A stretch of DNA of 64,000 nucleotides from Takakia lepidozioides. Taxonomy: Eukaryota; Plantae; Bryophyta. Position numbers and translations under genes: made by a program. The notes below the pieces were generated by a model. It saw only the letters and a list, made by a program, of their open reading frames with translations, had not been told where the DNA came from and did not search any database. Shown piece by piece: positions 1 to 64,000 of this stretch. Location of the stretch: NCBI GenBank assembly GCA_030704615.1, contig CM060734.1:14322001-14386000 (forward strand). The letters are read 5' to 3'. Every line of letters begins with the position of its first letter. Position 1 is the first letter of the stretch.

Positions 1-455
1 TTTATTTTGAAAACTAGAAGAAGGACAAAGAAGAACATAGCTAAGATGGTTATGAGGTGTATTCCCGTTTCGGGGAGGGGTTCCGAATTTTCTGATGGTG
101 CTACTCGCTCTCTTTTCCTTCGCGGTGACCAACGATCATCTCCGGCTCATCTCCTCCATCTCGCAACATCGACTAGGTAGTGGAGGTTGTTTGTTTGACC
201 GATCAGTTGGGCTGCCCTTATTTTAAGTCCACATGCCTCCTCACTGTTGAGTCGCTATGGATTCTATCCGGGTTTGTGTGATTTCCTCCAATTTCGTTCA
301 TGGATCTATACGAGTTTTCTTACCGTCAGTCACATGTAAATTTCAAGAAGGTGGAAATATAAGATACAGATCAGGTTTTGCAAAAAACACAACCAGATAC
401 AATACACACAATTTGTTCCATTATAATGCTTGAAGACACCATAAATCTCCAGGTG

Positions 456-3400
456 TCATTCGTTACCTACATCCAAATTGACATGCTGGGAGACACTTTG
501 AGAGCGAGTTGGGCTCTGAGTTCGGCCTCTGCCTCCGCTGTTTTTTCTTGGAGACGGGCTTTTAGTCCTGCCTCTGTCACACTGTCCATTTTGCGGGGGA
601 TGGGCTCTTAGTCCTCCCTCTGTGTCCGCTATCTTTGTGGGACACGGGCTCTTTGTCCTCGCTCTCTCTACCCTCTCTTTCGCGGAGACAGGGGACATTG
701 GTGTCGGCTCGTCCCCTTCTACAGGTTTGAACCAGTCGTCTGCACTCCCAATAAAATTGCCGCGCACCTCGATTGAGCTCGCCTCCGCACCCCTTGATGG
801 TGAAGCAGGATTACTCTTAGTTCTCTCGCTTGAACTCGACGAATCCCCATCCAGAATCAACATTGTGGACCGCAACAAATCTTGGGTGATGTTCTCAATA
901 CCATCCTGTGACTGAATTCTGAAGTCCTAAATACATCTAGGTGTCCAGCCTCCCAACGGTCTGCATTGTCACCATCGTGGCCTCGTTGTCCCCGTTACCA
1001 TCGATGCCTCGTCCTCCTCTACGTGTTCGGAATGTCCGCCTCCTTCTTCCAAGTCTTCATCTTCCTCCTCCTCATCCTCATCATCGTCTCCGCCGTCAAC
1101 CTCTTCAGCAATATTGTCATTCTTTAAATTAGCTTCAACTTTTTCTTTGCAAAACCTTTTCTTGGTTGAGTGGTTGATGTCAAGCACTTGAATGTTTCTT
1201 GCCTGCAGATAAACCCAGTCAGTAAAACAAAGGACGTGTTCGATCAAAAATGTAAAATTCGTATTTAAAATGCAAAAAGGTTTTAACTTACATGAAGGGC
1301 GTATGTCAACATCACGCCTCCGAAGATGTTGACAGCGGACATCTCGTCTCGACAAAACAGGGAGGCCAAATAGTCATATGTGTCAGCTCATAGCTCATGA
1401 TTATAAGTCCTGCACTCTTCTTCAGAAGCTGATGGCTTCTCAGAGGGCCCTTCCAGAATCGGCTGTATTGGCTTGATTAACAGTACGGTGGAGATGTGCT
1501 CGTCGGACATCTCGTCTCGACAAAACAGGGAGGCCAAATAGTCATATGTGTCAGCTCATAGCTCATGATTATAAGTTCTTCAGAAGCTGATGGCTTCTCA
1601 GAGGGCCCTTCCAGAATCGGCTGTATTGGCTTGATTAACAGTACGGTGGAGATGTGCTCGTCCGGATTCTGCATCTCCTCAGGTGTCGCTGGAAAAACAT
1701 AGTCCAGGCACAGTACAGTCCGAGAGAAAGTCTTCGTGCTGTTTTTGTAAATATTTTCATACTCTCCCGGAACATAAAATCCCTGACGGACAAAATACGA
1801 TGTTCTTCCGGGACCATTTTGGATGTAGGAGACCAGATTGGCCGAGGACGGTTGCGTCGAGAAGAAAACAAAAGCACTCGTGTTCATTTTCTGAGCCACA
1901 AAGGCCTCCAGTATGTTCACATAATCGTTGGACTCAAATACAATAGAGTCGTCTTCAGAAACTATATTGACGAACACCATTGCTATGTTGTCAAACCGTT
2001 TTTCGGTGCGAGTCGCAGACGGGACTTGGCATCTGCGAATTTTGTTTCTCCACCCATGATAGCGTAATGAGTCGCTGAAATAATTGCCATGGCATCCTCT
2101 CTATCCTCATAAGCTTTCTTGATGGAGGAGACGTACTTAACAAAAGCGGCCGTGAGTGGTTTTGTCTCCATGTTCATCTTGATCTTGCTTTGGATGTAAT
2201 CCGTCCCTAGTTTGTCTTTAAATGTTGAGAACTCTGCCTTATTGAAGTGGTACTTTCTCTTCACTTCACGCCACTCGTCCTTAGTGTACGGTTCCGTGCA
2301 CTGTTTGCTCCTCCGAGGCCACCCCAACACTTCCATCACATCGTCAACAATAAACCGGCGCATTTTCATGTCGTCTATGTACTTGTTCATGCCTTGAATT
2401 GATTTGTCTTGACCTTTGTAATCTCGAATGGTCAATTTCAGGTACAGGATTTTCTTCGCAACTTTTATCAGCTGCCATCTGCTCAACCCTCGCAGCTTTG
2501 CGATAGCAGATTTCGTGAGCTGTTGTTGTTCACGCTTGTACTGTATCCCAAGCGGGTCGAATAGCTTTCCCTGCTCCCAGTTTTTTTAAACATCTTCCTA
2601 GATCTTCCAAACGTTGTCGTCGCAAAGTACCAGGACCATTGCCTCCTTAATGCTACCCATTTCCAGTATCAAATGACAAGCAAACATGAACTCCTGCACA
2701 TTCATTCAAGGATAAATTGGTTGTCATTCCGACAACAGAAGTATTCTTTAGCATAAAATGAATGTGAATAGTAGATTTTGATTCCATAAATGCATACCTT
2801 CCATTGTTTCGTCTTGGACTTTGTGGTGTGATCGTTGTATTTCTTTGGCTTCCCCCTCAGGTTGAATAACATTCACGCATGCGCAACTTTCTCCAACATT
2901 GTTGTATCAAACTTTTGCGCCTTATTGGGATCGTTGAGGAGCTTTGACAACTTCAGGAGCCTTTGTTCATCGGTAGACCATACAATCTTCGCAGGCCACT
3001 CCCGGTAGTACTCCTTCAGTTCGCTGTCGGAAAGATCCTCGAGAAGTTCCTGCTACAGTTAATGTAAAATGGGTGAGAGAGTTGAAAGTGTGGGGACATA
3101 TCCAATTTTGTAGTTCAACACCAACCTCCACTGCCCAGTGGAGGTTCGTTAAAAGAGAGGTCTGGGAGGAAATGAAGTCCATTACCTTTGCTGCCACGAT
3201 GGTGTGTTGTCCACCAATTACGAAGAACCTTGATACGTCCATCTCCTTCCATTGCTTCGGTCGCGATGAAGCAATCTTCTCGGGATTGGAAGGGTTGATT
3301 AGCGCAAGATACACCGGATGTTTGGAGTCGAACAAATGAAGTTGGAAGAGTCGCACTTTCACTTCGTCCTTATGCTTGATATTTAACGGCTTGTAAACCA

Positions 3401-4192
3401 TGCTCCTTGGAGCTAGTTCCATCATAGAAACCTTCACAAGGAAGGTACTCTCGAATCCGAATGGAAATACATCATTGTATTCCTTCGTGAGCCTCTCCTC
3501 CATCTTCTCGCATTTTTCCTTGTCAAAAATCTCCCCAGCTTTAGGTCTCTTGTTATCTGACATCAATGCTGGATCCTGATCCTCCTTCTGTTTCTTCTTT
3601 CCTGCGGAAGTCCCGGCCTCATTGTCATCATTGCCGGCTGTCGACGACTTGCGTTTTCCCTTCTTCGGCATTGATGCTTCCTGTAGTGCTCGCTTCTTGC
3701 GAATGTCGTTCCCCATTGCGTGCAGAAGTCCAGAAAAATACTCCAGGCCCTCGACAAACCTACGTCTGTAAATACAGAGCCCTCGTCTGGAAATCTAAAA
3801 CCCAGTGCAACGCATTCACTCATCAACGACTTGTTCAAACGATCCACCTCCACTTTGAAACCAAACGTCCTGGGGGTTCTCGCATCCTCATGCAGGAACA
3901 AAACCAACATCGGGTTTTCCTCTTTAGATTCAAGCTCTATATCGAGAGCCTCTGTGTATTTTAAGTCTGTTATTACTCCAAGACTTCTGTAATGAAAAGA
4001 CAGTTTGTGATTTGGAGGTGTACCGACAGGTACGATGCCCCAATCTGTCACCTCTGGGTTAAGCTCAAAAATAGCGGTATGCTCAGTTTTGAAATGTGAG
4101 GACTTCCGGCATACGAATGCGCCACAAATATCTCCAATCAATCCCGGGACGCAATCTGGTGGTGTAGGATGTCTTCTGTTACAACCAAACAC
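456..4192 (-). pseudogene. Spliced, disrupted gene for a ParB/Srx-like domain + degenerate amino-methyltransferase-like protein with an acidic/low-complexity tail (distant relative of the 12992-18552 gene)
   Basis: ORF 2967-3716 has FFVIGGQHTIVAAK (variant of the ParB GxxR/DGNHR motif). Putative GT-AG introns lie at about 3185-3053, 2797-2695 and 1291-1203. A downstream exon reads HEL*ADTYDYLASLFCRDEMSAVNIFGGVMLTYALH|ARNIQVLDIN, which aligns by eye with the MTase motif X/I/II region. Stops and frameshifts are present; the 3' end is uncertain. Confidence 0.55.
1337..1663. repeat. Tandem duplication of about 160-167 bp inside the ParB-like gene
   Basis: cggacatctcgtctcgacaaaacaggg...gagatgtgctcgtc occurs at about 1337-1504 and 1504-1663, with a small indel. 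Confidence 0.9.
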
Positions 4193-4497
4193 AAATTTAT
4201 TAGATAATCAAATAACATGATCTCTCTTACTAGCATCCATCATTCTAGAAATGAGAACCTCCACTGGACAGTGGAGGTTTGTATGTACGAGTCTTTCTAC
4301 ATGAAATGGGAAATCCTCCATATTTTACAGATGTTGAAGAAAAAAACTTTAATGAAAATGAGGCACAGGAGCCATTGAGTACATCATCCTGAAACAAGAC
4401 TAATCTACAATAGAAATCTTCGAACCTAATTTGTCCAAAATATACTAAGGAACTTCTCGCACTATATTCAGACAATTCTAGATTATATACCCAAGAA

Positions 4498-5567
4498 CTA
4501 CAGAATGCTCATTCTTATCTCTCTGAGTGTATCAGGCGAATAGTCTGGAGGGGTATATTTTGGGGATCCGGTGATACTATCAGGAGACGCAGGGGAGTAT
4601 CCTGGAGATCTGGAGACGTCCAGTAGTTCCAGGACTCCCCCGCTCGTTTCAGTGTCCAGGAGGAAGTTTGGAGGATAATATCTTTCAGATCCTGATGTGG
4701 ATTCAGGAGATGCTGGCAGATAGTTGTAAATACCTGCCGTGCAGCAACTTGACATATATTCAATGTGAGCTTGGTGAAGACATCACTCAACTGAGTCAAC
4801 ATAGTGTAATCCATGACTGGAGCCACAATGGTAGATGAAGAAGTAATGAGATGGACATCTCCAGTATTAGTAGCACTGACATGTTTGAACACGCAGATGC
4901 TGCTACTCTAGATCTTAAACTGGAAACAAACTGCTCGTACTCTTGATAAAATGTCGGAGGGAATGTCACCTACATATGAAGCGGATTGAGGTAAAAAATA
5001 AAACATACACAACCATGAAATGAAAGCAAAATATAAGAATACTTACAATCTGAATGTCTTCGGGCTTGATTCCATTCGCCACTGTTGTCAATTTGTCCTC
5101 TGACCTCAATGACCACTGTCGATATAGTAGACGTCAAAAACTTCTCAGAAGTGGCGTGGGAGATGAATTGTGCAATTCTTTCACTTGAAAAGAAATTAAG
5201 TTGGATAGGGGGATCAAAAGTAGGCAAAACCTCAATTGTGGTGGCTGATGTAATGCGGATGACCACTTCACTATCCCCTTTGTCCCATTTATGGACGCAA
5301 CCCGAAGTTTTCAATGCGCAAAACATTGCCTTTCACAAAACTCGTTTCATGAGTTTTGACATGAGGGCCGTTAACAGTGAGAGTGACAGTATGAAAACCA
5401 TGTCTATCAGTAACATCAACATGCAGAAATGGAAACCTTGGAGAGTCAGAATAGAGCTTGTCCGCGTTTCCATACCTATTTAAAATCAGACACTCAAAAC
5501 TTGCAGCTCTCACAATATTGTCCAGTTCGTCCACTATAAGCAAAGGTCGGACCTTTCTGACCGCCAT
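4498..5567 (-). pseudogene. RPA70-like tandem OB-fold ssDNA-binding protein (frameshifted), with a Ser/Pro/Tyr-rich tail
   Basis: FLHVDVTDRHG..VTLTV..KGNVLRIENFGLRP/KWDKGD..IRITSATTIEV resembles RPA1 OB-fold A. A second OB-like segment (TISTVVIEV..VTF..FKHVS..HLITSSSTIV) spans an intron at about 5046-4970. Confidence 0.5.
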
Positions 5568-6194
5568 AGCAACACACCAAGACACCAAGATACCAAGACA
5601 CCAAGTACAAGAAAGAAGACTGAAAGATGCAATGAAATGAGGAGGTCAAGAAAGAAACTTATACTCATTGTGAGTGTGTGAATTGCAGCTGTACAGGACC
5701 TTGAAGAGATGGCGGTGGTCCATGTGCGTCCTAAGTGTGCCACTTAAGAGATGAGTTATTGCACAGATGTCTGCAAGAGAAAGCAGCAAGTTGTGGAAGA
5801 CGACAGCTGAAGGTGCGAAAGCCAAAAAAACAAAATAGAAGAAGAAGAGAATCTTAGGGTTTCACTGAGAACTTGAATTTTGCTTCAAAAGCATAGTAAA
5901 TGAGTTTTGAACCCAAAACATGTTGGTGTACAAGACAGAAAGAGCTTGCATGATAACCAATAAGGCAACCATGAGTTACTGACAAAATATTGTATTGATT
6001 AGGCTTTATGCAAAAATAAAAATAACTAGGGCTTCGCATTGCTCCACACTACTAGCGACAAATTCTGAGAACTACGTTCAATTGGTACAAAAAGGGGATG
6101 GGTCATCCCCACGGCACGGGGTGAGTTGTTAATTTGTTGATGGGGTCTATAAAGTCTTATGAAAAGATGGACTACATTGTGTTCCGATACATGA

Positions 6195-6443
6195 TGCAAT
6201 TTTGGATTGTGAATGTTCAAGTCTTATTAAAAGGTATATTAATGCCATACTAAAGCCATTGAAGGAAAGGGTGCATGTGAAAACATTATGGCTGCAAGAT
6301 AGCATGTTTTACATAAAGGTGCAGTGCAACTTTGGATTGTGAATGTTCAAGTCTTATTAAAAGGTATATTAATGCCACACTAAAGCCATTGGAGGATGGC
6401 GGTGCATGTGAAAACATTAAGGCTGCAAGATAGCATGTTTTAC
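6195..6443. repeat. Tandem duplication with a period of about 130 bp
   Basis: tttggattgtgaatgttcaagtcttattaaaagg... occurs at 6201 and 6331. Confidence 0.85.
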
Positions 6444-6829
6444 ATGAAGGTGCAATGCATAGCCCACAATCTTGTGCATTTGTTGGTAAGATCTGTTTTG
6501 ACTCACACTGAGTATGTGATTCAGTGATGCACATACCTTGGAACCCGAGCCCTGGCCAAAAGGTAATAATTTCCCATCAGCTTCAAAGAAGCACATATTC
6601 TCCACTACTGCAATGCACGGAACCTGGGCACAAAAAACATCACCTATATGCGGGATGGATTCTTACTTCTGCAAAGGTTTCTGTCCCTTTGTGTAATTAA
6701 CACATTCTATCTCTTCCTACGCTATCATTTGGCCTTCATTTTTGTTATATCCATGGGGCTAACAGCCAAGCCGCTACAGCAAGAAACATCTATTCAGTTT
6801 GCAACATGGCTGAATACCTTAAGGATGAT

Positions 6830-7045
6830 TTGAAGGGCCTAGCTACAATCAGCACTAGACTGAAATCTAAACTGAGGGCGGGAGTCTACCTTAGAACAAT
6901 AAACAGATGCAGACACGAAAAGGATATTGTCAATACCGGCTGTGTGGTCGACAATATTCATTTTCTGACCTTGCTGCCATGACCCATTTGGGAGCTAGAG
7001 GCTAACGTCAGTAAATATGTTGCGGTGGCATTCAACAACAGAAAT
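6830..7045 (+). mobile_element. Small rearranged remnants of the EN-RT LINE family found at 21345-27963
   Basis: gactgaaatctaaactgagggc (about 6858) and ctagaggctaacgtcagtaaat..gcattcaac (about 6995) match 27500 and 26720 respectively. Confidence 0.7.
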
Positions 7046-7534
7046 CCTTCCACAGGGAATCATAGGTAATCTGGAGCTTGAAATCCGGCCCTCTTGGATG
7101 AATCTGGACCCACACTCTATCCCTGCTCCTTCAGCTATCCATGTCTCTGCACAAATCATGCATACATCCTTGCCTTGTTGCTAGCAGCTGACAATGACAG
7201 CCTAGAATTGGTTAGCATCCCATACAACAATTGCTCGGCCACATTTGGCATACATCTCCACCAGGGCAGTGTTCAGGATGACATCTGGAACAATTCCAGC
7301 TTTGATGATATCACCATGGACCTCTTTCCACTTTTCCAGAGCTCCCAGGCTTGCACACGCATTGCAAACAAAAATAAATGTGATGTGGTTGGGCTTCACC
7401 CCTTTGCACATCATTTGCTCATAGGTCTCCAAAACCTCCATCCAACACCCAGCTTGCTGTGCATATCCTGCAATCATCGCACTCCACAACACCACATCTC
7501 GTTCAGCCATACTGTCGAGCACTCCCTTTGGATC
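7043..7534 (-). pseudogene. Deleted PLS-PPR paralogue fragment (PPR repeats joined directly to the DYW tail) followed by an OSB-type PDF motif
   Basis: ORF 7202-7576 reads [43 protein letters not shown] then [10 protein letters not shown]. The minus strand of 7043-7130 matches the PDF-motif DNA at 28152. Confidence 0.85.
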
Positions 7535-8454
7535 CCCAGCAAGAGATCCCCTTGTCTTGCTCACAACCCGCGCCAACTGTTGCTATATTGCCTGAAAGCT
7601 TGCTCATGTATCTTCTGCCGTTTTCGGGCTGGATGGCAGTTGAAGGTGGGTGACCACGACTACCTCCCATCCACAGAGCCTCCGCGACGTGCCACTTTCA
7701 TCCCTCGTGCTTGCCCATACTTGTGCCACGTGCAGTATCCAGAGTGCGCCATGGAAGTCATATGTTCCAGTCATAACGACCACCCCACCCCCATCCTGCA
7801 TAATTTGACTCCACGTGTGGACCTGGGATTAAACGTCCAAAGTCATATATGCCAGTCACGAAGGACCCTCCCGCTCCATATTGTCATGACACGTGTCATG
7901 TCCAATCTAATCCACGTGTTGTCCTGGGGTTAATCTGCGGAAGTCACCTTGTCATGCCACGTGTCGTTCCCGGTATTCTCCACGTGTTGTCTTGGGGTTA
8001 ATCCGCGGAAGTCGCATATGCCAGTCGTGAAGACCCTGTCACCTTCCCTTTGACGTGACACGTGGCATATCCCTTCCGTTCCACGTCAACGACGCTACCG
8101 CGTGAGCCTGGCGCGTGAGCGTGTGAGCGTACGCTCACACAATGATGACGTGGCGTGAGCCTACGCTCACGCTGCTGACATGGCGCGAGCCTGGTCCAGG
8201 TCATACGACGTCACCACAAAGAAGGTGGGCCTATAACCGTGGAGACCACAACTGCTGATTTCCTTCCACAACTGCTGATTTCCTCACATGAAGGTGAAAC
8301 GGATGAAGGGTTTTGGGCTTTCCTGGGCCTATAACCGTGGAGCCCCCAACTACTGTTTTCACCACATGAAGGTGAAACGGATGAAGGGTTTTGGGCTTTC
8401 CTGGAGTTCAACCTTCTTTTAACAGGAGCTTCATTTCGTTCCCCCGTCAAATGA

Positions 8455-8646
8455 ACTTCGTGTCGACAGAAGGGGGATTTGGAGAACTTCAACAAAACCT
8501 TGTGTTAACACGAGGTTGTTTTCTTGGAACAAAAATGAACCTCGTGTTGCAGCGATGTTGTTTTCTGAGAACTAAAATGAACCTTGTGTCAACACAAGGG
8601 GGATTTGGAGAACTTCAAGTAAACCTCGTGTTGACACGAGGTTGAT
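8455..8646. repeat. Subterminal cluster of about 5 palindromes (best copy AACCTCGTGT-TG-ACACGAGGTT)
   Basis: Copies at about 8456, 8497, 8538, 8580 and 8622. Confidence 0.8.
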
Positions 8647-8826
8647 TTGATCATCTGTCTATCTGAAGGTAGTTTCTTGTGTTTGCTAAAAGAGAATGAC
8701 AAACCAATGCGACAAATGCGTTGACCCACAAATAGCAAAGATGTTAGATGACATGGGACATGCTGAGAGACACTGGACTTGAACAGTCATTCCATTACAC
8801 ACAATTGTCAAGGAAAACACAGATTT

Positions 8827-11800
8827 TTATGGGGTTGTATCCCGCTGTAGAAGTGTGTTGACTTCGTTGTAACTCATAGTAGCTTGGTGAATGAAGAAGT
8901 CGAGCTTTGGATCACAAACCATCCTTCTCAAGAAGACGAAGTAAAGGTGTTTGCACGGTATGAACTTCCCTCTCTTCCCAAACTACTTGAAAGCATACCA
9001 ACAAAATCAGGACATGTACAATTGGGAAAATTGGAAACAGTGATGTCGTACGTCCTGTCTTGCAGCGAAGATGCGGATGAGATCATGGTGAAGACCCGAC
9101 CATACCCTGGATCAGGCACTTCCATTGTTCCCCCAACACGAGCGTAAAGCATTCTGGCGGACTCAATTTTGCCGTAGTGTTCTGCGGTTGGAGGGAATCG
9201 TCGAACCAGCTTCCCATTCCGTCTGGTTGGCCACAAGTGAGCGTCAGGCGGAGGTACCCGTGAACCGCTTCCACTTGAAGCACCTTCACGTGCAATGGAA
9301 TGTCTGGACAGGGAAAAACCCGCCTCTTCCAGCATTGCAATCTCTCGATGAGTGAGACCTGTGCCCATCTTCACAGGCCACACGGTTGGTGGAGTAGGCT
9401 TCCTTACCACGGAAGGCCTCACTGTCCCATGCACACATCTCCCACAATCGTCAACGCAGAACCAGAACTTGTGGTTCTTTGCCTCGCCTTGTCCGTAAGG
9501 GAGAAACAAACCCGTGAATGTAGGAGCTGCAGTGCGTTCTTTCCCTCTGGATATTAATGATGTACATTTTTCATGATTGGTGGCCCTGATCGCCGCGCAT
9601 TTCACACGCGATCCAGCACTTGTGCGTTCTATATGCCAAACATCGTCCAAGCCCTCAGACTCGATTATATGCGACACCACGTTCTGGTCTTCAACCATTG
9701 CAATGACAGTGCTTGATGCAGGGGTCCGGTCTGGGGCAGAGTAGCCCTCACCTGTGGATGTTCCGCAATTCCATCTCTGATCCAAGGGAACACGTGGCGT
9801 CGAGAAGTTGACCCTGTCCGCCCTATGGGAATCTGCATCCGATCCCGGAGGGGTGTCCAATTTCCGTTTGCAAGACCCGAATCTCTCTTCGCCTTCCAGA
9901 TGGGGAACTCTTCCCACGAGAGGGGTGCCATCTGCACATATGCTCACTGCCCGCGCTATTTTGCTAGGATCCCCTGATCTTCCAGCTGCCCGCAACATCA
10001 ACTCGCTCCTGTCCGGACCTTTGCCACCAAGGCCACCCCTCAAGAATGACCTGTATCTGGTTTGCTGCTGTAGAGCACGAATAAGGTCATCGGCCGTCGC
10101 TGCATACAAATCTCTCCCTTTTTTGCCGGATTGCTGCAACCAGGCATTGTGCACTGTCTCCGCAAGATTGCAAGAAGGCATGTTCGCCATCTCCTCAATG
10201 GACATATGCTGCAAGGCAAAAAAACACAAAACCCATATTAGAGTTGGACCCTGAAAGATATATTGGAAGCACCCAAACAAACTTTTGAATGCAAACCACT
10301 CACCGTTGTCATGGCCGCTCCCCACTGTCGGTAACGGAAGTGCCAAAATGCGAACCAGTCTTGCAGTGCCCTCATGCTGTCCTCCGATGCCGCTCCAGAT
10401 GAGTACCACCAGGCACGAATTGTCTGGAACAATGTATTCGCTTCCCCCATAGTTTTGGCGTCTTTGTACTGTTTGCACAGTTGACGATGCATACTCTGCA
10501 TATCTGGCTTGATGTACGTCTTTGTGTGTTTGTCGAGGGATTGTGTCCAATGAAAAAGACACGTACGTTCTCTTCCAGGCATTGGCACTTTTGGATCTCC
10601 CGACCCGAACACAATGCGGACAGCGTTGAAGTTAGCTTGAGCACTATCGGCCATGAAACCAACGAAATTGGGAGATGGGAGACCATTGGAGGCCATAACA
10701 CGAATGAGAGCTTCCCACATGAGCTGCTGTGAATCTGTGTCCTCTGACTGCATGTCACACACTGCAATTGTCATGACCCGCTGGTACACAGGGTCGTAAA
10801 CATGACATGCCATTGTGGTCCAGTCTTTAACTCTCTTGACATGATCGAACATAAGGAAGCAGTTGCCAAGATCGCCACCCTTCTGCATACGTTTAACCAG
10901 GCTGACCCCGCTGCCCTCACCTTTTGTGGACATTTTGAACAAGAACACTTTCCTGGCTCCTTGTCCCGGGAAAACGCTGTCTTGGATGTAGTCGTACATG
11001 CTCCTTTTCTTCAAATCCATAATATTGTCCATATAACCTCGGCTCCCAGAGCCCATTCTTAAAGCGTTCACCTGATTCCTAATGTTTGGAGAAGTCAAAG
11101 CAGAGAAATGGTCCATAACAGTGTCCAAAGCTGGTCCTTCCAGCATTCCTCCAACCGAATTTGATGCACACAGAATACGGCTTTCCAGAAAGGACTTGCT
11201 CGCCCCCATGGCAATTGCAGATGTGGTGCCAGTTGGATTGGTATCCAACTCTTGCCTTATCAGACGAGAGACTGTGTCAACGCTCTCCCTATAATCCCCC
11301 TTGGACACAGGGTGGTTGTGAAAACCGAAATGGACACAGGCTCTAGTCAGGTTTTTGAATCGATGCACCACATAATACATTCTGGCGCCACACAAAGCAA
11401 GGCAGCAAGGTGGTACCCTACAGAACTTGCACACAAAAGTGTTACTGTATGGTGGTGTTACCCCAGGCTTGAATGGATTCTCACTGACTCCATCCCATTC
11501 GCTTTGGTTTTGCACACCTGACAATGCGAAGTGTCTGCATTTCATGTTCTCGCATTTCAGGTGCCCATTACAGACTGTTCGCCTGAATATGAGGTTGTCG
11601 TTGTTGTGAATATTGGATGTTTTTGTGCGGCACCAAGGGTGCCCATCGTGCTTTTTGTCCATTCCTTCCAGGAGACTGGAAATCCCCCCACGCGACCAGG
11701 AGGAGGCAGCTCAAAAACAGTATTACCATCAAACGATTCCGGCAAGAATGCCACCCTTTCAATATTGAAAGTGCTCCAGTCTATCCCCCTCAACTCACTC

Positions 11801-12330
11801 TTGAATCCTGCCATCCCACCCATCGCTTTCAATTTAGGAATGACACTGGAGATCTCCTCCACATCTGGTTCTACATGTGGACATGGCTGATCCACAGGCG
11901 GTATTGCACATGTGTCATCGGAGGATGAGTCCGAAAGGTCAACTACAGTGTTAACGGCAGTCGCCTCCTTCTTCACAACCACTGGTGTCTTCTCCTGGGC
12001 CACTGATGCTGCCGTGCCAGGAGTTACGAACGATCCTGCAGACTGTCTCAGAGGAGCACTGAGCACCCTGTATCTGCCTGGAGGCACTCTCCATTGCGTG
12101 GTTGGTGCAGTTTGCGATGGTTTCTGGAACGCGTACTTGAGCAGTTTTCCATTGGCATCGTACACTTCCCTCTGAAGGAATAGACTACCATTTTCCAACC
12201 GAAACTGCATTGCGAGGACGAGTTCATGAACCACCGCAAAACCATCATCTTCCACCTCGTAAGAAAATGGAACAGGGTGGTCGTCACTGAAGAAGTCCGC
12301 GTCAAGGGAGCCCACAGCCTGGGAAGCCAT
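8827..12330 (-). CDS. MULE transposase: N-terminal GCM/WRKY-like zinc finger, DDE core, C-terminal SWIM finger (two apparent 1-bp frameshifts, one intron at 10303-10209)
   Basis: WCRTKTSN..RRTVCNGHLKC..CKFC..HFGFHNHP (GCM-like); LMFD..FMADSAQA..VF..CLFHW (D, D, CxxH); CNLAETVH (E); CTCPDF..PCKHLY (SWIM). Frameshifts are near 11685 (G run) and 8975. Confidence 0.85.
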
Positions 12331-12594
12331 ATGTCGATGTTGCTTCAGAAAGTACAGTTCAAAGTCCGATGGTGCTTCTGAATGCAGGTTGTGTGAGAGT
12401 GGAGTTTTGGCGTCCTCATACACAATTGTTCTCTCAGAATTGCCCCACCAGTGCATTAGCTGACAGATTCACTGACAGAGCCGCCAATGTCGTTGTCATG
12501 TCAGGGAGGCCAGAAGAGATGCCCATTTCCATTAAATTTTGACGACAACTGCACCGCTGCACAACTGAATATAATTCACATTCCTCTGGAACAT

Positions 12595-12835
12595 TCCACC
12601 CTAAATTACCCAACAATGAATTTTTTAAGATGAGAGTCGATTACACCCTAACGATTTTTGGATGGATGATGTTTGAATGATATCTGCCGTTATACATAGG
12701 GTTAGACCCCAACGAATTTTGTAAGGATGATGATTCATTGATCTCCGCCGTTAAACATAGGGGTAGAGATACCCCGATTACATTTTTGGAAGGATGATGT
12801 TTCAATAATTCCGGCCGTTTTACATAACGACTACA
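12595..12835. promoter_or_regulatory. Intergenic region between the divergent genes with 3-4 degenerate repeats of about 70 bp (candidate bidirectional promoter)
   Basis: Recurring atttttgga(a/t)ggatgatg...gccgtt(a/t)(a/t)acata units at about 12655, 12716 and 12782. Confidence 0.45.
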
Positions 12836-12991
12836 TAGACACGTGTTCGCCATGCATGTGGATTGAGTCGGTGGCGCACTGAACGGTCCGAGCGAACATC
12901 TTGGCGTTGAAGGCCTCGCGATGAACCTCAGATAATGTTCTTTTTGCCTGAGTAACTCATTTTCTTTGCAACCCTGGATTCCGCAGAGACG

Positions 12992-15900
12992 GTGTCCCTA
13001 CTTCGAGGGAGAAGCAAGCGTCGAAGAACACTGTATTTCACGTCAAACAAGGAAAGGGCACGCGCTAAGGAGAGGATGAGAAAGGCGAGACGGGAGCTTA
13101 GAATGGGAGAAGAAACCCCGCGAGATGAGGAAGAGGAAGGGCAAAAGAGGATTCAGCAACCGCAGTGTGGAGAGGAAGGTCTTGAAGTGATCCAGGAGGC
13201 GACAGACGAGCAACCTGCAATCGAAGGAGGGGATGAGGAGGAAGTAACCTGGGCTCGGGAGGAAGCAGTGAGAGTACAGAACCTGGCCTTCAAAGACCAG
13301 GGAGAACAAACGGACGTAGGAACGCGGCCGTCTGCCCCTGTTTCGCACCATCGCGACCTCCTTGGAAGCATGTTACCTCAAGACCGCATGGAAAAATTGA
13401 ACGCGACAGGAGCATCATCAAGTGCAAAGCAGAAACCCCAGGTAGCTACGAACTTTCTTTTTCTCTCTCTGTTTCTGTCTTTTTCTCTCTCTGTTTCTGT
13501 CTAAGCATTGAGGACGACATCAACCTTGCGTCAACGCAAGGTTGAAGTCGACCTCCAAAGTGTATTTGTTGGGCTCAAAACAGTGCAGAAACTGCACCAC
13601 AATCTGTACGGTTTCATGCTAAGCATTGAGGTGGACATCAACCTTGCGTCAACGCAAGGTTGAAGTCGACCTCAATGCTTTTTTGCTGGGCATAAAACAG
13701 TGTAGAAACTGCACTACAATCAAGGTAGAGAGACACGGATGCTTCCGACGCATCATGGATTTCAAAGAGGAAGCAGAGACAGGAGTCTCCATTTACTGTA
13801 GATATTTGCTTCGCTGAACCCCGATAAGAGAGCTCGCAATCAACCTTGCGTCAACGCAAGGTTGATCCCAACCTGCATATTGTATGTTTAGAGCTTGTAG
13901 TGAAACCAACAGAGGCTGCACAGGAATCAACCTTGCGTTGACGCAAGGCTGGTTTTCATGATATCTTTGCACAATGGATGCGTCCGATATCCCACTGTCC
14001 TCACTGTAAGGTAGGGAAAGTTCATTCTTCGAGGCTCCCAAAAGAACCCTGCGTCAACGCAAAACATAATTTGGGTCCAAACGTCTTTCCTGTATGCCTT
14101 TCAGTCTAAGTTACGTCCCCATCAATCAACCTTGCGTCAAAGCAAGGTTGATGCATGGGAGCTCAATCTCACACTCACAGATTATTAATTCTGTGCAGAG
14201 GAAAAGAAAAAGGAAATCCGAGGGGGAAGATTTGGCCGCTTCAGAAGGTGAAGGTGATGAAGAGTCACTGGAGGGACACTATGAAAACAAGGCCGAGGAG
14301 ATAATGGGTGGGCAAAAAGTGAACTCGTCGAAGGTGATTCTGTCGATGGAGGTTCCCGGCGGAAACCTGGTCATTCCGCTTTGCAGGATGATCTCCATGC
14401 CCACTGTTCGACCGGCATTGAGGAACGATATAACAAAGTTGAAGAACGACTTTGTTCACGGCTATGTGAAGGGATCAGCAGTGTTCTACGTATCCACTAT
14501 GAACACAAAAGGAGAGGAGTGTCTTGTAACAGAGGACATTGAGCAAAGTTGGGATGAATGCTGGCGGGATGTGAACAGGGAGTTCGAGTTCAAGCTGTCG
14601 AAGAAGACCTCCACAAAAGCATTCATGGGGAAGATGTTTTTTGTCTGGGATGGGAACCACAGACTGCTTGCCTGGATGGATTACATTTCAAGCATGCACT
14701 CGGACGACATCGAATGGCACTGGAGCGTGGTTTCCATGGTTCTGGATCACAAAGGGCATGTCACGCAGCTCTTGACAGCCATGCACGACATAAACAAGTA
14801 AGTCTCCATCTTTGTGTCTGTTCCTCGTTTCGACAATTAGAAATCATCTTATGAGTTGACGGTTTTTCCAGGTCCAACGAAACATCTCATGTGACCACCA
14901 ATCTGTGCCACACTCTGTTCCGCATCCAGAAGGTAGGGCTGATGCCACTGGAGTCATTCACGAACGTGCTTAGTCCACAGCAGATGAAGAGGTGTGCTGA
15001 GAAGAAGACAAGCACATGGTATAGCTTGACAAGGGAGGCTTTCCTTGACTACATGTACACTGTAAGCTTCTTGACACTGCTTGCTTTTTGACACTGCAAG
15101 CTTCTTGACACTACCTGTTGTTACTATTTTCTGACAAGTAATGACAGTGTTTCATTCTTTTTACCTGCAATGTATGCAGCAAGAAATAGCAGAAACCGGC
15201 TTGAAGGCGAAAGCTGAGTACTATGATTCCCACACTGAAGAGCAGCGGTCTGCATCTGGGCTTGAGGACACGATGAAGTTCGAGATGAATAATCAAAGGA
15301 AGAACCTCATGAGTGCATTCGACAAACAAATCAGGATAGCAGATCCAGGGCTTGGCACAGAATTTCTGGAGCAGGTGAAAGTGCACTATGACAAGTTTGG
15401 CTCCAAGCCAGAAATGACTCAGGAGAAACTACATCGCCTTTCCATTTCAATGGTGGACAATGCAACGAAAATCAGGTGGTTGGAGATATGGAACTCGGAT
15501 CCTCTTGTGAGAGACACGAATATGTTTCCAACTCCAGAGAGAGACCCGAAGACACAAGCAATAAAAGTTGTAAGCGACCAGACATTCGACCAGTGGCTAC
15601 ACAAAGCCACATTTTGGAGCCAGGTAAGGTTACCACCAAACCATTTTCAGACATGTGTGTTGCTCCGTAATTCTGCTCCCAACCTCTCCAAAATTCTTAC
15701 AAGCTTTCTTGTTGCAGTTAGAAAAACGTGCAGTGGCTGCACTTGCTGAGTCGATGGCAGACTACAAAATCAAGATGGCTTGCCCCCGGATCACACTGGA
15801 GGCCTATATCAGGAGGTGGAAGCTCGCTGTCTGGAACAATTGCTTCTTCAGGGAGTTTGAAAAAGACAAAGGAATCTCCAGATCGTACGAGTTCAAAAAC

Positions 15901-18552
15901 CAGCTGAACAGCGAGCAAGCAATGAAACGAGTGTTGTACAGGTGTGATCTCCTTACTCAATTGTGGTACTTGAAGGGCGTGCATCTGCAATCTTCTGTCA
16001 TACTTTCAGATTTGCGAATTTGCGTGGCTTTGAGGGATCTCTGGGGGCTCTGAATGTGCTGTCCAGCAACATTGCGTTGACGCAAAGTTGTTTCCCATGG
16101 TCCTGGTTTCACTTACCTATATCTGGGTATCCCATACTGGCGTTTTATTGCATGTGAATGGGGGTGAATGGACAGGAAAATCAGCCTTGCGTCAACGCAA
16201 TGTTGATGAGACGCAGACTATGTACCTTTTCCTCTGGTTTGGGGCAGTTCAAATCCAGATCCAATTCTGCCAACTTGAACATAACAATGTTTGGAGTCTA
16301 TTTCAAATGCTATTTTCAGCTTTCACTATGCCAACAAACAGACTTGCGTTGACGCAAGGTTGTTTGGCGGTATGGATTGATGGAAATGTCCCTGTGCATC
16401 CCCCAACTTCCATGCAATTGTAGGAGACTTTCGATTATCAGATATAATATCGATGTTTGTTTCAACAGAGGAATTCAACATTGCGCCAACGCAATGTTGA
16501 ATATCCATAGCAGTACATAGTGAGATGGTGGTTTTCAGGCATTGTTTCCCATTTCATCTGTGAGTGAAAACAACATTGCGTTGACGCAATGTTGTATTGC
16601 ACTTGTCAGTCGTTGTCTCTATCAATACAACGTAACCACTAGGTGTTTCCCATTTCTGCTCGAATCAACATTGCGTCAACGCAAGGTTGATTCTGGACAG
16701 CAAAAGTTGATTACCAGGTGTTCCCTTCCTTTATTTCAATATCTTCTTCTGAATGTCTGTTCTTTTCCATTTTCCGATTGACTGACTATCTGGGTTTTTG
16801 GTGTTTGATTCAGGTATATGTATCATATCCTCATACCGGGAAAGTACCTTAGCGATGACCCAGACTTCATCTATTCATGGGCTGACCCCTCCAATGAGAA
16901 GACAATGTACACGGCTGGTATTGCCAGAGACTGGAGCAGGGCGCACTTCAGAGACTGTGGGTGGTACCTCGACCTGCCAAAACAGGACACACCATTCGAT
17001 GAAGTTGTTTTGAGAAACCTGAACGACAATGCCGCAGCGATTGCCCCATTGGCAGACAAAGACATTCAGGACAGAATCATTTCTACTCTGGCTGCAAAAG
17101 AGCCCGAGAGAACTGCCACTCCAAAACGAAAGGGGAAGACTGTCGGGGATCCTAAGGGGAAGGGGAAAAGTGCAGCTCCGCAAGGACAGGGACCGTCAGA
17201 GGTTCCTGTCAGAGAGCCTTCTCCCGCAAGGAGGGATAGGAGAACATCAAAGTCGAGGGAGCAGCCTTACGAGGCGAGAGAACATCCCTCCAGGGTTTTG
17301 GGCCAGTTCAATCGTAGGGTGCTGAATGAAAGTTTTCTTGCAATGATGGAGTCCAGGAAGTCCATATTCAAAGGGGTGCCCTCGAAATCATGGGACATGC
17401 TTGTTTCGTTCCTCACTCAGGTAAACACTTTTGTCTAAACTGTTGTATGAATAATTGTGTTTTGGCATCTTGTTGTGGCTTTTCCAGGGGATTGATCTCC
17501 TGCTCGATTTGGATTGGGCTTCTTACACTGTCTCCTGTTTTTCCCTGTAGGTGACAAAAAATCCGGAATGGGTGAATGGAGTTCAGCAGGCATACGCGAC
17601 TGACCTTGTGGTGCTGGACATTCCTGACGGTTATCCTGTCCCTGATGTGTTCCCTTCCAATTCGACCCCGACTTGGAACAAATCGGATTCTCGTTATTGG
17701 CAGTGGGCTTTCTCGTTCAGCAACAAATTCCTTTCGGACTCGGGGGCTCTTCTTCTCATGCAGTCAAAGGACATGTCGGTCCGAAGAACTCTTTTCAGCT
17801 ACATGAAAGCCTCCGGGTTTCGTGTCATCAAAACTTGGACATGCATCAATACTCTGCCTCTTACGAAGGGCGAGTTCCCGGGGCAGAAAGTGAGTTGGTT
17901 CCTTTCAATTCATGTTTCGTTGTTTTTTCGGTAAATAAAAATGCTGGGTTATGCCTTCTGTCTCATGCTCTCTTCCTCATTGTTGACAGACACGGGTGTT
18001 CGAAGCTTTGTGCCTGGTGAGGCGGAAGGACACTCTTCCTCCTGGTGTTGCTGAGTTCCAGATGAGGGACCTTGCAGCTCATATTGACCCCACCTGCGAG
18101 CCTATGGAGGATGATGTTCTCTTCAATTACGTGGACTCGGGTCGAACTATGAAAAGGTCGATTGGTGTCCCTTGGAGAGGTGCACGGGAGAAATCTCCAG
18201 CTTTCATGCAGACTTTGGTGGAGACATGTAGCCGTCATGGTGGACGAGTGGTCGACTTGTCTATGGGCACATGTGGGGCACTTCACATTGTGATTGACAT
18301 ATGGGCAGTAACCTTAGGGAAACCCTGTTTTTATTTCTCGTTCTTCTTGGATTTGCAGGAGCATGTTTTCATGCTTGCAAGAGCGCCGGAAGGCACTTCT
18401 TCGGCATGGAAGCTGATACGGAGCTCTTCTCGAGCGAGCTTCGTCAGCTTGAGTCGGACACTACTTCTACCCCATCCAAAGAGGGACTTCTAGAGGAGCT
18501 CGAAGCGCCTGATGAGGATCTGGACGTGGACTCCGATTTTGAGTGTGAGTAA
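12992..18552 (+). CDS. Nine-exon gene of about 1110 aa: ParB/Srx-like domain fused to a beta-class N6A/N4C DNA methyltransferase-like domain
   Basis: Exons about 12992-13441, 14199-14797, 14872-15061, 15180-15623, 15718-15941, 16814-17420, 17551-17889, 17990-18272 and 18359-18552 splice with GT-AG in consistent phase. Motifs: FFVWDGNHRL (14649); DLVVLDIPDG (motif IV position, 17617); REKSPAFMQTLVETCSRHGGRVVDLSMGT-ACFHACKSAGRHFFGMEAD (motifs X/I/II). The start codon is uncertain, and the last junction as modelled creates TGA where Gly is expected. Confidence 0.75.
13520..14152. repeat. Six palindromes ATCAACCTTGCGT-CA-ACGCAAGGTTGAT in intron 1
   Basis: Copies at about 13520, 13638, 13839, 13927, 14045 (partial) and 14125. 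Confidence 0.92.
16067..16693. repeat. Six palindromes of the same family in intron 5
   Basis: Copies at about 16067, 16181, 16339, 16473, 16570 and 16662. Confidence 0.92.
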
Positions 18553-19454
18553 GTTCTTCTGTAGTCGTTCAAAATATGTGGCATTTCCTTGTGTCGTTCC
18601 CGTTCGAAAAAATTGCGTAACATTGTCTATATCTGGATGTTAACATCTGCCACCATTTCTCTTGTTCCTTTCCAGAGTTCTGCACCAGTCATTGAATCAG
18701 CAGACACCTTTCGGATTCCAAGGATACTACATGTCCCCGAGTCCCCCTAGATCCAACCGCTTGCCGGTTTACGCGGAAGCTTGCGCACGGGTGTTATCCG
18801 AACAAACACTGTATTCGCATCTCCATAAAGGTCGTGGAAAAAAAAAACGTCATGTATGTGCTGCTGTATTCATAGATGATATTGCTATTAACTCTGGCAG
18901 TGGTTCCTCTGAAACCTCCAATATTTCTTGACGGTTCAAGTACTGAGGCTCAATAAATTGTGTTTTGGCTTTGCTTCCATCCCATACTGTTTTTCAAGTT
19001 CTCTGCGCGTTCCCGTAAGTAGAGTTAGGGATTGCCTACGGTATTTCTTCGGAGTGCGGAATTGAAAAATGTTTGTGTGTTGGAGTGAATGTACTGCTTT
19101 GCCAAAAAAACATTTTTTCTTTTCAGATTCAGTTCTGTAGTGGGCGATCTCCTCATTCCAAAGTCAGGATCTCCCACAAAATTCATCCGCAAGCCTGCCA
19201 TTGTTCTCGGCCACAAGGAATATTCATGTGGGGGCAGTAAAGAGGGATAAAAAATTAGGACATAGGGGGGGGGGGAAGCACGGACATAGGTAAAAGGGGG
19301 GGGGGAGCACGGTAATAGGGGTGAGAGCACGGAACCGCGGTAATAGGGGAGGGGAGCACGGAATTAGGGCCTGAACACGTGGATGCTTGCTGACGTGGCG
19401 TGAGCCTAGCCAGGCTCACAGGCTCACAGGCCAGGCTCACGCGCAAGCATTCCC

Positions 19455-19694
19455 CGTTCCACGTGAAGCTGACATGGATTCGTAGTCATTTACCACGGTC
19501 TTATCAATGATTATGATTAGGCGTCCCCGTTGCCACGTCAACAGTGAGCTCCACGACTGACAGATACGACTCTATGACGCTTACGACTCATTTGTCACAA
19601 ATGACTGGGTTTATCTGACTGGGCAGTCATGAAGTCATAAAAGGCTGATACGACTGGAAAATAGCAGACGTAAAAGCCGGGATCTCTTGTAGTG
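19455..19694 (-). mobile_element. CACTA-type terminus and subterminal region, homologous to the left end of the 51453-52370 element
   Basis: The reverse complement begins CACTACAAGAGATCCCGGCTTTTACGTCTG..GTATCAGCC..TATGACTTC, matching 51453 onward. Confidence 0.75.
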
Positions 19695-21019
19695 AATAGC
19701 GATTTCAATGCGGGCACGTGTGGTTGTGGCGGGGCCCGCATGTGGGAGAGGGGTCGCACCGGGTGGGGCGCCCCCTACCTGACCGGCTCAATCTGCTCAG
19801 CTGAGCCCCCGGGGTAAACCAGTCTGCTAGGGCCCACAAACACATCATAAAACATTAATTTTTTGGAGGTGTTGCAAAAAGTAGTGGGTAGTGTGGTGGT
19901 AAAGAGCAACTCATAATAAGCATGCGGTTTGGTATTCAAGTCCTGCCAGGTGATACTGTGGTGTGGCAGTAATGTGTGTTAATAATAAATATATATTTTG
20001 TCGGAGGAGGGTCTGTCAGTCCGGTTGAAGGTTGGAGTCGGTACGCTCGCCGGTTGGAGTCCGCACGAAGGTTGACAATTTCAACCGCCTAACGAATTAT
20101 CTGAGACTTGCTATCAGGAGCAGCTGTGTCCGAACTCTAACGGTGAAACTCAAGCGTCGAAGAGCTGCAAGGACCTACAAAGATTTTGGGGTTGAGTGTG
20201 CGGCAAAATACAGAGTGCCTGTTAAAGACGGCCAACCTGTCTATGACAAACTCTCAGAGGAAGAAAGAGCAATACTGAGGAACTGTCTGCGAACAGCAAA
20301 TGCCTTACGTGGAGAATGGGACACATTGGGATGGGTGGAAAAAGGGCTTCTGCAGAGATTCTATATCCCAGAAGTAATATGTGAGCTTAATGGGGACACG
20401 AATCTGGAATTTAGAGGTGACTTTCTATTGTTCTGCAGTAATAGGAGCCAAAACAAGGACAATGTACAAGCCTCGAGGAAACCTGGACTTCTCCCCCCCT
20501 CACCCAACCCATTGGATTTTAAAGAAAGCTTTGTGCCACCACCAAGACCACGCCTTTTCCCGAAGGCTAAGCAGCAGATGTATACTGGTACAAAAACAAC
20601 AGCGTAGGCATCAACAGCGAACGAGGTAGACCATCTACGTGACATGCTTGTATGTTCCTCATTGTGTAGAGTCCAATGGAGCTCGCAGTGACTTGCATTG
20701 TTGTTGTTGAAAGCTACACATGCACTCCTCAAAGGAACTTGTCAAAGTGTTGATGCTGTCGGAATTTCTGGGCACAAAGGTCTACCGTGGAGCATGGAGG
20801 GGCGCTGGCATGAGGTTCTTAAAGATCCATCACAATGGTGTGACAACCGCAATGGCAAGGTGTGGCTTTCTTAATGTACGATGTGAAGTTTGTCTGTTGT
20901 GCAAAAGTGGGCTCTATCTGTCAGTATCGTGATTTGTTCTATTTCCTGGTCTTTACAAGGTGCTTGGGAGGGTCAGCTTGGTCTTAGGAGCCATTTTTTA
21001 ATTTATGGCTGCTCAGCTG

Positions 21020-21140
21020 CATCATGGCAGACCAATCCAAGATCACCCGACTACAGACACAAGCAGCGCACAATAGAGGTCGTTTGGGTTGATGGTTGGT
21101 TGAATCCTCCTTGGGTGAAAGAAAAGTTAGCTGCTTTCAT
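21020..21140 (+). pseudogene. OSB-type PDF motif coding fragment
   Basis: WQTNPRSPDYRHKQRTIEVVWVDGWLNPPWVKEKL fits the NPkxPDFKHK..LW..P.WV..L pattern. Confidence 0.65.
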
Positions 21141-21344
21141 GACACAACATCAAGGGCGATGTGGTGAGGGCACCTTCTTCTTCAACACCTTTCAGCCTGG
21201 TTTGTCCTCTTATCAGGATCATCCCTAATTTTTCATGTTGAATTCTGCACGTTAGCTTGTCGGGTGGTGGATCTATGTTGGATTGCTGATTTTGACGTGT
21301 TACTGCCAATGGCAACAGGCAAATATCCGGAAACAGAAAATAGA

Positions 21345-24300
21345 TTGTACTCATAAGACGTTGTTTGCCGTAGCCTTGTGGCCATTGACCCCGCGCCCAG
21401 TTTGAGCGGGAACAAAAGGGACAGAACCTACCTCTGTCAGGGGCTGACGTTGGTAGTAAGACTTACCTCCATATAAAGAATTAATCCGGGTTCCAGATAT
21501 CCTCTAGAAATCCCTTCACACAAGCATCAATCTGCTGTGTGTGATTTGCCCAAAAACTAGGCCTCAGGAGGGCCTGGGCTTTTGGCTCAGCCTCGAGACT
21601 TTCAAAGTTGGTAAACAGGGGTACAGGCACAATTCCCTTAATAGATTTGAAGAGAGCGTCTCTTTGGTGAGAGAACCCCGGACAGTGTATCAGAAAATGA
21701 ATACTGTCTTCAGATTGCCCACACAACGGGCAATTGCACTCTCCCTTTCCTCTCTGCTTCTGTTTGCTGTTCAAAGGTAGGCTTCCTGCCCTGAGTTTAA
21801 ATTTCAGTCTAGTGCCGAGAGTGGGTAGACCCTTGAGGTCATCCAAGATGTCCTCCCCATGTCACAGACTGGAAACAAGTTCAGGGAAGTTTTCTGCCTA
21901 ACTTCATTTTCATCAACAGACATGGCTGAGGACACTACAGCCTCTAAGTCAGATTTATCCAGCAGGGTCAAGACTTGCGGATCCAGGTCCAGGTCCTTGA
22001 GAATCTCTTCTACTCTCTTCTGCCAGGACTTAGCCTGTTTGACAGGGCGGTCCTGTTTCCAAGATATAGAGTCGATTACCTTAGGATATCTGGTGTTGGG
22101 CATATGTTGCAGCTGACCCCACCATCTGACCTTGAATTCATCTCGTCGGGAGCTTAGGGACGGAATGCTAAACTCACCCCGAACAGCCACATTGGCTGTT
22201 TTGGAGCATGCTGACATACACTCCTTAAGCACCCCCACTTGAATGGATTCTAGAGACTTAGCCTGGTTGGAGTTATCAACCCATATAGCAGATCCGTACT
22301 CCAAGGCAGGTCTAATAACGCGACAAAGCATGGTTTTCTTAACCTCAGAGTTGACCCCTCTGCAGTGGAAAAATTTAGTGAGCCCCAGAGCTTTGCCCTT
22401 GCCAGTTTGAACAACTTTCCGGATATGTGCATCCCAATTACAATTGGAGGAGAACTCAACGCCCAGGTAAGTGTAGGAAGGGAGGACCGGGATCTCTTGG
22501 CTACCCCACTGCCACTTAAGATCACTTCCTCCCTCTCCTCTGTCGTTGAATGCTACCACTGCACATTTGCTGACATTAGCCTCTAGCCCCCAAAGATCAA
22601 AGTATCTCTTCGCGCAATCAATCAACTCCTGGAGATTGGTTGGAGTCTCCCCTATGCCTGCCTCAAGGTTTACACAAGACGAACAAATCCTATACATGGG
22701 GTAATTGTCCCCAAGCCGTCAGATGGACAATCTGTCCCTAAGTGTGCAGAGCCTGAACGTCGTGTAACTGAAGGATTTGGTACTCTAAATGGTTTACCAA
22801 TCCCCAAAGTCTACACAAGACGAGCAAAATCTATACACGGGGTAATTGTCCCCAAGCAGTCTGACGGACAATCTGCCCCTATGTGTGCGGAGCCTGTGCG
22901 TCGTGTAACTGAAAGATTTGGTACCCTGAATGGTTTACCAATTCTCAAAGTTTACACAAGACGAGCAAAATCTACACATGGGGTAACTGTCCCCCCTTTG
23001 CAGAACGGTTGGCCGTCCAGGAGCAATCACAAGCTACCTAGACGACAAACAATTCACACGCAAAGGGCTGGCTTGCGGCTGGCCACTTTCAACTTCTCAG
23101 GGTTGACCAACCAAAGGAAACAACTTGAAGTGGGACAAGTTCTTCGGACTAATGATATTCATATCTGTGCTGGGCAAGAAACATGGGAAACGTCGGATAA
23201 ACTGGTTGGAGATGTCATTGGTTATAAATGGGCAGGTAAGATGTGTACTCTCAAGGCAGCCTCTGCCAAACGCGGTCAAAAAGGGGTTGGATTCTTTGTC
23301 CGTGATTTCTTGTTTGACAATTGTGAAATTATCAACAAGGGTTTGAGGTACGAGCATAGTATCTGGCTAAAACTGAATTTGAAGGGCGGCATGAGTACAA
23401 AGGACCTCTTTGTTGGTTGTGTTTACATGCCCACAGAGGGGACCCTTAGTGCTGACGCAGACAAGGCCTTCGAAGATGTAAAGCTGGACTGTGCTTCGTT
23501 CCTTGCCAAAGGTCAGGTGGTACTATTGGGGGACTTCAATGCCCGGGTGGGCAAAGGGATCCATCAGGACGATATCATTGGACCTTTTGGTGAGGACGAG
23601 CTGAATTCTAATGGCAGACGGTTAATTAACTGTCTAGAAGAGCTTCAGCTTTTGACCTTGAATAACAGGACAAGAGGTGACCAAGTGCAATGGACTCGTG
23701 AGAAACCCCAAACTGGGGAACGTTCCATTGTGGACTATATCATAATGGACAAAATTTTGTTCCCCCAGTGTGCCAATGTGTTGATCGACAGAACTGATAT
23801 TGGTACCTCTGACCACTTCCTGGTTTGGACTGAGATCAAAAGGTGTTTTCCCACCACCAAGAGATCTGTGAAACGTTCGATTCGGAAGTGGCGCATAGAA
23901 AAATTCCACAATGAGGAGGTCAAGGCTGAGTACGTCCAGGCCTTGCAAGAGGCTCTCCCTCATTTTGTCCAATCGCTCCAAGAACTTCAGTCACGCTCTG
24001 TTAACGCAAGAAATGAAGTCGAAAGAGCAGTGGACTCTTGGGAGAGTTTCGTTTCCTCCGTGGCTGACAAGATCATTGGGAGGAAACTAATTGTCTGCGG
24101 TAGAGCAGTTAATTGGTGGACTAATGAGATTAAACTCAAGATAGCTGAGAGACGAGCCCTCTATAAAGAGTGCTGCAATTTGGAAACCAACAGAGAATTG
24201 TGGGCGAGGTACTACCAGCTCCGTAAAGATATCAATCAGCTTGTTAGGTCTCAGAAGAAATTATACTGGGACAAGTTATACAGTGAAATAAACTCAAACC

Positions 24301-25357
24301 ACCATGGTGGTAATGACAAGAAATTCTGGTTGGCCCTTCAACGTTTGTACAAACCGAAAAACGGTCAGCAAGTACAAGCGCTGAAGACTACTACAGGTGC
24401 AGTGGTGACTTCATCGGTTGACATTGTCAAAACCTTTGAAACTCACTACAGTATCCTTGGCAGAACTTCTAGGTCTAACAGTGAGGGGTCTTCTGCTGAA
24501 TGGAGGGACACAGTTGGAAAAACTGTTCCTATGATTCAAAACAGCCCTGATGAACTGGAGTATATTTCAATGGCTTATAATGCTCCCATTAGTTCTTCTG
24601 AGATTGTGGAAGCAATTGAACATTTAAATGGATATAAAGCTGGTGGACCTGATGGTATTGTCAACGAGCTTATCAAGCACGGTGGCCTTCCCATGATAGA
24701 GGCCCTAGTTCTCCTCTTTAACCTTATCTGGAAGACTGAAATGATCCCCTTTCGCTGGCGACAGGGGGTCATTGTCAATCTATACAAGAAGGGTGACAGA
24801 GAAGAACCGGGGAACTACCGTGGCATCACGCTCCTCAATGCTGTTGGCAAGACATTCTGCAGAGTTATGAGTACTCGTCTCGAGGTTGATCTGGAGTCCA
24901 GAGGTTGTTTCCACGAAGGCCAAGCTGGCTTTCGGCGAAACAGGGGCTGTGTGGATCATATCTTCACTCTAAGCCAGATTATCCAGGGAAGGAAAAAAGA
25001 AGGGAAACCCACTTATGTCTTTTTCCTGGATGTCAAAAAGGCTTATGACACAGTGTGGAGGGATGGCCTATGGTTCCGCCTCTGGTCTTGTGGGATCAAG
25101 GGAAAGATGTGGAGAGTTGTCCACAACTTGTATGCTCACACCAAAAGCTGTGTCACTGTTAACGGACAGAAGTCCAACTTCTTTGACATAGACCAAGGTG
25201 TAGCTCAAGGATGTACTCTCTCCCCTCTGCTCTTCAATGTTTTCATCAATCAACTCCTCGAGGATGTGGAAAGTGAGGGATTTGGGTTAAGGGTGGGTGA
25301 TACCACCATACCAGCCCTTATGTTTGCGGATGACTTCGCAGGCATAGGGGAGACTCC
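21345..25357 (-). mobile_element. EN-RT-CCHC LINE (RTE/RTEX-like), 5'-truncated with a 5' inversion (twin priming), 14-bp TSD
   Basis: The 3' part is on the minus strand (22661-21345) and the 5' part on the plus strand (22662-25357). Both pieces break at GIGETP with a 22-bp overlap. TSD aaacagaaaataga is at 21331-21344 and 25358-25371. Confidence 0.92.
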
Positions 25358-25370
25358 AAACAGAAAATAG
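22662..25370 (+). CDS. LINE ORF2 portion: APE endonuclease + reverse transcriptase, broken just after FADD
   Basis: ATFNFSGL, GQETW, LLGDFNARVG, IVDYI and SDH (APE); YRGITLL, QAGFR, FLDVKKAYD, GVAQGCTLSPLLF and MFADD (RT). The frame is open from the junction through three 141-bp repeats. Confidence 0.92.
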   Translation, partial: LKVYTRRTNPIHGVIVPKPSDGQSVPKCAEPERRVTEGFGTLNGLPIPKVYTRRAKSIHGVIVPKQSDGQSAPMCAEPVRRVTERFGTLNGLPILKVYTRRAKSTHGVTVPPLQNGWPSRSNHKLPRRQTIHTQRAGLRLATFNFSGLTNQRKQLEVGQVLRTNDIHICAGQETWETSDKLVGDVIGYKWAGKMCTLKAASAKRGQKGVGFFVRDFLFDNCEIINKGLRYEHSIWLKLNLKGGMSTKDLFVGCVYMPTEGTLSADADKAFEDVKLDCASFLAKGQVVLLGDFNARVGKGIHQDDIIGPFGEDELNSNGRRLINCLEELQLLTLNNRTRGDQVQWTREKPQTGERSIVDYIIMDKILFPQCANVLIDRTDIGTSDHFLVWTEIKRCFPTTKRSVKRSIRKWRIEKFHNEEVKAEYVQALQEALPHFVQSLQELQSRSVNARNEVERAVDSWESFVSSVADKIIGRKLIVCGRAVNWWTNEIKLKIAERRALYKECCNLETNRELWARYYQLRKDINQLVRSQKKLYWDKLYSEINSNHHGGNDKKFWLALQRLYKPKNGQQVQALKTTTGAVVTSSVDIVKTFETHYSILGRTSRSNSEGSSAEWRDTVGKTVPMIQNSPDELEYISMAYNAPISSSEIVEAIEHLNGYKAGGPDGIVNELIKHGGLPMIEALVLLFNLIWKTEMIPFRWRQGVIVNLYKKGDREEPGNYRGITLLNAVGKTFCRVMSTRLEVDLESRGCFHEGQAGFRRNRGCVDHIFTLSQIIQGRKKEGKPTYVFFLDVKKAYDTVWRDGLWFRLWSCGIKGKMWRVVHNLYAHTKSCVTVNGQKSNFFDIDQGVAQGCTLSPLLFNVFINQLLEDVESEGFGLRVGDTTIPALMFADDFAGIGETPNRK

Positions 25371-25536
25371 AAACGAGGAGAAACTTTGGAAGGAGTATTT
25401 TTCGGAGCCCAGTCAATGGTGGGACAATTCAGGCAAAAAGGTAAATTCCTGTTAAATTAGAGGGAAGCAGACAACAGATGCATCGCAAAGCTTTCTTGGA
25501 ATTTGTCATCCTCTCTCTCTCTCTCTCCCCCGAACA

Positions 25537-27963
25537 ATCAATCAGCTTGTTAGGTCTCAGAAGAAATTATACTGGGACAAGTTATACAGTGAAATAAACT
25601 CAAACCACCATGGTGGTAATGACAAGAAATTCTGGTTGGCCCTTCAACGTTTGTACAAGCCGAAAAACGGTCAGCAAGTACAAGCGCTGAAGACTACTAA
25701 AGGTGCAGTGGTGACTTCATCGATTGACATTGTCAAAACCTTTGAAACTCACTACAGTATCCTTGGCAGAACTTCTAGGTCTAACAGTGAGGGGTCTTCT
25801 GCTGAATGGAGGGACACAGTTGGAAAAACTGTTCCTATGATTCAAAACTGCCCTGATGAACTGGAGTATATTTCAATGGCTTATAATGCTCCCATTAGTT
25901 CTTCTGAGATTGTGGAAGCAATTGAACATTTAAATGGATATAAAGCTGGTGGACCTGATGAAATTGTCAACGAGCTTATCAAGCACGGTGGCGATCCCAT
26001 GATAGAGGCCCTAGTTCTCCTCTTTAACCTTATCTGGAAGACTGAAATGATCCCCTTTCGCTGGCGACAGGGGGTCATTGTCAATCTATACAAGAAGGGT
26101 GACAGAGAAGAACCGGGGGAACTACCGTGGCATCACGCTCCTCAATGCTGTTGGCAAGACATTCTGCAGAGTTATAAGTACTCGTCTCGAGGTTGATCTG
26201 GAGTCTAGAGGTTTGTTTCCACGAAGGCCAAGCTGGCTTTCGGCGAAACAGGGGCTGTGTGGATCATATCTTCACTCTAAGCCAGATTATCCAGGGAAGG
26301 AAAAAAGAAGGGAAACCCACTTATGTCTTTTTCCTGGATGTCAAAAAGGCTTATGACACAGTGTGGAGAGATGGCCTATGGTTCCGCCTCTGGTCTTGTG
26401 GGATCAAGGGAAAGATGTGGAGAGTTGTCCACAACTTGTATGCTCACACCAAAAGCTGTGTCACTGTTAACGGACAGAAGTCCAACTTCTTTGACATAGA
26501 CCAAGGTGTAGCTCAAGGATGTACTCTCTCCCCTCTGCTCTTCAATGTTTTCATCAATCAACTCCTCGAGGATGTGGAAAGTGAGGGATTTGGGTTAAGG
26601 GTGGGTGATACCACCATACCAGCCCTTATGTTTGCGGATGACTTCGCAGGCATAGGGGAGACTCCAACCAATCTCCAGGAGTTGATTGATTGCGCGAAGA
26701 GATACTTTGATCTTTGGGGCTAGAGGCTAATGTCAGCAAATGTGCAGTGGTAGCATTCAACGACAGAGGAGAGGGAGGAAGTGATCTTAAGTGGCAGTGG
26801 GGTAGCCAAGAGATCCCGGTCCTCCCTTCCTACACTTACCTGGGCGTTGAGTTCTCCTCCAATTGTAATTGGGATGCACATATCCGGAAAGTTGTTCAAA
26901 CTGGCAAGGGCAAAGCTCTGGGGCTCACTAAATTTTTCCACTGCAGAGGGGTCAACTCTGAGGTTAAGAAAACCATGCTTTGTCGCGTTATTAGACCTGC
27001 CTTGGAGTACGGATCTGCTATATGGGTTGATAACTCCAACCAGGCTAAGTCTCTAGAATCCATTCAAGTGGGGGTGCTTAAGGAGTGTATGTCAGCATGC
27101 TCCAAAACAGCCAATGTGGCTGTTCGGGGTGAGTTTAGCATTCCGTCCCTAAGCTCCCGACGAGATGAATCAAGGTCAGATGGTGGGGTCAGCTGCAACA
27201 TATGCCCAACACCAGATATCCTAAGGTAATCGACTCTATATCTTGGAAACAGGACCGCCCTGTCAAACAGGCTAAGTCCTGGCAGAAGAGAGTAGAAGAG
27301 ATTCTCAAGGACCTGGACCTGATCCGCAAGTCTTGACCCTGCTGGATAAATCTGACTTAGAGGCTGTAGTGTCCTCAGCCATGTCTGTCTGTGATGAAAA
27401 TGAAGTTAGGCAGAAAACTTCCCTGAACTTGTTTCCAGTCTGTGACATGGGGGAGGACATCTTGGATGACCTCAAGGGTCTACCCACTCTCGGCACTAGA
27501 CTGAAATTTAAACTCAGGGCAGGAAGCCTACCTTGAACAGCAAACAGAAGCAGAGAGGAAAGGGAGAGTGCAATTGCCCGTTGTGTGGGCAATCTGAAGA
27601 CAGTATTCATTTTCTGATACACTGTCGGGGTTCTCTCACCAAAGAGACGCTCTCTTCAAATCTATTAAGGGAATTGTGCCTGTACCCCTGTTTACCAACT
27701 TTGAAAGTCTCGAGGCTGAGCCAAAAGCCCAGGCCCTCCTGAGGCCTAGTTTTTGGGCAAATCACACACAGCAGATTGATGCTTGTGTGAAGGGATTTCT
27801 AGAGGATATCTGGAAAACCCGGATTAATTCTTTATATGGAGGTAAGTCTTACTACCAACGTCAGCCCCTGACAGAGGTAGGTTCTGTCCCTTTTGTTCCC
27901 GCTCAAACTGGGCGCGGGGTCAATGGCCACAAGGCTACGGCAAACAACGTCTTAAGAGTACAA
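25537..27963 (+). mobile_element. Second, near-identical 5'-truncated copy of the same LINE (RT + C-terminal CPLC..H..C zinc motif), 15-bp TSD
   Basis: Begins at sequence matching 24231 and ends ...gagtacaatct. TSD tctctcccccgaaca is at 25522-25536 and 27964-27978. Several 1-bp frameshifts are present. Confidence 0.93.
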
Positions 27964-28147
27964 TCTCTCCCCCGAACACATTTCTAGAGTCTTGGGAGCA
28001 ATTCAGCATAGGAATTAGTGTGTGATATGTAGGGTTGGGGTGGTTGCTAGAAAAATGTGAGGGTGTCATTGGTAGCTGCTAGTCGCCAGGGGATGATCTA
28101 TGTATGATTGGTGCCAAGGCAGGGAGAGCTGAAGGAGCAGGGGTGGA

Positions 28148-30789
28148 GTGTGGGTCCAGATTCATCCAAGAGGGCCGGATTTCAAGCACAAGAGTAGCCA
28201 TGATTCCCTGTGGATTGATAGCTACAAGAAACCTGCATGGGTAGATGGTCAACTGGAAGCAGCCGCAGCGATACGGTTGATAAAATCAGGCACCTCCACC
28301 ATGTCCACAGCTTCCAAAAGGGAACCAAAAGAGGGAGTCCACAATACCTCTTCTGGGCGTAAGAGGACGCTATGTGAGGCGGGGCAACTGAAAGAGGCTC
28401 TACAGATTTTTGCACCAAGGAGGCATTTCAGCAGATTCAGATACTTATGTCTGTCTCTTGCGTAAGTGTATCAAGATGAAAGGCCTGAAGGCCGGAAAGC
28501 AGGTGCACGCTCACATTATCCAAAGTGGATTCAAGCCAAATGTTTTCCTACACAACAACCTTGTCAACATGTATGTTAAGTGCGGGAGCATCGTGGATGC
28601 ACAGCAAGTGTTCGACAAAATGCCTGAATGAGATTTGATCATTGGAATATACTGATGGCAGGATTTTACCAAGCATGGGTGTGGTAAGCTGCCTGGGAGA
28701 CATACGAGCAAATGATGTGGGAAGGGAGTGGGTGAAGCCCAACCACATCACTTTTGTTTGCGTTTGCAATGCATGGCAAGCCTGGCAGGACCTGGAAAAG
28801 GGCAAAGAGGTCCATGGTGACATCGTCAAAAGCGGAATTGTACCAGATGTCATTCTGAACACTGCCACTCGTGGACAGGTATGCCCAAATGCGGCAGCAT
28901 CGAGATAGATGCAAAGGAGTGTTTGACAATGGCTGAACCGAAATGTGGTGTCCTGGAGTATGATGCAGGATATGTGCAGCATGGTTTGGGAGCAAAACGA
29001 GATGTGGTGTCCTGGAATGCTATGATTGCAGGATATGCACAGCATGGCTGTGGGATGGAGGCTTTGGAGACCTATGAGTAAATGATGCGGGAAGGGGTGA
29101 AGCCGGACGCAGGCCACGTTGTTGGCATTTGCAATGCATGCGCAGCCTGGCAGCACTGGCAAAGGGCAAATAGGTCCATGGTGTTCATCAAAGCTGGAAA
29201 AGCTGGAAAGGTAGTGTTTGACATTATGGCTGAACGAAACGTGGTTTCGTGGAAGGCAATGATCACAGGATATGCCCAGCATGGGTGCGGGATGGAGGCT
29301 TTGGAGACTTATAAACAAATGATGCAGGAGGGGTGAAGCCGGACCTGGTCACGTTCGGTTGCGTTTTGCAATGTGTGGTGCAAGCCTGGCAGCCCTGGAA
29401 AAGGGCAAAGAGGTCCATGGTGACATCATCAAAGCTGGAATTGCACCAGATGTCATTCTGAACAATACCCTGGTGGACATGTATGCCAAAGGCGGGAGCA
29501 TCGCAGATGCAAAGGGAGTGTTTGACAATATGGCTGAACGAATGTGGTGTCCTGGACCGCGATGATTGCAGGATATGCCCAGCATAGGTGTGGGATGGAG
29601 GCTTTGAAGACCTATGAGCAAATGATGCAGGAAGGGGTGAAACCGGACCCGGTCACGTTCAGTTGCGTTTGTATTGCATGTGCAAGCCTGGCAGCGCTGG
29701 AAAAGGGTAAAGAGGTCCATGGTGACATTATCAAAGCTGGAATTGTACCAGATGTCATTCTGAACAATACCCTCATGGACATGTATGCCAAATGTGGGAG
29801 CATTGAGGGTGCTAACAAAGTGTTTGATGAAAAAACGAGATTTGGTGTCGTGGAACACGATGATGGCAGGATATGCCCAGCATGGTTGTGATATGGAGGC
29901 CCTGCAACTATTCGAAGAAATGCAAGTGGAAGGCTTGAAGCTGGACAACATCACTTTTATATGTGTTCTGTCTGCATGTCGCCATGCTGGCCTAGTCGAT
30001 GAGGGTAGATACTACTTTGACTCCCTGCGTAAAGATCATGGTATCACTCCAGCGGTGGAGCACTTCGCCTGCATGGTGGATCTTCTTGGCCGTGCAGGGC
30101 GATTGGATGAGGCAGAGGACTTCATTAACAAAATGCCAATGAAACCAGATGCTGCGGTGTGGAGGGCCTTGCTTGGTGCCTGCAGAATTCATTGCAATGT
30201 CGAGATGGCTGAGCGCGCAGCAACATCAATTCTCAAGTGGGATGAACAGGACCCCGCGACTTATGTGTTGCTATCCAACATCTATGCCGCAGCTGGTAGG
30301 TGGGACAATACTGCGAAGGTGAGAAAACTGATGAAGGTCAGAGGGGTTAGAAAGGAGCCAGGTCAGTGTTATATTGAGGTCAGCAACAGGGTGCACACCT
30401 TTGTTGTAGATGACAAATTGCATCCAAAAATTGAGGAAATCCATGCTGAGCTGAGAAGATTGTATGGGCAGATGAAGGAGGCTGGGTATGTGCCTGACAT
30501 GCGCTTTGTATTGCACGATGTGGGGGAGGAGCATAACGATGTGGGGGAGGAGCATAAGGAATTTTTCTCTTTGCCACCACACGTGAGAAGCTGGCCATTG
30601 CTTTTTGGGCTGATCAGCACGGCCCGTGGGACGCCTCTCCGGGTCATCAAGAATCTTCGCGTGTGTGGTGACTGCCACACTGCCACCAAGTTCATCTCAA
30701 AGATTGTTGGCCTAGCAATTGTTGTATGGGATGCCAACCGCTTTCACCACTTTGAAGATGGGGTTTGTTCTTGTGGTGAATACTGGTAA
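28148..30789 (+). pseudogene. PLS-class PPR-E-DYW RNA-editing factor (ends EYW) preceded by a PDF motif; multiple frameshifts and stops
   Basis: Repeated VVSWNAMIAGYAQHG / HGDIIKAGIVPDVIL / DMYAKCGSI units; E domain ([25 protein letters not shown]); PG box; CGDCH; [16 protein letters not shown]. The HSEKLA motif is disrupted near 30580. Confidence 0.9.
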
Positions 30790-32685
30790 AATGATGCTTT
30801 CTGGATAGGTGGGAGTGTCTCGCTTCATTCATTGATGTGCGTAGCTACTACTTCATCCTCTAGTTCAGCATCTACAGCCTGACCCTTTAATCTGTTGTAG
30901 GATCTGCAGCCTCTTCCCTGTTCCCACCAAGACAAGGCCTTTAGTATGGCCACAACATGAGCGCTCAGAACCAGCCGTCATATGCACATTGTCATCCTGT
31001 GGCTCAAGGGAAGGGAGAAAGATAGTCCATATACAGGGAGAGCCATCTTGAAAAAATGAAAAACAACTTGTGGTGTCACTCAACCCCGAAGGGCTACTTC
31101 CTCCCAATGGGAAGGTGGACAGCTTTATGACATCAAACACACGTGTGGTTTTGAACCCACAAAAAGTATTAAGCCCTGACCAGTGAGCTATGTGGGCTAT
31201 CTATTGGATGTTGAGCCATCTTGAAATATGGGCTCACCCACGTCTGCCACATTTCCCACATCCTTTGTCTTTGCATGCCCTAGACATCAGGTGGAGACTG
31301 GAGACATTGAATTTGTAAATTCCAGCTTCTGAGCTAACATTTGCATAAAACAAACCTAATGAAGAAATAGTTTAGGGTATATTGCTTGCTATACTTGACC
31401 CCGAATGGCTGCCACCTTCCGGTGGGCTCTTTATGACCTATATTGCTGAATAGTTAGTTTGTGTCAACCATTAAACCAAAGCTCAGGCAAGAGAAGACCT
31501 TTGCAGAACAAGACAAAATGGGAGACCTTTAACAGTGAAACTAAGCCTGGAAAGTTGTAGTGAGCAGGCCAAACCAGTCGGAGAGAGGCCTGGCCTTGCA
31601 AACAATGAAACCAAAGCTCTTTAGAACGTCTGCAGAAAGCTTTTCATGCTCATGTAAAGTTGAGGGTTGAAGGAATCAAATCTTCTTTCACAATAGAGGT
31701 CAAAGCTGTATGAAAGATTGGTGATAGAGGACTGACCAGCAAAGTGGAAAAAACTTGGCAGCATACAGTATACATGTCAAATTAAGTAAAGTTGCAAATG
31801 TATACACTGATGAACAATCAATGGAGACGGTCAATAGAATGCAACTTTAATGTGAGGTGACCACACTCGAAATAAAAGGCTTCAAGTGGACATAGGCTAG
31901 CGTTCCAACCCATATATTAGCTGCCAAATGATGGCTTTCCAAACTACATGGTACATTGAACTATGTGTGAAACATTATTGGCTAAGGGAAGGAGATGAGC
32001 TTTGCTACGACACAACTTCACCAGCACAGTGAAGCCTACCCCTAAGCTGATCGATACACCAATGGTGACTACTCGGGAGCCTTTCTCTTCCTCCCCAAAC
32101 TCCATGAATTGTATTGCGAACCTAATGAATTAACCCTTTCTCAATCTCCGTTTCTCTGATGGGCAAAAACCTATAAACTATGGCACTGCCTAACACGATA
32201 TGCACCTGTATGGGCTCTTACAGAAATAAAAAATGCACTAGTGCACGAGGACAAAGGTCCCCAATCTTGCACACAAGAACAACACCCTCATGGGAGTGGA
32301 GAACTCGTTACCTCCAGCTGCTATGTTTGTCTCAGAGATCCATAAGATCTTTTGTATGAATCCTCCTGCAGATGATTCAGGTCACTGAAAAGTGACTTCT
32401 CTATAAGACAATCAAATTGAATGCAATTGAACGCCATTAAACGTTGGAGTAGTGATCAGTCCTGCCAAGCTTGGACCAGCACCCCCTCACCATGTTGAGT
32501 GAAGACAGATACAGCTAAGTGGCCAAGTGCAGTTGGAAGATCGAAGTTGGCAGAAGGACTGAAATGAAAGCCCAACACATGTGCTGCATTTCCACCTGTC
32601 TCGCCAGATCCCACCAAACTGCTCAGCCTCGTAGCTCTCATTGCGTGACCCAAAGGAACAGGGAAACAATCAGAGTAAGAAAAAG

Positions 32686-35600
32686 TCAGGGAATGAAAGG
32701 AACGCCTGTTTGTGGCAGCCATAAAGACCCCTGGATAAAATTATCAACAGAAAAGGCTTGAGCTTGCTGTGATGAAAACTGACTTGACCAATACACGCGG
32801 CCTGCCAGATTGTTGGCCCCGGGGCCATAGCTTCCATACTCTGCATCTAAGAGAGTGTCCAGAGCAAATGTTCCATTCCATGGCAACCATCCTACAGGCT
32901 CAATTATCTGGTCCAGATATGTTGAGATGAAAATGGTTCGGGAATATGTCTTCCAAGGCCTGCCTAAGTATGCCAGGTGTCCTGTCTGATTTGATAGAAA
33001 TAGTGCCTCATATTCCGGTGTCCCAAATACTGAGCATCCCTGGAAAAAAAAGCCAGTTGTCTGTCCTGGATCTACCCTCCCCTGCAGCACAGAAATTCCA
33101 AGCATATTAATTGTGATATTATGACTTCATTGTGGAAGTGCATGAGGATGCCAATAAGAACTTACCTGGTGTGGTTGAACATTCCACCTATGGAGAATGA
33201 TGAGAGGAGGTGACAGGAGAAAGATCCATGGGCAATCAAAGTTGGCCGGGGTGGGCAGGTTGGGCAGAGGGGGGTGTTGCAAAATTAACCCAGGCCCCAT
33301 CGAACAGATGATGATGTAATCAATAGCTCGTTATGGGACCAGAGTATTTCGACCAAAAACTTTATATCCCACACACAGCCTACGACAAATCTGGATCCAG
33401 AGAATTGGGTTTGATGACCAAAGCACTGAAATTTCAGCACTGCTACTGTGTACCCTACCTTCGACCGCAGACATGGCACTGCCATAATAGTGCACAGGTT
33501 GGGGGCAACAGCTATATCAAAGACTCAAACATCGATTTGTGACGGAAGTAACCCATTCATGTAAGAGAGAGGTATATACGGAGTGTGGGAGAGAGCCTAC
33601 CTGTGCAGTCAACGTGCTGGTAATGGCTGTTGGGCGGCCTGGTCGCACCACAATGTTGCAGTTTTGAAAAAAGGCAGCTGAATTTCCAAATATGAAGTCA
33701 ACAGTACCCTCAATTGTGCAGTCTTTGTAGAACTGACGCAGTGCATGTGTGTACAGAGTATCCTGGAATGCCACAATTGAGCAGCTCTGTAGAGCTGATT
33801 GATCACTATCTAGTCTCAAAGCCACAGCTTGATGTACTTCAGGACCTCCTGTATTCTGAAAAGTGATACCGCGAGCAATGAAGCCTGCTCCATCAACACC
33901 TGCAGAAGTCAATGAAACAACGTATTCCTTCAGAGGGACTTTAGAGAGTGACGAATCATGGAAAATGTATGCTCTATGTCCCACCTACGTTCCATAAGAG
34001 GGAGGGGTTAACAAAGACAAGGTCCATTTTCCCCTGCACAAATCAAGTTTCCATTAATTTTGAAAAGGACAGCTGTAGTGGATGCATCATTTATACGGTA
34101 GTTTGGAGACTGCACAGTAGATGAAGGTGAAGGACTCACAACCACAATGATGCAATACCATAAATTTTATAAAAGCAACAAAACAATAGTGAGGCATGAC
34201 CAGTACACGTGCGTCAGGTCCAGATTGAAATTGGGCCATTAGTAGACTTGAAGTGAGAAAAATCCATCAACTAAGCCTGGGCTCTCAATGTTTGATCAAT
34301 TTCTCCATCAGAAAATTCGATAAACAACCAAATGCTGAACAACATCTACATGAAGCATTCGCAGATGTATACTAACAAAAAAAGGTGTGGTGCAGCTTAT
34401 TACCGACAGTGGCTGTTAGCCAGGTGGTCATTCCCACTTGTGCATCATTCATGCTCCCTGTGATTATGGTCTGGTTGATGCCATCCCCGATGAACATGAG
34501 ATTTGGTTTTTTTTTTGGAACTCTGACAATCTGATTGTAGATGCCGGCCTTGATATATATAACGTACCTGACAACGGGAGATATACAGAATGAGACAGCA
34601 TATTTGAAGAGAGAGATTCCAGAAGAGAAAACCTTAGTAACTCATAAGCCATATTTGATGGTGATACTTTTGACAAGTTATTATGATATATAGGTGCATC
34701 GGCAATACTCCAGGGTCCATCTTGGTGTATATTAGTTAGCCACTTTGAGATTAGGTGCCCTATCAGGCAGTCATGTAAGAATCAAGCAGGATCTTAGCAC
34801 TCACAGCCAGACTTACACTATTTGTAGCACAGAGAGTGAAGGCCCACTTATCCATTTCCCCACATTACCTCAGGAAGTTAAGCTGGCAAGCTGTTTTGGA
34901 AATACAAACCAGACTTTACTAGCTTAAAACCCAGCCTGAGAGACCTTTGGCAGTCAACACTTCACTAGAAATTGGTGCAGTGGGTTTCAAGATTTCATCT
35001 TCCAACTAGCCTAAAAGGGAGAAGGGAGCTCTGCTTAGGCAGTTGTTGCAATAACTTAATTTACTTCATGGAAACAAGTCAAGAAAGGTGGGAAAGGCTT
35101 CAGAACATTGGAGGACAGTTTGGGAAAAGGAGGTTTGCAGGAAGAATTCAGAAGATCTTCCAGGTTTCTTTCAGGTGCAGCGTACCTCGCCTGACTCCAG
35201 GCTGGTGCATAGTCGACGGCCTGTTGAATGCTGGAAAGTGCAGAACCGAGAGAGATAGTGATGGAAGGAGGTATGTCCATTTGGCCATTCAAAAGGTTCC
35301 GATCGTCCTCGTTAAGCCATTCAGGATACGAATGAGGGTACTCAGCTGCAAGCTCCGCAAGCTGCTCTTGTCGGCTGACCGGGGGAGGTTTCCAGGAAGC
35401 CGCATTAGGACCATAATTCACCAAAGCGTCGGTCATGGCAAGCGCGTTGCTTATTAGCTCCGCACTCACATTCAAGCGGCCCAGCATCTGAGGTACAAAT
35501 GTCAGGGGGGTATTGATGGCACTTAAAGAATAGTAGCAATCGAATTCGAAAGTAAGAGCTCCACTTATCCATGCTTGAATGTCCTTCAGTAGATTGCCAT

Positions 35601-36210
35601 TGAAAGCATTCTCAGAGTTTTGAAGATGGAACGCCGCCAGATCCAAAACCTCAGTGCACTGCTTGGATACCGCTGTAAGGTTCACATTGCCAGCACTAGG
35701 AACCAGTGATGCTAGTGTAGCGCCATCAGTGATTGCGGCTACCGCGTAGTTATGGGCAATGCTAATTGCAATCCCTACTAATTCCTGAGGAACTGCTGTT
35801 GCTGCACGGGGCTCTCTTCTGAAGGCTGCGAGACAGGCGTCAGGGAACCGTGTCGCCGCACAGGCCAATGAGATCGTTGTGGTTCCAACCTCCAATTGCT
35901 TCAATTGACGACGCATACGCGCTGTTTCGAGCAAAGCTTCCTCTGAGTGCTCTCGCCGAATCCCTTGAACAGGATGTGAGGACAACAACATGAAGAGACA
36001 AAGAAAGAGTGCACGACAAGTAAAGCCTGAAATACTAGAAGCTCTGATTCGTAATGTTTTCCTCAAGCGCCACCTCTCTTCTTCTTCGGTAATATCCACT
36101 GACAGCTCTCTGGAGATTGTCATTCCCTCTTCAATCTTTCCTTCTCTGCGCCTTTCACCTCTGTTTCCCCAATCCCGCTCCCGCCATCTATCGGCAATCC
36201 CGACCTCCAT
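32686..36210 (-). CDS. PME: Pectin methylesterase with an N-terminal PMEI pro-domain (4 exons)
   Basis: Exons about 36210-35186, 34567-34404, 33899-33601 and 33081-32686 have GT-AG ends. PMEI cysteine pattern ([25 protein letters not shown]) and PME motifs QAVAL, FQDTLY, DFIFG and LGRPW are present. Confidence 0.93.
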
Positions 36211-37149
36211 AACAGCACCGACCGTGGAATTTACCCCCAACCCGGGACAAACACAGAAACGCTTCTATCTGTCCCCTCACGGTCTCTGCAGAGAAGCTCC
36301 AGCAGAATCAATCTCCCTCTCCCGCATTCACTCCTCCCTCCTCCGTCGCCTCACTCAGACACGTTACCTCCCTCCCTCCCTCCCTATCAAACACTCCTTC
36401 AAGCCACCTTCCCTTCTCCGGTCTCAACTCTCACTCAAATACGCGTCTCTGTATATCATCAAAAGCTGTCTTACAAACAATTTCGAAATCGCATGAAGAC
36501 GCCAGCTCCTCCTCTGCCCCGCAAAGCTTGTCTCGATCCCTTGAAAGCACCTGCGCGCGGTCAGGCTCTGTCGTGTCTCCTTCTCGCATTCAGTGCAGGG
36601 CGTGTCTCCAGTCTTCCTCTTCACTCTCCACCTCTGCACCTTCCCCCCCTATTTATCGCCCGTGCTCACTAAAACTTCCAACACACTAACACACTAATCC
36701 CTTACTAATCCTCATTGCCGCCACGAGACTACCGCACATGTCAAGCATATTCATACTTCCGTAGAGGAATATAATTTTTTTGGTATATTCCAACAACAGA
36801 TGCCGACTGAACTTTCCAGCTCATCGAACTCAGCTCGATAAGTGAGACGTATGGATTAGTGGAGGCGGATACACACTTGTCGCGCTCCCAAGACCCGTGT
36901 CCAAAATTCTATTCACTCTCAAATACCCTAGTTTCTTTTTCATTAACTAATGTTTTTTATTTCACTAGCGTTTACTCATACATTATTTTTGGTATGGCAT
37001 AGTGAACTCGTAAGTTACATTGATTTTGACATTGATTATTCTTTATTCATAACAATAATATAAATTTTCTACTTTTTATTTTTTCAAAGGGAAACACCAG
37101 GGAGCGACAGCTCACAATCAGGCCCCTTGATATGATTATAATAATTAAT

Positions 37150-37368
37150 GTTTTATTTATTTATTTAAAGGAAACCTGGGAGCTACAGCCCACAATTCAG
37201 GCCCGTGAGGAGGGGGAAAAATTAATCATTCATGGGCCATGAGGCCTACAGGACGATCAACGCCCAGACATACCGTCACGAACAATCCCACACACGGGGC
37301 AGGGCAGCGGGTTTGAACCCGGAACCACCAGGGCGACACACTGTGCACTTACCAGCTGAGCTACCAGA
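37150..37368 (-). mobile_element. tRNA-derived SINE (a second 3' remnant lies at about 37075-37128)
   Basis: The minus strand has A box TAGCTCAGCTGG, B box GGTTCAAACC, a non-tRNA body and a (TAAA)n tail. Confidence 0.75.
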
Positions 37369-38502
37369 TGTGCCAATGATTTTGATTTTGGATTAGGCAG
37401 ATGATTTTTTTTTTTATTGTTTTTTGGGAAGGGGGAGAGCCCTTTAAAATTTTATTCGAATTATTTGAACGATTTTTTAACAAAGGAAATAAAATTAGAA
37501 AAGAACTAAAATTATCGTTAATTTCGGTTTTGTGCCTGGGCAGTGACAGCTTCAAGTAGGTGATTATTACTTGGAAGTAAATGTTGGATATAATCTGACA
37601 GTTGAGCAGGGCAAGGTGCCTGGCTGTGCTGCAAATTATGAAGGCTCTAAAAGGAAAGCATAAATACCTACTTCCCATTAATGTGCCTCCCAATTCTCTG
37701 GACCTAACACAACAATAACTAAAGCCTTTATTATGGTAGGTATCCCCAGCTGCCCAATTAAATTAAATCTGAAAGCCCCCTCCAAACAGCCTAGTTGGAT
37801 TTAAAGCCCACTTTACAAATTAAGCACTAGGGAAGTTGCTGTGCATAATACCAAGAATCGGATGGATGATGTGAGATTTTGCAGCGGTGTTCAGTTTACT
37901 CACACTCTGCCAGATACTATTTTTCAGTGTACCTGAGGTATGACTCATGTGCTATTTATTATTTACTGTTGCCTGTTGACAAATTTCAGACAAATGAAGG
38001 ATAAGCTGTCTCTGCAAATATGAATTTTAATGCGCAGTCAAAATTCTTTCATTGAAGGGTTCCTAATCACTTCGGAAATATTAACTGCCTTTGAGACACC
38101 TTTGAGACTCGCTAACGTTTTGGACATATAACCTCTTCCAAGATTCCATCCCAAAACCAGCTCATTGCTGAGACCATAGCGATTCCCATGAGATAGAGAA
38201 GGCTAGGGCAGCAGCCGTCGTAATTAAAGGGTCATTTCACCTTGCATCTACTGCCCCAAGTTTTTAATATGTTACCCCCGCCGGAGTCTCTTTTCTCGCC
38301 GTTTCTTTTTCCGGGGACAATCTTTTTAAATGTTTTGACTTGCGTGATTTTGCATTACGTCAATAACTTACAATATGTATGTATGGTAAAGTGCATGGCG
38401 GTGGCCCGCGAATTGAACAATATTCGTCATGAGCCCCGATAAACGTGGCTTGCGGAGTGAACAATAACTTATTCGTCATGAGAGCCCGGACAATGGATGT
38501 GT

Positions 38503-38690
38503 AGGGTAAGCAACCCACGCTCGTTGCTCCACTGGTTCTCGCTCCGCCCTCGTGGCAAGGGGCTCACACCTGTGAAGCACCTCGCCTGGGTTGCTTACCC
38601 TGCGTAAAGAATTGAAAAAAATAAAAGTGCCTTGCCAGGCTGGCGAGTAGCGTAAGCCACTGCGCCGTAACGCTACTCGCCAGCCTGGCA
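38503..38690. repeat. Two adjacent inverted repeats (15-bp and 21-bp perfect arms)
   Basis: agggtaagcaaccca at 38503-38517 / 38587-38601; tgccaggctggcgagtagcgt at 38633-38653 / 38670-38690. Confidence 0.85.
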
Positions 38691-39001
38691 CTTTACTCCA
38701 CGAAATAAGCCCACTCGAAATACAAAGGAGTTCTTTTGGAAATTCCTTACGTTACGGAGAGCTCAATAATGCATTCAAAAGAAACACAAAAGAAAACTTG
38801 AGAGTGAGGTGGAAAGTTGGGGCAGAAAAAGCCAAAGAGAAATAGCGGAGGGGTGGGGCCTGCAGGCCGTGGACGTGCTCTGCAGGCGGCAGGGCCACGC
38901 TGCTCGCATACGACTTCACTAATCTCTGGCGGTGTGTCTCTTGGAGCCCCATCGCCCACGCACATGCGCGGAGGGCCAGGCAGGGTGTGGGGGATCAGAG
39001 A

Positions 39002-39378
39002 GCGAGGCGGACGAGCAACATCGTCTCTCCCAATGCGACTCTAGCCGTGCTTGCAGTCAACTCATGCGCTGGATTCATGTTTCATTGGCTGCTTTACGTC
39101 CTGATTTGGTAGTGCGGTTGTACTTTGTGGAACGACTGGCTTCTAGTAGATCACTCGCTGGAAGTTGGGGACTCTGCGGATGAAATTGCGAGGCAGACGA
39201 GCACCATCGTCTCTCCCAATGCGACTCTAGCCGTGCTTGCAGTCAACTCATGCGCTGGGATTCATGTTTCATTGGCTGCTTTACTTCCTGATTTGGTAGT
39301 GCGGTTGTACTTTGTGGAACGACTGGCTTCTAGTAGATCACTCGCTGGGAAGTTGGGGACTCTGCGGATGAAATTGCC
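39002..39378. repeat. Tandem duplication of about 188 bp
   Basis: gcgaggc.gacgagca..ctgcggatgaaattgc occurs twice. Confidence 0.9.
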
Positions 39379-40464
39379 AGTGGACTGGGTTGCAAACAAT
39401 GGCGGCTTGACTAGAAGTTCTGGAGGAAAGAGGGAGGCACCCTTACGTGTGACCGTATGAGTGAACAGGTCATATATTATGTGGCACGCGTGTGTGTAAT
39501 GTAGCGAGGCGATGCTGGGGTCCCACGCGTGCGGGGACGCGTAGGGACCTGCAAACCATCCAAGTGGTCCATATGGTCCAAGATGTTGAGAGTTAGTCCA
39601 GTGAAAAGTTTCTTTCCAGTGTTGGAGTTGAAAGTGGAGGGATTAAATTGCATACACCAACCTTCACATAGCGCGATTACGAACCTGAAATGACTTCCTT
39701 GAAGGTAGTATGCTTCAGTTTTTCTTCAGAAAGGTGATTGCATTTTTCAAATTACGCACTCCAACTGAGTCATCAGAGCAAAATCGGCTTAGTACTTAGT
39801 ACCCCCAAACTCTTGCTGCCTTTGGGCGACGAAAGGACACCGAAAAGTATCCATGGAAACTCCAACGGGTACTTGCCAGTAGCTCCTTGTGCACCACTCC
39901 TGGCATCTTGCATGTGTGTCTACATGCGGCAGCGCAGCTCGACTGGGGAACCCTTGTTTCTATGGGACCCAACAGACAAGTGTCAGAAAAGCAGTTTAGA
40001 GGTAGGCCCTAGCTTGTAAAGCAAGTACCCTCATCCTGCAAGGAATATGATAAGGAATTTAATAGTTGCCTACATCCCTCTCTCTTTCCATACCTACTCC
40101 ATGCATGAGCCTATTCTCGACGCAGGTGCAATCAAGCGTCGAGACTCCCGACGAACCCAATCACAGCTTTGCCCTGAATTTTGTTGAGGGATACCATAGT
40201 GAGGTCTCCGTATGCTGATGGCAACGTAACAGTGCATCGCGGACTGGACGTTGGGATGTATAGTCGTTGTCTCATGGTCTTGACCGCTGGCAAAGGAGGG
40301 AAGCCAACTGGCAATGGCAAAGCAATAATCGCAACTGGCAAGAGAATGTGCTGCCCAGGAGCACATTCCACGACCAGAACTACTTACAACTGTATGGAGG
40401 TGATGGCTTGTGGGGTACATTACCAGCTAGGGAATTCCAAAAAGGCCTTGATGTGAAATGCATC

Positions 40465-40680
40465 GCAATTCACTTGATCACCCCCTAAAAGTGCGCAATT
40501 CAAGTGAACTGCAAAAACTAGCTTGAAAACAACCCTAATCTGCAATTCAATTGAGTTGTCGGCACACAATTCAATTGAATTGCAAATTGATAATTCAATT
40601 GAATTGTTGACTACAATTCAAGTGAATTGTAAATCTGCAATTCAATTGAATTGTCAACTCGCAATTCAATTGAATTGTAA
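40465..40680. repeat. Array of the short palindrome CAATTCAATTGAATTG
   Basis: About 8 exact or near copies, with spacing of about 20-45 bp. Confidence 0.85.
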
Positions 40681-40974
40681 TCTATAATTTTTAACTTATT
40701 TATGTACATAATGTATAAATATGTATATATATTCAAGTTACTTATACACACTAAGTATAAGCTGAAAATACAGCTTGCCCGTCTATCTTGTGCCCGTGAG
40801 GAAATCGTGGAGTCGTGAAGGTCTAACGGAGCTGTTTATCGAAGGCGGTGAGTAGATTTGTAGCTTGATGTCATTCACTCTGGAGAATGAGTTCCTCAAC
40901 AATCTTACTTCAAACCCCTCCTGACTTGCCAAGGGAACCTCCTCGTGGCAACAGGAAAGAGACGAGGAGTATCC

Positions 40975-41335
40975 AGAAACAGGTCCAGATTCATCGAAGA
41001 GGACCGGATTTCAAGCTCCATATTACCTACGATGCCCTGTGGAAGGATAGCTACAACAAACCCATGGGTAGATGGTCAACTAGAAGCCGAAGCAGCAGCG
41101 GCACAATTGATAAAATCAGGCACTGCTAATCAAGGCATTCTTCAACACATTTCACCCTGTTTTTCCCTCTTATCAGAGTAGCAGAGGCAATTGAGCATAG
41201 GAACTAGTGTGATAAGTTGAGTTGGGTGTTTCATGGTCGGTCAATCCTCCATGGGTCATGACACAAGGTCACGGACAATGTGGTGAGGGCACCTTCTTCT
41301 TCGACCTATTTCAGCCTGTTTTGCCCTCTCATCAG
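40975..41335 (+). pseudogene. Degenerate PDF-motif segment paralogous to 28150-28295 and 21100-21220
   Basis: RRGPDFKLHITYDALWKDSYNKP/WVDGQLEAEAAAAQLIKSG; tgtggtgagggcaccttcttcttc is shared with 21160. Confidence 0.75.
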
Positions 41336-41919
41336 ACTCAGACCGTGTTTCAATCTCGGCCTACTCAGCTGCACCGTGATGGCTCTCATAGACCAATCCG
41401 ACATTACTGGACGGTTAAGTGGGTAGGCACATGTAATTGCAAGAGTGGGGCAGCCACTTTGCAATTATGATGAGATTAGCATCACCTAGTGGAGGAGCTG
41501 CCAATTCAATGGAAAGCCATAAAGAGCCGTCTATGGTGTTTAAGGGAAGGATCTTGAATGACCTCTTCATCAGCTGGGACAGTTTCCTTGAACTGAGAGG
41601 TGAGGAGGGGAAATCACACATATAGGACTCATAGTTTTTTAATACTATTCGTTAATTAGAGACAGCAGACTTCAAGCATAGCCTTAAAGGTGACATAAGT
41701 GTGCTCACCAACATATTAGTGTACATTGTCAAGATGTTGCACCTGCAGTTGCCACAGCAAAATCCCATCACCTATTCTCAGAATGTCCACATTATGTGGA
41801 TCATGGGGAATATCTCGTCTCACTACTAGATAGTCGTATTAATCCCTCGGTTCAATGTTAAAATGAGATGGTTGCAGCAACTTGCTTATGTGTGTGTGTT
41901 TGTCGGTTGAGGGGCACAG

Positions 41920-42711
41920 TTGTGGATTTGGTCTTGATCATGTCGGTCAACCCTGGGTTTGGAGGACAGAGCTTCATTGAGAGCCAAGTCACGAAGATTG
42001 CTGATCTCAAGAGATTATGTGCTGAGAAGGTAAATGAAACCTAGTTCTGCCTGATTTCAGGCTAGTAGCTATAAGGATGTCAGCTCCAATTGAGCGAGTG
42101 TGCACTTGAAGTTGATTTTGAATGTCTAGTATCTGGCACATTAATTTCCTTACACTGTACTTGTTACTACTGTGAATCAACAAACGGGTTATTGGACACA
42201 GGGGGTCAGCCCATGGATTGAGGTGGTGTCAGCCCCTCCAATGCGTACAAGGTGCACTCACACCCTCACTGAAGACAAGTGTGATAGAGCACTACTGTGG
42301 AATAAGCAGCTATGCCAAGGATACTAATGTTCTCTATGAATCATGACAAACCCCAAACAATACTTGAAGCCGACTGTCGGTGTGTCCTTGTTATAGGTGA
42401 TTGAGGCGGGAGCAAATGCACTAGTGGCAGGATCTGTTGTCTTTGGAGCTAAGAGCTATTCTGAAGGTTAGGATGGGCACATCCCAAGTGTTTGTGATTG
42501 ATTTTTTGCTTATATAGCTTCTTGAGAGTGCACCAGCATATTTAATCAATAACTTAATGTCAGTAACTACTGAGTTGTCTGTAGAAGTCTGCCTGCTATT
42601 GTTAAGTGTGGCAGGGGCTATCGTTCTATTTCAGACTATGGCATTCTGGCGACATGCACAGCGATGAAGGGTATCAAGACAAGCAAGAGGCCAGTGGCAG
42701 TGCCCGCGTAG
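41920..42711 (+). pseudogene. RPE: 3' four exons of plastid-type ribulose-phosphate 3-epimerase, with introns retained
   Basis: [29 protein letters not shown] | GVSPWIEV(deletion)VSPSNAYK | VIEAGANALVAGSVVFGAKSYSE | MKGIKTSKRPVAVPA*. The 5' exons were not found. Confidence 0.88.
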
Positions 42712-44634
42712 GAGGCCTCCTACCGTGGCTCAGGACACATGGTCGTACTGTATTAATAGGCAATTCAGTTTGATGAGTTGGGGCACCAAAATCAGTCTGT
42801 GGGAAGCCAAACCCATGCAAGTGCTAGGTATTTGGATGTATACTTTCGGCTCCTCTTGATCTGTGCGTACTTCAAGACTGGTTGATTCTCACCATGCGTT
42901 GCTGAAGAAGCCAAGCCCTCTATTTGACTAGCTGCTTGAGTTAAAAGAGTCTCCACCCAGGGTTTATCTACAAGTTAGGTCAACGGCTTCCGTTCCAAGC
43001 ATGTTGCTTATTGTGGGCCGTCTCTTAGCCATGATAAAATCTGAAAGTTTTTTATGCGAGCCTCTCAGGTCTGGATCCATCATCTGGAGTTGGAATGTGC
43101 TACAGATGGCGTGCGTCAGTTTTATTTCTCAAGAAGAATGTTGGTGGTATGTCCCAACAGGGCATGAATCTTTGAACCTGAGTTTCACCTGAATTTCATG
43201 CATCTTGTCGCAGTTGGACAACAACGAATCCTGTTCCTGCTTCTCTTTCTCACTGAAGTGCCTACTTGAGGTGTCTGCTACAAAAATACACATAATCCTT
43301 GTGGAATATTATGACCTTTTGAGTAGTAGCACTTTGAATATTTTGTAAACATGGTAGTCAGAATATCATGACTAGATCTGAACCTTTCCCAAAAAATATG
43401 ATTTAGGTCACACATATTTAGATGTGGTCTGCCCTCCAAAAAAAACATCATCCAGATCTTGCATTTTACTTTTCAACCCCCTCATTGATCCTATTTTCTG
43501 TTTTCGCAACTACTATTGAGCCATAGAACCATTTAACAAATGTGGGGGACGCAACAAGCTTCTTATGCCTCCTCGACCTTGGAAACTAGTTAGATTTTCA
43601 GTGGAACTACTTCACACAGTTGCTGCTCCTACCCTATCTTAAAAGAAAAAGTGGTAGTCACTGGCCCCTTCTCCCCATTTTCATTGCAAGGAAGTGTTGG
43701 TACTGCATACATATAAGCCAAGCTTGACTTCACCACATTGCTTGCCAGAAATCACACATTCACACGTGCACTCCAACAATCTTCTCTTGCTTTCTTTGGT
43801 TTTCATCTGCAAGTAGTATCTGGCCTTGGGACACAACCCCAGAGAACACAAATGATTTGTTCATCTTGAGAATTATCGAAAATAATATTGTTTCGATACC
43901 CTTACAAAGGTATCATGTTGAAGTTGGAATCTGTGTTCGATAGAGAGTTTAATAATCTTGTGCGTTGATACTCTTACAGTGGTATCATGTTTGGTATATG
44001 TACATAGCCATATTGGCACAATAAGTGCTTGGCAGTATGAAATTGGTTAGGGTTTTGCAGTGGTAAAAGTTGAAGTTGGAGCTTAAGGTGCCGATCAAGC
44101 TCACATGCACTACTTTCAAGAGAATCATGGCAGAATTTCACCAGCTGAGGGTCGAAAAAGTGTGTGCAAATTAAATCCTTCACGGAAAAGTGGCTGGATG
44201 AGAGGGAAGGGAATGGAAGTGGCTGAGTTACACGAGTTAAAAATCACTGAGAGACTGTGACAGGAATGGTAGAAATCCACTGCAAGGTCCAGGGAGCCAA
44301 TATCTGAATGTGCTTACTCATGGCCAGATCTCGTCATTTGGTGTTCCAAGAAGCCTGCCACAGTACACAACGCACCACCGCTCTACAGTTCTCCTGTTGC
44401 TGCAGTGTTCTCTCGCTACTTCTCCTCCTCCAACTGATCTGATCCTCCTCTGCCCTCTGCACCTCTGCCCTAAAAGCGCTTGGTGACTTCATGTCTCTCT
44501 CCCTCTCTCGCTCTCGCTCTCTCTCCCTCTCCTCTCGTGCTCACGCCTTACTACGGGCAAAGGATAGACGGGTAGTAAGAATAGACAATCTTGCTCACCA
44601 ATAACCACGATCTTGAAATAAAGCCAAAGCTTTT

Positions 44635-45390
44635 TACAAAGCAAAATCATCCGATGTTGTGCTTATCTCTACCATCATACCTAAGCATGTGCGCGAGTTT
44701 TTGGTGATGGCATTTGAGGGGAGGGAGAACCCAGTTGTTTGTCTCTCTCCTCCTTTAGATTCCGAGCTGTTTTCTCCAGCTCTTGGATTTTTGCGATGAG
44801 ATTGTCTACCTTTCGAATTCGTCAAGGAATCGAAATTGCCACCAAAGAAGTTTAGTATGCGCCTAGTCCGAGGTTCTCTAGAAGTTATCTGATGTATCTA
44901 CATGTCAACGTTGTCTCCTGACAGTGGATGCCTGCTACGACTTAGGTGATTATGCCAAACAACTCCCACAAAGGCAACGACGTGCAACTGGAGCAAGTGA
45001 TGCGAATTGGCACCAAGACTCTACGCTATGTAAAACACATGGAGGTGGAAATGTAATGGGATCTCATCCGATATACAAAGCAAAATCATCTGATGTTGTG
45101 CTTCTCCCTACCATCCTACCTGAGCATGTGCACGCGTTTTTCTGTGACGAAGAGTATTCGGGCCGATTGCAATTGCGTCGTTCTATGATAAAACTTTTCG
45201 AATTCGTCAAGGAATCGAAGATGCCACCAAATAAGTTTAGCATGCACCTAATCCGAGGTTCTCTAGAAGTTATCTGATGTATCTAGATGTCAACGTTGTC
45301 TCCTGACAGTGGATGTCTGCTACGACTTAGGTGATTATGTCAAACAACTCCCACAAATGCAATGACGTGCAACTGGAGTGCAACGACGTG
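44635..45390. repeat. Direct duplication of about 350 bp within a degenerate TE-like region
   Basis: acaaagcaaaatcatc...cgaggttctctagaagttatctgatg...aaacaactcccacaa at about 44636-44990 and 45075-45380. Confidence 0.8.
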
Positions 45391-46484
45391 CAATTGTATT
45401 GTATTCATTATTTGATTTGATGATTTGTTGATTTGAAGTTTGATTTGATGTTGATTTTGAAATAAGGCCAAAACTTTATACACCGAGTGATCTCCAACAA
45501 GAATGTTCTGCTTCAGTTTCTTCATCTGGGTGATAATAGCAGTCTATGTTTCTACTTGTTGTGCATCCTCATCAATTATTATGCAATTGAAGCTTCAACG
45601 ATCGTTGGCTCTCTATGGAGACAGTGCAAAAAAACAATGCAAACATTCTCCATGCATTCCATCTCCAACCATTCCAGTGATGAAGCTGCAAAAGGAGGGA
45701 GTATGCCATATGCAGGCTTTGAGCTGATCATAATTTCAAGAAATGTCTCTGTCAATTCAGAAAACAGCTCAGTGCCAGAACATCCTAGTTTTCCAAATCC
45801 ATTTTCGTCTTTGTTGTATTCCGGGGAAAACTTTACAGCGTCTTTACATTCCAGAGTCTGCTGAGGAAATCAGTTTATTCCATTCTTAAACCATATGCTT
45901 AATGACAACATGTGCAATGTGCATGCAAAATTTGGCAGTGAACAGACATCATCTGCATCCAAAACCATATTTTCTTCCCTCATTTGCACTCCAAGCGTAA
46001 GTTCTCTTTCAAGTTCATGCATTGTTGATGAGAATGTTGCTCATCTTTTACGACTTTGCATATGTAATCTGGACATACTTAAGCGCATGTGGACCAAATA
46101 TGAGCTTGAACCAAATTCATTCAATGGGTCATTCAAGTGTTGAACGCATCTAAGTGTTTTAGAGACAGAAAATTACGTTTTGTTTGTACATGATTTTATT
46201 TTATTTTCTGTTCTTAAACCATATGCTTAATGATAGCATATGCAATGTGCGTGAAAAATTTGAGAGTGAATAAAAACCATTTGGCCCCAAAACCATATTT
46301 TCTTCCCTCATTTGCACTCCAAAATTGAGTTGTCTTCAACTTCATGCACTCTTCATAGAGAGTTCTACAATAGTGAACGAAGAAAACACTTTTTAATTTT
46401 TAATTTTTTTTGGTCAAATCTTTTGCACGGATGTAGTAATGCAAGGGTCAAATTCACAAAACAAAACACAGCAAAAAATATATA

Positions 46485-46941
46485 TATTACGTAGCAGCAA
46501 TCCCCAATCCTAGGACCCCAGGCAAGAGGGTACTGCGACGCCCCAGCAGATCTGCGACTGCGGGGAATCGCAACCTCGCCATGGTGGCAATTCTGCGACG
46601 TCCGGACGTCGCAAACCCCAGCTTCAGTTGGCTCGGCCCTCCCCACGCGCCTAAGTGGGAGGGGGGGATTGTTGCGATTCCCGAGAGTCGCAGCCTTGCG
46701 GGAGCGTTGCAGAGGGTACATGCGACGCCAAGGCGTCGCAACCCCCAGCTCGCTAGCGGGTCATGCCCCAATTGCAGCGACGTGGCGGCAATGCAAGATG
46801 GCAAAGCGTCATCGGAGCGGCGTTGTGGCGACGCTCCGACGTCGCAATTCCCGGGCCGGGTGCTTGCGCGGCGCTGCAGTCGCAGGAGGGTCGGCGCTCC
46901 CGGGGTCCCGGCGTCGCTAACCCCCCCTAAACGTAGTAGTG
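46485..46941. mobile_element. GC-rich non-autonomous element with many TGCGAC/GTCGCA subrepeats, ending TAGTG (CACTA-like)
   Basis: Dense gcgac/gtcgc motifs occur on both strands; the right end reads ...acgtagtagtg. Confidence 0.4.
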
Positions 46942-47344
46942 AGTATGTCGGAGCCTCCTCCCTCCTCACCATGTGGAACGCATCCCGCTCCCTTGTCCCC
47001 GCTCCCCCTCGTCCTGTAGAACACAGCTTTGCTCCCCTGTTCTTGGTCCCCGCTCCCCTCCTCGCCCTGTGGAACATGGCTTGCTCCCTTGCTCCCAGTC
47101 CCCATTCCTTTCCTTGCTCCCCTGTCCCTCTATGAGGAGCAAGGATCGGGGAGCGGGAATATGGGAGCAAAATTGGAGAATGTCTAGAAACATGGTCCTA
47201 AAGGTGGGGAACATGAGGAGGGAACATGAGGTATGGAGCGCTCCCCACCAACAGGGGATGAGATTTCACCGGTAGTTTGTCGGGCCCCCTCCTAGAGCTC
47301 CGGCCAGCGGCCCCACCTCCTCACACGCTTGCCTTAGATAGAGA

Positions 47345-49005
47345 GAAAGAAAGAAAGAAAGAAAGAGAAGACTCCGGCTGAAGCCAGCATAACTAAGAGC
47401 CACTTCGCCTTACGGCTATAGCCCCATTTCGGGGGTGGGCCCTATAATGAAACAAGTGTCCAGGGGACATCGGGTAACCAGGGGGAAGTGGTATATAGGA
47501 TAGCGGTACCAGAAGTACCCTAGGGTACCCAGGGGTACCGAAGAGGGATTGGACTCAAGTTGCCGCTTATTGGTAATGATAGCTATTAGGGAGTGAAGCG
47601 CAGTGGATCGGGGGGAGAGGGATTTTTAGATTATCGTGTAACGCGTTTATACTGGCGGTATGGATACCACCTTTAGTTCCGACTGTGATGCTGATAGGGG
47701 TCCGGTGCGCCAACCACACTGGCGGATAGCGAGGATGAGGGGGCATATTTTTGTCGTTTCTCTAAGGTGGAGGGGGCTGGGTATCGGTCATGACAGTATG
47801 TGAATTCAACGAAGTGAATGCTGAGTTCTGGGGAAGGGGAAGTGGGTAGGGGGGCATTGATGGGTAAGCCTTGGACAAGTAGGATGTCTGGGCAGAGTCG
47901 GGAAGGGCAAGTGCAGGGTGAATGAAGACAAATACATGGGAGGATCCAGTGAGGGACAGTGTGGTCAGGGGGTCGGCCTTGGTAGGTACCAACATTGATG
48001 AGTGAGAACCATCTGGTTTCAGGTCGGGTCATGAGAAGTTTATGAATGTGCCAGACTGCGTGATTATGGCGAGTAATGCGGAGACCATGTATAACGGGGT
48101 GAGTACACTGACTGAGGGGGGGGGGGCCAGGTGTCACGTTTTAGATGTGTATGTGAGCATAATTTGAGTGTTTGTCGGATTTGCGCATGAGTGGTAGTAT
48201 TGGTGTGCTAGAAGTAGTTTGATAACTTATGGTGAAGCACTGTAGATTGTGTCCATTTTTGGATATGAGCTTTGGTGTGGCTAGTAGATGTTAAGGCTTG
48301 TTTGTAAGAATGGTTTGCAGGTTACGTATGGCCCTGGTGGTTGGGGGTTTTGGTACCAGAATGGGTGGGTATGAGCAATATGGATGGGGTCGGCCGTGGG
48401 ATCCAGTGGGGGTTTGGCGGCCCCCGACTGGGCAAGGAGGTATGCCTTATAGTTGCCGGTGATACCAGTGTGGGGGAGCAAACTTTGATCAAATGTATGG
48501 GGCGGTCAATGGAAACCGCACGGTTGATGATAGTTGTGATGAGGTTATGGTCTGGGTGATGGAGGTGGCAGGAAGGGCTGGAGAGGTGGTTGCGAAGAAG
48601 AAATAATAAAGTAAGGTTGTCTGTGAAAATGTAGAGGGGGGGGGGGGGGGGGGGGGACAGCTGGGAGAGTGCTTCAAAGATTGCCATAAGCTCAGCGCGT
48701 AATATAGTGGCGGGGCCCAGAAGTCTAAGAGCCACACCTTGGTTATTAGCAACATGATAAACACCGTAGCCAGCGTTAGAGCTGGATTGGGAGCCGTCTG
48801 TATAGTGGGAGTGGGAGGGAGAGAATTTGAGCGGCATGCGTTGATGGGAGACCGGTGGGTCAGTAGAGGGCAAGAGAGGGGCAGGAGAAGGGCGCGGTAG
48901 TGCCCTTATCCATGCCTTGCTTGGATTGACCTTGGGAAACAGGTTGGGTGAGGAGCTAGATGGAGTGGAGGGGTGAGGGTGTGGGGTGGGGAGAATGGAG
49001 ACTTT
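47345..49005 (-). mobile_element. 5'-truncated LINE with RNase H + Cys/His motif + restriction-like endonuclease (Dualen/RandI-like), (TTTC)n tail
   Basis: YTDGS..RAELMAI..FTD..KV.(S)HTGITGN (RNase H); C..C..RHNHAV; PDILLV..EFTYCHD..EK..KY (PD-(D/E)xK); a gaaa microsatellite at 47345-47365. Confidence 0.7.
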
Positions 49006-49019
49006 CATCCCCCATGTGC

Positions 49020-50676
49020 TTCAGAAACAGAAGGAAAAAAGAATCATGAGCACGCGAAGCGCAGTCCAACAGGTCCCAGAGTAATAGCAGATCCAACGGA
49101 ATTCATTCAACGGGTGAACGGAACGGATGGTTGCCCATCCAAATCATTTTTGTTTGCTTTCAAACTTTGCCAATATGTTCGGGACACCCTCTCACAGGTC
49201 CCTGACCAATACGAGATCAATCAAAATTCATTCGATGGCTGCACGGATGGTTGCCCTTCGAAATGATTTTGGTTCCCTTTGAGACTTGGCCAGTATGTTC
49301 AATGTACCATCTAAGAGGTCCCAGAGTGATATGAGATGAAACGAAATTTGTTCAATGGGCCAACGGATGGTTGCCCATCCAAATGATTTTTGTTCGCTTC
49401 AAGACTTGGCCAGCATGTTCAACGTACCATCTGACAGGTCCTAGAGCAATACGAGATCAATCGAAATTCGGTCAATGGGCCAATGAGGCGTTCACCTCTC
49501 ATCCAGTTTTTGTTCATTGCGAAAAAAAGAAATCCTACAATGCGTGCACGGCTATTGCACCCATTGAATGGATGTGGTTAAAGCCCATCTTTTGCCAGCA
49601 TCTGCTTCAACACGTGTGCGGCACATGTGCAGAGACACAACAGAAGACAAAATCATTTGCCTCCCCATCGACGCGCTCAGCCCTCAACCCATTCGAGAAT
49701 TTAATCGAATTTAAATGAATTTGAAGCTTGTAATTAGGTCAACGCCGTCTTTTCATTGGGGGTTTCTGCCACGTATCAATTTTATTTTTGGCTCAATTTT
49801 GTTCTGCGGCTTCAAACCTCCCACCGCTACATCCCTGCCAAAATTTGGACCAATAAAAAAGGATCCAAGAGAAGAGTGTTGGACATCTTCGCTCACTATT
49901 GCAGAACTCTCTATGAAGAGTGCGCGAAGTAGAACACAAATCAAGTTTGGAGTGCAAAACAGGGAAGAAGCTGTGGTTCTCGGTCTAAATGAATTTTGTT
50001 TCCCTCCCGAATTCGGCACGCACGTTGCATATGGAGTCATTACACATACGGTTCAGAAACAGAATGAATCATGAGCACGCGAAGCGCAGTCCAACAGGTC
50101 CCAGAGTAATAGCAGATCCAACGGAATTCATTCAACGGGTGAACGGAACGGATGGTTGCCCATCCAAATCATTTTTGTTTGCTTTCAAACTTTCCCAGTA
50201 TGTTCGGGACACCCTCTCACAGGCCCCCGACTAATACGAGATCAATCGAAATTCATTCGATGGCTGCACGGATGGTTGCCCTTCGAAATGATTTTGGTTC
50301 CCTTTGAGACTTGGCCAGTATGTTCAATGTACCATCTAAGAGGTCCCAGAGTGATATGAAATGAAACGAAATTTGTTCAATGGGCCAACGGATGGTTGCC
50401 TATCCAAATGATTTTCGTCGCTTCGAGACTTGGCCAGCATGTTCAACGTACCATCTGACAGGTCCTAGAGCAATACGAGATCAATCAAAATTTGTTCAAT
50501 GGGCCAATGAGGCGTTCACCTCTCATCCAATTTTTGTTCATTGCAAAAAAAGAAATCCTGCAATGCGTGCACGGCTATTGCACCCATTGAACGGATGTGG
50601 TTAAAGCCCATCTTTTGCCTGCATGTTCTTCAACACGTGTGCGGCACATGTGCAGAGACACAATACAAGACAAAAT
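49020..50676. repeat. Two direct copies of about 630 bp (1025-bp spacing), each built from four subunits of about 120 bp
   Basis: gaatcatgagcacgcgaagc occurs at 49041 and 50066; aggtcc subunit anchors are at 49071, 49196, 49316 and 49436. Confidence 0.9.
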
Positions 50677-50679
50677 TGT

Positions 50680-52880
50680 AGATGTGTATTGTGAGAATGA
50701 GGATGAGGTCTTGGCCGAAATGACGACACTTATAGAGGAACACAACATTAACGAAATCAGGTGCCTAGAAATTGTACTCCACTGCCATTGCCATCTGCTG
50801 TCACTCCATCCTGAGAGGAGAGTGGAGAAGGAACGAGTGCTGAGACTCATGGTTCAAAATTCACGACACCACTTGCGAAAGTGCCAAGAAACGTGGAAGG
50901 GGGCCCAAAATCCAGAATCCTTAGTCATTTTTACAAGGGTCGTAGATCTTTGTCTCCCATGGATTTGATCATGTCTGTCCCTGGAGAGCTTGAAAAGTTG
51001 AAGGCCCTGGTCAAGGTTGTAGAGAGAACCATAGTCCAACAAAAGGAATCAAAGAATGTTATGACTTTGGGTAGGATAGCTGCTTCAAAATCCAGCTCGA
51101 AACCTTTGTATCCAAGAAGAGAGAGCTCCAGCATTTCGTATGCCCACACTGGAAGAGTTAGAGCGTTGCATGCCATGGTCACCATTGGCAAACATCAGGT
51201 GCTTGGGCAAGTGGACACTGGAGTGATGTTATCTGTTATTTCGGCCAGTACAGTGAGAGACCTTGGTTTGATGGGTTCTGTGGCCAGCGATTGAGATATG
51301 ACATATCGGGTTGTATCTGGAGCTGTGGAGACAGCTATGGGCAGATTGGAAGACCTGAAAGTTACAGTCAACTAGTGAGCTCTTTCATGGTGGTAGATAC
51401 TAACACACACAATATGCTGTTACGACTGGACTTTTTGAGAAAGTTTGGAGCCCGCTACAACAAATTCCGGCTTTTACGACTGTTGTTTTGCAGTAGTATC
51501 AGCCATTTATGACTTCGTGACTACCAAGTAAAAAAAAACCCTGTCAGTTATGACATTGCAGTCGGAAGTGCCATATAAGTCGTAAGTCGCAGTTTTGGAG
51601 TTGTCTGTTGACGTAGCACTTGAGCTGTCTGCTCGTAGTCATTGCCACGACTGCAATTTACGACTACAACAGTCCATGTCGGCTTGACGTGGCGATGACG
51701 TGGTAGTCATAAAATTCTGATTAAAAAAATTTGAAATGTGAAATTCAAAATTTGAAATGTTGTTGATAGTTGAACCCATACCATCCTTCAGATTACTAGA
51801 CAATGCATATCTAAGACCTAAGACCTCTGCATTAAGCATCACTAAATCACTATACACTAACCAACAGATCTATTATACATATATACATCACGTAGATGGT
51901 TTGATTGTATATAACCATAATAAACTTTGAAATATAAAGCTTTTGACACGTCTAATCATAGTCATATATGTGACTACTAGTCATATATATACCGTACAAC
52001 ATGACATCATAGTCACAGTCATGTAGTAATACATGATTATGATATGTCATCCAGTCATAAACATGTATATGACTATTAGTCATATGTACCATCTCACATT
52101 CGACACGTGTAGTCGTGCAGCCATGCATACATTGGAATGCTCATGTCATCTTAGTATAGTGTTGGACATGACTCGTAGTCGTATCAACCATCTCAATGCA
52201 TCCGGTCAACTGTGTTTGACCGCAGATCCGCAGATCGAAGAGTCATGTAGTCACGTATGTGACTTCGGGCTAACTCCATTGGCATTGACAACTGCAATTG
52301 GCACTTTGTAGACAGATATGCCATGACTGGCCAAAAGTGACGGTCGTAAAAATCGGAGTTTGTTGTAGTGGTGGTGGATATCGAGACATAGACTATGCGC
52401 ATTTGATATAGGCCAGGGAGAGCAGTTGCTCATATTCCGTTACACACCATCAATCAGCTGGAACATGAAGATGCTGAAGTGGGTAATTCTGGTCTGGAAG
52501 AAAGAGAGTACAAACATGGAAAAGAAGGTCAAGGGCAGGTCATGGAAACAAATTTGCACCTGCTGGTTATTGAGGATACTAGAGCTGAGGACGAATATGA
52601 GGAAACAGAAGAAGATGATGTATCTGAGTCAGAAACTGACAGTGAGGACTGGCATAGCCCCTCATACAACATTTGCTTAAGCGGTGGAACGAGCTGCCTA
52701 CGAGGAATGGACGAAATTGGGGCTTACGCCCAGTTTGGGAAGGGCACTTCTGCAAGTAAACAAACTGAGGTGGAGGATTAACCTCAGCGACGACGAGCAG
52801 GGTGATGAGGACGCCACGGTCGGTAAAAACCTCTAGAAGACGAGAAGGATCCAGACGCATCGGCTGATGAGGAGGAGGGT
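50680..52880 (+). pseudogene. Degenerate retroelement gag/retropepsin-like region, interrupted by a CACTA-like element
   Basis: GQVDTGVMLSVISASTVRDLGL and FMVVDT..NMLLRLDFLRKFGA|VVDIE (aspartic protease motifs), split at 51453-52370. Confidence 0.65.
51453..52370. mobile_element. Non-autonomous CACTA-like element of 918 bp
   Basis: TIRs C(G/A)CTACAACAAA.TCCG..TTTTACGAC at both ends, with tgac/gtca-rich subtermini. Confidence 0.85.
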
Positions 52881-53223
52881 AGCTATCGTGTGAGCAGCTC
52901 ACGTGAGCACGCTTACGCTTAAAGTGGAAAATGTGAGCAGAATCCCTTAAGCGTGAGCAGATTAGTGAATGGGAGCCTACAACCGAGGGAAGAAGAGGGC
53001 CTATTGCCGTGGACAAAAACTACAATGCACGGACGCAATCCACACCCCATCCGACGGAAGAATCCAAGCTCCATGACGACCGTATGGTACGAATGTGCGA
53101 TGAAAAAACTGTCGGATGAATGGTTTTCAGGATGAATGAAAAATGGAATGGATGAATGGTGGATGACTTGTGGATGAAAAATGAGCGACACGGATGAACC
53201 ATGGTGTGTGTGCAGGTGCTTGG

Positions 53224-54821
53224 GATTAAGGTGTTGTCAACGACATCTTAATTCCCACTTCGAGTTGGCTCCATCTCCACAACAGACTTCATGGCTAGTA
53301 TGGCTTTTTCTCAGTGGCTGTGAAGTCTGTCCGACTTTATGCTTAGTCCTGCTCTGTTGCTCTTCCAAAGTTTCCTCGTCTAGGTCACGGTAGTATTCGT
53401 TCCTGGTCTTATTACGCTTTCATGAGTATTACTGCAAGATGTCAGTGATGGTTTTCTAGTGGTTCTATTTTTACGATGACCTCTTCCTGCGTTTCTCTCA
53501 ATTCATGGACGTAAGGTGAGGTGAGGTGAGGTGAGGGTAGGGCGGCTTGGAGGTAGGGCGAGGAACCTTAATAGTAGAAAATATCGCCTCAATCTATTGA
53601 CAATAATGTAGCTACATGAGTGGTCTAACTGTACGCGCGGTTGAGGAGCACAATACATTGAAGAAAATGGCGCCCAAGGCTGTGAAGGAAATTAGGAAGT
53701 TTGCCCAGAAGGCCATGGGGACCAGTGACGTGAGGCTGGATGTAAAGCTCAACAAGCACATATGGAGCAGAGGTGTCCCGAATGTGCCAACCAGAATCTA
53801 CGTCCGAATGGCAAGGAAGCGCAACGACGACGTGGATGCAAAGGCGGAGTTGTACTCATATTTTACTTCAGCAAAGTTACCCGCGGAAGGGTTTCACAAT
53901 CTCGGCACTAAGGTTGTGGAAGAAGATGATTAGGTCTTCAGCTGAATACTAATTTGAATGGTTACAACCCAAATACCACATAGTCTCACCTCTGTTCGAT
54001 GTTGGTTCGATGATGATGATATGCTGGACTTCGTTTTTGTTTCACGTGGGGCAATTGCATCTCGAGTGTGTCCTCAATTTGAGATTTATCGGCTGATCCT
54101 GGCCCTACTTACTTTTGAGGGAACTTGAAGGAAACTGCTGAAGGTAGGAGGCAATTGCATACAGGAGTAAATTTGAGTTACCTATGGACTCTTTTGATGG
54201 GGGTGGGGTTGTAGAGGAGAGAGGAGAAGTGGAGGAAAAAACAAAATCCCCGAAAAATTTCTCCAAAAACAATGAACCCAAAAAATTGAATCCAAAAAAC
54301 TTTCATGTGCAGGTGGGGGGGATTAAGGTGTCGTCAACGACATCTTAATTCCCACCACCTGTTGCCACATGTCTTTTCATGGAAAAACCCAAAAATGCAA
54401 AAAAAAAATGAATCCAACAAAACTTTGAAGGCGGTGCGTGTGCAGGTCGGGGCGATTAAGGTGTCGTCAACGACATCTTAATTCCCACCACCTGTTGCGA
54501 CATGACAATTCATGGAAAAACCCAAAAAACCAAAAAAAAAATGAATCCAAAAAAACTTTCAAGGCGGTGCGTGTGCAGGGGGGATTAAGGTGTCGCCAAC
54601 GACATCTTAATTCCCACCACTTGAACAAAACTTTCGAGGCGGTGCGTGTGCAGGTCGGGGGGATTAAGGTGTCGTCAACGACATCTTAATTCCCACCACC
54701 TTTTGCGACATGTCAATTCATGGAAAAACCCAAATAACCAAAAAAAATGAATCCAACAAAGTTTTCAAGGCGGTGCGTGTGCAGGTAGGGGGATTAAGGT
54801 GTCGTCAACGACATCTTAATT
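53224..54821. repeat. Subterminal palindromes GATTAAGGTGTCGT-CA-ACGACATCTTAAT (6 copies; five in a tandem array at 54306-54821)
   Basis: Copies at about 53224, 54321, 54454, 54583, 54662 and 54792. Confidence 0.9.
53650..53933 (+). pseudogene. RPL31: 5'-truncated, intronless 60S ribosomal protein L31 fragment
   Basis: [70 protein letters not shown]. Confidence 0.9.
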
Positions 54822-54945
54822 GGAAAAACCAACAACCCCAACACAAATCAACCAAAAACAGATTCAGCCAAAACAGAAATGGATGTATTCATTACATTGA
54901 ACAAAGTGGAGTAATTGGCAAAGAACTGAACTCCTTCAGAACACC

Positions 54946-57900
54946 TCACATTTCAGTAATCCTATCTCGCTGCAGAAGTGTATGAATGTCAGTGGGACCC
55001 ATTGTACATTGGCACGTGTCTCGGTGAGGATCACAAAACATCTTGTGAATGTAGATGTAGTATAGGTGTTTGCACGGGACAAATTTGGGTCTCTTTCCAA
55101 TAAAGCTTGATAAAGTGTTCAAGAAGTCCGGGCATGTGCAATTTGGAAAATTCCCAACAGTTACCTCATAAGTCCTATCGTGAACAACAGAACCCGATGT
55201 CACCCGCCCATAGCCTAGAGGGGGGACATTGACAACTTGGGTCACCCGACACTGCAGGGTTCTTGCTGACTCAATTTTGCACTGGTTTTTGGGACCTGCC
55301 TCAACACGACGGACCGGTTTTTCATTTCGTTTCGTAGGCCAGTCGTTCCCATGTGGTGGACGTGGGGGGAATGCAGATTGCGAACCCCAACATGAAACTG
55401 GTATTATGACTGCGAGGCCTCTTGGAAGACGAAACCCGGCATCCTCCAGCATCTCAATTTCTTGCTTCGACAGACATGTTCCCAACTTCACTGGCCACAC
55501 GGCTGGAATTTGAGGCTTACTGATGACTGAATCCCGACAAGTCCCCATCACACAACGCTAAATGTCATCAGGGCAAAACCAGAACTTGTGAGGCCTGGAC
55601 TCTCGCGCACTGTAATGTTTGAATAAACCTGTGAAAGATGGGGTAGGAGTCCCGCCTCCGTCCCTAGAAATCTTGCTAGTGCACTTCACAAAGGACAATG
55701 CCCTTACAGCAGAACACCCAACTTTTGATCCTTGAGCTGTCCGTTCAATGTGCCACATTGCATCAACACAATCCACCGCCAACATCATCTCTCCCTCTCC
55801 CCGCACTGGAGCAGAGGGATATGAAGCATTGAATACAGCAAAAGAACATGCACTGATAGAGGGACTGCCAGATTCGAAAGTCGGAGGCACAGGCACGCGA
55901 GGAATTGAGTAATTATCCCTATCATGCCGATGGGAGTCACCAGCGGATCCTGGAGGGGTGTCAAGTTTGCACTTGCATGAACCGAATCTTTCCTCCCCTT
56001 CCAGATGTGGGAGCCTGGACTGCAAAGATGTTCTATTTGTGAACTCATTTATAGCACGCGCCATTTTGGCGGGATGCTTCGCTCTATTTGCAGCCCTAAG
56101 TAGCAACTCTTCCCTGTCTAGACCTTTGCTAGCACCCCGTCCCCTCAAGAAGTCCCGGTACCTTGTTTGTTGCGAAAGAGCCCGGACCATGTTATCTGCA
56201 GTCGCAACGTACAGGTTCCGCCCGTTTTTGCCGGATTGCGCCATCCACTTATTATGCACAGTCTCCGCTAGATTGCAGGAGGGCATATCGGCAATGTCCT
56301 CTAGTGACATGTTCTGCATGCAATTCAACACAAGCATGATTACGTCCAGCAGCATAAGAACTGGATTGGACGGCATGTTCGTTTTATGATATATCTCCCG
56401 ACGAGAAGGAATAAAGCAAAATCATGCTATTACGCTTCTAACTTACAGTTGTCATGAAGGCACCCCCTGTCTATATCTGAAGTGCCAGAACCCAACCAGT
56501 CTTCCAGTTCTTTGATTCCATCCAGACTCGCTGCCTCAGATGAGTACCACCATGCTCGAATAGTCTGGAACATAGAGTTGGATTCCTGCTCGGAGGTGAC
56601 ATCTTTATACGGACGACATAGTCTCATATGCTCCTCCCGCAACTCCAGTTTTATGGAACTCTTTGTGTGGCGTTGTAGGGACTGGCTCCAATGAAAGAGG
56701 CAAGTGCGTTCCTGACCTTCCATTGGTAGTTTGGGGTCGCCTGAACCAAAAACAGTGTGGACAACATTCCAATTTGCTTGAGTGCTGTCAGCCATGAACC
56801 TAGTGAAGTTTGGATCTGGGACAGCATGAGCTGTCATGACGTTAACAAGGGACTTCCACATAAGAATTTGTGACTCTGTGTCCTCCGACTGCATGTCACA
56901 AACAGCAACAGTCATCACTCTCTAGTATGTAGGATCATATACATGACATCCATGGTCGTCCATTCCTTCACACGTTTCACGTGATCAAACATAATCCAGG
57001 ATTTCTGAAGATCACCACCGGGCTGCATTCTTCGCACCAGACTAACTCCCGATCCCTCACCAACTGTGGACATCTTGAATAAGTACACTTTCCTGACACC
57101 TTGCCCCGGGAAAACATTGTCCTGAATGAAGTCATATCGGTTTTTACGCTTCAACTCCAGGATGCTATCCAAAAAGCCTGTGTTGGCAGCACCCCCCCTT
57201 AGGACGTTGATTTGATTTCGCACATTCGGAGAACTCAATATTGAGAAATGGTCCAGAACATCGTCAAGGGACGCAGTGTCAAACTTTGTGGTGGACTCCT
57301 ACGATTCCCCAAATAAATGCTTTTGCAGGAATTCTTTGCTTGCTGCAAGAGCAATGGCTGATGGTGATGCACCAGGAGCACTATGAATTTCGTGTTCAAG
57401 CAGTGAACGGACTGTATCAATAGTCTCCCTGCACTGTCCTCGGGACACTGGATGTGCATGAATGCCGAAATGGATACATGCCCTTGTGAGGTAACTGCAA
57501 CTGTGAAGCACGTAGTACATACGTGCATTGCAACCTGCGATGCACTGTGGGACCAATTTACAGAACTTGCAAACGAGAGTACTGCTGCTTGCAGGAGCAC
57601 AACCTACTTTGAAAGGGTTGTCGCAGACACCTTCCCATTCCGTCTCGTTTGCTGAACCACCCATTTGGAAGTGCTGGCAAGAAGCATTTGCACAACGGAG
57701 GTGTCCAATGCAAATGGATCTACGGAACTTCAAGCCATGCGGATTGCATATATTGGAAGTTTTCGTCCGGCACCATGGATGTCCATTGTGCTTCTTGTCC
57801 ATTCCCGCCATTCGTCCTGCCAATCCCCCAGAGGATGTCGGTGGTGGCAGCTCAAAAATGATATCACCATTAAATTCAGTGGGTAGGTATTTTGCTCTAA

Positions 57901-58462
57901 CGATCCGCTGTGTATCCCAGTCAATGCCTCTCACATCACTCTTGCATCCTGGCAACCCCCTCAAGGACTGCAACTTCGGAATGACATTTGCAATCTCTTG
58001 CACATCGGGGTCCTCCAACAGACGTTGGTTCGGAGGAGGGGGGAACTTCGACACATCCTCATCTAAACTATCGGAGATCTCAACAAATGTGGTGGAGGTT
58101 GTTTCTTCTCTTTTGATGGGCACACTTTTTGGCACCTGAGCCACCAAAGCTGCTGTTCCGGGCGTGACTATGGAACCTCCCGACAGATGTATTTGATCCC
58201 CATGAACATGATACTTTACAGGTAGAACTCTCCACTCTCGCCGACTGCCGGTCAAATGTGGTTTCTGAACGCATGTGCCCTCGACCTTCCCCACTTTGTC
58301 ATACACCTCTCTCACCACATGTACAGTCCCTGGCTCAAAGCGGAAGGTTACGCAAAGCAAGTCTTCTTGAACAAAGGCGAGCCCATTCGCGTCGGCTACG
58401 GCACTCAGGTACTCCGCTTGCGCGTTGGAGTAGAAAACAGCCACGTCGGAGTTGAGAGACAT
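54946..58462 (-). pseudogene. MULE transposase copy 2 (GCM-like, DDE, SWIM) with stops and frameshifts
   Basis: GHPWCRTKTSN..CIGHLRC..HFGIHAHP; IMFDHVKRVK; FMADSTQAN..CLFHW; CNLAETVH; CTCPDF..PCKHLY. Confidence 0.88.
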
Positions 58463-59659
58463 TGCACGCACAAGCACGGGAGTGTGGGCAGTGGAGAGTA
58501 GGTGATAAGAGGACACCAGGAAGGCCAAATTATGCGAACCTCTTCCTGACAATGTCTCAATGGATCCATCGACTGAAGGTGTTGAGGCAAATTAGTACTT
58601 TGCATGCTGTTTAGTAGCCGGCTTTGACTCTGACAGATGCTGGAGAATATTATCCCAGTGATGTCAGATCACAGACCGCCGGACAGAAGATTCTGACAGA
58701 CAAGAATTGCGGCCGACTTTGCAGATGCCACATCCTCAGTGACTGCGCTATGGGTCGAACCCCTTATGTCAAACATGGATGCGTGGCATGCCAGTATTTA
58801 AGTGTCTTGCACGGGCAAAAGGTGTCGAGTTCTCTGCGAGATAGCCCGCAAGCACCCCGCCGAAAAACAAAAACCCCAATTATGAGCCGTTACGTTTTTG
58901 GTTGATTTGTCATTCGTTGAGAGGGAGGGATAAAAACCTAACCGCCATCCACTTTTGCCATTTGCCGGAGGGATGTCTTCGGAGGTTACATTCTGGCGCT
59001 CAACATTTCAGACTTGCCACACTGGAGCATCCCAAGAACGACAACATTTCCGCAAAGAAGAGAGCGAGAAAGCAATCTTTGTACTTCACGTCAGCTAGGC
59101 AGAGGTTGAGAGCGAGAGAGAGGATGAAGAAAGCTAGGAGGGCTTTGAGTTTGTCTGAGGGAGAGAGCGACCGCAAGGGGGACGGATCTGTGGGCGAAGG
59201 GATGGAGAGTCGGGTAGGTAAGGAGCCCGTTCTGGACAAGTAGCTCGAGGATCTATTGGAGCTGCCTCTTTGCAAACCGATACAGGAGGAGGAAGTCCAA
59301 AGGGAGAGTGGTGCTCCTGCGGAGGAGGAGGCAACGCAGCAAAGTCCGTAGAGGGGCCTGGCAACAAGGGGGCGGCCCTCCTCCATGCAACTGTCTTTGC
59401 GCCCGTTGAAGGAGAAGGCTCAAGCGGAAAGCAACATCGGGTTGGGAGAGGACGACACTTCCAGCGGTGGACAGAGTTTGATCCAGGTGAGTACAACAAC
59501 GCATTGGCTTCAGATCACCTTGTTCCCTGACTCGTAGCGATAACAAGAGCAGTAAGAAACATACCGTTTTAAGATGGCATTGACGATAGCTTAAAACGAC
59601 ATCGCATCATGTCCGCCATTGCATTCATAAGGGTATCGAACAAGCAGATGAGAACAAGG

Positions 59660-60625
59660 TGATTAAGCTGTCGTCAACGAAGGCAGAAGGCGTGGAGGAG
59701 GGGGCAGGTCTTCCAGCGGAGGAAAGAAGCCTGAGAAGGTTAGTTCATACATTCGAATCCATGTTTCTTGCAACACAAAAGAGGTAGATTGAGGTGTCGC
59801 TAATGCCACCTAAATCAGGCACCTTTCCGAGTAATGGTGTACCTAGGAAGGCTCAGGAGAAGGAAGATTAAGGTCTCCTTGACGACAGCTTAATCTGCCA
59901 CTGCATTCAACCAAAAACATGGAGAAAATACCCAAGAACTATAGCAGATTACGCAGATTATTATGTCGTTGATGACAGCTTAATCTGGCACTGCATTCAA
60001 CCTAAAACATGGAAAAAACACCCTGGAATTATAGCAGATTGAGCTGTCAGATTAATCTGCCATTGCATTCCACCGAAAACATGGGAAAAACACACTTGAA
60101 ATATGGCAGATTAAGATATCATTGACGACAGCTTAATCTGCCACTGCATTCACCCTAAAACAGGGGAAAAACACCCTAGAACTACAGCAGATTAAGCTGT
60201 CGTTGACGACATCTTAATCTTGCCATGCATTAAACCTCAAACATTGGAAAAACACCTTAGAACTACAGCAGATTAAGCTGTCGTCAACGACATCTTAATC
60301 TGCCTCTGCATTCAACCCAAAACATGGGAAAAACACCCTAGAACTACAAACAGATTAAGGTTATGACGACAGCTTAATCTGCCTCTGCATTCAACCTAAA
60401 CATGGGAGAAACACCGTAGAACTACAACAGATTAAGCTGTCATTGACGACAGCTTAATCTGCCACTACATTCAACCTCAAACATAGGAAAAACACCCTAG
60501 AAATACAGCAGATTAAGTTGTCGTTGACGACATCTTAATCTTCCACTACATTCAACCTAAAACATGGGAAAAACACCCTAGAGTAAAGCAGATTAAGGTG
60601 TCGTTGACGACATCTTAATCTTGCC
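59660..60625. repeat. Intronic tandem array of about 81-bp units, each containing the palindrome GCAGATTAAG(C/A)TGTCGT-TG-ACGACA(G/T)CTTAATCTGC
   Basis: gattaag anchors at about 59866, 60109, 60190, 60271, 60353, 60430, 60511 and 60591; the linkers are homologous to each other. Confidence 0.92.
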
Positions 60626-62414
60626 ATGAATTGTTTGTCCTAACACATGGCATTTTGCAGAAAAAGAGGAAGAAAGCAGGGGGAAGCCAGCCTGCAGAGG
60701 AAACAGTTGTACCTCAAGACAGGGACATAGTTGTGGACACCAACTATGAAGCCAAGGTGCATTCTCTTATGTACACCACCAAGGTGAACTCGAGGAAAGT
60801 CATCAACTCCATGGAAGTGAAAGACGACACTCTTTTCACTCATATGTGCCGGATGATTTCTATGCCAGCAGTTTGACCTGCCTTCACCACGATATCAAGA
60901 AGCTACTGAGGGATTTTATCTATGGGTACTTGAAGGGTTCGACTGTGTTTTACGTGTCAATGACTGCTATCTAGGGATCTGAGAATTGGTGGACTTGGAT
61001 GTAATGGACAGTTGGGACCCGCTTTGGAAAGAAGTGAATACGGAGTTTGAGATTGAGCTTTCACAGAACCCAGCACACGTCCAGTACATGAACAAAATGT
61101 TCTTTGTCTGGGATGGCAACCACCGTTTGGTGCCCTGGATGGAGTACATCAGCAGGATGTATGCGGAGAACAAATAGTAGCACTATCGGGTTCAGTCAAT
61201 GGTCCTGGATCCGGAGGGGAAGTTCACGCAGCTTCTAACTGCAATGCACGATATCGACATGTAAGAGTCTTGCCCACTTCTTGTCTTCCATTTCATTGTT
61301 ATGTCAATCTTCAAACTTTGTCAACTGACGTGTTCGCATTGCAGGGGGACGGAGACATCCCATGTCACCACCAACATAGTGCATTCCCTGTTTTGTATGC
61401 AAAGCATAGGAGTGATGCCATTGGAAAAGTTCGCGAGTGTCTTGTCCCCGGACACACTGAAGAAATGCCAAACGATCAAGAAGACAGAGACTTGGTACAA
61501 CCTGACAAAGGAGGTGTTTCCCGACTACTTGTACGCGGTGAGTTTCTGTATAGACAACCATTCTGCTTGAATTGTGGATATGACATGTTTTTGCTTTGGT
61601 TTTGTTGTTAACAAGGGTTACATGCGTGTGCCACAGCAAGAAATAGCAGAAGCGGGAGAACGAGCCAAGCTGGAGTATTACGCCACTACAGATGAGGATG
61701 AGAGAACGGCAAACAGGGTGGAGGTGAAAATGAAGGCGGACATGGATACCAGCAGGAAGAACCTCAAGAGCGCGTTCGACAAACACATTCAAATCGCTGA
61801 CCCCGGATTGGGAAAGGGGTTTTTGGAGCAGGTTTGGATCCACTGGAACAAGCCCACTAAGCTAGAGATGACACGGGAAAAGCTCCACCGCCTTTCCATT
61901 TCCATGGTTGACCCCGCTCAGAAAGTGAGGTGGTTGGAAATCTGGAACTCGGATCCGATCATCCGGGATACAAACAATTTCCCCAAACCAATGAAGGACG
62001 CTGAGATTGGGGTGGTGACACCTATGAGCGACCGCGCATTCGACACTTGGTTGCACAAAGCTTCTGGAGCCAGGTGAGACTCTAAAACATTCTCGCTGTT
62101 CCAGCAATGAGTACATGGTTTCTTCTGTTGAATAACTCAAAATTTGGCGGATGGTTGTGCAGCTGGAGAAGCGGGCAATTGATACTTTTGAGAAATCACT
62201 GCTGGACTACAAGATCACAATGACCACTCCCAGCATCAAGTTCCAATTATACGTTCGGAAATGGAGAAGAGAGCTGTGGAAGTATGTTTTTTTCCGTGAG
62301 TTCGAGAAGGAAGGAGGCATTCTCCGCTCGCTGGACTTTGACCATCAGTATAACGGGGAGCATGCAATGAAACGAGTTCTGTACAAGTACTGCCTTCTAT
62401 GGTGATGGCACTAC

Positions 62415-62890
62415 ATTAAGATGTCGTTGACGACATCTTAAAACAGGCATTGTCTATAGTGCACATAGCAATTTTTCGGCACTAAACATAGAATTCCATG
62501 TATGGAGTGGGTTGATTTAAGGTGGCGTTGACGACACCTTAAATCGGTGCCCTTTGGGCTCTTGAAAACTGGACAGTTGTACACGTCTGTTTCTTGTTCT
62601 TCTGCAGGTCTTCATTGTTTTGTTGTGCTTCCTGCAGTTTAAGATATCGTCAACGACATCTTAAAACAGGCATTCTTTTCTAGTCCAGCAAGTCATTTTT
62701 TGTCAGACAACGGAAAAATACCATGTGGGCAGGGGTCGATTTAAGATGGCGTTGACGACATCTTAAATGGCTGCTCTTTGGGCTCTGGGAAACAGTTGAG
62801 TTGAGCATGTCTGCTTCGTGTTCTTCTGCAGCTCTTCATTTTTTGTTCAACTTCCTGGAGTTTAAGATGTCGTCAATGACATCTTAATCT
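62415..62890. repeat. Five palindromes of the copy-2 family in the intron homologous to intron 5 of copy 1 (one more lies at about 63700)
   Basis: ttaag(a/g)t.(t/g)cgt-(tg/ca)-acgaca(t/c)cttaa at about 62416, 62516, 62638, 62740 and 62861. Confidence 0.9.
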
Positions 62891-64000
62891 ATAGTCTGAA
62901 AATCCACAGTGAACAGATAAGTTCTTGTGGTCTGTGGGGATATATTCTTTGAGGAGGTTCACTTGTGTGGATGCAGGTACTTTCACTTCGTTCTTATTCC
63001 AGATAAGGCTCTCAGTGATGATCCGGACTTCATTCGTGGATGGGCGAACCCAGACGACGACACCACAATGTTCACTGCGGGAATTGTGAAGGACTGGGGT
63101 CGGGCTCATTACCACGGCTACGGGTGGTACGTCGACTGCCCGAGGCAGTCCATTCCATAGGAGGAGAACGTCTTGAGGAATGAGAATGAGAATGTAGATG
63201 CCTTGGCACCCCGGACAGATGAGGAGTTGCAGGCTAGGTTCCTTGCGCAGCTGAGTAAGAAGGAGCCAACAAAGACGGCCACCCCCGTGGGTGGGAAGAA
63301 GAAAAACAAAGGGAAACAGGCTGGGGAGGCAGGTGGGTCTGCCGGTGCTGCGGCTGGCGTTGATGCTGGGTCAGGCCCTACAGGGACTGGTGGGGCAGTT
63401 CTTGATCGCCCACAGGCAAATGATCGCATTGTGCGTACAGAGGTCCAGCAGATTTCCCTCCCAACTGATGAAACAGGGCATGGAAACGCCCTTACGAAGC
63501 CCGACTTTGTGTCTCCATAGTAGTGGGTCTGCACTTCCAGCGGAAAACGACAAACGTCAGCTTCCTGCGTATGATGGAGTCCAGGAAGTCCACATTCACA
63601 GGGGTCAAATCTCCTGCATGGGACCATCTCTGCTCTTTCCTCACCCTGGTAATGCCCATGCATCTTTCAACTTTGATTCCCATTTCATGACATGGGTGGA
63701 TCAAGATGTCGTCAACGCCATCTTAATCCAGCAGTTCTTTGTACTGCCATTTCCCTGAATGAACACCAACCACCCAATTTGATTCGCTTGCATTTGCTTT
63801 TGGCAGGTGACCAAGAATCCATGCTGGGTGAACGGTGTCCAGCAGCCCTACGCCGCTAACCTTGTAATCCTTGACATCCCAGATGGGCAGCCTGTACTTG
63901 ATATCATTCCCCCTGCTGTGACTCCATAGTGGAATGCTCAAAACCCTCTGTATTGGCAGTGGGCATTCTCTTTCAGCAACAAGTTCCTCTCTGACGCAGG

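Follow-up and report, generated by a model that had tools for sequence, protein, structure and literature searches.

The 64,000-nucleotide stretch of Takakia lepidozioides DNA analysed here (the window) holds two related DNA transposons, both Mutator-like elements (MULEs). Element 1, of about 11.4 kb, spans 8087-19453 and was delimited by a direct repeat, empty-site joints and terminal GTGAGC clusters. Its 11-bp direct repeat (8076-8086 and 19454-19464) agrees with the 8-11 bp target site duplication of MULEs (PMC6446971), and empty-site joints from 8075 to 19454 occur in contigs of runs X1 and X5. A motif similar to the 11-bp repeat belongs to the surrounding repeat, which leaves the exact ends uncertain. 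Positions 8099-8128 and 19414-19443 form a short imperfect inverted match (27/30 bases), and GTGAGC/GCTCAC motifs are clustered at 8095-8170 and, mirrored, at 19388-19448. A similar cluster lies at the left end of element 2 (52887-52958). The motif is common to both elements, and these terminal clusters are candidate transposase sites.

Element 1 carries two genes. The transposase gene (8928-12468, minus strand) encodes the D..D..CxxH..E motifs, with CxxH being the rule for DDE transposases of MULEs, and C-terminal SWIM-like motifs. This copy is frameshifted and has indels relative to other copies; the motifs are kept across relatives. The MULE assignment was made by motif: the transposase was not recognised in Pfam, NCBIfam or PDB sequence searches and gave no Pfam MULE match. 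A weak SWIM match (E 0.039) fell on a transposase piece of element 2. The cargo gene (13076-18552, plus strand) has at least nine exons in the spliced model, which runs from a predicted ParB-like domain in exon 2 (14199-14797, plus strand) to a predicted amino-methyltransferase fold in exons 7-9. Introns make up 41% of its span, and no RNA was listed as carrying 13000-19500. The exon-8 donor of this copy differs from that of other copies and a stop lies there; run X6 suggests an additional 3' exon. Element 2 (52887-64000) has the same layout and extends past the window end; segment by segment its proteins are 42-71% identical to those of element 1, and intron positions in the cargo gene are common to both. 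Its transposase gene (54946-58591, minus strand) and cargo gene (from about 59300, plus strand) contain stops or frameshifts, and the cargo copies of both elements are broken genes.

Palindromes specific to each element

A sequence-only reading of this DNA had described element-specific palindromes in both elements, clustered in the left subterminus, intron 1 and intron 5, with none noticed in exons. The consensus scan bore this out. Both consensus palindromes were found, and the window holds 40 family palindromes of 28-30 bases each, 17 in element 1 and 23 in element 2; all 29 intragenic sites (12 and 17) are intronic. In element 1, five palindromes with a 42-bp period lie directly 3' of the transposase gene (8451-8646), where the core is TGT-YR-ACA with CG lost on both arms. 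Six more lie in intron 1 (13519-14152, intron 13442-14198) and six in intron 5 (16065-16691, intron 15942-16813), the latter with mutually unrelated flanks. In element 2, six are in the left arm (53224-54821), one at 53224 and five at 54321-54821 in tandem units of 79-133 bp. Intron 1 holds eleven (59567-60620), mainly as an 81-bp tandem array, intron 5 holds five (62414-62889) and intron 6 holds one (63699-63728), which the earlier reading had overlooked. The subterminal cluster also falls outside 13520-16693, the interval given in that reading.

When up to 7 mismatches were allowed, 14 element-1-type and 23 element-2-type sites were found, and within the window each type was confined to its own element. 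The element-1 palindrome was also absent from viral contigs. A scan for palindromes with the core described below found 31 sites in the window, of which 28 belong to the families, whereas 20 dinucleotide shuffles averaged 1.25; its core pattern was picked after the data were seen. The variants are often symmetric, as had been claimed. In element 1, 12 departures from the consensus were symmetric where 4.6 were expected, a count reached in 0 of 5000 arm shuffles; in element 2 there were 8 where 4.1 were expected (P 0.024). Sites within an array share descent, so that these events are not independent of one another.

A core shared with relatives

Related loci fall into 41 clusters, and the 2 kb upstream of their ParB exon contain 61 core palindromes against 3.4 expected. 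The reversed core, used as a control in the same clusters, gave 8 against 5.5 expected. These clusters share descent, and the core pattern was picked once they had been viewed. At least three core palindromes were present in 11 of the 28 clusters having at least 1 kb upstream, and at least three sites, scored with a narrower core, in 0 of 135 other 2-kb windows. Decay may explain the remaining 17 of 28, since stops abound in most copies. Among the relatives, clusters in intron 5 or in the subterminus were seldom seen. The close relatives L006 and L010 have common arms, and the arms of distant relatives differ.

The conserved feature of the sites is a CG-N-YR-N-CG core with family-specific arms and not GTYRAC. 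The earlier claim that a GTYRAC core is kept did not hold: GTYRAC is intact at the centre of 29 of the 40 window sites, and 58 kb of sequence from relatives contained no GTYRAC-centred palindrome upstream of the ParB exon. Other GTYRAC hexamers are not enriched either, at 0.89/kb within the elements and 0.99/kb outside.

Predicted folds of the cargo protein

The N-terminus of the cargo protein is predicted, with weak scores, to adopt a ParB/Srx fold. The top eight VIA rows were all ParB/Srx-fold proteins, led by PadC (Z 6.8, rmsd 3.2, 93 aligned) with KorB at Z 6.2, and the next unrelated row had Z 2.5. All Z values in this comparison are modest, staying under 8. Foldseek placed Noc, KorB and ParB on top (best E 0.027), so that the best structural neighbours are ParB-, KorB- and Noc-type proteins. 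KorB acts at OB sites and Noc at NBS sites, as CTP clamps. In the full-length Riccia homologue P0206, KorB aligned with model residues 110-448 (Z 7.5, rmsd 6.5, 179 aligned) and reached the helical region after the ParB domain, a region folded within the full model; no separate helix-turn-helix domain was identified in the cargo protein models. Pocket-like residues are kept in relatives (R in 64/72, GNHR in 64-67/68-71 and N in 70/73). The GERRxRA arginine patch of ParABS-type CTP clamps was not found, and DGNHR is conserved in its place.

Sequence searches recognised little of this protein. The ParB exon was not recognised in Pfam, NCBIfam or PDB, no Pfam family matched the cargo exons, and TIGR03187, a point of likeness to DndB, gave a weak match in 3 of 88 aligned members (best E 0.001). 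None of 322 candidates from the exon 2 homologue search was a longer protein; the full-length relatives came from other searches. No relative was found in the prokaryote genomes searched, and viral contigs gave one 19-residue match. An apparent match of the open reading frame at 2970-3794 to the ParB exon was due in part to intron sequence and vanished on re-check.

The C-terminus is predicted to be a beta-class amino-methyltransferase fold. The P0206 model has a permuted Rossmann fold with motif IV before motif I and resembles 11 beta-type enzymes at Z 12.3-14.7, with M1.HpyAVI at Z 14.7 (rmsd 3.9, 192 aligned); Foldseek gave E 1.9e-7 for this fold. PF01555 matched P0164 (E 5e-5), and exon 9 of the window cargo gene matched phrog_3008. 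Catalytic motif IV is described as [DNSH]PP[YFW] in the account available for amino-methyltransferases (PMC4738411). The window has DIPD instead and relatives mainly have DxP[T/S/E], with DYPE, DIPE, DVPR, NVPE, DIPW and DIPS as variants among loci. In 24 rows the second position was never P, and the fourth was T in 13, S in 9, N in 1 and F in 1. We consider it more probable that the domain serves as an altered or non-catalytic module than that it methylates GTYRAC.

Candidate binders and the biology of the sites

Which protein, then, would read these palindromes? With a probability of about 0.62, we regard them as family-specific sites for the ParB-like cargo protein of the same element, which would bind as a dimer and regulate that family. 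The sequence-only reading had proposed binding sites co-evolving with each family's cargo protein or GCM-like domain. That the sites are family-specific, act as double-stranded DNA and belong with the cargo gene is supported by the recurrence of their position in relatives, the lack of RNA-strand bias and the predicted ParB/KorB/Noc-like fold of the N-terminus.

An improbable alternative is that the GCM-like N-terminal domain of the transposase binds them, for transposition or transcriptional activation. The left-subterminal cluster comes directly after the transposase gene in both elements, the same transposase stands divergently upstream in 6 of the 15 clusters having at least 5 kb upstream, and MULE transposases can be sequence-specific activators of cognate copies, according to the available part of one report (10.64898/2026.08.24.746577). 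However, the right end of element 1 has no palindromes, yet GTGAGC clusters are found at both ends, and this separate motif, common to both elements, makes the transposase a less likely binder. The position kept in relatives adjoins the ParB exon and not the ends, and arrays adjoin a ParB gene also where the transposase is unrelated, as described for Plavaka (10.1101/2025.02.11.637652, in the part available).

It is more doubtful still that the sites have no binding function, and that tandem duplication and hairpin-templated correction produced them as by-products, or that they are tiny independent mobile repeats which inserted into introns. Many of them do lie in tandem units (42, 81, 118 or 133 bp), and template switching would likewise yield symmetric changes. 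Yet the sites persist amid unrelated flanks: identity in intron 5 of element 1 is 0.82 within the palindrome and 0.30 in the flanks, and in diverged subfamilies the sequence of intron 5 to which the palindrome is joined differs (joints 15940-16671 and 16693-16801). A further argument against a lack of function is that deeply separated families carry the same core at the same position. Contig depth peaks on the palindromes, as it also would if they occurred elsewhere, but at the six boundaries tested none of the 29 intronic sites has a flanking repeat of 4, 5, 8 or 9 bp like a target site duplication, which speaks against independent MITEs. Among the variants listed for intron 5, 1 of 40 places falls inside a palindrome (palindromes being 19% of the intron), a count not used as evidence because 94 further rows fall outside this listing and cross-mapping inflates depth at palindromes.

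We give a slim chance to binding by a host transcription factor, or to intronic RNA hairpins. Every intragenic site is intronic and close to the gene's 5' end, and enhancers and splicing elements are common in such introns. One host factor would not give family-specific arms, though, and several observations speak against hairpins: G-U is not favoured on the transcribed strand (11 against 13 A-C), centres are often CA (20) as well as TG (17), 8000-20000 has no Rfam match and the subterminal clusters look untranscribed. Least credible is the earlier proposal of a HindII/HincII-like target, with the cargo enzyme writing 6mA or 4mC at GTYRAC, for which the clear predicted fold of the Riccia homologue, the GTYRAC centres in the window and an aromatic motif IV residue in a few relatives (DIPW, DVPF) would speak, and against which stand the GTYRAC counts in relatives and in the elements, the non-canonical motif IV and 28-bp arms left unexplained by a 6-bp target.

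We return to a cargo dimer as the probable binder. The dimer would read the two-fold site, the variable arms would give family specificity, and tandem duplication would multiply the sites. Bound cargo protein may then regulate the transcription or chromatin state of its family, much as VANC acts on VANDAL although by way of a ParB/KorB-type module. Through the CG of each half-site, host 5mC could influence binding. KorB and ParB spread or bridge along DNA. The palindrome clusters bracket the transposase gene and lie 0.4-1.1 kb inside the start of the cargo gene, so a protein loaded there could reach across the divergent promoter by spreading or bridging. We lean slightly towards VANC-like anti-silencing as the outcome and rank it above self-repression, as for KorB or DndB, which would fall a little short of even odds.

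Known systems share parts of this arrangement. In the accounts available, Plavaka PAG3 of the red alga Bostrychia is likewise an accessory gene with an N-terminal ParB-like domain adjoining tandem inverted-repeat arrays, and its authors propose that the protein binds and modifies its own element; there the transposase is CACTA/Plavaka, ParB is fused to a 2OG oxygenase and the methylase is on a separate gene (10.1101/2025.02.11.637652). Here, in contrast, a land-plant MULE has ParB fused to a degenerate amino-methyltransferase and sites within introns. The Sola1-1_Ec32 accessory gene of Ectocarpus also joins a ParB-like domain to an N4C/N6A methyltransferase (about 1100 aa, opposite strand to the transposase), a likeness by description; it belongs to a Sola transposase in a brown alga, and the available text describes no palindromic sites (PMC12477816). 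VANC of Arabidopsis VANDAL is a MULE accessory protein whose family-specific motifs lie in intronic, intergenic and terminal non-coding regions and are multiplied by tandem repeats, with binding and demethylation shown; the motifs are 8-9 bp and non-palindromic, and the available part ascribes neither a ParB nor a methyltransferase fold to VANC (PMC5735166). Elements 1 and 2 likewise accumulate family-specific motifs in non-coding regions. The ParB/parS, KorB/OB and Noc/NBS CTP clamps share the ParB-type N-terminal fold and clustered palindromic sites, as far as the available account goes (PMC7333895). Unlike them, the cargo protein has GNHR and not GERRxRA, no ParA, an intron-bearing eukaryotic gene, 28-30 bp sites and a C-terminal methyltransferase fold. 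DndB (DGQHR), from what is available, shares the DGxHR motif and, as a homodimer on palindromes in its own operon, controls a DNA-modification system; it differs in its bacterial phosphorothioation operon, short spaced half-sites and lack of a fused methyltransferase (PMC4507180).

The idea has already appeared in print as a hypothesis about transposons of red and brown algae; our literature searches found no such report on MULEs of land plants, on sites within introns or on a core that is conserved. Land plants now offer defined candidate sites with a conserved core and family-specific arms, as well as natural controls across families, and the binding hypothesis is therefore directly testable by EMSA swaps. 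ParB-type spreading is one possible answer to the question raised by VANC, of how a short-site binder acts over a whole transposon. More speculatively, and in our view unlikely, seed-free land plants may host a widespread MULE lineage with a bacterial-type nucleotide-dependent sliding clamp, whose cargo would load at family-specific parS-like palindromes, sense 5mC at the CG core and spread over kilobases, with the methyltransferase-fold module shielding or marking the element against host silencing. If true, a ParB/parS-type clamp would for the first time be found at work on eukaryotic chromatin, and many protein-site pairs of differing specificity would occur naturally.

Palindromes in the two elements

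The 28-30 bp palindromes are a real feature of the two related Mutator-like (MULE) transposons in the window. With up to 9 mismatches allowed, 40 sites were found, 17 in element 1 (about 8087-19453) and 23 in element 2 (52887 to beyond 64000), and a scan for a palindrome plus its core returned 31 sites as compared with 1.25 in shuffled sequence. Each type occurs in the window only in its own element, as the sequence-only reading had stated. Its placement of clusters in introns 1 and 5 and none in exons also held, since all 29 intragenic palindromes are intronic; a single one falls in intron 6 of element 2, and the rest occupy introns 1 and 5 of the two elements. Comparison of half-sites showed agreement at all 3 core positions and at 5 of the 10 positions in the arm. 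Of the 58 intronic half-sites, 50 have an intact CG, as do 11 of the 12 half-sites in element 2's left arm and none of the 10 in the subterminal array of element 1. Symmetric variants, taken earlier as maintained symmetry, do exceed the shuffled expectation (12 versus 4.6 and 8 versus 4.1), although array members are not independent. In element 1 intron 5, likeness is 82% among palindromes versus 30% among their flanks, and no flanking duplications were found around these sites; the other clusters are tandem arrays. Mismatches on the transcribed strand showed no G-U preference (11 versus 13) and the centres are mixed (CA 20, TG 17, TA 2, CG 1), which points to sites that would act as double-stranded DNA.

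In both elements the transposase gene is on the minus strand and the cargo gene, divergent from it and rich in introns, on the plus strand; both window copies are broken. The transposase motifs (D..D..CxxH..E and a SWIM-like motif, match E 0.039) are conserved in relatives; no Pfam MULE match to the transposase was found, so these motifs and the element ends are the basis of the MULE label. An 11-bp direct repeat bounds element 1, with contigs from two runs joining across it. The roughly 10-fold depth of subfamily-specific contigs over the flanking contig (about 870-1330 versus 99, run X1) hints at some ten close copies of the element 1 subfamily, contig depth not being a copy number. A joint of 8186 to 19388 is abundant in runs X1 and X3, suggesting that a short (~150 bp) non-autonomous derivative exists, built from both ends and without palindromes. 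In run X6, which is RNA only as a guess, related-copy contigs begin at the exon-6 boundary, depart from the genome at the end of exon 8 and omit 18544-18682, a weak sign of splicing in relatives.

Element 1 lies within a repeat (noted at 19459-19694) whose CACTA end is 19694, and a related 0.9 kb CACTA-ended element lies at 51455-52370. Between palindrome clusters in the left arm of element 2 is an intronless ribosomal protein L31e sequence (53607-53930, plus strand), likely a captured fragment or retrocopy. Window genes, which mark the DNA as that of a land plant, include PPR-DYW, pectin methylesterase inhibitor and LINE-type reverse transcriptase. PPR-DYW-like repeats occur at 7044-7640 (minus) and 28468-30789 (plus), one fragment adjoining element 1. 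A near-perfect inverted duplication of ~1.3 kb (21342-22661 versus 26646-27966) surrounds a LINE-type endonuclease/reverse transcriptase region, with a 1.3-kb direct duplication inside; this is either a fold-back or an artefact of assembly. A duplicated block of 120-bp tandem repeats and a palindromic tandem array of CAATTCAATTGAATTG were noted at 49038-50620 and 40543-40677.

A conserved core in related loci

A profile of the ParB exon (exon 2 of the cargo gene) matched 1143 cluster representatives; those with names come from the fern Adiantum nelumboides and from the liverwort Riccia sorocarpa, where one full-length protein has 28 relatives. A metagenome scan gave 112 confirmed stretches; the best 80 loci formed 41 clusters at 93% identity, with one representative counted per cluster. 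The core CG-N-YR-N-CG, with C>T and G>A decay tolerated, formed 61 palindromes in the 2-kb stretches that precede the ParB exon (58 kb in total, 3.4 expected) and 19 in the remaining 329 kb; the reversed-core control gave 8 against 5.5 expected. This upstream positional signal is plain, although its P value is overstated because the core was chosen after the loci were viewed and the clusters share descent. Three or more palindromes were present in 11 of the 28 clusters having at least 1 kb upstream and not in the other 17; 13 clusters were too short. Such palindromes lie on either side of the deepest split in the cargo tree.

The most frequent cores are TGGCACCA and CGGCACCG. Arms vary by family: GAGGTGC in locus L006 (16 sites), GGTATTGG in L009, CATATG in L023 and GCTACTYT in L038, L050 and L075. 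What is conserved is clustering in intron 1 or upstream; later-intron palindromes occur only in L006, L025 and L038, and no subterminal clusters were evident in related loci. Of the 15 clusters with 5 kb or more upstream, 6 have the same transposase there in divergent orientation. A second palindrome class, with cores such as GCTCAAGC, ACTTGAGC and TCGATCGA, is interleaved with the first (L009 1250-1580; upstream of the ParB exon in L019, L025, L034 and L038), and a GC-N-YR-N-GC form is enriched (15 versus 3.4 expected).

The predicted cargo protein

For the exon-2 model (mean pLDDT 69), Foldseek ranked Noc, KorB and ParB highest, with no row reaching E 0.001, and by VIA all top eight rows were ParB/Srx-fold proteins (best Z 6.8). 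The full-length Riccia homologue P0206 (identity 29% across 336 aa and 23% across 211 aa; model pLDDT 67) aligns with KorB at residues 110-448 (Z 7.5, rmsd 6.5), and its C-terminal end is a predicted beta-class amino-methyltransferase fold (Z 14.7; E 1.9e-7). The family has kept an arginine, GNHR and an asparagine which, in our own reading, correspond to positions of the ParB-type nucleotide pocket. The GERRxRA patch, a feature of CTP clamps (PMC7333895), is absent from the cargo proteins. Catalysis by the methyltransferase fold is doubtful because motif IV reads DxP[T/S/D/E] in most rows, departing from the [DNSH]PP[YFW] rule (PMC4738411). GTYRAC, earlier proposed as a HindII/HincII-like target, is thus unlikely to be methylated, strict GTYRAC-centred sites also numbering zero in the 58 kb preceding the ParB exon in relatives. 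Papers on 4mC reportedly concern Marchantia and a rotifer.

Probable self-binding and its possible outcome

The simplest reading, to which we give a probability of roughly 0.6, is that the palindromes are binding sites of the ParB-fold cargo protein, given that they are long, show two-fold symmetry, combine a fixed core with arms particular to each family and have been kept next to a ParB-fold gene. The protein would bind the family-specific palindromes of its own element, and the parS-like, self-binding character first suggested for them is likely. Once bound, it could act on the whole element because clusters stand on either side of the transposase gene and are near the divergent promoter. 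For the transposase itself, the separate motif GTGAGC is the better candidate site, being at both ends and common to both elements.

A self-binding hypothesis for ParB accessory genes is already in print: Bostrychia Plavaka elements have tandem inverted repeats beside such a gene (10.1101/2025.02.11.637652). An Ectocarpus Sola element carries a ParB-methyltransferase gene, such proteins being termed a possible new class (PMC12477816), and ParB-type HTH-methyltransferase fusions are described in chlorophytes and chytrids (Iyer et al. 2016, PMC4738411). Our literature search, covering few subscription journals, found no such paper for land plants; the supplements of these papers and Iyer et al. 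2011 may mention plant members. A parallel is VANC of Arabidopsis VANDAL elements (PMC5735166), an accessory protein of a MULE whose family-specific binding motifs lie in introns and terminal regions and have been multiplied through tandem repeats. By this parallel, anti-silencing is slightly favoured over self-repression as the outcome of binding.

An unrelated intron-bearing gene at 456-4279 (minus strand) has a ParB-like motif, FVIGGQH, by eye; HMM tests gave no link to the cargo family, and no MULE transposase adjoins it. It has its own perfect 24-bp palindrome (core CTG-NN-CAG) upstream (4256-4279) and in an intron (3123-3146), with a degenerate copy downstream (165-188). If this gene is ParB-like, such palindromes would go with the type of cargo and not with the transposase.
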